Assembly: GCA_026936335.1 (NCBI GenBank) | Contig: JAPMXV010000055.1 | Coordinates: forward strand, 1-64,000 | DNA from: Mantamonas sphyraenae STR306 | Lineage: Eukaryota; Protista; CRuMs | Reading direction: 5' to 3' | DNA length: 64,000 nt | Shown: positions 1-64,000 of the stretch, one piece after another | Layout of the letters: each line of letters starts with the position of its first letter | Position numbering within the stretch: the first letter of the stretch is position 1 | Made by a program: the position numbers and the translations under genes | Notes under the pieces: model-generated | What the model was told of the DNA's origin: nothing | Databases searched by the model: none | Seen by the model: the letters and a program-made list of their open reading frames with translations, nothing else

Positions 1-147
1 CCTAACCCTAACCCTAACCCTAACCCTAACCCTAACCCTAACCCTAACCCTAACCCTAACCCTAACCCTAACCCTAACCCTAACCCTAACCCTAACCCTA
101 ACCCTAACCCTAACCCTACCCTAACCCTAACCCTAACCCTAAACCCT
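1..147. repeat. Telomeric repeat array (CCCTAA)n, i.e. TTAGGG type, marking a chromosome end
   Basis: About 24 tandem CCCTAA units from base 1, with two variant units near 115-147. Confidence 0.99.
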
Positions 148-777
148 AGGTTGACAAATATCCCTGGTAAAATATGTGAGTCCGGTCTAGGTCATGTGAG
201 TTGTGCTTGTGTCTGCTGGCGGGTGGCTGAGTTGGGTGGTGACATGGGGCAGTGGGCAATGGGTGGGAGTGGAAATGTCGCTGGTGAGTGGTCGCCGTCA
301 TGCAACGCCGCGCAGTCAGCGCTGCCCTTCCGCCTTCAACCAAAATATCACCAACACCCACAACACACTCCACCAGTCCAACACAATCCACATACATTCC
401 AGTTCCACCACCACCACCATGGACAAAGACCACTCAAGCACTCCGAAGCAACAACACACACCCAACACCTACCCAGCGTGCGTTCTGCCTTCCACTCCGT
501 TTTCTGACTGCCCGCTTCTCCCGCTTCCACACCCCCTCCATGCTTCCGTCCCTTCCCTGCACTCCTCCCAAGCATCTCCACTTCCCCATCACCACCGCCG
601 CTGCCTTCTCCGCTCTTCACCGATCCCCTCCCCCCTGTCACTGCCCTCCCCGTTGCCAATTTCCCAGGCTGCCAATCTCCTCCGTTTTTCCCTCTTTGCT
701 CGTTCCAGCCTCCCTTCACCCCCGCTTCTGCCTTGACGGCGTCCATTCCGCCTTCCACTCACCGTTCCCACCCCGCC

Positions 778-3700
778 ATGCCCCTCCCCTCTTCCCGCAG
801 CTACACGTACATGGTCCCTCCCATGGCTGCCCAGCCGTTTCCGAACATGCTGCCCGCCTCTGGCGTACAAAACCCGTACCAGCACCCACAACCACCCATC
901 ATCTGGGTTCCTGTCAACATCCATCCCCAGCAGCACTACGCGTATGCTCATCAGGGCCACCCATACTACGCCTTCCCTCCTCCGCCGCCTCCTCAGCCGC
1001 GACAAACGGCCCAGATGCACTTCCCTCAGCCTCCGTTGCACCCTCCGCCTGCTCAACCCACCACTAACCACAACCGCGTCCCCAAACGCATCAGCCCTGC
1101 CTTTGTCGGCATCACACGGACCACATCCACCACCACATCGTCGTCCTCCCCCCACCAGGCCACACAGCAGAGTGGAGACTGCGACGACAACGACGCAGAC
1201 CAGGACACACGCACACATGACACCGGCGACGTGGAGGACCTGATGTTCCTGAACTTTGGCCACCGTGAACCTCGGTCAGTCTCCAGCAACTCAGAGTGGA
1301 TGCCCAGCTCATGGATGGAGGCGTACGAAGATGGCGAGGCAAACGACGCAACCCAGAAGCACGTGGACGACAAGTTGGAACCTCAGGGCATACTTGGCTT
1401 CGCAGACACTGGTGATGCCATGGATGAGGAGTACATGCCGCAAGACGACAGCCACGACGACACAGACGACATGGAGCAGGAGGACACGGACGAATGGCAG
1501 CCGAGACGTACAAGTAGAGGGCTCACGCGGCGTCGCAGAAGCCACATCAGCCGTCGTACCGATCCACAACTGATGAAAGGCTGTGGACAGCGCAGGGTCA
1601 GGGTCACGGCTGGCAGTGGCACGGAAACAGGAACGTCGAGCACACGGGCAAGGAGGGCAAACAACGGTGATACCGGCGCACGGAAGAATGCAGGCGTGAA
1701 CAAGACGAACAAGTTGCCAGATGGTGTTGTGCGCAAAGGGTGGACAACGAACTGGCGCAGTGACGAGCGCAGCTACAGCAGCAAGGAGCACACGGCACTG
1801 CTGAAGCACATGCACACCCTGGTCAACGAGCATCCCATCGACAACATCCCCGACCTCATGACACTGCAGGCGCGTATTGTCGTCTGCCATGGCACCCTGA
1901 CCACGCTTGTCCGACAGATTCAGCTCGCTCTGGGCAACATTCCCCTTTCCCAGGGCGACATGGCCTTCTGCCTCACTCTTCTCGGCCGTGACGTGGATCA
2001 AAGCGCGTGCAGCCATGCCATCCTTCACGCTGGTCTGGCCATGGGTGTGACAAAGGCTGGGTTGAAGGTGTGCTGGCTGGAGAAGCCACACGACCGCGGT
2101 GACCCCAACTACGCCCTCATCCACCTGCTCATGACAGAGATGGACACTCTCGGCGACAGACGCCACCCCACCACCTGGAAGGAGCACAAGCAGACCCATC
2201 TGTGGCTGCAGAAAGCACGACGCCCTGCTGGCAACAACAGCGATCCACACTGGACCAAATGCGACTACGACCACCACCTCACCTCAACCAAGGTGGGTAA
2301 GTGGCATCCTGAGTCAGTGCGCAGTGGCTGGAGCAAAGCCAACAGCGACGAGCGTGGCAGCTGCACGGCGCGGGAGTTCCAGACGCTGCTGGCACACATG
2401 AAGGCACGCGCAGCCGAGCACCCTCGCCACCAGCACACACGCGAGCACCAGGCACTGCGTGAGCTGATCAACAACGGTGACATGCAGTCCCTTGTGCGAC
2501 ACATCATCCTGGCGCTGGGCAACGTTGGCGTGCCGCCTGTCGACCTGGCCTTCTTTGTCCGCCTGCTCAGGCCACAACTCACCTGCCTGCAGGTTCAAGG
2601 TGCCATCAACCACACCCTCACCCGCGGCGTCACCTCCCTCTCCCTCAAGATCGCCTGGGTCGACAACCCCCAACCCAGCGACGCCACACTGCACACCCTC
2701 CTCCACACCCTCATCGACCGCATCACACCCCACATCACGAACCGTCCAACCACCTTCGACGCCGTCAACTTCCTCCGCGTTCCCGAGCTTGTTCTCCCCG
2801 AGCCAACAGAGGAGGAGATGGTGGCCGAGGATGGACTGCCAGATGGCGTTGTGCGCAGTGGCTGGACGTTCTGGCGCAAGAGCGAGCGCAGCCACAGCAA
2901 CAAGAAGGAGCACACGGCACTGCTCAACCACATGCACACCCTGGCGAACGAGCATCCCATCGATGGCATCTCAGACCTCATGACCCTGCAGGCGCGTGTT
3001 GTGGTCTGCCATGGCACCCTGTTGACGCTGGTCCGACAGATTCAGCTCGCTCTGGGCGACCTTCCCCTCTCCCAGGGCGACATGGGCCTCTGCCTCACCA
3101 TTCTCGGCCATGATGTGGATCAACAGGCATGCAGCCATGCCATCCAAGACGCTGGGCTGGCCCCGGGCGTGACAAAGGCTGGGTTGAAGGTGTGCTGGCT
3201 GGAGGAGCCACACGACCACGGCGACCCCAACTACGCCCTCCTCCACCTGCTCATGACAGAGATGGACACTCTCGGCAACAGGGCCCATCCCACCACCTGG
3301 AAGGAGCACGAGCAGACCCAGCTGTGGCTGCAGAAAGCACGACGCCCTGCTGACGACGACAGCGACCCACACTGGACACAATGCGACTACGACCATCACC
3401 TCACCACAACCAACGTGGAAAAGTGGCATCCGGAGTCTGTGCGCAGTGGCTGGAGCAAGACCGGAGACGAGCGTAGTAGCTGCACGGCGCAGGAGTTCCA
3501 GACGCTGCTTGCACACATGAAGACACGCGCAGCCAAGTACCCTCGCCGTCAGCACACACACGAGCACCAGGCACTGCGTAAGCTGATCAACTACGGTGAC
3601 CTGCCGTCCCTGCTGCGACACATCATCCTGGCGCTGGGCAACGTTGGCGTGCCGCCTGTCGACCTGGCCTTCTTTGTCCGCCTCCTCAGGCCACACGTCA

Positions 3701-3990
3701 CCTGCAGGCAGGTGCAAAATGCCATCAGCGCCACCCTCAGCCGCGGTGTCACCACCCTCTCCCTCAAGATCGCCTGGCTCGACAACCCCAAACCCAGCGA
3801 CGCCACACTGCACACCCTCCTCCACACCCTCATCGACCGCATCACACCCCACATCACCACACGCCCCACCACAGTCGCACTCGTCAACGCCTACCCCATC
3901 CCCTCTTTCACCCTCCCCAAGCGCAAAGCCCCTTCCTCCTCCTCCTCCTCCTCCTCCTCCTCCTCCTCCAAACGCCAACGCCTCGAATGA
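778..3990 (+). CDS. Subtelomeric tandem-repeat protein, copy 1, unknown family: Pro/Gln-rich then acidic N-terminus, two ~360-aa units, C-terminal bipartite NLS-like motif
   Basis: Intact ORF; first ATG 778 (alternative 811). Units start at ~1714 and ~2836 with LPDGVVR[KS]GW. Ends PKRK-poly(S)-KRQRLE. Confidence 0.85.
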   Translation: MPLPSSRSYTYMVPPMAAQPFPNMLPASGVQNPYQHPQPPIIWVPVNIHPQQHYAYAHQGHPYYAFPPPPPPQPRQTAQMHFPQPPLHPPPAQPTTNHNRVPKRISPAFVGITRTTSTTTSSSSPHQATQQSGDCDDNDADQDTRTHDTGDVEDLMFLNFGHREPRSVSSNSEWMPSSWMEAYEDGEANDATQKHVDDKLEPQGILGFADTGDAMDEEYMPQDDSHDDTDDMEQEDTDEWQPRRTSRGLTRRRRSHISRRTDPQLMKGCGQRRVRVTAGSGTETGTSSTRARRANNGDTGARKNAGVNKTNKLPDGVVRKGWTTNWRSDERSYSSKEHTALLKHMHTLVNEHPIDNIPDLMTLQARIVVCHGTLTTLVRQIQLALGNIPLSQGDMAFCLTLLGRDVDQSACSHAILHAGLAMGVTKAGLKVCWLEKPHDRGDPNYALIHLLMTEMDTLGDRRHPTTWKEHKQTHLWLQKARRPAGNNSDPHWTKCDYDHHLTSTKVGKWHPESVRSGWSKANSDERGSCTAREFQTLLAHMKARAAEHPRHQHTREHQALRELINNGDMQSLVRHIILALGNVGVPPVDLAFFVRLLRPQLTCLQVQGAINHTLTRGVTSLSLKIAWVDNPQPSDATLHTLLHTLIDRITPHITNRPTTFDAVNFLRVPELVLPEPTEEEMVAEDGLPDGVVRSGWTFWRKSERSHSNKKEHTALLNHMHTLANEHPIDGISDLMTLQARVVVCHGTLLTLVRQIQLALGDLPLSQGDMGLCLTILGHDVDQQACSHAIQDAGLAPGVTKAGLKVCWLEEPHDHGDPNYALLHLLMTEMDTLGNRAHPTTWKEHEQTQLWLQKARRPADDDSDPHWTQCDYDHHLTTTNVEKWHPESVRSGWSKTGDERSSCTAQEFQTLLAHMKTRAAKYPRRQHTHEHQALRKLINYGDLPSLLRHIILALGNVGVPPVDLAFFVRLLRPHVTCRQVQNAISATLSRGVTTLSLKIAWLDNPKPSDATLHTLLHTLIDRITPHITTRPTTVALVNAYPIPSFTLPKRKAPSSSSSSSSSSSSKRQRLE

Positions 3991-4688
3991 ACCACCCCTT
4001 CATTCTCACACCTTCCCACTCACCCTCCCCTCCCCACCCACCCAATCACCCTCTCCATCACCTCATCCGGCGGTGTTACCCACGCTTCCGACCCTCTCTT
4101 CCACATACGCCTCCATCCCACCACACCCAAACATCGCTTCCCCCTCCTCCCCATTCATCACCAACGCCACCTCCATCGCCTCATCCACCTGTGCACCCCA
4201 CCCATCCGCCTTCAACCAAAAGTATCACCAACACCCACAACTCCATCCACCAGTCCAACACAATCCGCATACACTCCAGCACCACCTCCACCACCATGGA
4301 CAAAGACTACTCAAGCACTCCCAAGCATCAACACACACCCAACACCTACCCAACGTGCGTTCTGCCTTCCATTCCGTTTTCTGACTGCCAGCTTCTGCCG
4401 CTTCCATGCCTCCTCCATGCCTGCGTCGCGTCCCTGCACTTCTCCCCTGCATCTCCACGTCTCCATCATCACCGCCGCTGCCTCCACATCTCCTCTCCGA
4501 TCCCCTCTCCCCTGTCACTGCCCTCTCAGTTGCCAGTTTCACCGTTCCCACTCTTCTTCCTCAGTTTCCCTCTTTGCTCGTTCCAGCCTCCCTTGACCCC
4601 GCTTCTGCTCTGACGGCGTCCATTCTGCCCTCCGCTTACCGTTCTCATCCCGCCTTGCCCCTCCCCGTCTCCCCACAGGTACGCACCC

Positions 4689-7600
4689 ATGGTCCCCTCC
4701 AAACCTGCCCAGCCGTTTCCCAACATGCAGCCCGTCACTGACGTCCAACCTCCGGACCTGCACCCACAACCGCCCATCAACAGCGCCCACGTCAACACCC
4801 AACCCCAGCAGCACCACGCATATGCTCATCAGGGCCAGCCATACTCATCCTACCCTTCTCCGCCGCCTCCTCAGCCGCGACGATCTGCCCGAATGCACAA
4901 CGCTCAGAATCACCATCCGCCTGCTCAACCCACCACAAACCACAACCGCGCCTCCGAACGCATCAGCACTCCCCTTTTTAACACCACACGGACCACATCC
5001 ACCACCACATCGTCGTCCTCCTCTGACCAGGCCACCCGGAAGACTGGAGACAGCGACGACGACGACGACGACGACACGCCGCAAGACGACAGCGACGACG
5101 ACACAGACGACATGGAACAGGAGGACACGGACAAATGGCAGCTGAGAACCCGGCTGAGAAGCCACACACGACGTTCTATCGGACCACACAACACAAAAGG
5201 CAGCGAACAGCACAGGCTCAGGGTCACGGCTGACAGTGGCACAGAGACAGGGACATCGAGCACACGGGCAAGAAGGGCCAAGAACGTTAACACCGGTGCA
5301 CGCAAAGCAGAGCGCGTGAACAAGGAGAACAAGTTGCCAGATGGCGTTGTGCGCAAAGGGTGGGCAATTGGACGTAGTGTCGAACGCAGCCACAGCAACA
5401 AGAAGGAGCACACGGCACTGCTGAACCACATGCACACTCTGGCCAACGAGCATCCCATCGACGACATCCCCGACCTCGTGACCCTGCAGGCGCGTGTTGT
5501 GGTCTGCCATGGCCCCCTGATGACGGTGATTCGACAGATTCAACTCGCTTTGGGCAACATTCCCCTCTCCCAGGGTGACATGGCCCTCTGCCTCACCCTT
5601 CTCGGCCGTGACATGGATCAACAGGCATGCAGCCATGCCATCCAAGACGCTGGGCTGGCCCCGGGCGTGACACAGGCTGGGTTGAAGGTGTGCTGGCTGG
5701 AGGAGCCGCACGACCACGGCGACCCCAACTACGCCCTCCTCCACCTGCTCCTGACAGAGATGGACACTCTCAGCGACAGCCCACATCCCACCAACTGGAA
5801 GGAGCACGAGCAGACCCAGCTATTGCTGCAGGAAGCACGACACCCCACCAACAACGACAGCGACCCCCACTGGACCCAATGCGATTACGACCACCACCTC
5901 CCCGCCACCACGGTGGACCAGTGGCAACCCGAGTCTGTGTGCAGTGGCTGGAGCCCGGGTAGGGGTGACGCCGCAGACGAGCGTGGCAGCTGCACGGCGC
6001 GGGAGTTCCAGACGCTGCTGGCCCACATGCAGGCACGCGCAGCCAAGTACCCTCGCCATCAGTACTCACACGAAGACAATGCACTGCGTGAGCTGATCAA
6101 CAACGGCAGCCTGCAATCCCTGGTGCGCCACATCATCCTGGCGCTGGGCAACGTTGGCGTGCCGCCTGTCGACCTGGCCTTCTTTGTCCGCCTCCTCAGA
6201 CCAAACGCTACCTACGAGCTTGTGAAATCATGCATCCGGACCAGCCTCACCCGAGGCGTCACCTTCCTCTCCCTCAAGATCGCTGGCTCGACAAACCCCA
6301 ACGCAAAGACGCCACACTGCACACCCTCCTCCACACCCTCATCGACCGCATCACACCCCACATCACCACCCGCCCTACCACCTTCAACGGGGTCGACACA
6401 CTCGACATCCCTGAGCTTGTTCTGCCCGAGCCTACAGAGGAGGAAGTGGTGGCCGTGGAGGATGGGCTGCCAAACGGCGTCCTGCGCAGTGGCTGGTCAC
6501 AGTGGCCCGGCAATAAGCGCAGCCACAGCAGCAGGGAAGAGCACACGGCACTGCTGAACCACATGCGCACCCTTGCCAACGACCATCCCATTGACGACAT
6601 CCCCGACCTCATGACTCTGCAGGCGCGTGTTGTGGTCTGCCATGGCACCATGAACACGCTGGTCCGACAGCTCCTGCTCGCTCTGGGCAATATTATCCTC
6701 TCTCAGGGCGACATGGCCCTCTGCCTCACCCTTCTCGGCCGTAACATGGATCAACAGGCGTGCAGCAATGCCACCAACAAGTCTGGTCTTCCCACGGGTG
6801 TGACACAGGCCGGGTTGAAGGTGTGCTGGCTGGGGGAGCAACATGACCACGGCGACCCCAACTACGCCCTCCTCCACCTCCTCATGACAGAAATGGACAC
6901 TCTCGGCAACAGGCCCCATCCCACCAACTGGAAGGAGCACAAGCGGACCCAGCGGTGGCTGCAGAAAGCACGACGCCCTTCCAACAACGACAGCGACCCG
7001 CACTGGACACAATGCGACTACGACCACCACCTCACCACCACCGAGGTGGACCAGTGGCATCCTGAGTCTCTGCGCAGTGGCTGGAGCAAAGCCAACAACG
7101 ACGAGCGAGGCAGCTGCACGGCGCGGGAGTTCCAGACGCTGCTGGCCTACATGAAGGCACACGCAGCCAAGTACCCTCGCCGTCTGTGCTCACACGAACA
7201 CCAGGCACTGCGGGAGCTGATCAACAACGGCGACTTGCGGTCTCTGGTGCGACACATGATCCTGGCGCTGGGCAACGTTGGCGTGCCGCCTGTTGAACTC
7301 ACCTTCTTTGTCCGCCTCCTCAGGCCACAAGCCACCTACCAGCAGGTTGTGACTGCCATCAGCGCCACCCTCAACCGCGGCGTCACCTTCCTCTTCCTCA
7401 AAATCGCCTGGCTCAACATACCCCAACGCGGCGACGCCACACTGCACACCCTCCTCCACATCCTCATCGACCGCATCACACCCTACATCACCAACCGCCC
7501 CACCACCTTCAACGGCGTCGACACACTCGACATTCCTGAGCTTGTGCTGCCCGAGCCAACAGAGAAAGAGATGATGGCCATGGAGGAGCCAGATGGTGTT

Positions 7601-8816
7601 GTGCGCAGGTACAACGGCGCACGGAAGAAAGTCAAGAAAGCAGGCGTGAACAAGAGGAACAAGCTGCCAAAAGGCGTTGTGCGCAAAGGGTGGACAACGT
7701 TGTCCAAATACGAGCGCAGTCACAGCAACAACGAGGAGCACACGGCACTGCTGAATCACATGCACACCTGGCCAACAAGCATCCCATCGACAACATCCCG
7801 ACATCATGAACCTGCAGGCGCGTGTTGCGGTCTGCCATGGTACCGTGCACTCGCTCGTCCGAAAGATTCAGCTCGCTCTGGGCAACATTCCCCTCTCCCA
7901 GGGCGACATGGCCTTCTGCCTCACCCTTCTCGGCCGTACCACTGATCGAAAGGTGTGCAGCCATGCCATCCCCCACGCTGGTCTGGCCACAGGTGTGACA
8001 GATGCCGGATTGAAGGTGTGCTGGTTGGAGGAGCCACACGACCACGGCGACCCCAACTACGCCCTCCTCCACCTCATCATGTCAGAGATGGACACTCTTG
8101 GCGACAGCCCACATCCCACCAACTGGAAGGAGCACGAGCAGACCCAGCTGTTGCTGCAGGAAGCACGACACCCCACCAACAGCGACAGCGACCCCCACTG
8201 GACGCAATGCGACTACGATCACCTCCTGACCACCACCGAGGTGGGCCAGTGGCAACCCGAGTCCGTGCGCAGTGGCTGGAGCACATCCGCAGACGAGCGA
8301 GGCAGCTGCACGCCGCGGGAGTTTCAGACGCTGCTGGCACACATGAAGGCACGCGCAGCCAAGCACCCTCGCCGTCAGCACACACACGAGCACGATGCAC
8401 TGTGTAAGCTGATCAACAAAGGCAGCCTGCTGTCCCTGCTGCGACACATCATCCTGGCGTTGGGCAACGTTCCTGTGCCGCCTATCGACCTGGCCTTCTT
8501 TGTCCGCCTCCTCCGGCCACACCGCACCTACAAGCATGTGCAAGGTGCCATCAACTACACCCTCGCCGAAGGTGTCACCTCCCTCTCCCTCAAGATCGCC
8601 TGGCTCGACAACCCTCATCCCAGCGACGCCACACTGCACACCCTCCTCCACACCCTCATCGACCGCATCACACCCCACATCACCACCCGCCCCACCACCT
8701 CAGCACTCGTCAACGCCTACCCCATCCCCTCCTTCACCCTGCCCAAGCGCAAAGACCCTTCCTCCTCCTCATCCTCCTCATCCTCCTCCTCCTCCAAACG
8801 CCAACGCCTCGAATGA
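4689..8816 (+). CDS. Subtelomeric tandem-repeat protein, copy 2, with three units. Interrupted by three single-C deletions (~6283, ~7768, ~7799): assembly errors or a pseudogene.
   Basis: ORFs 4689-6557, 6230-7945 and 7806-8816 join into one frame when one C is restored at each site by comparison with the paralogous units. Same C-terminus as copy 1. Confidence 0.75.
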
Positions 8817-8879
8817 ACCCTTCACCCTTCATTTGCACCCAATTACCTCCCTTCCTGCCCTCAATGTGTGCCATCCACA

Positions 8880-9938
8880 TCACTCCTCACCCTCCGCAAC
8901 GACCTCAATCTCACACGGAAGCCGGTGCCCAAACTTCACCCCTCCGCCATCCGCCATCCTCCAATACCCACGATACACCCCAACCTTCTCCGGCGCCACC
9001 ATGTCCACACTCACATCCACCTCTTCCCCGGGTTCCACCGTCTCCGCGTCCACCTCTACCTCCTCCTCCGCGCCCATTTGATCTCCGTTCTTCTTGCTCA
9101 CAAACACCACCCGACACCCTCTCTCCCACGCTTCGTCGCTGTCGTTCCGCACCCTCCACGTTTTCACAAACGCCGTGTTCCCCACCACCTGGTTCTCCCC
9201 CTTGGACATCGTCACCTCCCGAACCAGCCGCGCCTTGTTCCTTCCGCTCCCTCCACCTCCCCCCCTACCACCTCCTCCCCTACCACCTCCTCCTCCTCTA
9301 CCACCACCTCCTCTACCTCTGCCTCCCCTCCCTCCCCGTCCCCTTCCTCCCCTCCTCCCACTCCCGCCATCCGCCGCCTCCCCGAGCTTCTCAATCCGCG
9401 ACATCACCACCTTGTCCAACACCTTGCCTGACACACGCCCCACAGGAAGCAGAGCCAGCACCTCTTCCCTCTCCACCTCCTCCAGCTCCTGCACCAAAGC
9501 CTTCGTTTCCGCGCTCAATTCCTCCGGAACCACCACCTCCTCTCTTTCCTCCTCCGCCTCTTCCACCACCTCCTTACCCTTCTTAGAACCCACCTTCACT
9601 TTGCCCTTGCGTTCCATAAACACTCGCAGCGTCGGCATGACCCGTTTCTCCTCCTTCGCCACTTGCCGACTCAGCAGAAGCGCGTGCTCCACCTCCACAT
9701 CGCTTCCCATCACAATCCAGTCCCCCTCCTCGTCCACATATGACATCTTCATCCGCCCCACAATCTCCTCCGACTTCTCAAACGCTTCTGCCACCCCAGC
9801 CACCAGCGTTGCTACCCCGACGCCACTTCCGTCCACCACAAAACGCCGCGTCACTCCTCCCAGTGTCACCTTGACCGACACCCGCCTATCTGAGCCTTCC
9901 TCCTCGTTTCCTTGTCCGCTGCCGTTGCTGCTGCTCAT
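8880..9938 (-). CDS. NBR1-like protein: PB1 domain, RGG-rich linker, NBR1/FW domain
   Basis: PB1 acidic motif MSYVDEEGDWIVMGSDVEV. FW-domain motifs FVKTWRVRNDSDEAW and GVYRGYWRM...FGHRL. No ZZ or UBA domain seen. Confidence 0.8.
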   Translation of the reverse strand: MSSSNGSGQGNEEEGSDRRVSVKVTLGGVTRRFVVDGSGVGVATLVAGVAEAFEKSEEIVGRMKMSYVDEEGDWIVMGSDVEVEHALLLSRQVAKEEKRVMPTLRVFMERKGKVKVGSKKGKEVVEEAEEEREEVVVPEELSAETKALVQELEEVEREEVLALLPVGRVSGKVLDKVVMSRIEKLGEAADGGSGRRGGRGRGGRGGRGRGGGGRGGGGGRGGGGRGGGGGSGRNKARLVREVTMSKGENQVVGNTAFVKTWRVRNDSDEAWERGCRVVFVSKKNGDQMGAEEEVEVDAETVEPGEEVDVSVDMVAPEKVGVYRGYWRMADGGGVKFGHRLPCEIEVVAEGEE

Positions 9939-10007
9939 CCCAGTCCAAGTTTGCTTGCTTCCGCCTGCACAACCCAACAACCACCTCCCCCCCTCCATAC
10001 ACCCACC

Positions 10008-12804
10008 ATGCTCACTCTCCCTTTCCACAAGGAGATCTTTACAGACATCATGGCTGACGACGCCCTCCTCGTCATGGCCAAAGGCCTGGGCCTCCTCAAA
10101 CTTGTCAGCAACCTCCTCAAGGTTTACTGCAACACAGACTCCCTGGTGTTCATTCTCAACCACTCCCACATGGCCAAAGACATCCAGGACCACCTGTTAG
10201 CTCTCGGTGTACCCCCCGCCCTCCTTCCGCGCAGCATCGACAACTCCCTCGACGCAGACGCACGCGAAGCCCTGTACAACCACAAAGGCTGCTTCATGGT
10301 CACCTCTCGCATCCTTGTTGTCGACATGCTCACCAAACGTGTGCCCTTTGCCGATGTCACTGGCATGATCGTCCTTGAAGCCGACCGTGTTGCCGAAAAC
10401 ACAAACGAGAGCTTCGTGCTCTCCCTCCTTCTCGACCAGAACCGCGCCGCATTTATCAAGGGCTTCTCTGAAAACCCAGAAGCCCTCACCCAGGGCTGGT
10501 GCCGCGTCGAAAAGGTCATGGCCAACCTCCACGTCGGCAAGCTCCTCCTCTGGCCCCGCTTCCACTCTTCCGTCACAAACTCCCTCGACCAGCACGAGCC
10601 AGAGGTCATTGGCCTCGACATCACCATGACTCCCCGCATGTCTGTCGTCAACCAGGTCATTGTCGAGCTCATCTCCAGCTGCCTCAAGGAGCTCCGGGCA
10701 AACAAGGACATCAATTCTCGAGAACTCACCCTCGAGGCTGCCTGCCTTCCCTCCTTTGAGCGCGTCCTCCAATCTGCCCTCACCCCTGTCTGGCACCGCA
10801 TCGGCCCCAAAGCCAAGCAGCTTGCAGAAGATATCAAAACCCTCCGCACCCTCCTCCGACACCTCATCAAGTACGACTGCGTCACCTTTCTCCAGTCCGT
10901 CGACCTCCTCCGATCCAGTGACGGTGTCACCACCACAAACTCCTTGTGGCTCCTCATGGATGCTGCCGAGGAGCTCTTTCGCAACGCCCAGGTCCGTGTC
11001 TTCACCCGCGGCCCGCCCGCTTCCCCAACCGCCGCCAAGTCCAAGACAAAGCCCCGCTCCAGCGCCTCTGCCAACAAACGAAAGCAGCCTGATCCCTCCG
11101 CCGAACCCCAAACTCGCCTCAGACTCCAAACGCCAGCGCACCTCCGCCGAACCTGATTCCGACCCACTTCCGGCCACTCAGGTCGTTTATCCCGTCCTCG
11201 AGGAGAATCCCAAGTGGAGTGTCCTCCTCGAGCTCCTTGCCGAGATCCAAGAGCAGCTTGCCGAAGCTCCTGCCGACCTCGAACCCTCCGCCACCATCCT
11301 CGTTGCCGTCGACACCGAGCGCGTTGCCTACACGCTTCGCACCTACCTTGCCTCTGGAGGCCAGGCCATGCTGCGCGACCGCCTCGAGCAATACTTTATT
11401 CAACAGCATCAACGCAGAGCTCGCGCAGCCCAAGGCCGCTCTGCCCACAACCCGTCCGACTTCCGTCCCACCTTTACCTTTGGTTCCACGCCCAAGTGGA
11501 CCAAGGTCACCTCCTCATCCTCCTCCACCACCACCACCACCTCCTCCTCCTCCTCCTCCTCCAAACGAAAAGCCTCTGCCCTCCCGCCCAACCAACTCAC
11601 CATCACCATGAGCTTCCAAGGCTCCAAGCCTTCTCCCTCCACCACTCCATCCTCCGACCCATCCTCGCCGCCTGCCTCCCCTCCCTCCTCTCCATCCGAC
11701 CTGCTCTTCACAGACGACTTCTCCGTGTGGTTTGGCGTCCACACCCAAACACACGTCATCATCACCACCTTTGACAATGCCATTGTCCTCCACACCCTCA
11801 AGCCAAACTTTGTCGTCATGTACTCCCCGGACGTCGGTTTCACCCGCGCAGTCGAGGTGTACAAGGCCGAAAACCCAAACATCCCCCTCCGCTTCTACTA
11901 CCTTGTCTACCCAGACTCTGTCGAGGACCAGGCCTGGAAAAGCTCTCTCAAGCGCGAACAAAAGGCCTTTGAGGAGCTCATCTTTGCCAAGGGCAACCTC
12001 GTCGTCCCCGAGGAGCGCACCCTCCGCACAGAATCTTCCACTGCCTCCTCATCTGCTTCCTCATCCTCAACACGCCAAGGCGGCCTCCTCGACACCTCCA
12101 CCGCGCCCAAGTCTCGTGTCATTGTCGACATCCGCGAGTTCCGCTCCTCGTTGCCGCCCCTCCTCTACCGCCGCAACATGGACATCGTCGCCGTCACGCT
12201 CGAGGTAGGCGACTACATCCTCTCCCCAGAGATGTGTGTCGAGCGCAAGTCCATTCCAGACCTCTTTGGCTCGCTCAACAGTGGCCGCCTCTACTCCCAA
12301 GCCGAATCCATGTCCCGCTCCTACAAACATCCCATCCTCCTCATCGAGTTTGACGAAAACAAGCCCTTTAGCCTCCAGAGCAAGCACGACTTTTACGGCG
12401 AGATCAACCCAAAGGCCATCAGCAGCAAGCTCGCCATGCTTTGCCTCGCCTTCCCCTCCCTCCGCCTCATTTGGTCCCGCTCTCCTCACGAGACCGCACA
12501 GCTGTTTGAGCAGCTCAAGCTGCATCAAGAAGAACCCATCGTCGAGACCGCCATCACAATTGGCAGCGACGAGGCGCGCAACCTCCTCCAAGGTGACGAC
12601 GAGCGCGTGCACAACATGGCCCCCATGGACGCTCTCGGCCAACTTCCGGGTATCCCTCCCGCGGCTGCCTTTACTCTCATGGGCAAGGCAAACACCCTCC
12701 GCCAGCTCGCACACGCCTCCCTCCCACGCAAGAAGCGACTCCTAGGCGACATCGGCGCCCTACAACTCGACGAACTCCTCGACCATTCCTTTTCTTCTCT
12801 GTGA
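10008..12804 (+). CDS. ERCC4: DNA repair endonuclease XPF/ERCC4/Rad1; frameshift at the C-run 11106-11109
   Basis: LVMAKGLG, VTSRILVVDML, FIKGFSENPE, VLEENPKW, nuclease motifs VIVDIREFRS and GDYILSPEMCVERKS. Confidence 0.95.
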
Positions 12805-12811
12805 CCCTCTT

Positions 12812-14610
12812 TCACCCATCTATGGGCTCCACGTTGATCGTTGCCCCCGTGGGCACACAGTAAAACGCAAGGTCTCGCTCCTCGTCCTCCAACTCCTGCG
12901 CCATCGGCTCTCCCGGCACCACGTAGAACAGCCGCAGTTCCTGGTCTCGCTCGATGTGCAGCTTCTTAGCCGCAAACGTCTTCAACTTTGTCACGCTCAT
13001 GGTGGACACAACCTTTACCTCGGCACTGCTGCCCAGGTACTGCAGCGTCACTTCCATCTTGCTATCTGCAAGCAGATTGCCTTGGCTCGACGATCCTCCA
13101 GCCTCCACCTCCATAAACTCGCCCAGCGCTGCCATCAGCTCAGTGTACCGCGGGTGCTCATTCACAATCGCCTCGGGGCACGTGCTCATGTCTGCACGGA
13201 CCTCGGCAAACTTTGCCCCGTGCTCCTCCAGCTGCATCGACACACGCCGAAAGTACGACCGTTCTGCGTCCGAGCGCTCCATCTCTCGAATTGGGCCGCC
13301 GTTCAGCTTGCTCAGCTTCCCGAGACGCCCGATCAGCTCTTGCCGGTACATCGACGCACCCATCCCGCACGACTCGCCCAGCGGATTGTTCGACAGCCGC
13401 ACCGTCGTCAACGCAGGAAATGCGTCCATCGCATTGATGCTCGCCCAGTCCTCCACTGCGTTGTTGCCCAGAATCAACGTGTGCAGCTCAGCAAACGCCC
13501 CTGGCTCGCTGTACGCCACCCCACCAATCTTGTTGTCGTTCGCCTGGATGTACTCCAGGTGCGGCAGGTTCCGAAACTGCCACACATCTGCCCATTGCGA
13601 CACTGCGTTGCCGTCAAACGACAGCACACGCAGCTCAGCGAATCCGCTCACGGGCGTCGCTTCCTCGTCGGCCCCGAGGTCCTCCATCATGTTCAGTCCG
13701 ATGTGAAGCTCATGCAGACCGTCCATCTGGTCGGCCACAGCGGCCACGTGCTTCCACTGGATCCCAGTCCTGTTCAGCACCAGCACACGCAGCTCCGGCC
13801 CAAAGTTGAGCAACGGCTTGTCCAGCAACGCATCGTGCTCCAACCTGTTTCCGCTCAGCCTCAGTTCACGCAACACAGGCAATTCACCACAAATCTGTGC
13901 CACGTCTGACCACTTGCTCAGCAGATTGTCCACCAGATCCAGCTCCAGCAGGCCGCTGCACAGCGCCTCCAGCGCTCCTCCCTCACCAGGCCCGTTCACC
14001 AGCCTGCCTGTCAACGACACCGTCCTCAGCTTCTCCAGCTGGGATTGGGTGTCCAGCACATCCTGCTTGCCCACAAGTTCCACCTCCAGCTGCCCCAGCC
14101 GTGTCAGTAGCCCGACCAAAGTGCTTGGCGCGCGCGAATTCCCCGCCGTTCCACGTTCCCGCACACGCCTCCACAAACCTTGTGATGCCCAGCAGTGTAC
14201 ACAAACATCTCATCGTCCTCGCCTCCGTCTCCGGCCCCTCCTTCTCCGCCTCCGCCCTTGCTTTCCTCGTCCTCGGGGCTGTACCGCGCCAGCAACGCTT
14301 CGATCAGCGACACCCCCGTCTCCACCGTGTGTGACTTTAGGAATGAACACGGCCGTGCTTCCATGGCACTCTGCGTCTCCTGCGCCAACGCTGCCTGGCT
14401 CTCCTTGTTCATGCACTCAAACACCTGTTCGCCCTTGAACACTCCCGTGTGCTTCCCAACATACGGATCATCCCACTCCACACCCAACCACTCCTGCTCT
14501 GCGTTGTCCCCGGTGTCCAGAGTGCCCACCCACCGCACCGTGGCTCCCCTGCCCTGAAACGCGATCCGCTGCCCTGCCTCAAACGCCCAGCCGTTTTCGT
14601 TTGCCGTCAT
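12812..14610 (-). CDS. TBCE: Tubulin-folding cofactor E (CAP-Gly + LRR + UBL); intron 14090-14178
   Basis: CAP-Gly WLGVEWDDP.VGKHTG, leucine-rich repeats, ERSDAERSY motif, C-terminal UBL. A GT..CTGAC..CAG intron joins the two ORFs in frame. Confidence 0.93.
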
Positions 14611-14653
14611 GCTGCCTTGCCTCCCCGCGCGCATCCGCCCACTCACCCACCCA

Positions 14654-15601
14654 ATGTCTATCCTCCCTCCTCAATCCTTCCTCGACGCCTCTCCCTCCAC
14701 AAAGCATGGCCTAGACTCCTCCATGCAGGCCCAGCTCCGCTTCGGCGCCACCCAGCTTCTTGCTGACGCTGGCCTTCTCCTCCAACTGCCCCAGCTCGAC
14801 ATTGTCTGTGCACAGACCCTCCTCCACCGCTTCTACACCCTCCAGAGCATGGCTCGCGTCCCCGTCACAGATCTCGCCATGGCCGCCCTCTGCTGCGCCG
14901 CAAAGACTCACGAGCACCCTCGCCGCGTACGTGAAATCGTCAGCGTCTTCTGGCACCTCGAACAGCGCTACGCTGCAGAGCCTCTTACCAAGGAGCAGAG
15001 GAAGAAGCTCCCTGTCCTCGACCCGTTCTCCGAGGAGTACTACGCGCGCAAATCCCGCCTCATCCACACCGAACAGCTCCTCCTCAAGCACCTCGCTTTC
15101 AATGTCCTCATGACACACCCGCACCAGTACGTCCTCTACTACGTCACGGTTCTCTCCGTCGGCCCATCCGTCGCACAGACTGCATGGTCTCTCCTCAACG
15201 ACTCTCTGCACACAACCCTCTCCCTCCGCCTCCCACCCAGTACCATTGCCTGTGGCGCCCTCTCTTTTGCTTGTCGCATGCACCAGGTTCCCCTTCCTCT
15301 CTCTCCGCCCTGGTATGCCCTCTTTGGCGCCCGTCAGCCCCAACTCGACCTCGTCGCAGCCACCCTCGCCCAGCTCTACCTCGAGCCCATCCCCTGGCAC
15401 TCCCCGTTTGCCCTCGAACAACAAGCTGCCTCTCTTGCGCAGCCTGTGCTCCAGGCCCCCGTCGACCAGGCCATCAAGCGTGCTCGCGAGCGTGCCATCG
15501 AACTTGCGCGCAAGCGCCAGCGCGTCATCCAAGACTCTTCCTCCTCCTCCTCCTCCTCATCATCATCCTCATCCTCATCCACAAATCACCAGCCAAAGTA
15601 A
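14654..15601 (+). CDS. CCNL: Cyclin L-like protein without an RS tail
   Basis: AGLLLQLPQ...QTLLHRFY, AAKTHEHPRRVREIVSVF, AWSLLNDSL, IACGALSFA, PLSPPWYALF match the cyclin L pattern. Confidence 0.85.
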   Translation: MSILPPQSFLDASPSTKHGLDSSMQAQLRFGATQLLADAGLLLQLPQLDIVCAQTLLHRFYTLQSMARVPVTDLAMAALCCAAKTHEHPRRVREIVSVFWHLEQRYAAEPLTKEQRKKLPVLDPFSEEYYARKSRLIHTEQLLLKHLAFNVLMTHPHQYVLYYVTVLSVGPSVAQTAWSLLNDSLHTTLSLRLPPSTIACGALSFACRMHQVPLPLSPPWYALFGARQPQLDLVAATLAQLYLEPIPWHSPFALEQQAASLAQPVLQAPVDQAIKRARERAIELARKRQRVIQDSSSSSSSSSSSSSSSTNHQPK

Positions 15602-15652
15602 CCTATATGTAACCTTCTGCAACCCACCCTTCTGCATTCCCTTCTCTCAATC

Positions 15653-16004
15653 TCAATATCCCTTTGCCCCACGGAATCTCCGCCGTGTGTCCACCGTCGA
15701 CCGCCTGCATTCATAGTACGCCGCCCGCAACTCGTTGCACTGATCAAACTCCTCCTTCTCCTTTGCATTGCTGCAGTTCCACCCATCCTTGTCTCCCGAT
15801 TCCTGGCCCAGTGTCCGGAGGCACGTGTGGAAATCTCCCGTCTTTTCCAAGCACGCCGACTGCCGGATACACTCCACCAGCTCCGCACGCATCCCTGCAC
15901 ATCGTTCGTTGCTCTGTCCAACACACCCTCCGTCGCCGTCAGCCGTCCGCTCTACCCTTGCATCCTCTCCACTGACCCTTGCTTGCAAAACCCCCACTCA
16001 CCAT
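15653..16004 (-). CDS. COA5: COA5/Pet191 cytochrome c oxidase assembly factor (Cx9C); ATG-only first exon, intron 15914-16001
   Basis: C-x9-C pattern and C-terminal ECRRSTVDTRRRFRGAKGY. Splice signals ATG|gtgagt...gctgac...cag|AGC. Confidence 0.88.
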
Positions 16005-16067
16005 CGCAGACTTTTCCCTGCTTTCTCCTGCGCATCCACCAAACCCCAACTGCATCGACATCTTGCG

Positions 16068-16406
16068 TCACTTTTCATTCAAGCCATCCCCTGCTCTCCG
16101 ATCCTCGCGCAATTTCGCCTTCTCCGCCTCGGTCGGCTCAAACAATCCGACCGGCTTCCGCACCAAAGCCCGCCTGCACTCCCAATAGCTCTCCCGCAGG
16201 TCCTGACACCTGTGATATTCCTCCCGCTCCTCTGACGAGCTGCATTGCCACACCCCTGCCTCTGATCTCGAAAGCCCCCGAAGACACGTGTGGAAATCCC
16301 CGGTCTTCTCCAGACACGCAGACTCACGCACACATGCAATCAACTTTTCCCGCACATCCCCACACCGTTCCTTGCTGCTTTCATTCGCTCCGCCAACGCT
16401 ACTCAT
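16068..16406 (-). CDS. COA5/Pet191-like tandem paralog with a divergent C-terminus
   Basis: Shares SACLEKTGDFHTCLR and the cysteine spacing with its neighbour; lacks the RFRG-KGY tail. Confidence 0.8.
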   Translation of the reverse strand: MSSVGGANESSKERCGDVREKLIACVRESACLEKTGDFHTCLRGLSRSEAGVWQCSSSEEREEYHRCQDLRESYWECRRALVRKPVGLFEPTEAEKAKLREDRRAGDGLNEK

Positions 16407-16474
16407 CCTGCTGCTCCTCCTGCTGATCCCTTTGCCCGAGCCGGCGCTCTGCCCTTCGCACCACACTCACTCAC

Positions 16475-18024
16475 TCACTCGAATGCCACCACGACCACCA
16501 AAGGCCTCTCCAGAGATTCGTCTGTGACTGTGATCCGCGTACACCCGCTCGGCAGCAGCTGCGCGAGCGCTTTGTCCAGGTTCTTTCGCGTCATCTTCTC
16601 TAGTGCCTCTGGAGACGCCATGTACAGTGTCTTGCTGCCCGCACGTGCACTTGCTTGCACAAACCGCCCCTCCTGTGTCCCTTCCACGCGCGCCAGCACT
16701 TCCGCCAGCGTCTCCTCGCGGCCAACGCTCAATGTCACTGCCTCTTGCCGCGTGCAAACAGCACAGCCCTCCTTTCGCTCCAGCTCGTTCACCAGCGCCG
16801 TCGTGCCAGGGTTGCCCACATACACTGCCATCGACGACAACGTCCCTGCAAAGTTGCTGCACAGCTTCCAGCATTCCTGCACGCACGCTGCGCTCACGAT
16901 CGCATTGGTTGACGCAATCGCCGGAATGATGTTCTTTGTCACTCCAATTGTCAACTGTCGTGTGACTCCTGCAATCCCGTACTCCTCCGCTCGTGCCAGT
17001 GCACGTTCGTACAACCAGTCCACATGCTCGCTCACATCGCAATCGATCTTCTCCTCGCTCCTCTCCTTCGGCCACGCCAGCTTGGATGCCCACGCGATAC
17101 AGTGCTCAGGCAGCCGCGGTTTGGATGCCATTGTGCACAGCTGGAATGTCCGAGGTTTCGGAAACAGCTCCAGCGTGCATGAGAAGCACGACGTGAATCC
17201 AGGCACAACCACCCGCACATGCCCTTTGAACACCTCCGTGCCCCCGTCGATCATTGGCACCACAGACTCGGGCTCCACCTGGCCCTCTTCGTCGTACTCC
17301 AGCATGCTGTGCAGTTTGCTGTTCAGCCACACCCTCGCCTCCACGTTGTCCAGTCCGCAGACAATCACGTTGAACTGCTTGTAAAACTCTGTCTCAAACT
17401 CTTGGATCTTCCCGTAGTGTCTGTGTCCTCGTGTCTGCCGTGTCAGCGCCCGCCTCCGCATCCCCATAGCCCCGCTCTCCACTTACGCTGTCACCTGCAC
17501 TCCGTCGATCCGCTCGTTGATCCTTGCCGCTGCCACCTCGCACTTTGGCTCACCCACGTCTTTGCTCCGGAACAGAAACTGCCGCTGTGCCGCACGTGAT
17601 CACCCACATGTCAGACTCTCCCTCCCGCATGCCCAAACCCCATCCCACCACCCACTCTACCCCTCCCGCTCCCGCATCTTCGCCTTACATTCAGATTTGT
17701 CACGTCAATCGTGTCCATGTCGATCACATGGATGTCGGTAAACCCGCTCAGCGCAAGATCCTTCAGGATCTCACAGCCCAACCCGCCTGCTCCCACGCAC
17801 AGCACCTTGGCGCTGTGTAGAAACGCCTGTGTGTCTTCCCCAGGCAGGAATGTCTCCAGGGCGAAAGGTCCGCTCGTTTCCAGCAGCCTATCCACCCCTG
17901 CCCACGCCAGTTTCCGGCTGTCCGCTCCGCCGTCACTCCCGTCCCCTCCGCCGCCTCTGCCCCCTCCACCACCACTCCCGCTGCTGCTGCTGCTGCTCGC
18001 GCTACTTCCACTTTCGACGTCCAT
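16475..18024 (-). CDS. UBA3: NEDD8-activating enzyme E1 catalytic subunit, paralog A; introns 17585-17688 and 17421-17486
   Basis: [32 protein letters not shown], catalytic motif [25 protein letters not shown]. Confidence 0.93.
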
Positions 18025-18109
18025 GTCCTGCACAATTGATTCGATGGCCACACCGTCGCCGGCTGCTGCTTGTCCGCTCCGCCCTCGCCACCCAAAACCT
18101 CACTCTCGA

Positions 18110-19793
18110 ATGTCCACCGACCGCCAAAAGTCTTGGGCCCAGATCGACAGCCTCCTCAACGCAGCTGGCCCCATGGCCCACCCGGGCTTTGAAGAAGGCG
18201 CTGCCATCGACCTCCTGCACAACGACAGCAAGATCCTCTGCATCGGCGCAGGTGGCCTCGGCTGCGAGCTCCTTAAGGACCTTGCCCTCAGCGGATTCAC
18301 AAACATCCACGTCATCGACATGGACACCATCGACATCACCAACCTCAACCGCCAGTTCCTCTTCCGGTGCGTTCCCTCTTCCCTCAACGTGCCTCGTTGT
18401 GCCAAAAGCCCTCCCAAAGTCCACCTGCTCACCCTTTCCTCGTGCTCATCTTCCCAACGCACCCTCCCTTATACCCGCCCCTCCTCCCACAGCATGAAGG
18501 ACGTCGGTGAGAGCAAGGCCAACGTAGCCGCTGCCTTTATCAACGAGCGCGTCGACGGCGTCACCGTCACTCCGTACGTTTGCGTTCAATTCCGTGTTTG
18601 CAGCTCTCTTCCCTGCCTCCCGCACCTCCACCACCTGACCCGGTCATTCCACACCCCTCCACATCCGTCCCTACCCCCATACAGCCATCACGGCCGCATC
18701 CAGGACTTTGACGAAGACTTTTATGCCAGCTTCGACGTCGTTGTCTGCGGTCTCGATTCCCTTGAAGCGCGTCGCTGGATGAACGGCAAGTGTCCTCCTT
18801 TGCCCATTCTCACACCACCCTATCGCTTCCCCTCCTACTCCAAGTCTAACCCTCTCCGTCCCCGCACAAACAGGCATGCTCCACAGTCTCGTCAAGCGCG
18901 ACGAGGACGGAAACGTCGACCCCTCCACCGTCGTGCCCATGGTTGACGGAGGCACCGAGGTCTTCAAAGGCCACTCTCGTGTCATCTTCCCGGGGTTCAC
19001 CTCCTGCTTCGAGTGCACCCTGAACATGTTCCCGCCCCGAACTACCTTCCAGCTCTGCACCATCGCCAGCAAGCCTCGCATCCCGGCCCACTGCGTCGCC
19101 TACGCCTCTCAAATTTGGTGGCCCAAGAACTGGGAAGCAGAGGGCTTTGATTCCAAGATCGATACAGACAACCCCGACCACATGCAGAAGCTCTACGAGG
19201 TTGCACACGAACGCGCGCAGGAGTTTGGCATCAAGGGCGTCACCCTCAGCCTCACCCAGGGCGTCGTCAAGCGCATCATCCCGGCCATTGCCTCCACAAA
19301 CGCAATCATTGCCGCCGCAACCACAAACGAGGTCTGGAAGATCATGACAAACTTTGCTCTCCCGCTCAACAACTACGAAATCTACCAAGGCAAGACAAGC
19401 GTCGTCTCCGTCACCTCCACCCTCGAGGCAAAGCCAGACTGCATGGTCTGTGGCTCCAGCGACGTGGCAGACTATCAGATCAACCCAGGCGAGACTCTCG
19501 ACGACTTTTTCCAGCGCCTCAAGGACGAACCGGCCTACCAGATGGAACACCCGTCCGCTCGCTCCACCTCTGGAAAGACTCTGTACATGACTGCTCCAGA
19601 GATGATCGAGAAGCAGACCCGCAAGAATCTCCAGCTGCCTCTCAGCGAACTCGTCCAGGACGGCGACATCATCAACATCACCGACCGCGCCCTCCCCAAC
19701 AAGTTTGTCCTCCAGGCAAGGGTTTCCTTTGTCGACTCCAACGACTCTTCTTCCTCCTCCACACCCGAAGATGAGCAGAACAAAGACGAATGA
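18110..19793 (+). CDS. UBA3: NEDD8-activating enzyme E1 catalytic subunit, paralog B; introns 18367-18492, 18574-18684 and GC-AG intron 18786-18873
   Basis: [41 protein letters not shown]-terminal E2-binding region KTLYM...EKQTRKNL. Confidence 0.93.
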
Positions 19794-19836
19794 ACCCGAC
19801 CCGCCCCGCCCACGCCCTTCTTCACCCAACCTCGCC

Positions 19837-22800
19837 ATGGAGCCTCCGCCGCCTCCCAAGCCCCACCTCGCCATGGATCTCACTCAGTCCCCGCTCCTGC
19901 ACGAGATTCCTCTGGAAAAGTTGCAATACCTCTCTTCCTTTGCTCCTGTGCCCTCCCTTGACGACACAGGCGCCGCGGACACTGTCCGTCCCTCCTTTCG
20001 CACCACAGCAGCCGACTCGGTGTTTTCCGAGGCCCCCAATGTCGTTGGCGAGCAACATTGGATGGTGCACTCCACTTCCTCCTCCACGACCACCTCCGAG
20101 TCCACCTCTCCATCCCGTCCAGGCAGCCGAATGGCTCACTTTCAACGGCTCCTCGCCTCGCCAGTTCAAAACGACGCCTCCCCGGCTCACGAGCCCACTT
20201 CCCCACGCCTCCACCACGCCTCTACCACCCGCACACGCCATTCGCACACAAACCCCTCCGCCAAGGCCTTCTCCTCCACCGTCTCCAGCCCAACGCGCAG
20301 GAAGAACCAGCAGCGCCTCATCACCGTCTCCCAGTCCTCCCACCTCCAGCCTCGCGACTTGCGAATGGCCATCAATCCGTTCAAGCCCCTGTCTACCAAA
20401 ACGGGTGTCAATGTCAACGCCGCCGTCGAGATGCTCAAGGCACAACCACTCCCGCAAGCTTCCACCGCTCCCTCAGCCTCCACAACCACATCCACCTTCA
20501 CATCCGCCTCCTCATCACAAACAACAACTACTTCCTCAACGACATATGCACGCCACGCAGACACATCACAGCCTCCTGCACGCACAAACACAACCGTCCA
20601 CCGAATCGACCGCTTCATGCCCGTCGCTTCCGTCCTCAACCACACCCCACCGCCCAAAGATCTCCAAGTGTTTGGTCAAACCTCAAACGGTGACATTGTG
20701 CTGCCGGCCAGCCAAGCAGAGTTTGTCGAGCTGCTCCTCGCCCTGCCCATCGATTTCTACGAGCAATCCCAAACCACCTCCCACTCTGCCGACGATTCAA
20801 AGCCTCAGGACGCCGGCATCGAACTCGACCTCGCCAAAGCCTATCGCTTCGCCACCACCCAGGCTGGCGTCACCATCCAAGCAAACACGCCTGTCGCCTC
20901 CGCCGCCCTCGAAGCACGCAACGAAGCCGAGATGCGACGACGCCGCAGACGCGCATCGCCCGAGATCATCGTACCCAAGCTACACCTTCACTCTCTACCC
21001 TCTCTCGAGCCCGTTGCCAGCGAGACAAGCACCTCGGACACTCGCCGCAAGCCCCTGGATCATCTCCACCGCGCCATTCGCAAAGGACGCGCCTTTCAAC
21101 GCCATGCACGCCCCAACGACACTGTCCTTGCGGCTCCAGCACAAGATCCGGGCAATCTGGCTGTGCGTGCCGCCCTTGACCTCCATGCAGTGCTTGCTGA
21201 ACGTAGGGCGGCCCTGTCTCATGGCAACCCGAGACGCACTCGTGGTGGACGCGGACGTCGTCTGTCCACTCGCGTCGACACCGCAGACAACACCAAACGC
21301 GTGCCAAGCATCATCCACACCGCAGAGTCGACTCCGACACGCGTGCGCCGCAGCAGCAGCAACGCCCTCCAACGCAAGTTGAGCTCTCACGAGGCCGACC
21401 TTACCGAGGAGGAGACCCGCGAGATGGAGCTCGTGCGCGCACGCCTCACATCACGCCGCAAGAGCAGTGCCTCCATGGCTGTAGACACTGCCACAAGCGT
21501 CATGGCCGCCATCGACCAGAGCAGCAGACTCACAGCCGTGCAGCTCGATCTCTCTGACTCTGCCTCTGAAGGCGACGCCGACAGCAACCCAAAGAACCAC
21601 AGCCCGCCGCGCCTCCGACGCAAAAGCAGCAACGCCAGTCACATCCCACCCACCATCGCTGAAGAGGCTGAAAACTCCGACGACCAGGACGACGAGCCGG
21701 TCCTTTCGGATTCCTCTTCTTCATCCGATCACCCTGCGCCCGAAGAGACCGCACAGGTCGAAGCAGAAGACTCTGCCGCTCAGCAACTCCTCGTACTCAG
21801 CAGCAGCGTCGTCTCCCAGCACGACCAGGACACGTCCACCGACGACGACGCACTCACGGGCTGGGACGTCGAACATTGGATTGACGAGGTTCACACCAGC
21901 ATCGATCGTTTCCAAACCCTTCAGCAGCTGGCCCATCAGGCGCGCACGCAGCACGACGCCGCCGCAGACCACGACGATGCCGAACTCGACGCTGCTGCTC
22001 AACACCAGCACCCTGCCCTGCCTCGCAGCCAAAGTCGCGCCGCCTCGGCCCTTGCAAACCCCCTTGTACAGCGCATGGCACGCCGCAGGCCGCAGACCAC
22101 AGGCACTGCCTCACGCAGGCGCAAGAGCATGCATGCGTCAACACATGTCATGCGTCCACGCTCTCGTGGTGCTGTCCAATCTGCACGCAGGCACACCCAA
22201 AACAGCCTTGCCCTCAAACACACGCATCCGCTCCTTCCGCCCGCTCCCCAGGCAACAGAACCCGCAACAGAACCCGCTGCCGCCGCACAATCCTCCCAAT
22301 CACCTCCAAAGAGAACTAGAGCTGCAAAGGGAAAGGCAAGGCGCAACGCCGCCCCCAAGCAAACACCTGCCCTGAACAACAACGACGACAGCCCTCGCCG
22401 CCGCCGTACCATCAAACCCAAGGTCGACACAGGCAAATTCAAGCGCAAGCGCACAAAGAACAAAAAGAAAACCGCGGAAAAGCAAGCAGAACAAACACAC
22501 CACCACGCTGGGCCCAGAGAGACCAAAGCCAAAGTCCCTGGCCCTCCAGCATCTCCAGTCGCAAGATCAAGGCACGCGACCAGACTCGGCAGACACAGAT
22601 GCAAGTGGAGCGTCCACACGCCTGCGTCGCCGCTCCTCTTCCGTCCTGAGCACAAGCATGCCTGCCACCCCAGGCTCCAAGGCTGCCCAGGCACGCCTCC
22701 TCGAGCGCAAGCGTGCACGCTCCGTCCTCGACGAAAATGGCCGCAGCTCCTCTCACTCCATGCTCGGTTCCATGGGCCACGAGTGGAAGTTTGCACGCAG

Positions 22801-23839
22801 GCATCGCCAAGCCGTCCGCGTCCTGCAAACAGACACCTACCAGCGCACCCTCGAGGAACAACAGATTCTCTACAATAGCCTACGTGGCTTCAAGGCATTT
22901 GAGAACGTCACCGAGTACCTTGCCCTTCAGCTGTGCAAAGTATGCTCCTACGAGCAGCACCCCGCAGGATCCACCGTGTTTTCCCAAGGCGATCCCGCCA
23001 CGGGCTGGTACATCGTCGTCAGCGGCTCTGTCAACGTCTTTGTCACAGACAAGTTCACCAACGTGCCCCACCTCGTCGCCGTGCTCGAACTCGGCACGGG
23101 CTTTGGCGAGCTCGGCATCATCCGCGCACAGCCCCGCGCTGCAACCATTGTCTGCGCAGAGCACACCGAACTCATCCGCATCACCAAGGAAGACTACGAG
23201 CGCATCCTCATGCTCACCAACGAACAGGAGAAGCGCATGGTCGCCCACTATCTGACCCAGCTCCCACTTTTCAAATCCTTCAGCAACGTCACCATCGGCC
23301 AGCTTGCAGACGTCATGAACGAAAAAACCTACAAAGCAGGTCAAACCATCCTTTGCGAGGGACAGCGGGTCGAGGGCCTCTACTACGTCAAATCGGGCGT
23401 CGTCCGCCTCCAGAGCAACGTCACCGTTCTCCGACGCAAGGCTTCCCATGGTGGCAACGTCGACCGCGAACACATCTTTCCCCAGGTCGAGGTGGTTGAC
23501 CGCGGCGTTGTCAAGCCCACAAACACGTTTGGCGAGTACGGCCTCTTCAACCACCTCGAGGCCGTTGTCACGGCCACTGCAAAGACAGACGTCACCCTCC
23601 TTGTTCTTAGTTCATACGACTTTCTCACCCATCTCAACGAGGACCAGTTCAAAGACCTCGCCAAGATCTACCGTCCTCTGACCCAACGCCAACTCGTCAT
23701 TGAGTTTATCCGCCAAGAACAGCGCAAGGCCTGGGCATCGTACAAGAGCCACATTGTCAGTGACATCATGCGCGAACATATTGGCCGCAAGCGCAAGAAC
23801 CGCGTCTTTGCAAGCAAAGAAGGGTTGTGGGGCGTGTGA
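19837..23839 (+). CDS. Large low-complexity protein with two C-terminal cyclic-nucleotide-binding domains; apparent frameshift near 22500
   Basis: VFSQGDPATGWYIVVSGSV, FGELGIIRAQPRAATI, ILCEGQRVEGLYYVKSG, TFGEYGL. Joining the two ORFs is inferred. Confidence 0.7.
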
Positions 23840-23864
23840 CCAGTGAGCAGTGAGCCCCAACGCA

Positions 23865-25057
23865 ATGAAATGGTTGAAATTCTCCGCGCTCGCTTTCTGC
23901 GTTGCGTTGCTGCTCCTGCCAGAGTCGGCAGCACTCAGAATTGGTCAGGTCACCGACCTGCACTGGAACCGCACCTACTCACCACAGTTTGGCAATGGCG
24001 ACTACGAGCATGACTCAGACGCAACGCTCATCCGCGAATCCCTCGCCGCCATGGCCGCCATGGATCTCGACTTTGTCCTGTGGACCGGGGATGACGTGGC
24101 ACACTACCTGTACAGCATGGACTCATGGCCCCTCGTCTCCCAAAGCATCTCGCAGACGACAGAATGGGTCCTCGAGGCGTTTGGCAGCAACGTCGTCCCG
24201 TCTCTCGGCAACCACGACGCCTTCCCCACAGACACACTCCAGATAGTGACGACAGAGTATACGCGCTCGTGAGCGACCTTTGGCAGCCATGGACCAATGC
24301 ATCGACGCTTCGCAAGCACGGCTACTTTCTCCAACCTCTCTCCGACCACCTGTCGGTCATTTCGCTCAACACCATCCTTTGGTACGCACCCAACAACGCC
24401 TCACAGGGCAATGATCCAGGGGGACAGTTTGCATGGCTTGAGGAGCAGTTTCAGGCGCATGAACGCTCGGGCAAACGCGTCCTCGTGATCGGCCACGTCC
24501 CACCCGGCGTCGACGAAAACTCGGGTCAAGGCAATCTTCGACCGGACTTCAACGCTCGCCTGTTGGCTATTCTGGCACAGTGGGCCGACACAATCTCCTT
24601 CTGTGCTTGGGGCCACACCCACACAGACTCTTTCCGCATCTTTCAGCCGACCATGTGGACCGCTCCGGCCGTGACCCCCTGGCGCAACCACTGGGACCCA
24701 CATGGGATTGGAAACAACCCTGGCCTTCGTGTGTTTGAAATCGACGATCGTACGGGCCACCTCTCCGACATTCTCCAACTCTGGGCCAATCTCACAGTCA
24801 CTCCGCTCACATTTCAGCCCGAGTACAGGCTAAATGAGCTCTTTGACATGCCCACAGGCTCTTTTGGCTCTGCATCCACCCTCGGGGCCATGGTGGACCA
24901 ACTGGAAGCCAACGCAACGCTTTTCGCTCGCTGGCAAGACGTCAACCACGTGCTCATCCGCCCGCAGCCCTCATGCGACTCTACCTGTGCCCGTGTCATG
25001 CTGTGTGCCATGCGGCATGTGGAGTACGGTCCCGCCTCGGCCTGCATTTCCGCTTGA
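23865..25057 (+). CDS. Secreted acid sphingomyelinase-like metallophosphodiesterase; one missing C at ~24240
   Basis: Signal peptide; metal-binding motifs DLH, WTGD, GNHD, GHVPPG, GHTH, NNPG. Confidence 0.9.
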
Positions 25058-25065
25058 TCTCCCTC

Positions 25066-26405
25066 TCAATACACCCCCGGAACCATTGTGTACGGCACCT
25101 TGCGCACATAGGCATCCCACAACTTGCCATACTTGGCTGCGCAACGAGCATTGTCGCGATTGGCACGCCACAGCAGCAGCAGGAACAGGTACGTTGGGTA
25201 CAGCCAGGTCACCAGCGGGCAAATGCCAGCCGTCGGCATCGAGTACGACAGCGCCAGCATGAGATCGCCTGTGTAGTTCGGCTTGCGCACGACTCCCCAC
25301 AGACCGGACACGAGCAAGCGGCCGCCGATCGTCTCTGCCTTCTGGCCAAACACCTTGCCCGTCGTCTTGAACGAGTCCTTCTGCAGGTTGCCCGTGCGGA
25401 ACACAAAGTAGCCCTCCATAAACATTGCCAGCGTCATTGCCAGCCATCCAAACGACATCGTGGCATCAGCATCCGCCTTGAGCAGGAAGAACGGTTGCAC
25501 CGCAAAGCTGAACGAGATCCAAAAGTAGTCGCCCCACACCAGCATCAGCCCAAAGTGCTCGGCAATGATGTCCCACGTGGACAGCATCGAACGCTCCATG
25601 TAATAGTAGTCGAACGAGTACCAGAACGTAAACGCTTGGTAAAGCCACATCGGCAGTGACAGCCCGCCCGTCGTCACCCACTGCTCGTGGGCAACGCTCA
25701 GGTTGATCAAAATCCAGCCCGTCATCGCAGGCTTCAGGCTGAACATCTTCAGGTCCATGCCAAACACCTCTGGGTTCAGCTGCACGCCAAACACAAAGTC
25801 GTTCAGGAAGCCCTCCGACGGACCCTCCGTGCCACGGCCCACCAAATACAGGTACACCGACAGCACAATGGAAAACAGGTTCACCACTGCTGCCAGTGGG
25901 CCCACTTCCCTGTAGATCCACGACCCGTCAATCGTCTTGGTCGCCGACGCCCACACAAACGCTCCAACCGTCACCAGGAACACAAGCAGGCCATTCAGCT
26001 TATACCACCGCCTCTTTCCGTTCAAACGATCCAAAGGCTGACCTTGGGCCATCTGCCCAGGCAGCACCAGCGTCAACACGTACATCCACGCCAGGTAGCC
26101 TGCATACGCTCCGGCCTGCCCTCCGAACACCACATTTGACATTGACCCATCGCCCCATCCATTCCCACGCCACACACAAACACAGCCCCTCCTTTCGTGT
26201 TAGTTTCCCGCTTCTGCATTCCCTCTCTCTGCACTGCCGCGTGCGGTTTCTGCCTTGCGATTGCTCTCTGCTCTCGCATGTCACCCCGCGTCCCACGGCC
26301 CGTTTCCCTTTCCCTCTTTGCTGCACCTACCGCCTCCCACGTCGGCTGCGTCAAATACCACAGGCCTGTGCGCACGTGCTCCCAGTTCTCAGCCAAAAGG
26401 TCCAT
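25066..26405 (-). CDS. ERG24: Sterol C14 reductase (ERG24/FACKEL type); intron 26116-26330
   Basis: LLVSGLWGVVRKPNYTGD, RDNARCAAKYG..W..Y..KVPY, WDIIAEHFGLMLVWGD. Exon 1 (MDLLAEN...PTWEA) splices in frame. Confidence 0.88.
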
Positions 26406-26489
26406 GTCCTTTGTCTGTGGGGTTCTGGTTTCAAACACTTGCCTCTGCGCGCGCAGCGCGATTCACCCCAACCCGTCCCACTGCTTCCC

Positions 26490-27586
26490 ATGTCCTCCTC
26501 CTCCTCCTCCTCCTCCAGTACAACTACCGCCCCGTCCTCGTCCAAGAATAACTCGGAGAGAAGCTCCAGGATGCGCGAGGTGGGCGCTGTGATCAACGTC
26601 TTTCGCCTTGGCGACGCCCACCTCGTCTTTAACGTCGACGACGCTTACACACTGCGCCGCAGACATCGTATCGTTGGGGCCCTGGTCGGAACCATGGCTG
26701 TCCACCCGTCTCAGAACCAGAGCCTTTCGCTGCCGCTTCGCCTTTCGCCCGAAGAGTCCACCTCGGAGTGCGGGAGGGCTTCATGGCCTTGCGCGACGAC
26801 TCGTCGCTTTCTCTTGACATCGACGACTCACTCTTGCAGCACCAGGCTGCTTGCGACGCCGAGGACTTGGAACTGTACATCTCGCTGGCACTGCGCCGCA
26901 TCGAGCAAAAGCGCCAAGAAAGCGAGCGTCTGCGCAAAGATCAGGACGGCACACGTGACGAAGCAAAGAGAGCAAGTGTCTCTCTCACACAAGAGCAGAC
27001 TGAAGCAGAAGAGCAGGAGGAAAGTCCGGCCACGCGCAGGCAAACACGGGCCAGCAAGCGAAAGCGAGACGACACCGCCGACAACGACAACGACACCGAC
27101 ACCGACATTCAGCACCACGACCTGGCATCCAGCAACGCGCAACACAATCAGGATTCACAGGACGCCGAGGCGGCCGCCAAGCGACAGCGAGTCATCGAAA
27201 CGCGCTTTGAGCACATCCACGACGATCTGCCACACGCCCTCAAACCCGCCTTGAACATGCTCCCCGTGATCGACCCTCCCCCTCTCACTTCGCAACATGC
27301 CAAGGCGCGCTTTGCTGTGTTCCACGATCTCTGGCGCCGTGGCCTTTTCCTCACCTCAGCCTCAAAGTTTGGCGGTGACTACCTCGTCTACCCGGCCGAC
27401 CCCATGGGGTTCCACTCCCACTTTCTCGTCGTTGTACAGGGTCTCCATGACCAATTCTCTCCCCTTGACATTGTTTCCTTTGCTCGCCTCGGCCTCAGCG
27501 TCAAAAAGGCCGCTGTCCTTGCCAGCGTCGACCCAGACACAATGGCCATCCGCTACACCAGCATTGAGTACTACGGAGGCACATAG
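26490..27586 (+). CDS. TSEN34: tRNA splicing endonuclease subunit Sen34; one missing C at ~26762
   Basis: LRRRHRIVGALVGT, LPLRLSPEE, KFGGDYLVYPADPMGFHSHF, RLGLSVKK. Confidence 0.9.
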
Positions 27587-27644
27587 CATGGCACAGCATT
27601 CATCATGTACAGTTTTACATTCTCCTCGACCAATCGTGCACCAG

Positions 27645-28802
27645 TCACGCGACGGTGTCACGCAGCGCCTGCAGCCACTCCACACCCACCCTGTCCATCA
27701 ACGTCTCTCCGCCCACCCACAGCCCCTCGCAGAACGCCACATGGCCGCCTCGAGCCGTCACAGCCAGCACGGTGTGCTCGTTTGCCTGAAAAGCCGTGTA
27801 CGGGATCGCTTCGGGCGTCGTCATAGGATCATTGGCCGCATTCAGGAACAATGTGGGCACCTTCACCCCATGAAGAATGTTGGTCACACTGATGCACGCG
27901 TAAAACTCCTCCAGCGACTCGAAACCAAACAAATGCACTGTGAACGCTTCGTCAAACTGGGCAATTGTCGTCGCCGCCATCACCTCATCCACAGACGGAA
28001 CCACCTCTTCAAATTCGTGGCGCACGTGTGGATTGCTGCGAACAATCTCCTTCAGTTCCTCCGTCAGTGGCTGCGCGTACAGCTTCCACGGCAGCCAGCT
28101 GTCCAGTGCCTCCTTGCTGCTCATCGCATTCATCACATTGCTGATGGACAGTGCCCCCTTCACCGGGGTGTTGCTCCCCACCTCACTCAGGTATCGCGTC
28201 ATGATCATCGACCCCAGCGAAAACCCCGCCAGGTACAGCTCCGCCTCAGGAAACGCCTCGCTCACTCGCTGCACCACACACCGGATATCGGTCGTGTCTG
28301 CCGCACAGTACGCTTTGAACGTCGTCAGAGGCACCCCTCCACGTCCTCGAAAGTTGAACACGCAGCACCGAAACTCGTGCTCCCCCAGCCTCTGCACAAG
28401 GTGCTGCACGTACGGCTCTGCGCTCGACCCTGTGATTCCATGAAGTACAATCACCACTGCCCGACGTGCGTCACGTTCCTTGTCCAGCAACACCTGTCCG
28501 TGCTCCCAGTCCAGCGCAATCTGACCTCCGTCCGCCGTCTCGATCACCTCGCGCTCATACGTCAAACCCGGAGCACGTCGCAGCAGCGCCGTCGCCACCG
28601 TGGACATGTTGGCACTGCTTGCCCAGAATGTCGGGTAGTACACCTCGTGCAGGCTCCTGCACCGGCCAAGCAGCTCGCGATTGCGTTCTGTGTCCCGAAA
28701 CACAAGCCGCGGCTTCTTCGCAACCACCAGCAAATAGTATGCCAGCCACGCTCCAACCAAAACGCCCACACCAATCAGCCACCCCTCTGTTTCTGGATCC
28801 AT
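27645..28802 (-). CDS. ABHD1/2/3 (YheT/Eht1)-type alpha/beta hydrolase, copy 1
   Basis: DGGQIALDW, LHGITGSS, FNFRG, nucleophile GFSLG, NAANDP, GGHVAF. Confidence 0.9.
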   Translation of the reverse strand: MDPETEGWLIGVGVLVGAWLAYYLLVVAKKPRLVFRDTERNRELLGRCRSLHEVYYPTFWASSANMSTVATALLRRAPGLTYEREVIETADGGQIALDWEHGQVLLDKERDARRAVVIVLHGITGSSAEPYVQHLVQRLGEHEFRCCVFNFRGRGGVPLTTFKAYCAADTTDIRCVVQRVSEAFPEAELYLAGFSLGSMIMTRYLSEVGSNTPVKGALSISNVMNAMSSKEALDSWLPWKLYAQPLTEELKEIVRSNPHVRHEFEEVVPSVDEVMAATTIAQFDEAFTVHLFGFESLEEFYACISVTNILHGVKVPTLFLNAANDPMTTPEAIPYTAFQANEHTVLAVTARGGHVAFCEGLWVGGETLMDRVGVEWLQALRDTVA

Positions 28803-28830
28803 TTTGTCTTGGCTCCCTTGTCGCCCGCCC

Positions 28831-30069
28831 TCACCTTCTCTCACTCTCACGCAGCGCCTGCAGCCACTCCACGCCCACCCTGTCCATCAGCGTCTCTCCG
28901 TCTGGCCACAATCCCTCACAGAACGCCACATGGCCGCCTCGAGCCGTCACAGCCAGCACCGTGTGCTCGTTTGCCTGAACCGCCGTGTACGGGATCGCTT
29001 CGGGCTTCGTCATAGGATCATCTTCTGCATTCAGGAACAGTGTGGGTACTTTCACACCATGCACCAGATTGGCCGCGCTCGCGTTGGAGTAATATTCCTC
29101 GACGGACTCAAATCCAAACACATGGATCGTTGCGCGCTCGTCAAACTCCTTCACTGTCGTTGCCGCCATCACCTCATCCACGGATGGCAACACCTCTTCC
29201 AGCTCTCCACGCACGTGTGGATTGCTGCGAACAATCTCCTTCAACTGGTCCGCCATTCGCGTGTTGTACAAAAAGTGCGACCAGAACCCATGCATCGCCT
29301 CACTTGCATCCATGAGGTTCATCACATTGCTGATGGACAGTGCCCCCTTCACCGGGGTGTTGCTCCCCACCTCACTCAGGTACCGTGTCATGATCATCGA
29401 CCCCAGCGAAAACCCCGCCAGGTACAGCTCCGCCTCAGGAAACGCCTCGCTCACTCGCTGCACCACACACCGGATATCGGTCGTGTCTGCCGCACAGTAC
29501 GCTTTGAACGTCGTCAGAGGCACCCCTCCACGTCCTCGAAAGTTGAACACGCAGCACCGAAACTCGTGCTCCCCCAGCCTCTGCACAAGGTGCTGCACGT
29601 ACGGCTCTGCGCTCGACCCTGTGATTCCATGCAGTACAATCACCACAGCCCGACGTGCGTCACGTTCCTTGTCCAGCAACACCTGTCCGTGCTCCCAGTC
29701 CAGCGCAATCTGACCTCCGTCCGCCGTCTCGATCACCTCGCGCTCATACGTCAAACCCGGAGCACGTCGCAGCAGCGCCGTCGCCACCGTGGACATATTG
29801 GCACTGCTTGCCCAGAATGTCGGGTAGTACACCTCGTGCAGGCTCCTGCACCGGCCAAGCAGCTCGCGATTGCGTTCTGTGTCCCGAAACACAAGCCGCG
29901 GCTTCTTCGCAACCACCAGCAAATAGTATGCCAGCCACACCAGCAAGACAGGCAAACAAAGCATCAAAAACGCCCCGATGGCTGCTGCCACTGCCACCAG
30001 CACAGGGGAGAACACAATCGCCGCCCACGCAGCCGCAAAGGCCACCAAAGTTTTGCGCGTGCTTGTCAT
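28831..30069 (-). CDS. ABHD1/2/3-type alpha/beta hydrolase, copy 2, with a longer hydrophobic N-terminus
   Basis: Same catalytic motifs; tandem duplicate offset by ~1189 bp. Confidence 0.9.
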   Translation of the reverse strand: MTSTRKTLVAFAAAWAAIVFSPVLVAVAAAIGAFLMLCLPVLLVWLAYYLLVVAKKPRLVFRDTERNRELLGRCRSLHEVYYPTFWASSANMSTVATALLRRAPGLTYEREVIETADGGQIALDWEHGQVLLDKERDARRAVVIVLHGITGSSAEPYVQHLVQRLGEHEFRCCVFNFRGRGGVPLTTFKAYCAADTTDIRCVVQRVSEAFPEAELYLAGFSLGSMIMTRYLSEVGSNTPVKGALSISNVMNLMDASEAMHGFWSHFLYNTRMADQLKEIVRSNPHVRGELEEVLPSVDEVMAATTVKEFDERATIHVFGFESVEEYYSNASAANLVHGVKVPTLFLNAEDDPMTKPEAIPYTAVQANEHTVLAVTARGGHVAFCEGLWPDGETLMDRVGVEWLQALRESERR

Positions 30070-30118
30070 GTTGGCCGAGGAAGCGGACGACGTGCAGCAA
30101 GCACTCACCGACGACCAA

Positions 30119-33100
30119 ATGGACAGTCAAGACCCAGAGGAGCAGTCGCTTGGCGAAATACCCCACTTCTCTTCGTGGCCCGCCTCCCACCCAAAGTTCA
30201 CCGCTCTCCGCGACGAGGCCAAAGTCGCTGTCATTCACGACCTCCTTCGCAGCCACGAGCCCACCAACCCGTTCGAGGAGCACATCGACTACGTCGTCAC
30301 CTACGACATCGTCTCTTCCAAGGATGGCAACCTCAAACCCGCCCAGGTCGAGGACGCCAAACGCTCCAAAGTCCTTCGCGACATCTACTTTGGCATTCTC
30401 AAACACAACGGCGTCATCCTTCGCGAAGAGAGCTCCAATGACGGCCAGACCGTCTTTGTCCACATCTACATGCCCATGCACATCCTCATCCATGAGGCCG
30501 AGCGCATGAACTACAGAATGCCCCTCAAGGTCAGTTTTGCGTCCGTCCGTTTCGCGAACACACAACCCGACGCGCTTCCACCCTCCTCCCCTGTCCACGC
30601 CTTCCGACCCCCAATTCCCGTCCCACCCAACCTCCCAACACCACACTGTCCACCCCTCCCCCCTTCTCCCCTTCCCCCCCTTCCCCTCTCCCCTCTGCCC
30701 ACTCACACCGCCTTCCTCCCATCACCGCTTCCAAAATCCTCCGCCCCACACCTCTCCAGCCTCCACCAGGCACTCCCGACGACGAGAAACTCTCGTTCCG
30801 CTACTCCGCACCGTTCACTGTCATCCAGTACATGCAGTTCCAAGGCTTTGACGAACCCATGCAGTTCTTTAGCCAGGCCGTTCGCTCTTTTCTCACACGC
30901 AGCATCCTGCTCAATGTCCTCTTCTTCAAACCCATGTGGATTCCCGAAATCTGGGACAAGCTGTGTTGCTGCACCCCCGGCCACGATACCTCGGACGGCT
31001 CCAATCACGCACCGGTCAACGTCGATGCCGCCTTTGATGCCTTTCACAACGTCTCCAACCCTAGGCCCGTCACCGACGAGGAGCGCGTCCGCAGCAAGAA
31101 GCGCCTTGTAGCAAAGCAAAAGACTGCCCTCCGCACCGCGTCCGATAGCCGCACAGAACGGAAAAAGATTGGCATCGCATGGCTTGTCGCCCAGGGCCAC
31201 ATCAAGCAGTGGTTTCCCCTACACAGCGACCCCCGTCGCGAACTCAGCAGTCCAGACGGCACAGACGTATGGAAGTACGGCTATGGCTTCCTCCCGGACG
31301 GACGCAAATGGTACGTCACTCGGTCGTGGCTCAAGGACCACTGGGCCTTTCCCTCCTGGAAGGCCCTCCTTGCCCAAACACAGCCCATTTTTGCTATTCG
31401 CACCTACTTTGGCGAAAAGATTGCCCTCTACTTTGCTTGGCTCGGCTTCTACACCCACTGGCTCTGGTTCCCGGCCCTCCTCGGACTCGCAACCTACCTC
31501 ACCTCTGTCGGCGAGAGCAACGGCAAGAGCGTCGACTCTTCCATGACCATCCCCTACTGTGTATTCATTTGCGTTTGGAGTACGTGCCACCCCCCCCCCC
31601 CCCGCTTTCCCAGCCAGCCCCCAACCTGGCGTACTCACTCACACTCCCCTCGCCGCGCAGCAACCCTCTTTCTCGAATTCTGGAAGCGGAAACGCGCCCG
31701 CATTGCATACGAGTTTGAAGTCATGGATTGGGAAGAGAACGAACCCAACAGACCCGAGTTTTACGGTGATTGGCGCACGTCGCCCATCACAGGCGAGCGT
31801 GAACTCTACTACCCGACCTGGAAGCGCATGCTCAAGTACGCCTCTGGTGGCGCGGGCATCGCCTTTATGGTTTCGGTCGTCATCATCACCGTCCTGGGCA
31901 TCCTCATCTACCGCATTGTCGCACGCGACTTTGACCCACTCGGCTCCGGCATTTCTGCAGGCGTCATGAACGCCCTCTCCATCTCCATCCTCAACTACCT
32001 CTACCAAACCCTCGCCGTGCGACTCAATGACTGGGAGAACCACCAGACCCAGACCGAGTACGAGGACAAACTCATCGCAAAGACCTTTGTCTTCCAGTTC
32101 ATCAATTCCTACATCTCTCTCTTTTACATCGCCTTCTTCAAGTCCAACGCAGAGCTCCTCGGCGTGCCCGATCGCTGCATCAACGAAGACTGCCTCACCG
32201 AGCTTTCCTCCCAGCTCGGCTCCATCCTCATTACCAAGCAGCTCGTCGGCAACCTGCAAGAGGTCGCCTTTCCGGCCATCAAGAGCTTCTTCCGCCGACG
32301 GTGCCACGAGACAGGCGACGTCTCCATGAAACAATGGGAGGTCGAGTCCACTCTCGAGCCATTTGGAGGCACCTTTGACGAGATGCTCGAGATGGTCATC
32401 CAGTTTGGGTACATCACCCTCTTTGTCGCCGCCTTTCCGCTCGCCCCGGCCCTCGCTCTCCTCAACAACCTCATCGAGATGCGTTCCGACGCCTACAAGC
32501 TGCTTTCCTCCCATCAACGCCCTGCCGCCGACCGTGCTGAGGACCTTGGCAGCTGGTACGGCATCCTCAACGCCATCAGCGTCATCGGCGTCCTCACAAA
32601 CGCCCTTGTCATTGCCTTTACCTCCAACCAGCTCGAAGTGACTCTTGAGTGGCGCTTCTGGACTGTGTTTATCTTTGAGCATTCTGTGCTGCTCCTCAAG
32701 GTGGTCATTTCCGAGCTCATTCCCGACGTGCCCGGCGACATCCAGGAGGAGCTGGAGAAGCAGGAGTACCAGATGCAGGTGGCCCTGGAAGACATCAAGG
32801 GCATTCATCACTTTGAAAACGACATGGACATGGTGTGGAACCCAGACGACCCCACTTTTGAAACCGTGCAGCGCGAGGTGGTGGGCACAAACTTTCATCC
32901 CAAGGAAGTGCTCATGCTCTACCCACATGAGGTGGTTGGCGACGTGGCCGCACTGCTGGCTAGCCAGCAAGAAGCCATGGACATGGAGGCCCAGACAGAC
33001 GAACACGGCAACCCCCTTCCGCCGCATCTGCGCAACGCACACAACCACGAGCGCAAGACAAGCACCGACATGCGCGCTGCAAAACACTCCACCAGCGTAC

Positions 33101-33651
33101 TCAAGGCCAAGTTGGAACAGAAGCGCCGCGACAAAACACGAAAAGAGCACATTGAAATGAGCACCATGGGCGGTGCCAACTTTGGCTCGGGCAACCTCGA
33201 CGAGTACAAGACGTCCCATCGCGACCGTGCACCCAGCGACGCCAGCGAGTCCATGCCGCGTGAGAGCCTCGAGTCTGGACGTCACAGCGTCACCAGCGAA
33301 ACCTCGCGCACAAGCAAGGCGTCGCGCACCAGCAAGGCGTCGCGCACCAGCAAGGCCACAACACGCACCAAGCGCAGCAACAGCAGCGGCACAGAAACCG
33401 TGGTCACGGAAGAGGATGGCGTGCGCACCACCACCACCACCAGCATTGTCGTAGGCGAGGATGGAAAGAAGCGACGCATCAAGCGCATCGTCCGCAGCAA
33501 GACGGTCAAGGCCAGCGGGAAGAAAGGCAGCGATTCGTCAAGCACAGCCTCTTCCTCCTCCTCGACTGCGGCCAGCATGAAGCGCAGCAACACCACAGCC
33601 ACGGGAGCCCGGCCTCGCGGCAAACCCAATGGCAAACCGCCCAAAAACTGA
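30119..33651 (+). CDS. Anoctamin/TMEM16 family channel or scramblase; introns 30530-30759 and 31580-31660; alternative start 30068
   Basis: IRTYFGEKIALYFAWLGFYT, LEFWKRK, ENHQTQTEYED, EMVIQFGYITLF, NNLIEMRSDAYK. Confidence 0.93.
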
Positions 33652-33690
33652 AAATGAAACTGCAACTTCCCATTCTTCTCCACACCCACA

Positions 33691-34736
33691 TCACTCGTCG
33701 CTTGTCTTTGCATGCTTGATGAGCCACTTGAGCACGTCATCCACTCCGACGTCGTTCTTGGCACTGGTGCCCATGCAGGCGACCTCGCGGTCGTCGATGC
33801 CTTCCAACTCGCTGCGCGCATGGGATGGAGCGTGAGTGTGTGAGACCATGTGTGCATAGAGCCGCGCGTCGCTCATGTCTCACTGCGCAACATACAAATA
33901 CTCAATCACTTCCTTGGGCGACATGGCCTCGTCCAAATCCTGCTTGTTTGCAACAACCAGCAGCGGGATGTTGATGAGTTCTGGAACGCCTATGAGCTCG
34001 TACAGCTCCTTTTTGGATTCGTCCATCTTTTCTTGGTCCGCCGCATCCATCACAAACACAATGGCGTCTGTGGAGCGTGCGTACTGTGGCCACATGTGTC
34101 GGAACCGGCTCTGTCCGCCAATGTCCCATGCCTTGATGCTCACTGCCCCCTTGGTGACCTTGCGACTGTTGAATCCGATCGTGGGGATCAGGTTTTCGTT
34201 GTTCTGCTTCTCGCCCTGTATGTGGTGGGGGGGGGGTGTTTGCCCAAACACAAATCAGTTCTTCCGCCTCACCGCCTCATTTCCCCTCCCAGCCGCCGCA
34301 CGCCTGAGCCTCGGTGCCCGCGCATCTCGTTCGCCTCCCGTCTCATCTCAACGTACCACAATCACACTACGGTGGCCATGTGCAATCCATGCGTGCCAGC
34401 ATCCACGTCGTGACACGTGCCGTTGTGTTGTTCCGTGGTCGTCGTTCACGCGCAAACGACGCACCACCCGCAGCGTGTTTTCGTCCCGCGTCAGCTCATT
34501 GCCACGATCATGCCACTCGCACGGCGTACCCAATCCACGCCGCGATGCCAATTGTATCGCCTGCATCATGGTACCCAGCATACACACTCGCAACGCGGCC
34601 AAACTCACTTCAGCAGGGTTGTCTTGCCCGAGTTCTGCAGACCCAGCAGCGCCAGCTCCAGGTTCTGGTCCCAGAACAGCGATCGGATCCAGTTGACAAA
34701 GTCGTCCCACCACTGGAAACCTCCAGACGAGCTCAT
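33691..34736 (-). CDS. ARL8: ARL8 small GTPase; exons 34736-34609, 34366-34357 (10-nt microexon), 34215-33896, 33811-33691
   Basis: [40 protein letters not shown]. Confidence 0.9.
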
Positions 34737-34791
34737 GAGATGTTTTTGTTTTCTTTTTGCCAGCCGGCCGCACGCCACACCGCACACACAC

Positions 34792-36930
34792 TCACACACT
34801 CACGTTTGCCAACTCTCGCGTGGCCAACTCCTTGCAAATGCGTGCTGCTTTGACGTACGAAAGGAATCCCTGCTCGGCAGCCATCTGAGAGCATGTGGAA
34901 AACGCTTCCAGCGCGCCATCCACGTTGCCCTGCTGCTGCAGCACATGCGCACGGATCAGAGTCATGGGCACCATGTGCGATGCCACCTCTTCATGCATCA
35001 GATCTATACCTGAGACCACGCTCATGCCCAAGTCAGCCATCATGCTCTCCGTCGACGCCGTCAACGTGGCCACCACCGTTTCGGCTGCATCCAGCGCGCT
35101 CAGAGCCTTGTCACAATCGCCTGCAAGCAGATGCAACAGGGCGTTTTCCTGATAGGCCGTCAGTTGCGGCCCCACCGCGCCCAGTTCCTTGGCAGCCGTC
35201 ACCTGGTCTTCACTGTGCGACAGGGCTGTGTCCAGATCGCCACGCAGACGTGCACACGTGCTCATCCCACTCATGGCACGGATGCGGCATTCGCGACGCG
35301 TCAGAACGTGGTCTTCGTCGTCTTCCGGGATGGTGCTCGCGTGTGCGTGCACGTCGAGTCCCAGTTTCTCCACGGCCTCTGTGGCCACAGTGAGCAGTTT
35401 CTCAAAGTACGCGTTGGCCTCCTCCTGCTCATCCAGCGCCAGTGCGCTCTCGCCCAGAGTTTGCAGCGCTACGCAAGCGCCCCGCGACGAGTTGAACTCC
35501 TCGGCAACCGCAAGCTGAAGTTCGCTGAACCGCTTGCTCACGCGCGCCAGTTTCAGTTCGCTGAACATGCTTGCAATCAGACCCAGAATGCCGATTTTGT
35601 TCAGCGTCATTGCGTCCAGCGAATCCAGCATCTTCCAGCAGCCCATGAAGCAATGGATGGCGTTCGGATAGTCCTGGCGCCCGCGCAGCGTCAATCCTGT
35701 GTTGTAGTACTCCACAAACAGCGGATCGGTGATTGCCTTTGGGTTTGCCTTTGCTTCCGCATCTGCATCTCGCCCTTGGTCTGTGTTCAGCCCGCCCGAC
35801 GCAGCCTGTTCCTCCAGCGTCTGTGCCCCCGACGACGACGACGACGACATGCCCGACGACGACGATGACGACATGCCCGACGACGACGACGACGACATCA
35901 ACACCGTGCCTTCCTCCTGCTCCTTGGTCTGCTCCGTCTCGTTTGTCGACTGTTCACCGCCCGCGCTCTTTGCAAGGGGAAGACCCACTTCAACCTGCGC
36001 AATGTTTTCTGGCAGTTCGCTCAGCACGCTGCTCACCTCAAAGAACGACGTCAGCGCCATCTGCATGGTATGTGTGTGTGTGTGTGTGTGTGTGCGTCGC
36101 AAACCACGTTTTGTAAGCGCCCGGGCCGTGGCTCCCACACAACCATCTCGCGCTGATGCCAAGCAAGGGCACTGCGGTAGTGGGCCCTTGCCACAAAGCC
36201 ACGCATGCGCAGCCACTGGCACGTGCCTGTGTGTTGTGCCAAGCTGTGCGTCGCTCCGCCCGACTTTGCATTTTCCTGGCCTTCTGGGAAACACGTGCGC
36301 TCGCACACGCTGACCCTGCCTACTTACCTGGTCATCAAACTCGTAATACGTCATAAACGCCAGCGCCGTGTTCTCGTCCACACCCGAAAACGCCATAAAA
36401 TTGGAGATCTGCTCCTGCTGCTGCGGCGAAAGCTCGTCCCCGCTTTCGTCTCCGCCGAATTGCTGAGCGTGCAAAAAGTCGGCCAGGTTGAACTGCAAGT
36501 CCGCGTCGTCCAGCGCGCTGTCGTCCATGCCAAACTCCCCAAAACTGTCGTCGCCAAAGTCCTGGTAGTCGTCGTCTTCCCCGTACGGCGTAGCCATCAC
36601 CAACTGGCCAGACGCGAGCAGTTGCTGCAAAAGAGCTTCGTTCAGCTCGTCCGTCGCAAACGGCTCGTCGTCGCCGTCGTGTGGCTGGTGTCCGTTTTCT
36701 CCGCAGTCGCAATAGAACTTGGACGGCTCAGGCGGTCCCACTTCGTGCCCGGCATGGCATGTCAGCGCACAGTGCTCGCACACACTCTGTTGGCCAAAGA
36801 AGCCGCACGTAAAGCACGGGAAGCCCAGTTGCATCAGGAACTGCTGCCCATGCACCTCGTACGAGCAAGCCCCACTCGTTTCCACCAATGCTTCATCTGA
36901 CGATGTGAATTCGGCAGAAGAGTTGGACAT
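34792..36930 (-). CDS. Protein with a UBR-type zinc finger, a UBA-like domain and TPR-like repeats; intron 36061-36327
   Basis: CFTC...[15 protein letters not shown]...FYCDCG. After splicing, [27 protein letters not shown]|MALTSFF is UBA-like. Helical TPR-like C-terminal half. Confidence 0.75.
35829..35898. repeat. Three copies of a 24-nt coding tandem repeat (MSSSSSSG)
   Basis: cc(gac)6at unit repeated three times. Confidence 0.85.
36070..36094. repeat. (TG)n microsatellite at an intron 3' end
   Basis: Direct observation. Confidence 0.9.
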
Positions 36931-36953
36931 CGTGCGGTTTCGATTTTCATGGT

Positions 36954-38303
36954 TCAAACGTCGCCCATCGCCTTGACGAATCCCACAAACCGGTTCCAGT
37001 TCGAGCTCTGCAGCAGCTTGGGGCCAAGACGCAGGTACGTAAACTCCGCAATCGCTCCGAACTCGTTCGCCGTCTTCAGAATCTGGTTGTACGCGGTCTG
37101 GTCGAATCTCGGCAGAGCATTCTCGCCAGAGAACGCCACGCCGGCGTTGTGTGCTGCCTGCTCCGACTGATAAACCAGCTCCTGTGGGCCACAGGCGCAC
37201 GATGCAGGCTGTTCGTTGTCCTGCATCTCCAAACACGTGAAATCAAACTCGGCGCCAATTTCCTTCAGCGTGGCCGCAATGGCGGCGTACGCGTTGTTGC
37301 CGTTCGTATTGTAGTAACCAGCGGTGGCTTCGGCCGCGTGACTGCGTGTCTTGTACCACCAATGGATGCCGGCAATCTTGACTGCAAACAGCGGCGACAA
37401 ATTGGCGTCCGCATACACCTTGCGCAGAGCAAGCACCACGTCGCTGGCGTGCTGAAGCAGCGCAGAAGAGTACCACTTGAGAAAGAAGCGCCCATAGCTG
37501 CTTGCGTAGTTGTTGGCCGTGCCTTCCTGGAAGAACGGCACCTGTGACGGCGACGCGTTGTACGTCGACGGCGTGCTTGGTGGGTTTGCAAACGCGTCGT
37601 TCCCTGCGCTTGCGTTCTTCAGCATCGCCCGCATGTACTTGTCGTAGCACTGGAACTCACCCACGCCACAGAACGACCAATGAGCGCTTTGGTACGAAGG
37701 ATAGCGCAGCTCGCCCGCAGGTCCCAGCGAAATCTCCAGTCGCTCCACTGTGCCGTCCTGGAGCAGGCTCGCAAACGCCTGCGCCATACTCTGCGCAAAG
37801 CTCCTGTACAGGTCCACTGCCGTTTGGCCGTGAAAAACCGGCTGGTGATCCACGCCAAGTCCCACGTACTCCCTGTCGCGGTTCCCGTTTGCGTCCGTGT
37901 ACCAAATGTCCGGGTTGGCTTCTCCCACATCCAGTACAAACTGCGGGAGCGTGATGTTGCACGCATCCCCCACGTTCCCGCCGCATTGATGGAAACTCAA
38001 CACAAAATCCACGTGCAGACCCACCGATCGGCACATGTTGGCAAATTGCACGTAAGCGTCAAAGTCATACGACGAGATTCCGTCGCGCTGCACGATCCCC
38101 CACCACATGTCCGTCATCACCGACCGCACGCCGCCATTCTTGAGCTGTTGAAGCTGACCCTCCAGCGCCTCCGGGTTGTTCAGCCTCCCGTCGTTGCTCA
38201 CAAGATTCAGCGGCATCATGACTGCCACAGGAACACCTGCTGATACACATGTGCAAAGCACCAACACACTTGCCAGACCCAACAGGAAGACTCCTCTTTG
38301 CAT
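36954..38303 (-). CDS. Secreted beta-amylase (GH14), intronless
   Basis: Signal peptide, DMWWGIV, SFHQCGGNVGD, catalytic motifs GPAGELRYPSY and GENAL, KIAGIHWWY. Confidence 0.95.
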   Translation of the reverse strand: MQRGVFLLGLASVLVLCTCVSAGVPVAVMMPLNLVSNDGRLNNPEALEGQLQQLKNGGVRSVMTDMWWGIVQRDGISSYDFDAYVQFANMCRSVGLHVDFVLSFHQCGGNVGDACNITLPQFVLDVGEANPDIWYTDANGNRDREYVGLGVDHQPVFHGQTAVDLYRSFAQSMAQAFASLLQDGTVERLEISLGPAGELRYPSYQSAHWSFCGVGEFQCYDKYMRAMLKNASAGNDAFANPPSTPSTYNASPSQVPFFQEGTANNYASSYGRFFLKWYSSALLQHASDVVLALRKVYADANLSPLFAVKIAGIHWWYKTRSHAAEATAGYYNTNGNNAYAAIAATLKEIGAEFDFTCLEMQDNEQPASCACGPQELVYQSEQAAHNAGVAFSGENALPRFDQTAYNQILKTANEFGAIAEFTYLRLGPKLLQSSNWNRFVGFVKAMGDV

Positions 38304-38380
38304 GGCAATTGTGCTTTTTCTGTTGTTGGCCCTGGGCGCGGCTTTCGCAAACGCAATCCCCGAAACCTCCCAAACCCAGC

Positions 38381-40643
38381 ATGGTGCGTGCCACAGCCCT
38401 CCTTCCCTTTCCACTTGCTCTTTACCCCTCGTCCAACCCACATTCCACTCACTGTGTCGCCGCACTCCGCCGCTGTCTCCCCAGGACGACCCTCTGCACC
38501 AGCACATGGCCGAACAGCTCCTGTTGATGGGCTTCGACTCGGATGCAGTCCGTGCGGGCCTGCAGGCCACCAAGTACGCCTCGGTTGAAGCCGCCATCGA
38601 GTGGATCAGCAACCACGGCACGGGAACAGGTTATTCCGCCTCCACCTCGGTCTCCAACAACCAGTCCTACGATTTCGAGCGCGCTTCCGTCGCCGAACAG
38701 AACCGCCAGCGCGAACAAAAGGCTGCCCAGCGCACTCTCACCATGGAGGAGCGTGCTGCAGAGTGGAAGCGAAAGTACGAGCAAAGCTCTTCCTCTCTTG
38801 GCTCCTCGTCGTCCTCCACAAACACATCGTCCACCTCGCCCAGCACCAAACTCAACCCGCTGAAAAAGGCTCGCAACAGCTACGATGACAACGATGAGGG
38901 CGGCGACGACACAGACCTTGCCGACGACTACTCCGGCTCCCTCAACGACGGCTACTCCGACACGCTCAGCGACGACTATCTGGACGAGGAAGACTCCGAT
39001 GTGTATATCCCAGACGTACGTGTGTGTGCTTGGCATCTGCCTGTCCCCGTGTCTGCCCACCCCATGCCATTGTGTCCGCGCTGCCAAGAAGAGACCCGTC
39101 TCTGAATTCTCACGTGTTTGCGTCACGCCCTTTTTGCCTTTCTCCCCCCCCTGCGACTCCACAGGAAGACGACACAGAACAGGAAGAACTGCACGAGGTA
39201 CTTGTAGCAGACACTGTCCGTACTGCACGCTTGGGTAAGCGCGTGCAGGATGCACGTGTCATGGAAAAGGACGAACTGCGCCAAGAGTTGGCCGACCACG
39301 TCACCTCGGTCGCCACATTGCTTGAAGTCAACATCAGCACTGCCTCGCAGCTTCTCCACCACTTCAAGTGGGAGAAGGACAAGCTCATGGAAACCTTTTT
39401 TGACAAACCGCGCGACATCAAGTCCATTGTCGCCGCAAACAACTCGCGCTCAAAGCCCATCCGCCTCAAGCAGGACACAGAGTACGTGCTACGCCGCCCG
39501 CCAGCCACAACGTTTCCCCTGCTGTTTGTCTAACCCAATCTCTGCCCTTGCTGCACGCCTCTCTTTGCGTTCTCGTTGCACCACAGGTACGAGTGCGACG
39601 TGTGTGCCGACGACGAACTCACAGCCGACGAGGTCGCGTGCCTCTCTTGCGGCCATATCTTTTGCAAGGACTGCTGGAAGGCCAACATGGAGACCCTCAT
39701 CATGGACGGCCGTGCTGCAGACTTGCACTGCATGGAGAAGCGTTGCTTTTGCGCCGTCGACGAAGAGTTTGTCCGCGACATCGTTGACACACGCATGTTT
39801 GCCAAGTACACAAAGTTCCTCATGGATGCCATTGTAACATCCAATCCCTATGCGCGCTGGTGTCCCTCTGCAAACTGCGACCGTGCCATCCTTGTCGACT
39901 CGCGCCAGCAAACCGAGGTCGTGTGCGACTGCGGCCTCAAGTTTTGCTTCCAATGCGACAGTGAGACTCATGACCCGTGCACCTGCAAGGAACTGCGCAA
40001 ATGGAAGGTCCAGATGTCCGAGGATGCCCAAAACATGCGCTGGCTTCAGAGCAACACCAAGGATTGTCCGCGCTGCAACTCCAGCATCGAAAAGAACGGC
40101 GGCTGCAACCACATGACCTGCCGCAAGTGTGGTCATGAGTTCTGTTGGCTCTGTTTCGGCGACTGGAAGAAGCACAACTCCTGCAACAAGTATGAGGGCG
40201 AGCAAAACAGCTCGCGCGAAAACATCGCAAAGTATCTCCACTACTACACACGATACCAGCAGCACGAGCAATCGAAAAAGTTTGAGAACGAGCTCCGCTC
40301 TCGTGCCCTCTCCTCTATGTACGAGCTCTACGAGGAGGTTGGCTCCTGGGTCGATGTCGAGTACATCCAGGTTGCAACGGACGCCCTCATCGACTGCCGC
40401 CGCACCCTCAAGTACACCTACGTCACTGCCTTCTACCTCAAGGAAGGCGGTGCCGAGAAGGCCCTCTTTGAGTACCAGCAGGCTGCGCTCGAACGCAGTA
40501 CCGAGGGTTTGTCTCATGTCCTTGAAAACACTCACCTCACCGTCGACAACAAGAAGCATGTCCTCGACCTCGCCGAGATGGCTCTCAAGCAGCTCGACCA
40601 CCTCCTCGAGGCCTGCAAGACGGGCATCCTCAGCAACGCGTGA
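38381..40643 (+). CDS. ARIH: Ariadne-family RBR E3 ligase with an extra N-terminal UBA domain; introns 38384-38484, 39016-39164, 39482-39586
   Basis: RING1 CGHIFCKDCW, IBR WCPSANC, RING2 IEKNGGCNHMTC, Ariadne domain CRRTLKYTYVTAFY. Confidence 0.92.
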
Positions 40644-40847
40644 TGGCGGAAGGGCCAAAAAAGCAAATGCACTGCGCATCTCCCTGCCCACAACACAAGT
40701 CCACCCTTCTCTCCTCCAAATCGAATCCACACACAGTCGCTACGCCTCCTCACATATCTAATCGTCCCATCATCTCACGCTTTCGCACCACGGCATCCTC
40801 CCTGGCCAGTGCGGCGTCCTGCATGCCCGCTCTTCCGCCGTCCCTGC

Positions 40848-41128
40848 TCACCCCTGGCGCTGCTTGTGCCTCGGGTTCTTCACGCAGATCACCCGCAGAG
40901 TCTTTTGTCGCTTCACCACCTTGCATGCCTCGCAGATCGGCTTGATCGCTGCTCGCACCTTCCTGTAGGTCGCCCAGTGCGAAAAGCGCGAAATCAACCC
41001 GACCCGTTTCGTGTGTCAGTCCCACCCTAGGTCCGTCTGCCCCTTTTGCCATCACACTCGATCTGCTCCCTTTTCCTCCCCAACCCCTCTCTCTGCCAAC
41101 TGTCTCCCACTTCAACGTTCACTCACAT
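40848..41128 (-). CDS. MRPL36: Ribosomal protein bL36 (presumably mitochondrial), 38 aa; start codon split AT|G by intron 40963-41126; absent from the ORF track
   Basis: Spliced product [38 protein letters not shown]. Donor gtgagt, branch ctgac, acceptor ctacag. Confidence 0.9.
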
Positions 41129-41188
41129 TTGGATGAGATTGCACTGGACAACCGCGCGCCTCGACGCAAAGCTCCGGCCGAATCCACC

Positions 41189-44100
41189 ATGTCCAGCACT
41201 CCCGCGGGCGGCTCCGAGATCCTTGCGTCCCAGTTTGTAGCCTTTGGGTTTGCTTCTCTCGGCTTGGGCCTCCTCATTATCTTCTATCTCTTCTTCTCTG
41301 CCCGCCTCTTTGCCCTCGTGGTCACCTCCCTGGCCAACTGGCTTCTGCCTCGTGACACCTATTTGAAAATATGTACGTCATGCCAAATGGACCCACACCT
41401 CTCCACCCTCCCTACTGCCCACCTGCTCACACTCTGCCCTTCCTCCAGCATCCATCAACGTCGCCCTCCTCGGCGGACGCCTCCTCATTCGCGGCCTCAG
41501 TTACACAACCAAAGATCGCTCCATACGCGCCGTGGACGTCGTCGTCACCTTTCGCTGGTGGCGCCGTCACTGCAGGGGTGCAGGCAAGGTGGCCAACGAA
41601 GGTCCGTTCTCCATCTGCATCCCTCCTTCCCATTGCCTGGCGCTGCTCTGCCACTTTCGCCGCGCGCTCACATTCCCACTCGCCCGTCCCCATCCCCACA
41701 CAGCCGCCCAGCCTCCCTGCCGCCTCGAGATTGAACTCATGGGCTTCGAGTACCTCGTATACAACAACTCTCTGCAGTACGACCACCTGCAAGACATCCT
41801 TGACAACCGCGAAGCCGGCGTGTCTCTCATTCCAGGTACGTCACCTGCCCCCTGCCGCTTCCACGCCTCCACACCCCTCTCGCCTCCACGTTGCTCACCA
41901 TGTGCCCTTCCCCCCCCACACACACAGACATGCTCAATCCAAATGCAGGCCTCGACAACGTGCCCGACAACCACGACGACGAAGGCCTCCCCATGTTCTA
42001 CCGCCTCGTGCCCACCACAAAGTTTGTCATTCGCCAGGGCTGCTTCATGATCGGCAACCCCAAACTCCAGTACATTGCCTCCATCGCCTTTGACAGATGC
42101 GAGGGCCTCCACACACACATGGACGCCGCCTGGAAGTCTGATCTCTACCGTGTCACAACCTCCGCCAGCTTCTTCCGACCTCGTGTCGACGTCATCGAAA
42201 ACTCTGAATACGAGGAACAGCGTGACACACACACACGCACACAGAACGAAGCCGAAGAGTATGTGTACTGCCCGCGAATGCCCCGTCTCCCCATGATCCT
42301 CCCCCGCTCACAACACACCCGCGCCCCTCGTCACCTCTCAGCTTCTTTACAAACGCCCTCGATGACTTCAAGTCCTTTTTCAAGGACATGCGCTTCGCCT
42401 TTGGCGGTCCAGATGACTCGCCTGCACCAGCCAAACCCAAATCGGCGCAGCAACGCCAACGCGCCTTCACCGCCTCGGCAAAGTCCCAATGGGCTGGCCT
42501 TCCAAGGTTCGCCTACTTCAAATCCATGGTCCGCAACTATGAGTATGCCATGGAAGAGGCCCTTCTTTCTGCGGACATCCTCTCCCTCGAGTACGTCTTT
42601 GACCAGCCGGGCGTCAGCCGATCAACCGAGAATGTCCTCAACTACCAGCTCACTGCCCCGCAGCAGTCTCTAAGCGTCACCAGCAACAACACCACTCTCA
42701 AGTACGGCCCTTGGACTGACCGCCAGCGTGCCTTTTTCATGGAATACTTCTATGCACCCGATTACGCCGTTCAGCCCAAGTACGAACCCAAGAAGGGCCT
42801 CCGCCGCGAGTATGTCAACCTCGACGTCCACCTACGCTTCCAGGGCCACACACACATCAACGTTCCCTTTCGCGAGTTTTCCAAGGACGACAAGTACGAG
42901 AGTCTCGATGAGTGCACTGCACAGAGCATCGACATCACCACTGACGAAGACACCACCGTCGAGTGGGACTACCCTTGGGTCTGCCTCTCCGAAGCAGGCA
43001 CAGCCTCTCTTGTCAACCTCACCTTTCGCGAGTGCGACCTCAGCACAAGCCTCACCGACACCAGCCTCCTGCGCGCGCGGGAGTGGCGCTTCCGCCTCTT
43101 TATGCAGTATCCGCGCCAGTGGAACGACCAGACGGACTGGGAGATCCAAACTCAGCTCTACTCCCCGCAGATCTTCCTCTTGTACAACCACATCACCCTC
43201 CTCAAAGACCTCGTCGCCGATTTCACCTTTGGCGACCCCCCCGACCTTCGCCACTTTATTCCCTGTACATACACCTACAACGTCTCCCTCTACGACTACG
43301 AACTCTTCTGCAATGTCAACGAGCAGAACATCATCTTTGATCCAAACACAGACCTCGACCTCAACGCCCACATGTGTTTCCGCGGCCCGGAGATGAGTGT
43401 CCGCCTCTTCACTCCCTACCTCAAATTCCAGGCGCCCAACTCCGAGGTCAAGTACGAGTTCTACATGCAGGACCTGGGCGTGCGTCTCCACCTGCCAAAG
43501 GGCAACTCCATCCGCGACCACTTTCCAGACCTCCACCAGCGCGACTTTGTTTCGGTCGGCATTTTGAAGCTGTCCGGCTCCTACGTCTTTCACTACAAGT
43601 ACAACGAGACCTACCTCGACTCTATGCTCCTCTTTATGGACATGGAGCGTGTCGATGTCACCCTCCACGGCTTCTACGTCCGCTACCTCATGTTTCTCAA
43701 AGACAACTTCTTCGGCTACTGCCGCGACTCGGCGCAGCTCCACGAACGTGTCGCCCAGCTGCGTCAGCAGCAAATCCAGCAACAGCGCACCATCCTACAG
43801 CAAAACCAGCGCTATCAGGCCCAGTTCCAACAGAGTGCAGGCATCAACACACGAGGACGTGCACAGTCCGTACACATTCCCGGCGCCGCAGGTCCAGGTC
43901 CAAGTGCTGGCGCAGGCGCAGGTGTGGGTGCACCTACAAACAGCATCATGGCAGGCGTTGCCGACCTCGCCGAAGATCCACTCACTCAGGACAGCACCTA
44001 CGAGGAAGAACGCACCCCAGAGAACCGCTTTGAGCTTTACGTCTACCTCAACATCCACGACACAACCGTGCACTTCCCTCCCCTCATGTACAGCGACCGT

Positions 44101-47100
44101 GACCCGGCCACCATGTCCTGTGCCGATATCCTTCTCGAGACACGCACCATCAGCGAGTACCAGGATCTGTTTGTCAACGTGTCCCCCCTCCAGCTCAAGA
44201 TTCCCGTCCCGGACGACCTGCGCACAAGTCCCTTTCTGCGCACCTTTGACATCACCAACCGCAGCTTCGTCAATATCGACGGCCTCACCTTCAAGAGCTA
44301 CTCCCTGTATGGCCCCCCGCCTGAGGAGACCACCTACCACACCATCACGCGCATTGCCGTCGGCCAAGTCACTGCGCAGGTGTTGCCCATCCAGCTCATT
44401 CGCATGGGCGACTGGAGTTCTTCCTTTCAGTTCCATCTCGCAAACCGTGAAAACGCCCTTGCCACAGAATTCTCGGCCCAGATCGATCCGGTCATCAGTA
44501 GACTCTTTCTCAACACAGAACGCATCCACGTGGGAATGTGGGGCAACAACTCCGTCAGCGAGATCCATCTTTCCGACGGCATCGTCATGGAGACTGACTC
44601 CTGGATCAGCCGCCTCTACCACACCAAGCTCGTCGTCGCCATTCCCGAGCTTCTTCTCAAGCACATGAGCCCCAACATTATCATCACATCGAAGCCGCAG
44701 CACAACGCCGCCGCCGCCGCCGCTGCACGTCGCAAAAGTCACCACCGGCGCAGTCGCTCGTACACCGGCAACACGTCGCAGCCTGCAATCATTATGGAGG
44801 AGGACGAGACAGACGTGGGTGTGGAAGCCACCACCACCACCGCCTCCTCCTCCTCGTCATCCGCCACGTCCTCCTCTGCCTCTGCATCATCCTCCTCCTC
44901 CGCTGCCGACAGCAAGGTTGGTGCGGGCGTGGGCTCACCTGCAGCTGGATCTACGTCTGGATCTTCCATTGCCCAGGGGGGTGCCAACAAGGTCAACGGC
45001 ACAGACGGACATGGTACAAGCAACGCTGCCACCGGCTCAGGTGCCGCTTCCAAGTCCGCTCCCAAGGACATCCACTTCGACTCGGGCAAGTGGTACGAAG
45101 TGGGCACCGCCACACTCTCGTTCAACGTCTCTGTATACACCAAAAAGGCCAACTGGGAGATGGACGCGTGGCGCCAGCTTGAGTTTCTGCGTAAGGAGGA
45201 CGGTGGACGAGGGCGTCCAACGCGCCGCATGCCCGATCTGTGGGAGGACATGCCTCCCCTGTACGATCCACTCGAAGACTCCTACCTCATGGACCTGTTT
45301 GACTCGGACTACGACCCGGCAGACGAGACCATGGCCGGCGATGAAACGATCACCGAGAGCGAACTCAGTGCTCTCAACTCGTCCGCATGGACAGCAGACA
45401 GCGTGTCCACGTCCTTGCCTGCCACAGGACCTGCTGCAGACTCACAACCGGAGCGCGATCTGTACGGCACCGACCCTGCCGTCTCGACATCCGCCAACGG
45501 TCCCATTATGCACCACGACCACCGCGACCCATACGCGCCACCCAACAACCACCAGATCAACCTGGCTGGGGAGGACAGCGACGGCAGCACAAGCTCCGAC
45601 GATTCCTTCCACGAGTTTGGCCGCCGCCGTCGTCGCCCCTCTGTGACACGCAAGGACAGTGTACTGGGTGGCACTGGACCCGGTGTGGGTTCGCTCAGTC
45701 GTTCCACCCTTCGAGCACACAATGACGACGGTACACAGCAGTCTCCCGCACACAGAGTCGCCGACGTGGGCGACGACGACGACAACCAGTCCACAGGCTC
45801 GTCCACATCCACATTCTACAGCGCAGCAAGCGACTTTGAGATCAGTGGTGAATGGCTGGCCCAGGACGACGGCAATGTCCAAGAAGAGACAAGCACCGAG
45901 GACGACGGCGACGAGCAATGGGTGCTGGCGCCGTCCGGATATTCCGAGGACGCGCGCAGCAACAGCTTGAGCAGCAGCAGCGAGTACATGACCCCACGTG
46001 GTAGCATCAGCTCGGACGCAGACGTGTTCTTCGACGCAGACTCGGACTTGGGCAAGCTGGGCATGGACAGCAGGCAGCAGTCGTCACAGCAACAACCATA
46101 CACATATGGCAAGCAAAGAAGCAATTCGCGCACAGGATCACTGTTGGGGCCTGCCCAAGGCGCAGCCAAGCTCGGCGAGCGCAGACCCAGCACGCGCAAC
46201 ATGATGCGCAGGCAATCTGTGCACGGAGCCGCCACTCTTCAGAAGCAGGGTTCGCGTCACAACCTTGGCAGCATGAGCGGAGGCGCGCCCGCAAAGCTCA
46301 AGCGCATCCCGAGCAACTTTGACGTCCTAAATCCGACGGCCGACCAACCCATCAGCGTAGCTCGTCCAACAACAGAGGACGAGGACTCTGAAGCGATGTA
46401 TGACGAGATGAACATGGTTTCGGGCGACTCCGAGTCCTTTGACTCAAACTCGCCCCTCATCCATGCCTATCGTCACCTGCTGCAGCGGTACAGCTTCCGC
46501 GGCCACGACGAGCGGCCCGACCAGCCGTTCCAGGTGCACGGCAAGAAACCACACGACCAGTTGGCATCTGTGCTCACCATCCCTTCATCATCCAGCTGGA
46601 CCGACTCGCAGACAGGACAGCTGCCAACCCGTGGAGGACCGTATGGAACCCGCTCGTCGCGCCACAGCCTGCACAGTCCGCACGCAGGCCTCGGGCCGCA
46701 TTTCCAGTCACCGAACGGCACTCCGGGCATGTTTGCAGAGCCATACGCAGCCACACACATCGACATGGATGAATACATGGCGCGAGGCTTCGGCTCGTCT
46801 GGAAACCGCGAAGCCGATGCGTCGACCGCCCTGTCCTCCGCCAAGGAAGGAGGTGTGACCACCGTGTATGTTCTGAGCTTCAACCGAGCTGTCGACTTGT
46901 TGGTGACGCCAGAGTTGCTTCCTGGTATGGCCGAGGTCCTTGAGCAGTTCATCCCGGCCGACCTCGACGTCGATGCGGTTCTGGACAAGCTGCACCTACA
47001 GAGCGAGGCAGACCACTTGGCTGAAGTGTACAAGAAGCAGAACAACAGCACACAGTTTGTTCTCTCCGTACCTGCTGTCAACATCACCATGCTCCAGGCC

Positions 47101-50100
47101 GTGTACAGCAAAACGGACTTTGTCAGCAAGTCGCGCGGTGCTCGCCATCGTGGCGCTGGTCGGAAGCCGCAGTCACACTCGTCGTCAGCAGGCTCTTCAA
47201 CCACCGCGTCAACCTCTGGGCGCCGTCGCATGCAGGGTGCTTCCCGCAGTCCGCGGCAAATTGCCATGTACGCCACCAAAGTGTTGCTCAACCGCATCGA
47301 CGGCTTCTTTTCCCGCGGCTACAACACGCTGCGAGACAACACCAAGGGCAAGATGGGGCCGCTGGAGTCCATCTCCGCGGCATCTTTCACCGTGTCCAAC
47401 GTGTTGGTGTATGTGGCCGTGCTCTCATCGTCCAAGGGTCGCTTGGACGAGGCACATCGCCGCTTCCAAGGCATCCCGCACGACATGATGTTCCCAGGCA
47501 TGCCACGTGGCATGCCCATTGCCCTCTATCTGAGCATGCACAAAATCCACCTGGAACTGAAGCTGGAAGATAAGAAGGACCACCACGAAAAGAACGCCGT
47601 GTTGGCGGGGCTGGAGCACCTTGCCATGCATGGGGCGTTTGAGTGCCCACAAATCCTGTTGGGCATGGTGGGCATCTGGTCGCTGCACATCAACAACTTT
47701 ATGGAGGTTTTTGGTCGCTTCACAGCTGTGAGCGAGCGCAATCTGGAAGCTGTGCAGGACATGCCCAATCAGCTGGACGAAGAACTGCCCGACGCATCCA
47801 TCAACCACTTTGAAGGTTCTTCTACGCTGTCGGAGCAATCGGTGGAAGTCAAACGCCTGCGCAAGCAGTTCCAGCAAATGAGCACGAGACAGATGGCCAG
47901 CTTCAAAGCCAGCCTGACCCAGGCCAACATGATGGATGATATCCAACGTGCGCACGCGGGACACGCTGCGGCTGCAAGCAACCGGTACCGCCGCACGCGC
48001 CCTGGATCGGGAAACACGACGTCGCCGGCCACGTCACTGTTCACCCCATCCCGTCGAGGCTCGGGTGCATCTCAAACATCTGTGAGCAGCAACCGCAGCG
48101 GGCGCAGCGGACGTGAAGACCGACGTGCAGACAGTGTGGCTCTGCCCGTGGCTCCGTTCTCCATGACCCACACCTTGGGGCAGCGGTCGCGTCTGGGATC
48201 GAGCATGAGCACAACGCCCACCGGCGTCACCTCGTTCTCATCACCACCCGAGAAGCCCCCGCGCGTGGATGCGAGCCATCCACACAAAGGTGTACGACAC
48301 CCGGGCATGCAGTCAGACTGGCAGAACGCACGCTTCCGGACGAGCGGCCGCTCAAACTCCACGGCTCGCAAGCCCATCCAACCCATCCCCGAACCGGGTT
48401 CGTCCACAGGCGACGATGAGGACGATGTGCGCGCAGACTTTTTCGCAGACACCAACCTCGTGCTGGATATTGCCAGCATTGCGCTGAATGTCGTCAAGAA
48501 TGGCGAGCGGTGCAACTCGTTCAGCATGGACCCAGTCCATTTGGCCACCAAAATCAAGTATCTGGCTCCCATGGCAGCTCGTCAGCGCTTGCAGGCGCTG
48601 CAAACCAGTCGATCCGCCCTGCCCGAAGACCGATTAGGTGACGACCACGCCCTGCTTGACGTCACCCTCTTTCTTCAGTTTGACAAGATTTCTGTCAACG
48701 TGACGCCGTCCCTGCTGCGCTTTGCGGAAAAGTTTCGCCGTTCTGGACAGCACACACGCGGTGTGGCCGCACCCCTGCTTGCCACCACTGCAGCCGATGA
48801 GTCGTTCGGTGCAGCGCAGCGCCCCATGTCTGTCCACCCCAACATGCAGGCTCGGTCGTCCGACTCCTCCAGCCTGGGTGCCACCGTCAGCGAATCCATG
48901 GCTCAGTCTACGGCCACCATGCTGCGCCCAGGCGACGCCGGCAATGGCACGCGTGCAAAGTCCCCCTCGCGATCGCCGCGAGGCCACCGCCGCTCATCAT
49001 CAAGCTCGGAGATCGAAGCGCACGGTGGTGCCAGGCCGTCGCTGACCAACTACAGCAACACGTTGGCTGGGAAGCGCATGCATCCCGTGCTGCTTGTGGA
49101 CACAAGCGGGTCGTCCAGCGACGATTTGGTGTCTCCGCTCAAGCCAGACTCTCCATTCTCAGCCATTGACCAGCAGCTCCACCACATCCAGACCTTCAGC
49201 GATACAGTGGCACCTGCGTTTGCCACGCAGGCCATGAAGGACGCAGAGAAGGAACGCGTCGTGGTCTTGCTCAACACCAGCGTCCAATTCCAAGAGGTGT
49301 CGGGCATTGCACGCACGTCGCGCAAGGGTGAGATTGCGCTCACTTTGGGCAACGTCATTGTTTCCTTCGACAGCTACGACGGCGTTCACCTGTCCACGTC
49401 CATTGGCGACACGGACAAAGACGCGCAGCTGCAGTCGTCGGCGGCCGCCTCGATCTCCAAGCTGCAGCTCCAGTTGTTCAAACACCGAGAAATGGGTCAT
49501 CGCAACGCCGAGTTGCGTGCATCCGACATTTTGTTTGACATGGGCATCCGAGATCTGGAGGTGCAGCACGTGTTGTACGAAGTGTTGGAAGGGGAACGCG
49601 CGCACAAGGAGACGTCGCTTGTGGTGCACCTACACACAGCGATGGATGTCAAACTGCCCTCGATGCGCCTGGCAGACTTGCAGCAGGTCACTGCGTTCTT
49701 CAACGTCTGGGCCAAGGCCATCACCCCGAGCGAAGCCAAATCGAGAGCACGCGCGCGCGTGCGTGCAAAGATGCAGCAGGAGGAGAGCGAAAGCAGTGTC
49801 GACTCGGATTCCATGTCCAGTGAGAGCCACAATACGTCCCCACACATGATGCTGCCCAAGGATGGTCGCACAGACACGTCGCTGCGTCGCCAGCTGCAAC
49901 GCCGTCAGCTCGAAAAGGCCCTGCAAATGCAGACCGATGACGTCAACGTCATTGACAGGGTCACTTCTGCCCTCCCTGGCCATGTGCACGACTATGACGA
50001 GGACGAGGAGGATCTAGAGGACGGAGACCACGAGAGTGATGAGGACGACGGTGCTGACGGCAACCCCGATGAGGACCAAGATGACATCGGAGAACAGGAC

Positions 50101-53100
50101 GTGCACGTCGATGTGCATTTCGGCACGTCGTCTTTGGAGGAGGACGAAGATGAGGAGGAAGCGACGATGGAAGGGGACGAGGTGGATGAGAACGACGAGG
50201 ACGACAACGGCGATGAAAACAAGGACAGCAGGCGACAGGGTAATCTGTTCTCGCAATGGAGCACCGGAGTGGAACGCCCGGAGCAACCGACATCACCAGG
50301 AGCAAAGTCGGATGGTAGCGCAGGTGGAAAAGGCGAGGATGACGGCGAGGCTGCATCAGACACGGCAAACGAGGACAACCTATCGACCACGCGCATGGTG
50401 TTTGACCTGCACAACGTCGAGGTGAACACGGAGCTGCTGCCATCGGTGCGCTTCCGATACGCAATCAATCGGCTTGTCAGCAAGGTGGACATGCTGGACG
50501 TGTCCACTGTGTTGGTGGACGTCGACGTTGTCCAGCACGCCTTTGTGTTTGACGACCCACAAGCAGGTGTGCACAATGACGGTGCTCGCGGTGCAACTGA
50601 AGACCACGATGACAACAGCGCACCGTCGTCGCCGCGTTCCCATCGCTCAGACAGTGGTTCCATGCACTCGGCTCGTGCGGCATCGGAGCACTCCATGGAC
50701 GGTGGATCCTCCTCGCAGCGCATGGAAGAGCGCCGCATCGAGCTTGCGCGGCTGCAGGGATCGTTTGTGCTCGACAGCATCCGCAGGGAGCTGGAAGCGT
50801 CGCTTATGCTCGGTTACATGCAGAATGTGATCAACGCAGAGCTGTTTGACAACCTTCTCACGCTTCAAGCGAAGCTGAAGCACGAGGTGAACGACCTGTT
50901 GGAGGAGGGACTGACGCTCGCTGAATGGGACACGAGCGGAGCGTTCACGCTGAACACATCCACCTCCAGCACCCAACAGCGCGGCGATGGCCACGGCTCG
51001 TCCAGTGGACAGGGTGGTGCCGCAGCAGCGGGTGCAGGTGGCCCAGAGGCCGGCAACGATAGCACGGCGGCTTCCAACACTCGCCCCATGCGACTGTCCA
51101 TGCGATTTGCCATGCAGGGCATCCAATTGTTTGTGCAGAGCCATATGACGCAGATTGTCTTCAACTCGGGTGCAGTGAATGTGCTCGTGTTCTCACGGGC
51201 CAACAAAGAGTCCGAGTACATCTGGAAGGGCGAACTGGGCGGCCTCTCCGTGGACGTGGGCCCCATCCCGGGTTCCAAGCTGGACCAGGACACAAGCAGT
51301 GTTTTGGGCTCGGCTGTGTCGGCGGACGACGAGATGATGAGTCAGGCATCAGGTGGAAGCGGAGGTGGCGGTGGGGGCAAGCAACGGCGCCGCTCCGGGG
51401 GCTACAAGCGCAGCATGCGAGGATCAGGAGGAGAAGGCCAGCTGCCCAGCCCTCGGTATGCTCGCATGGCGCGTGCCGAGCAGTATGCCAGTGAAGGGTC
51501 GACAGGATACCGGAGTAGCGGTGGTGGCGGAAGTCGCCACGGATCGGCAAGGTTTGATGGTGTGTGGCCGGGCAACGGAGCACAGGCATATGGTGTGCGC
51601 CGCGACTTGTACGAAGAGGCGTCTGGATATCGGCTGTCTGTGTCGCCGCAACCGAGCGTAAGCTCGATGGCGAGTGCATTCAGCTATGGTTCGGTGGGCG
51701 TCGGGACGTCGGGATCCAAGGACCCGCTGCGCTCCACGGTGCAGGAGGTGTACCAAGGCCGTACGTCCCTGCTCAAGACCACACTCACGGTGCAGAACTA
51801 CCCGTTTAGCAAGCGTAGCACGCGGGAAATTGCTTTCATGCGAGACGAATTTGACGACATGGACGATGAGGCCATCGAATTGTCGTCCAACGGTATCAAC
51901 CTGTGGTTGGGTATGGACGATACGGACGTGATCATCCGGCCGTCGTTCTCCACCCTGGTCAAAGGCATGATGGCACACTTTGAGCAGAACTACGAACGAC
52001 TGCGCGCGAAGCATCAGGCGCTTGACATCGATAGCACCATTGCACGCCACCACCACCACCACCACCACCACCATCACCACCACCATCACAACCGCCATCG
52101 CCGCAGCAGTGACTACGACGGCGGTACACCGCGTGGATCGTCCAGCGTGCACAGCGGATCGGTTCGATCGCACTCGCCGACGGGCTCTATGTACAGCGAG
52201 GAGTCGCTGTCGACGGTGGATTCACCCGAGGGGGGTCCCACTGACACCCCGATGAAGCGAGTGCTGGACAATCTGGACCTGCCTGGCCAGTTCAACGCCC
52301 GGCAGCCCATCATCAAGAATTCGTCAATCAACCTGAAGATGAGTGATACCAGCATCTGGATGCCGTCCAAGGTGAGCGAAGACGGCGAAACGCTGAGCAT
52401 CACCGACACCGCGCTGATGGTGTCTCTGGAGCGCGTGCTGCTGTTTGCTCGGGCAGAGGGGTCCGACGCCACTGCCGATTCGCAGTTGATGAACATGCGC
52501 TCACATGCTGAGCTGTACGACCTCGTGTTCAATGTTTTTGACGGAAGCGACCTGATTGTGGGCCAAGACCAGACGTTCCGGCACAAGCACATGCAGCACG
52601 GCCAGATGAAGGTGGCGCACGCTCAAGCTCAGGTGTACATGCTCAACAAGGCCTCGCAAGGTGAAAAGGGATACCAGTACTTTGTGAGCGCAGACTGCGA
52701 AGGACCACAGCTGGACTTTGCGTCGGATATCATGAGCCAGAGCATGGTGTTCCGTCGCTCGTGGCTTGGAGAGACCAGGGTGGTGAAGCAATCGACCAGC
52801 AGCTCGGGATCTGTGGCCGAAACAGAGACCGCAGGTCCAAGCGGCGGCCACACCGAAACGCAGGAAGATCTGGAGGACCAGGGAAGCATGGAACTGGATG
52901 TGATCATCACAATCAAGTCTGGTCAGTGTCGCTTGCGCCGACTGGGCTACGATTCGACGATGGCGTCGCAGAGCTCGCATGGATCTGGCCGCAGCAACAA
53001 ACAACGTGGTGGCCGCGTCAACACGGGGGGAGGACCGGGCTCGGCATGGCATGCAGCAGGTGCGTCTGAGCACAGGCATGCGAGTGCACACGGGGCTTTC

Positions 53101-55488
53101 AGCTTCCTGCTGCCGGGCATGCAGTCGAACATCAAGTACGAGTCGTTGGTGCACTCGATTGAAGACGAACAAGGCAACGTGGCCTTTGCGCGAGAGGAGC
53201 GCACATATGCTCACGTGTTGGTGGAGGAATTTCACATCAAGCTGTCGCCAGTGGTGTTGGATTTCTTGGAGGAGGTGTCGGACATGACAACCGCCAGCAG
53301 TGCGGTGACGCCTGTGTACGTGGGCAATCCGCACGTGCAGGAGAGTCCCTCGCAGATGCAACACACAGACGTGAATCCAAGCAACTCGATCAAGGTGACA
53401 CTGCACGCATCCAACTCGAGCATTGCCCTGGGATGCCAAGGCGAAGGCGAGAGCAGCGGCGTGTTGCTCAAGCTGGACTACGACGACATCGACGTGTACT
53501 ACAGCACGGCATCGCTGAAGCGGCGCAGCAGGACCAAAGGTGTGCAGCGCATCCATTTGCCGGCCATCATTGCAGCTGGGGCGGAGAATGTGGCGCTGTC
53601 CCTGAGCAACGAACGCACGGGCTCGGAGACGATGCGCTTCTCCATCGAGCGTGTGGAGTACAACTACAGCCTGTCGACAGGCTTCCTTGGCAAGGCGCAC
53701 CTTGAGCCGCATCTTACGTGTGTGGACAAGATGCGCCTGTGGCTGAATCTGCGCGACCTGCGCGATGTGGCCACGCTGCAGAAGCAGTGGATGGAACACC
53801 CGTACGCCACAGGGGACGCGATGCACGGCTCAACTAGTGGTTCGACATCCGGCAATAGTGCTCATGGAGGCGGCCGATACGTGTCCACGGGCTCGGGAGG
53901 CATGGGAGGATCGGGCGGTGGACTTGCAGGTGGCGAGGGACGACAGCATGAGTACTGGTGTCTGTATGCCAAGTTCCGCGAGATGACGGCGTTTGTGGAC
54001 CTGGGCCCAGACATCGGCACCATGAAGTTTACGACACGCCGCCTGCATGTGAACACAGGCGTACCGAGGCGATGGAAGCGCACGGAGGAGCTGTTGTTCC
54101 TGACTCTGACGTCGGACACGCACGTACCATCGCAGCTGGACTTTGACGGCGCACTCAAGGGGTCGATCCAGCTTGGAAAGTTGATGTTCCAGGGGTCCAT
54201 TGTGAGCTCGCAGTACCAGAACGTACAGCTGAAGAAGTTGTTTGTTTGCGTGCAGCCCAGCAACATGGACCTGGAGTACAAGTTCAACCAGATTGTGGCT
54301 GCGGATCTGGGCTTCATCCAGGCCTGGTTTGAAGATACCGAGGACAGCGAAGAGTTTGAAAACGATCTGCTCGCAGTCGGAGGATACGTGGTCATCCAGC
54401 GTGCTACCACGCAGGTGTCCACCCATGCCATCTCTGCCGCAATGGAGATTTCCGGTCATATGGTGAGTCTACTGAGCGGATTATACCACAGCGGGACCAC
54501 CAGTGGACCCGTTGGTGCGATGGGGGCGTCGTCCAAGGCCACGAGCTCGTCATCGTCGTCCTCGTCATCTTCTTCGTCAAAGAAGGGTGCAGCATCGTTG
54601 ACAACGCCGACATCGGCCGGTTCAACGGACTCGTTCCATCTTTCGGTACCGCGCAACAACAATGGCGGCGGGTCGGCGGGCAAGAAAAAGAGCAGCCGCC
54701 GCAAGCGACGCACACAGAGCAACGTGATTGGCAAGGACGGACAGGTGATTCCTGTGGGAGAAATCACCATCGAGGGCTACGATTGGAATCTGTCGCTGTT
54801 TACAGGGCCACGCGGATTCAAGGAGCACGATTGGGCACACATTGTGCTGCACTCGTTCGAGTTCAACCTGCAGCAAAAGGTGGAGTACGACACGGTGGGA
54901 CGCTGGCTCAAGGCTCTGTTGGGCCCGTGCTACGTGTACCAAATCAGTGAAAGCAAATCGAGCAAACGCAACTTTGCGGAACGGCTCGAGGACGCAAGCT
55001 ACTCACGGATCTTCCGCGTGCCGGATTCGATGTTTCGCATGTACTCTACGCAGATGGTGGACTCGTACGCCGTCCAGAGCGAGTTTTCGTCTGTGTTTGA
55101 TGGACCCATCGACGTGTCGCTGGATCCGCGACTGTACTCGTACCTGCGCGACACGTTTGCACGCTTTGCAGACGACTATGCGTCGTTCACGTCGCAGCTG
55201 GCCAAGAACAAGGAACTGGCAAAGAAGTACGGCGCACGGTTCAGCAACCTGGCGCCGTCTGCTCGTTCCAGCAGCAACGACCACAGCGAGGAGCAGAATG
55301 ACCCACGCGAGTTTGAGATTCTGCTGTTTGAGATGGAGCCGCAGCTGAACGTGGCTGGAGACTGGACACCCCCCGTGGGCAAGGTTCTTGGCTGGCTGGG
55401 AATCCAAGACCCGCCGGCGACAATCACGTCTGGCTTCCACGTCGGCGTGGTGGACAATCTGGAGAGCATTCTTCGCGGAGCGAGTTGA
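41189..55488 (+). CDS. BLTP1: Bridge-like lipid transfer protein KIAA1109/BLTP1/Csf1/Tweek, ~4650 aa; introns 41373-41448, 41602-41703, 41836-41927, 42259-42341
   Basis: N-terminal TM helix, LLGGRLLIRGLSY, VTFRWW, YGPWTDRQR, YPRQWN, C-terminal EPQL...LGWLG...GVVDNLESIL. Confidence 0.88.
52048..52089 (+). repeat. (CAC/CAT) trinucleotide tract encoding poly-His
   Basis: Direct observation. Confidence 0.9.
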
Positions 55489-55594
55489 GTGCGATTGTGA
55501 ATGATTGTGGGGAAGATTGAGAACAAAAGAGTTTTGTTGTTGGACGGAGGGCACGCGTTTTCTGCTTGGATGCAATGTGATCGTTGCAACACAA

Positions 55595-58324
55595 TCATCG
55601 CTTGTTGGTCTTGCCCAGCCTCCTCTTGCCCTGCAAGAGATAGGACGGGTTGGGCGTGTAGTAGCTGCGGTCAGCCTCACCCGCCTGGCCACGCCTGTAC
55701 ATGTCGCGGTTGGCCTTGCGGCGCATGCTGTCGGCACGCTTCTCGTCGCTCTCGGACAGCTGGGAACGAGAGCGCGAACCGGAGCGCGAGTTGCGCGACA
55801 CCGAGCGAGACTCGGACACGTCTTCGGACCGAGCGCGCTTGCGGCTGTTCTTCTTGCCTCGGCTGCGTCCTCGCTGGTGCTCGTCCACATCCACTTCATA
55901 CTCCTCGCCGTCTTCGACGTCCATCCCTCGCTGTTTGCGCTGTTTCTTGGCCGCTGTGCGCGACTTGCTGCGAGCACGCATGGCGCCTGCATCCACGCCA
56001 CGCTCCTCCAGGTTTGCTTCCAGGTCACGAGCCGTCGATTTTGAGCGACCACGGGTCTGTGTGCGCGGGGCCACCTTCTTGTTGCCTCGCTTCTTCATGT
56101 GGCGCTCAAACACAAGGTTGTCGATTTTCTCTTCCTCCGCTGCCAGCAGAGCCAGCTCGTGTTCGTCGAGCTCCTCGTCATCGATCTCCTCGCGGTTGAG
56201 TTCGTACAGCTGCGACTCGCGCTCCTCCTCGTCCTCCAGCTGCTCCAGGTTGTCCCAGACGTCGACGTCGACGAAATCGGCGATGTTCTTGCCGTTCTTG
56301 ATGTGCGGGATGGTGTCATACTTCCACTCGTCGTTCTTCAGATCGTACAGGGCTTGGTCGTCAAACACAAACACGCCGGGGCCTCCGTTTTCGCGCTCCA
56401 GGTCGCGTGCCAGCTTGCGTACGTCTTCCATGTCCGTGTCGGCGAAGCGAGACGAGGAGAGCAGGGCGCCGTTGCCTCCCGACCAGTAGCCCTTGGAGCT
56501 GGGAGCCTTGTACGGCTGGATGCCTCCGCCAATGGAGGAAGAGGATGACTGGGTTGCGTTCTCAGCGCCGTCCTCCTCATCATCGTTCTCCACACGCTGC
56601 TTCTTCGTCTTCTTGCCGTGCGGGATGACGGGTGGGCGGTCGATGTCGTCGCGGGTGGCCGGTTGCGACACGTAGAGGCGGTTGACGATGCCCACGCTGC
56701 GCTTGCTGCGCGACTTTTTGTCGACACGCTGCGCAAGGAGGGTCTCGCACGCAGTTTCGACAACCTCACGCAGGCCCTCGCCTGTCTCTGTGCTCATGAA
56801 CATGAGATCGATGTTGTTTTCGTCGGCAAGGTCCTGGATGGCACGCTGGTCCTTGGCGGGCAGGTCGTCGAAGCGGACGACGTCGATTTTGTTGCAGGCG
56901 AGGTACAGGGGCTTGTTGACAAACAGGGGCTTGATGTCGTTGAACAGTTGAATCTGTTGCTCGATGGTGTACTGGCACTGCTCGGAAATGTCGATGATAA
57001 AGACAATGGCGCTCTGGAGATGGGCGAGGGCAGTGATGGTCTGCATCTCAATGATGTTGCGCTGGTCGAGCTCGTGGTCAAGCAGACCGGGCGTGTCCAA
57101 CATCTGCCACTTGAGGCCTTCGTACTCGAGATGGCCCACAAGGAGGCTCTTGGTGGAGAACGGGTAGGGCTGGACGTCGACCTTGGCGTTGGTGACGTTG
57201 TTGATCATGGTGGACTTGCCCACGTTGGGGAAGCCCGTGAGGACAATGGTACGTGTGGTGGGGTCGATGGACGGGAAACGAGCGAGATGCTGGCGCACGT
57301 CGTCGAGGTAGGCAAGGTTGAACTTTTGCTTGCGCATCACAGTCACCATGCGGCCCAACGCAGCTCGCTTGAGCTGCTTGCAGCGGTACAGAGAGTCACC
57401 AAACTTGAGCATTTTGACAAAGTCGTTGGCGACATTGTCGATGAAGGAGCGACAGGTGTGCAGCTGGCCCAGGGCGAGCTTGTAATGGTCGCGGTCGTAG
57501 AGGACGTTCATCAGGTCGGCGTAGAAGGGATGGATCTCGTCGAGGCGAGGGAACTCATCCAGGATACGGGTCAGACGGTCGTGGAATGTCTGTGCGGTGT
57601 ACTTGACTTTCATCATGTAGAAGCTTTTGATGCGAGAGATAGCATACCCCTTGTGGATGACGGTGGGTGTGCGGCGCTGCGTGCCGCTCAGCACAATGTC
57701 CACAAATTGGTCTGCGGGGGGCACAGGCTGTGATCCGTGGGATGGCCAAACGGTGGGGTGTGTTTTGTGGACCATGAAAGGACGGCCACGAGGTGGGAGA
57801 ACGTGTGAGAGACGGAGGCCGGACGGGATTTCGAAGAAGGGCCAGGCAAACGGCAAAAGGGCCATGGGGCGAGGCAGAGACACGGCTGGGTACACATGTG
57901 CACGCTCAATGGGTGGCCATGCAGCGATGGGTCGTGTGGCATTGCGTCAAGCACGACGTGATGCTGTGGCTGTCCCAGGGTGGGCGAGCGCGGTCGGACA
58001 TGCGTTCTGCATGCCCGGATTTTTCGCTGGTGCCCCTTGCCCACGGCGACGGGCGCCGTAGCAGACGGTCCGACGCCTGATGGGTACGCAGATGGGTGTG
58101 TCGCCTGCCCCACGGGTAGCTGTGGCGTGTACGATGTCCAGTCCCTCACGCAGATGGGTGGTTTGGATGTGGTGGGGGCTGGCAGGTCGAGTGTGGCGCC
58201 TACAAGCTCGGACCAACACGCCCATGGCCGCGTGTGTGCAGCAGAACAAAGGGAGAAAGGAGGGGAGAAGAGGAAAGTGGGCGTGTGCAAAACGTACGGC
58301 AATCTCTTTGAAGCGGTAAGCCAT
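55595..58324 (-). CDS. NOG1: Nucleolar GTP-binding protein 1; exon 1 58324-58298, intron 57728-58297
   Basis: MAYRFKEIA|PVPPADQFVDIVLSGTQRRTPT, GFPNVGKS, DTPG, NKID, GKRRLGKTNKR. Confidence 0.96.
57914..58229 (-). ncRNA. Candidate structured intronic RNA in NOG1 intron 1, family unidentified
   Basis: Nested complementary arms, several hairpins and a 13-nt direct repeat found by eye; host intron is unusually long (570 nt). Confidence 0.45.
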
Positions 58325-58370
58325 GGTTGGAGATTTGGTTGTGTGGGCGCGTCACACTGCCAAACCGAAC

Positions 58371-59221
58371 ATGACCAGCGCCTTTGTGCCGACGCGAGAT
58401 GGGAACGAACCGCCACCGCCGCCGGCATGGTTCACACGAGGCGGGAAACTGGCTGTGTATGGAGCAGGGCTTGGGATGGTGTCTGGGGGCGTGGGTGCAT
58501 ACATGGGCTTCATGGATGCGCTGAGGAAGGGGGAGTTGACCACAAAGCAATTGATTGAACAGAGCGAAGAGCGCATTGGCAAGGAGGCGACTCAGCGCAT
58601 CCTGGCCAGTGGTAAAGGCGGCAAGTATGCGCAGGGTGGGCAGGGTCGCATTGTGTACAGAGCCATCATGGCGCGCCTGGGACCCAGTGCAGCCAAGGGG
58701 GGTGCCAAGCTGGGCTTGTTGGCAGGCGGCTACGGGGCCTTGACTGAACTTGTGGGCGAGGCAAGAGGCACGCGAGATCCACTCAATGGTGCTGTGGCCG
58801 GGGCGGTTGTCATGGCTGTGTATTCTGCACCAGGTAGGTAGCAATCGCTTGGCAGGTGTGCTTGCCGAGCATGTTTCCCGAACTGACACGCGCACGCTCT
58901 ACATGCACTCACACAGGTGGTCTGCGCACCAGCGTGGAAGGAGCAGGGGCAGGTTTGGTTTTGGGTGCTGCCTTTTGCATGGTGAGCACCCTACTCAGCA
59001 AGGTGGACGATTTTACGAACGAAGCGTTGGGCAAACCGGCCGTGCCGCCGCCGCCGCCACAACCCACACCGGAAGAGATGGCGCAGCAGAAGCAAAGGGA
59101 ACTGGCGGGACTTCGCATGAAGCTGGAACACAACGATAGCGTGTTTGAACGCCTGAGCAGCGGCGGGAGCGACAGCAGCGGCAAGGAGGGACCACAGGAT
59201 GACCAAGAAAGCACAATGTGA
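58371..59221 (+). CDS. Tim17/Tim22/Tim23 family membrane protein; intron 58834-58916
   Basis: Gly-rich TM segments and ELVGEARGTRDPLNGAVAGAV. Confidence 0.8.
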
Positions 59222-59301
59222 ACACAACGTGAATGGGGAAGCCTTGTTGATCCCCCACACTCTCTGTCGTCTTTGTTCCAGGGTGTGGATGCCCTATCGG
59301 C

Positions 59302-60457
59302 CTAGAGGGAGACAGGTGCGCCGTTGTTTGCCATGCTCTTGTCGGCGGCCACGAGGATTGCCACAACATCAACGCCCAGCTGGCCACTGGACACAGGCTC
59401 GTCTCCACTCTGCACACAGCGAGCAAACTCCAGCACCTGTGCCTTGAGCGGCTCTGCGGGTTTGATGTACGGAGAGACAATATCGCCGTCGCGCACCTCC
59501 AGGTTGTGTTGACCCAGGGTGCCATCGGTGTCGGCTCCCTTGGAACTGGCTTCGACCCCCTTCTTGAACACGCGCACCTTTTCCAGCTGCGACGTGTCGT
59601 TGAAGGTGATGCGCTCCTTGGACCCCACACAGACAAGTTCTCGCACCTTGTTGGGTTCGCACCAGCTCACGGTGATGTGGCCCAGGATGTTGTCCTCGAA
59701 GCCGATGTTGATAAAGGCCACGTCCTCGTTGTCGGAGCCCAGCACCTTGAGCCCAGTAGCAGACACCCACTGCGGCTTCTTTTCGGTCAGGTAGAGGAAC
59801 ATCGAAATGTCGTGCGGGGCAAGGTCCCATGAGGCGTTGACGTCGTCGCGAAAAGGTCCCAGGTTCGTACGCGTAGCGTTCAGGTAGTACAGGCTGCCAA
59901 AATCATCGCTTTGCATTTGTTCCTTGACCCTGTGCACCGCTGTGTTGTGCAAAAAGGTGTGGCCGACCATCAGAGTCAACCCCTTCTCCTTGGCCAGATC
60001 GACAAGCTCCTGTCCCTCCTCCACGTTCACCGTCACGGGCTTTTCCACCAAAACGTGTTTGCCACTCTCGAGACACTCTGTGTGGAGATGGGAAGAGGAG
60101 AAGAGAGGGTGAGCGACAGTCCCCGCAATTTCGCCCTCCCAGCGGCCGTCGTCGCGTGTCGACGGCCTTCAGCTGCGGTGGCCACGTACGCTTGACCACT
60201 TTGTAGTGAACTGTGGCAGGAGTGACGACGACGACAGCATGCACGTCGTCGTTGTCGTACACCTCGGACGGGTCTGTGGTGAAGCTTGTTTCGGGATACT
60301 TGGCAGCAAGCACGTCCAGCACCTGTTGGTTGAGATCGCACACCTTGACCAGATTGAAAGTGCTGTTGAGTTCATTGAGCAGTCGCACGTAGTGTTTGCC
60401 CCAGTAGCCCGTGCCCATCAAGGCCACGTTGACGATTGTGCTTTCAGTCTGGCTCAT
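59302..60457 (-). CDS. Gfo/Idh/MocA-family NAD-dependent oxidoreductase of bacterial type; intron 60078-60189
   Basis: GTGYWG, TPATVH, GKHVLVEKP, LMVGHTF, RTNLG, WDLAPHDIS. Confidence 0.9.
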
Positions 60458-60548
60458 CCGTGCTGTTCAGTTCGCTTTGCGTGCATCCTACGGCGCACAA
60501 AGGTGCATGAAAACCCTTCCCCTCCATTGCTCTCCTTCTCCCTCCCCA

Positions 60549-61604
60549 TCACTCTCCCTTGTACACAGGCTTGCGCTTCTCCTTAAACGCTGTGAGTCCT
60601 TCCATGCGGTCCTTTGTGGGGATGACTTGAGCGTAGCACAGTTCCTCCACCGCCATTCCCGTGACCGTGTCTGTCTCCATGCCACGGTCGATGGCCTGCT
60701 TGGCCATACGCAGGGCAATCGGTCCGTTCTGGCTGATCCTCTCTGCAAGCTCCATCCCCGTGGCCAGGGCTTGTCCAGCCTCGACCAGCTTGTTCACCAA
60801 GCCATACTCCTCATATGCCTGCTGGGCACTCAGTCTGGCTGCAGTAAAGATCAACTCCTTGGCTTTGCTCTTTCCGATGAGCCGCGGCAGACGCTGCGTG
60901 CCTCCAGCACCAGGAATGATGGCCAGTCCGGTTTCGGGCAACCCGAGAAGCGCCTTGTCGCCTGCCACGCGCATGTCCATGGCCAACGCCATTTCCAGTC
61001 CGCCACCCAGGGCAGCTCCCTCCACGCACGCAATGGTGGGCATCGGAAGCGTCTCCAGGTCACGGAACAGCTTGCGTGCGCCGCTGACAAAACGAGCTGC
61101 CTCGGCTTGGCTCATCTCCTTCCTCTCCTTCAGATCTGCGCCTGCACAGAACACGCCGTCCACGACACTTTGCAAAATCACCACACGTGCTTCCTTGTCA
61201 TACGCCAACTCGTCCACCGTCTCCCGGAATCGCCTGAGGACGGGGGGTCAGTCAGTCAGTCAGTCCACAAACGGGCGAAAACTCTCCGCCTCGACTCCCA
61301 CCTCATTGCACATACTGGGCCAAGTTGCGTCCAATGGCGTTCTTTGCCTTGGGTCTGTTCATGGAGAGAACCACCACGCCTGCGGTTGCACAGGGGTGGG
61401 CACACGTCGCGTGTCAGTGTCGTTCACCAGTTGTCACCAAAAAGGAAGTCGGCTGCTGGCCAACCCACCGTCCACGCGCTCCACCACAAGTTCGTCGTCC
61501 GAATTGCGGCCCAACTCGTGCAGAGGCACACTGCTCATGCTTCGACCTCCCTGCTTCACCAAACACTGGGCGCTCTTGACACTGGTCACGCGACGAGAAA
61601 ACAT
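60549..61604 (-). CDS. AUH: Mitochondrial methylglutaconyl-CoA hydratase (AUH-type enoyl-CoA hydratase); introns 61380-61468 and 61234-61315
   Basis: Presequence-like N-terminus, [53 protein letters not shown]. Confidence 0.9.
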
Positions 61605-61642
61605 CGTTCTGTGTGCGTGCGCAAACGCAGGCACCGAAACAC

Positions 61643-62982
61643 ATGTCCAATCTCAACGACTGGGCCGAAGACTCTGTCGACGAAAACGGAGACGGTACGT
61701 GGAAGCAAACGGGTTGGGAAAGCAAGAGAGAGGATGGCGTGAACCAACGAGCATCACACTCACACAAATCCCCTGCTGCTGCACCGGGCTGGTGCACACA
61801 CACATGCGTGCCCACCACACACACACACACACTCTCTCTCTCTCTCTCTTTCTCTGGTACACAGAACTGCCTTCGTCTTACGAAGTGCCCAACGACAACG
61901 GCACAAAGAACGTGGTTGAGTTCAAGCGTGCCGAGGACGGCGGCATTCTCAAGGTCACCAAGGTGGTCAGGGTGGAAAAGAGGAAACAATTGATCAACAA
62001 ACGAGTGGAACGCCGCAAGGTGAGTGGTGGACGTGGGGCGCTGGGGCACACCGCAGGCGCATGCAGGCACACCACGGCCTGTGCACAGCAACAAATGCAA
62101 AGGGGCAGGCTCTCACACACACACGCCCACCTCGCAGCAATGGGAACGCTTCGGCGAAGCCAAGGGTGCTCAGGGACCCGAGGACGGTATCACCATGTAC
62201 GAGGAGATGGAGGTCTTCCTGGATCTGACCCCAAAGGCAAAGGTAAGCTGCGTGCAGCAACTTGGCCAGTTTCCCAAGAAAAATCTCGCACGGCACGGGT
62301 CGTTCGGCGCATGGAACCCTGCTTACTCACACACTCACACACGCTCTCGCGTTGACACGCCGGTTCATGCACCCTTCCTTCCCATGCACAGCTGGTGGAA
62401 AAGAAGCCCAGCGAAACGGTGGAGGAGGACAGCGCGACGTTCAACTTGGTCTGCCGTATTTGCGGCGCAAAGGGCGACCACTGGACATCCCGGTGCCCAT
62501 TCAAGATGTCGATGGCAGCAGGCGGTCAAGGCGCCTCGGGAGCTTCTGGGGAGACAAAGACGTCGGGCCTGGACCGCTTGGAACGCCTGGCCAGCGGTGG
62601 TTCGTCGCTGGATTCGCTCGGTTCTGGCGGCGCCAGCAGCGGCAAGTATGTGCCCCCGTCTGTGCGCAGGGCTCTTGCTGCAGGCATTGATCTCAATGAG
62701 CAGCGCCAGAACTCCTGGAAGGAGGAGCGCGACCGCTACACCCTCAAGGTGTCCAACTTTTCCGACGACATCGACGAGGACGACCTCCGCGACATCTTCT
62801 CCAAGTTTGGTGGAGTGCAGCGTGCCAAGATTGTGCGTCGCCAGGATAACGGTGCCTCGCGCGGCTTTGGATTTGTCGCATACTACAACGAGGAGGCGTG
62901 CAACGCAGCCATCGAGAACCTCGACGGGTACGGTCTGGACTACATGATCCTCAAGGTGGAGTGGGCCAACAAGAAGAACTAA
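61643..62982 (+). CDS. EIF3G: Translation initiation factor 3 subunit G; introns 61695-61864, 62020-62137, 62243-62391
   Basis: VERRK|QWERFG, zinc knuckle CRICGAKGDHWTSRCPF, GKYVPPS, RRM with SRGFGFV and LKVEWA. Confidence 0.94.
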
Positions 62983-63060
62983 GAACTGGGCTGCGAGTGG
63001 CGATGGGGGGCCGAATGAGTGAAAACTGCATTGCATTTGTCTCTTCTCTGCACTGCCCTC

Positions 63061-64000
63061 TCACGCGTCGGCTGTGCGTGCAAAGTAGAACTTCAGCAGC
63101 TCGTTCAAATGCTCCCGGTCCAGGTAGTTGGCGTCGTTGACGCGTTTGGTAATGTGCATCATGAGCGCAGATGAGCGGCCGCTGTGCGACTGCAAAAAGT
63201 TGGCCATGGAGGCTTCCTGCGTCTCGCACAGGAACTTGATCAGATCGATGCCCAGTCTGCGCACAACGCCATCGCTGTCGTCCCAACACTCGATGAGCTT
63301 GTTGACGCTGTTGTCCCTCTGTGCACCCTTGCTGTACTGCAGCAGGTGTGCCATCAGGTACATGACGTCCGCCTTGCGTCGCCCTACACCGCGCTTGTCC
63401 AGGCGCAATTTCAGGTAGTCCAGCGTGTTGCGCACGTCCAGCACAAGCTTCTCCGAGCGCCCCTCCTGCGACTGCACCATCAGAATGATGGCCTCGCGCA
63501 CTGCCTGTCGCACCCCACGGTGCGAGTTGTCCAGCATGTTGAGCAATGCCCTCAGCGACACGACAAGTTGTTCGCCAGAAAGGGTGCGCGTGCCTTCCAG
63601 AATGCCGCCCACAAGCTGCAGCGCACGTGTGTGTGTGGCCACCATCATCGTCAGCTGCTGGTTCTTTGTGTTCAGCTCGGCCTGCATCGATTCCTTTTTC
63701 TGCATCATCTCGTCCACTTTGCTGCTGTCAGTGGAGGCCATCTCCAGGGCCCGACGGTGCTCCTCGATGGCATTGTAGTGCTCCGCAGACACAATCGGCA
63801 TGTCCACCAGCGTCGATTGCACGAAAATGCGCGTCTCCATGTACGCAAAGATGTCCGAGCGCAGCTCTTCGGACACGCGCTCACACACGCGCACAAACTC
63901 AAACAGCGTCTCCACGTATTCGTACAGGTCGTCGCGGATGCCATCCAGGCCAATCAGCAGATGAGCAAACACGTTGAGCCTGTGGATGGCGTCCAGATCC
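63061..64000 (-). CDS. C-terminal part of an uncharacterised alpha-helical protein (coiled coil plus HEAT-like segments); continues beyond the window
   Basis: Open frame to the window edge; HEAT-like LDNSHRGVRQAVREAI and WDDSDGVVRRLGI. Confidence 0.7.
   Translation of the reverse strand, partial: DLDAIHRLNVFAHLLIGLDGIRDDLYEYVETLFEFVRVCERVSEELRSDIFAYMETRIFVQSTLVDMPIVSAEHYNAIEEHRRALEMASTDSSKVDEMMQKKESMQAELNTKNQQLTMMVATHTRALQLVGGILEGTRTLSGEQLVVSLRALLNMLDNSHRGVRQAVREAIILMVQSQEGRSEKLVLDVRNTLDYLKLRLDKRGVGRRKADVMYLMAHLLQYSKGAQRDNSVNKLIECWDDSDGVVRRLGIDLIKFLCETQEASMANFLQSHSGRSSALMMHITKRVNDANYLDREHLNELLKFYFARTADA

What the first reader, a model, noticed from the sequence alone, without database searches (positions are those of the whole stretch)
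778..8816. Unrecognised subtelomeric family of modular, probably nuclear, tandem-repeat proteins
Seen: two paralogs start about 630 bp from the telomere and carry 2 and 3 copies of a ~360-aa unit. Each unit is itself an A/B pair of related ~180-aa halves. A: VVR[KS]GW..ERS.S..EHTALL.HM..LVRQIQLALGNIPLSQGDM..CL.LLGR..GVT.AGLKVCWLE.P. B: SVRSGWS..ERGSCTAREFQTLLAHM..LVRHIILALGNVGVPPVDLAFFVRLLRP..GVT.LSLKIAWLDNP. Both proteins end in KRK-(14 aa, Ser-rich)-KRQR and begin with Pro/Gln-rich then acidic tracts. There is no signal peptide or TM segment. Established: this ending fits a bipartite NLS, and subtelomeres commonly host recombination-diversified contingency families, usually surface proteins. 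Inference: this is a nuclear family with variable unit number. I recognise no family match.
Basis: partly seen in the sequence, partly recalled or inferred. Interest (0 to 1): 0.82.

Follow-up and report, generated by a model that had tools for sequence, protein, structure and literature searches.

The report
Orphan gene family capping every chromosome end
Almost every chromosome end of the deep-branching protist Mantamonas sphyraenae starts with one to three copies of the same unannotated gene, which encodes a modular helical protein with no detectable relatives and a few fast-changing surface patches, so it is a real and large new gene family of unknown function.

Summary
Gene 1 (778-3990) is an intact 1070-aa ORF with two 374-aa units. 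Gene 2 (4689-8816) has three units but, as assembled, is broken by three single-base deletions.

The assembly figures match Mantamonas sphyraenae. The family has about 200 genes (203 N-terminus candidates, 405 unit candidates). They sit about 630-655 bp inside the TTAGGG repeats at most contig ends and always read inward. About three quarters have open frames of at least 1000 aa.

The A and B halves are homologous. No relative was found in 1.84 billion protein representatives, Pfam, PDB sequences, or metagenome and viral contigs. The predicted fold is all-helical and matches no solved structure convincingly (best Z 4.3).

The scaffold is under purifying selection (dN/dS about 0.4). Three small patches per half-module evolve faster than synonymous sites (about 1.2-2.9 in cross-validated splits). 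Copies are recombination mosaics.

A nuclear location and DNA recognition remain inference. Expression could not be tested. The scan had already noted this family on other pieces of the same genome, including one follow-up.

The parts
1..148 (.). Telomere repeats (CCCTAA, 24.7 copies); this is the chromosome end
   Evidence: both ends of contigs C1 and C2 show the same repeats
149..324 (+). Telomere-junction spacer, found only next to the telomere and not repeated before gene 2
   Evidence: The self-comparison shows the duplicated block starting at 325. From about base 24-32 onward it is 91-97% identical at other ends.
325..777 (+). Conserved upstream region (presumed promoter and 5' UTR) of gene 1; repeated at 4201-4688 before gene 2
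   Evidence: Jukes-Cantor distance among 19 copies is 0.086, below synonymous divergence
778..3990 (+). Gene 1, intact, 1070 aa. Pro/Gln-rich 778-1152; acidic 1153-1503; basic 1504-1707; module A1 1708-2295; B1 2296-2829; A2 2830-3417; B2 3418-3918; basic/Ser tail and stop 3919-3990
   Evidence: homology among copies stops just after the stop codon
3991..4200 (.). Spacer between the two tandem copies, not shared with other ends
4201..4688 (+). Second copy of the upstream region (83.7% identical to 325-1195 together with the start of gene 2)
4689..8816 (+). Gene 2, three units in the order A1 B1, A2 B1-like, A1-like B2. As assembled it is broken by 1-nt deletions at about 6282, 7766 and 7797
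7586..7700 (+). Chimeric junction in gene 2. The start of an A2-type module is followed by the last residues of the N-terminal basic region and an A1-type module start, the footprint of an unequal crossover that added a unit
   Evidence: translations; 1684-2755 of gene 1 aligns to 7634-8700

Best explanation
This is the telomere-proximal element of Mantamonas sphyraenae chromosomes. It is a block of about 3.8 kb: junction spacer, conserved upstream region, and one single-exon gene. It is present in 1-3 tandem copies at most ends and always transcribed away from the telomere.

Shown:
- The genes are real protein-coding genes under purifying selection.
- They form a lineage-restricted family of about 200 members.
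- They exchange segments between chromosome ends and gain units by unequal crossover.
- They concentrate amino-acid change in three small patches per half-module: the loop after the invariant GW, the start of the helix at residues 61-72, and the whole exposed face of the helix at residues 95-107. The same three places vary in A and B halves.

Inferred:
- The protein works inside the nucleus as a modular recognition protein.
- A Pro/Gln-rich plus acidic N-terminus would act as an effector or activation-like region.
- A basic stretch and the conserved C-terminal basic clusters would drive nuclear import.
- Four helical modules would present variable surfaces that read a diverse target, most plausibly DNA or chromatin such as repeats or transposons.
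- Subtelomeric recombination would supply new combinations of modules.
For: Location and number:
- 128 scored N-termini (203 candidates) and 110 scored units (405 candidates) lie almost entirely 0.77-10 kb from contig starts on + or mirrored at contig ends on -.
- The telomere-to-ATG spacing is about 630-655 bp at the three ends where both coordinates were read: this window's end and the right ends of C1 and C2.
- The upstream 600 bp is 91-97% identical at the 40 scored places of 166 candidates.

Coding:
- 99 of the 128 scored copies have open frames of at least 1000 aa.
- dN/dS is 0.37-0.47 on the scaffold, 0.36-0.71 in the N-terminal parts and 0.21 in the tail.

Variable patches:
- The entropy maps of A and B coincide.
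- Sliding pN/pS is at least 1 only at the patches.
- Columns chosen on half of the genes give dN/dS 1.24-2.95 on the other half, against 0.34-0.45 elsewhere.
- On helix 95-107 the conserved positions follow i, i+4, i+7, i+8, i+11. The variable positions fill the other face with Q, H, K, R, N and S.

Recombination:
- Gene 1 is 98-99.8% identical to the C9 copy upstream and in the N-terminus. Its A1/B1 are closest to the C15 copy (94-95%), and A2 and B2 to yet other copies.
- Gene 2 carries a chimeric unit junction.

Architecture. The tail is conserved in 19 of 19 copies.
Against: - Expression is untested; no RNA run was listed.
- No NLS predictor was run and there is no localisation data. The linker between the basic clusters varies from 9 to 22 residues.
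- The modules are not uniformly basic (pI 5.7-10.2).
- No fold match supports DNA binding. Foldseek found nothing at E <= 0.001. The best VIA Z is 4.3, well below the tool's stated background for helical models, although many top rows are winged-helix regulators aligned to residues 55-126.
- The paralogs recombine, so the train and test gene sets used for dN/dS are not independent.
- The module models are only moderately confident (pLDDT 60 for the unit, 74 for the B half).
Confidence: 0.45

Rival explanations
1. A selfish subtelomeric element, comparable in position to yeast Y' or fungal telomere-linked helicase elements. It spreads among ends by break-induced replication or ectopic recombination. 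Its ORF serves the element, or an arms race with host silencing, rather than a host function.
For: The conserved block includes non-coding DNA and ends just after the stop codon. It is present at nearly all ends in one fixed orientation. Copies are mosaics. About a quarter of the scored copies have shortened frames.
Against: There is no helicase, reverse transcriptase, transposase or nuclease domain. There are no terminal inverted repeats. Purifying selection covers the whole protein. Copy spread by recombination is equally expected for ordinary subtelomeric host genes.
Confidence: 0.2
2. A non-nuclear recognition family, for example self/non-self or mating recognition, or defence against viruses or prey factors. 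The variable patches would bind proteins rather than DNA.
For: Diversifying patches sit on a conserved scaffold. Copy number is high and copies recombine. The modules are near neutral in charge. No DNA-binding fold is confirmed.
Against: No signal peptide or credible membrane segment was seen. Basic clusters are conserved at the C-terminus and ahead of the modules. The N-terminus is acidic and Pro/Gln-rich, as in activation regions.
Confidence: 0.17
3. A structural telomere or subtelomere chromatin protein that helps cap, cluster or segregate the roughly 66 small chromosomes, encoded next to its site of action.
For: The gene sits a fixed 630-655 bp from the telomere at the three ends where both coordinates were read. 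The upstream DNA is more conserved than synonymous sites (0.086 against 0.15-0.19).
Against: A capping role predicts conserved binding surfaces, not hypervariable ones. There is no Myb/SANT or OB-fold match.
Confidence: 0.1
4. Decaying repeats or an assembly artefact with no functional protein.
For: Gene 2 is frame-broken. 29 of the 128 scored copies have open frames under 1000 aa. The region is repetitive in a long-read assembly polished with short reads (PMC10492846).
Against: Most copies keep frames of 1000 aa or more. dN/dS is well below 1 over the scaffold, N-terminus and tail.
Confidence: 0.03

Closest known systems
Candida albicans TLO (telomere-associated ORF) family, Med2 subunits of Mediator (PMC4214616, PMC5908203)
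   Same: It is a subtelomeric gene family, expanded within one lineage, whose products act in the nucleus in transcription rather than at the cell surface (both papers). That the TLO gene is the most telomere-proximal gene and reads toward the centromere is from my own knowledge, not checked in these papers.
   Different: TLO has 10-15 copies with a recognisable Med2 domain. Here there are about 200 copies, no Med2 or any other Pfam domain, internal modules of 374 aa, and hypervariable patches.
Yeast Y' elements and fungal telomere-linked RecQ helicase (TLH) genes (own knowledge, not checked in papers here)
   Same: A conserved multi-kb block that includes an ORF sits directly next to the telomere repeats at many ends, sometimes in tandem, and is homogenised by recombination.
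   Different: Those ORFs are helicases. This ORF has no helicase or other enzyme signature.
Modular DNA-recognition families with hypervariable contact residues: KRAB zinc-finger proteins and TAL effectors (own knowledge)
   Same: Tandem modules have an invariant scaffold, with variation confined to a few positions on one face of a helix. The family is large and fast-evolving. It carries NLS-like clusters and an acidic region.
   Different: There is no sequence or fold relationship. The modules are about 180 aa, with only four to six per protein, and DNA binding is not shown.
Subtelomeric contingency families of parasites and fungi (var, VSG, MSG, EPA; own knowledge)
   Same: They sit at chromosome ends, diversify by ectopic recombination, and show local positive selection.
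   Different: Those encode secreted or surface proteins of pathogens. This is a free-living flagellate, and the protein has no signal peptide or anchor.

Membership tests
Generic subtelomeric recombination-diversified multigene family | Paralogs concentrated at chromosome ends | tested here: met
   essentially all scored copies lie within about 10 kb of contig ends; the one clear internal cluster is on C29
Generic subtelomeric recombination-diversified multigene family | Mosaic copies produced by ectopic recombination or gene conversion | tested here: met
   (the nearest paralog changes from segment to segment); chimeric junction at 7586-7700
Generic subtelomeric recombination-diversified multigene family | Secreted or surface-exposed product | tested here: not met
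   no hydrophobic N-terminus and no credible membrane segment (hydropathy scan only)
TLO / Med2 | Med2 domain | tested here: not met
   Pfam scans of the whole protein and of 80 half-modules found no family at or near its cut-off
Y' / TLH subtelomeric helicase elements | Superfamily 2 / RecQ helicase domains in the ORF | tested here: not met
Helix-turn-helix / winged-helix DNA-binding domains | Significant sequence or structure match to an HTH or winged-helix domain | tested here: inconclusive
   No Pfam or PDB sequence hit. Foldseek found none. The VIA list is dominated by winged-helix regulators over residues 55-126, but Z is only 3-4.3, below the tool's stated background for helical models.
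Classical bipartite NLS | Two basic clusters separated by about 10-12 residues | tested here: inconclusive
   The KRK and KRQR clusters are invariant in 19 of 19 copies, but the Ser linker is 9-22 residues; no import assay or predictor was available
Transposable element ORF | Transposase, reverse transcriptase or integrase domain, and terminal repeats | tested here: not met
   no such domain; no inverted repeats of 16 nt or more in 149-4700

The most novel reading that the evidence does not exclude
The four to six helical modules are a new kind of sequence-reading domain. The three hypervariable patches, above all the exposed face of helix 95-107, would set DNA or chromatin target specificity. 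Chromosome ends would then act as a recombination workshop that produces about 200 different nuclear recognition proteins, analogous to KRAB zinc-finger or TAL-effector repertoires but built on an unrelated fold in a lineage near the base of Amorphea.
Probability: 0.17. Interest if true: 0.9.

Novelty: new variant of a known kind. Interest (0 to 1): 0.62.

Why it matters
Roughly 3% of this 25-Mb genome (about 200 genes of about 3.7 kb) is one gene family. The genome paper does not mention it, and it is absent from 1.84 billion public protein representatives. That paper masked repeats before calling genes, which may explain the absence (PMC10492846); I did not verify this.

Subtelomeric families are known, but a family of this size with a transcription-factor-like layout, an unmatched fold and focal diversifying selection is unusual in a free-living, deep-branching protist. 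It offers a way to study how about 130 chromosome ends are organised and how subtelomeric recombination builds protein diversity outside parasites. If the modules bind DNA, it would be a new recognition scaffold.

Tried and rejected
Searches that found nothing:
- Pfam on the whole protein, on single halves and on 80 half-modules.
- A HMMER profile of 51 units against 1.84 billion representatives: 0 hits at E <= 0.001.
- PDB sequence profile: only a chance hit at E 0.87.
- Metagenome and viral contig scans.
- Rfam on 1-12000.
- Inverted repeats in 149-4700.

Weak leads I do not take as evidence:
- ESM Atlas by features gave no usable hit for the unit. For a B half it gave EF-hand leads at about 0.9 or below, with few shared features and a recognition value below the tool's guide level. 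The loop also lacks the acidic residues typical of EF-hand calcium-binding loops (my own knowledge).
- Atlas by shape gave TM <= 0.37.
- Foldseek against PDB gave nothing at E <= 0.001 for either model.
- VIA wide gave best Z 3.5 (unit) and 4.3 (B half).

Steps that could not be run:
- The RNA evidence search listed no run.
The census therefore rests on the search tables, and the C29 cluster was not read.
- The search for homologous proteins was not run. By the tools' own descriptions the exhaustive HMMER search reads representatives of about the same 15 billion proteins, and the operators flagged its cost.

Full report
**What is in the window**

The window begins with 24.7 CCCTAA repeats at 1-148. 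At 778, which is 630 bp further in, an uninterrupted ORF of 1070 codons starts and ends at 3990.

A self-comparison shows that 325-4004 is repeated at 4201-8833 at 84-87% identity. Within each copy, blocks of about 1.1 kb repeat two or three times.

Gene 1 has this layout:
- a Pro/Gln-rich stretch (aa 1-125);
- an acidic stretch (aa 126-242, pI 4.1);
- a basic stretch (aa 243-310, pI 12);
- four modules, A1, B1, A2 and B2, of 196, 178, 196 and 167 aa;
- a tail of KRK, two residues, twelve Ser, then KRQRLE.

The A and B profiles align with hhalign probability 99.1%, E 1.4e-18 and 38% identity over 128 columns.

**Correction to the observation**

Gene 2 (4689-8816) carries three units but is split over three frames. 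Aligned to gene 1, it lacks one base at about 6282/6283, one at 7766/7767 and one at 7797/7798. Two of these lie in short C runs.

The assembly is PacBio polished with Racon and Pilon (PMC10492846), so residual errors in a repeat cannot be excluded. As assembled, however, the gene is broken. Its first ATG corresponds to Met12 of gene 1, because the upstream ATG is TTG.

Between its second and third units there is a chimeric junction at about 7586-7700. The start of an A2-type module is followed by the last residues of the N-terminal basic region and an A1-type module start. An unequal crossover that added a unit would leave exactly this.

**Whose genome**

The assembly figures given by the tools are 25,061,354 bases in 78 contigs. 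They match the published FALCON assembly: 25.06 Mb, 78 contigs, 59.19% GC, TTAGGG at both ends of 59 contigs and at one end of 14 more, mostly mono-exonic genes (PMC10492846).

That paper masked repeats before gene prediction and does not use the word subtelomere. One other paper in the library holds both 'Mantamonas' and 'subtelomer', once each; I did not read it.

**Census**

- The unit as query gave 405 candidates, of which 110 were scored at 80-90% identity.
- The N-terminal 310 aa gave 203 candidates, of which 128 were scored at 79-100% identity.
- The upstream 629 bp gave 166 candidates, of which 40 were scored at 91-97% identity.

On the + strand the N-terminus starts 530-1240 bases (mostly 770-990) from contig starts. 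Second and third copies start at about 3.6-6.2 kb and about 8.5 kb. On the - strand the copies mirror this at high coordinates.

For C1 and C2, where the right-hand telomere coordinates were listed, the ATG lies 655 and 631 bp from the repeats. By my count from these tables, at least 61 of 78 contig starts and about 60 contig ends carry a copy. These are lower bounds, because only part of the candidates was scored.

Orientation is always away from the telomere. The one clear exception in position is C29:75-103 kb. There, + copies are followed by - copies, and open frames reach 1902, 2172 and 3224 aa.

99 of the 128 scored N-termini lie in open frames of at least 1000 aa. Frame lengths cluster near two-unit sizes, with some at three-unit sizes (1427-1720 aa).

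**Extent of the element**

In an alignment of 19 copies, nucleotide identity is about 0.91-0.93 from the junction spacer through the coding scaffold. It dips to 0.82-0.87 at seven short stretches and falls to background within about 100 bp after the stop codon. No inverted repeats flank the element, and Rfam finds nothing in it.

**Selection**

- Pairwise Nei-Gojobori estimates give dN/dS 0.37 (A) and 0.47 (B) for scaffold columns.
- The N-terminal parts give 0.36, 0.50 and 0.71, and the tail gives 0.21.
- Upstream non-coding divergence (0.086) is about half the synonymous divergence (0.15-0.19).

Amino-acid entropy is concentrated in the same three places in A and B:
- the loop after the invariant GW;
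- one or two residues at the start of the helix at 61-72;
- the helix at 95-107.

Sliding windows reach pN/pS of 1 or more at these patches, and also in the linkers between modules.

To limit the bias of choosing columns by their variability, I defined the variable columns on half of the genes and measured them on the other half, ten times. This gave dN/dS of 1.50-2.95 for A and 1.24-2.51 for B, against 0.34-0.45 for the remaining core columns. The two sets still share ancestry through recombination, so this is good evidence but not conclusive.

In helix 95-107 the conserved residues follow the buried-face spacing i, i+4, i+7, i+8, i+11. The variable positions fill the opposite face, mostly with Q, H, K, R, N and S.

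**Recombination**

- Gene 1 is 97.8% identical to the C9 left-end copy upstream and 99.8% in the N-terminus. Its A1 and B1 are only 90-92% identical to that copy.
- A1 and B1 are closest to the C15 copy (94-95%).
- A2 and B2 are closest to two further copies.

In nearly all of the 19 copies the nearest relative changes from segment to segment.

**Relatives and fold**

- Pfam found nothing near any cut-off.
- A profile of 51 units against 1.84 billion representatives gave zero hits at E <= 0.001. The family's own members are therefore also absent from that library.
- PDB sequences gave nothing.
- Metagenome and viral contigs gave nothing.
- AlphaFold2 on the unit gave an all-helical model with pLDDT 60 and pTM 0.61.
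- The B half, folded with A and B halves as its alignment, gave pLDDT 74 and pTM 0.73. It has seven helices of at least 10 residues and a disordered variable N-terminal loop.
- Foldseek found no PDB match at E <= 0.001.
- The exhaustive VIA search peaked at Z 3.5 for the unit and 4.3 for the B half.
- Atlas searches gave only weak leads.

Many top VIA rows are winged-helix regulators aligned to residues 55-126. In that alignment helix 95-107 would be the recognition helix, and the invariant, poorly modelled stretch after it would be the wing. Scores this low are within the tool's stated background for helical proteins, so I treat this as a lead only. An earlier follow-up on another copy likewise found the winged-helix reading unsupported.

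**Interpretation**

Shown: this is a large, lineage-restricted, telomere-adjacent protein-coding family. It has a constrained scaffold and focal fast-evolving patches, and its segments are shuffled between chromosome ends.

Inferred: it is a nuclear modular recognition protein with a transcription-factor-like layout. The activation-like N-terminus, the basic stretch, the variable modules and the conserved basic tail all point that way.

The target class (DNA or chromatin against protein) is open. Expression is untested, because no RNA run was listed.

Rivals are a selfish Y'-like element, a non-nuclear recognition family, a telomere chromatin protein, and dead repeats. The last is disfavoured by the selection data.

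**Comparison with known systems**

The closest analogues by position and by nuclear function are the Candida TLO/Med2 genes (PMC4214616, PMC5908203). By position, the closest are Y' and TLH helicase elements. By logic, the closest are KRAB zinc-finger and TAL-effector repertoires. No defining domain of any of these is present. This makes it a new protein family within a known genomic theme.

The scan had already noted the same family on other pieces of this genome, including one follow-up. This report adds:
- the genome-wide census;
- the profile search with no hits;
- the cross-validated selection test;
- the mosaic analysis;
- the frameshifts in gene 2.

Noticed in passing
G000:C29:75628-103057 (not in the window): This is the only clear internal cluster of the family. 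Copies on + at 75-85 kb face copies on - at 95-103 kb, and open frames reach 1902, 2172 and 3224 aa, which would be about 5-8 units. It could be a captured pair of ends, an inversion or a misjoin.
   Followed up: no
window 1-64000: The + strand is C-rich (GC skew -0.1 to -0.5) for about 50 kb from the telomere, whichever strand carries the long ORFs. The sign flips near 49-50 kb.
   Followed up: partly
window 8880-10193 (-): The first unique gene after the family is NBR1-like: a PB1 domain (E 4.4e-07), an Arg/Gly-rich tract, and the NBR1 Ig-like domain (E 3.6e-28).
   Followed up: partly
window 42388-55488 (+): A single ORF of 4366 aa, not examined.
   Followed up: no
window 149-1707 and G000:C9:241-1771: The left ends of C55 and C9 share 97.8% identical upstream DNA and a 99.8% identical N-terminal coding region, while the modules downstream are only about 90-92% identical. 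This indicates a recent exchange with a breakpoint near the start of module A1.
   Followed up: yes
A halves, e.g. window 2080-2290 (aa 435-504 of gene 1): An invariant His/Cys/Asp-rich linker (motifs PHDHGDP and DPHWTQCDYDHH) is modelled as disordered (pLDDT < 50). It may be a metal-binding site that the model cannot show.
   Followed up: no
family-wide (table): By my count from the table, inner tandem copies look broken more often than telomere-proximal ones: 6 of 14 against 9 of 49 have open frames under 1000 aa. The numbers are small, were counted by hand and were not tested statistically.
   Followed up: partly
C-terminal tails of 19 copies: The Ser run (a TCC repeat) between the two basic clusters varies from 7 to 20 residues among copies. 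It is a microsatellite inside a constrained tail.
   Followed up: partly
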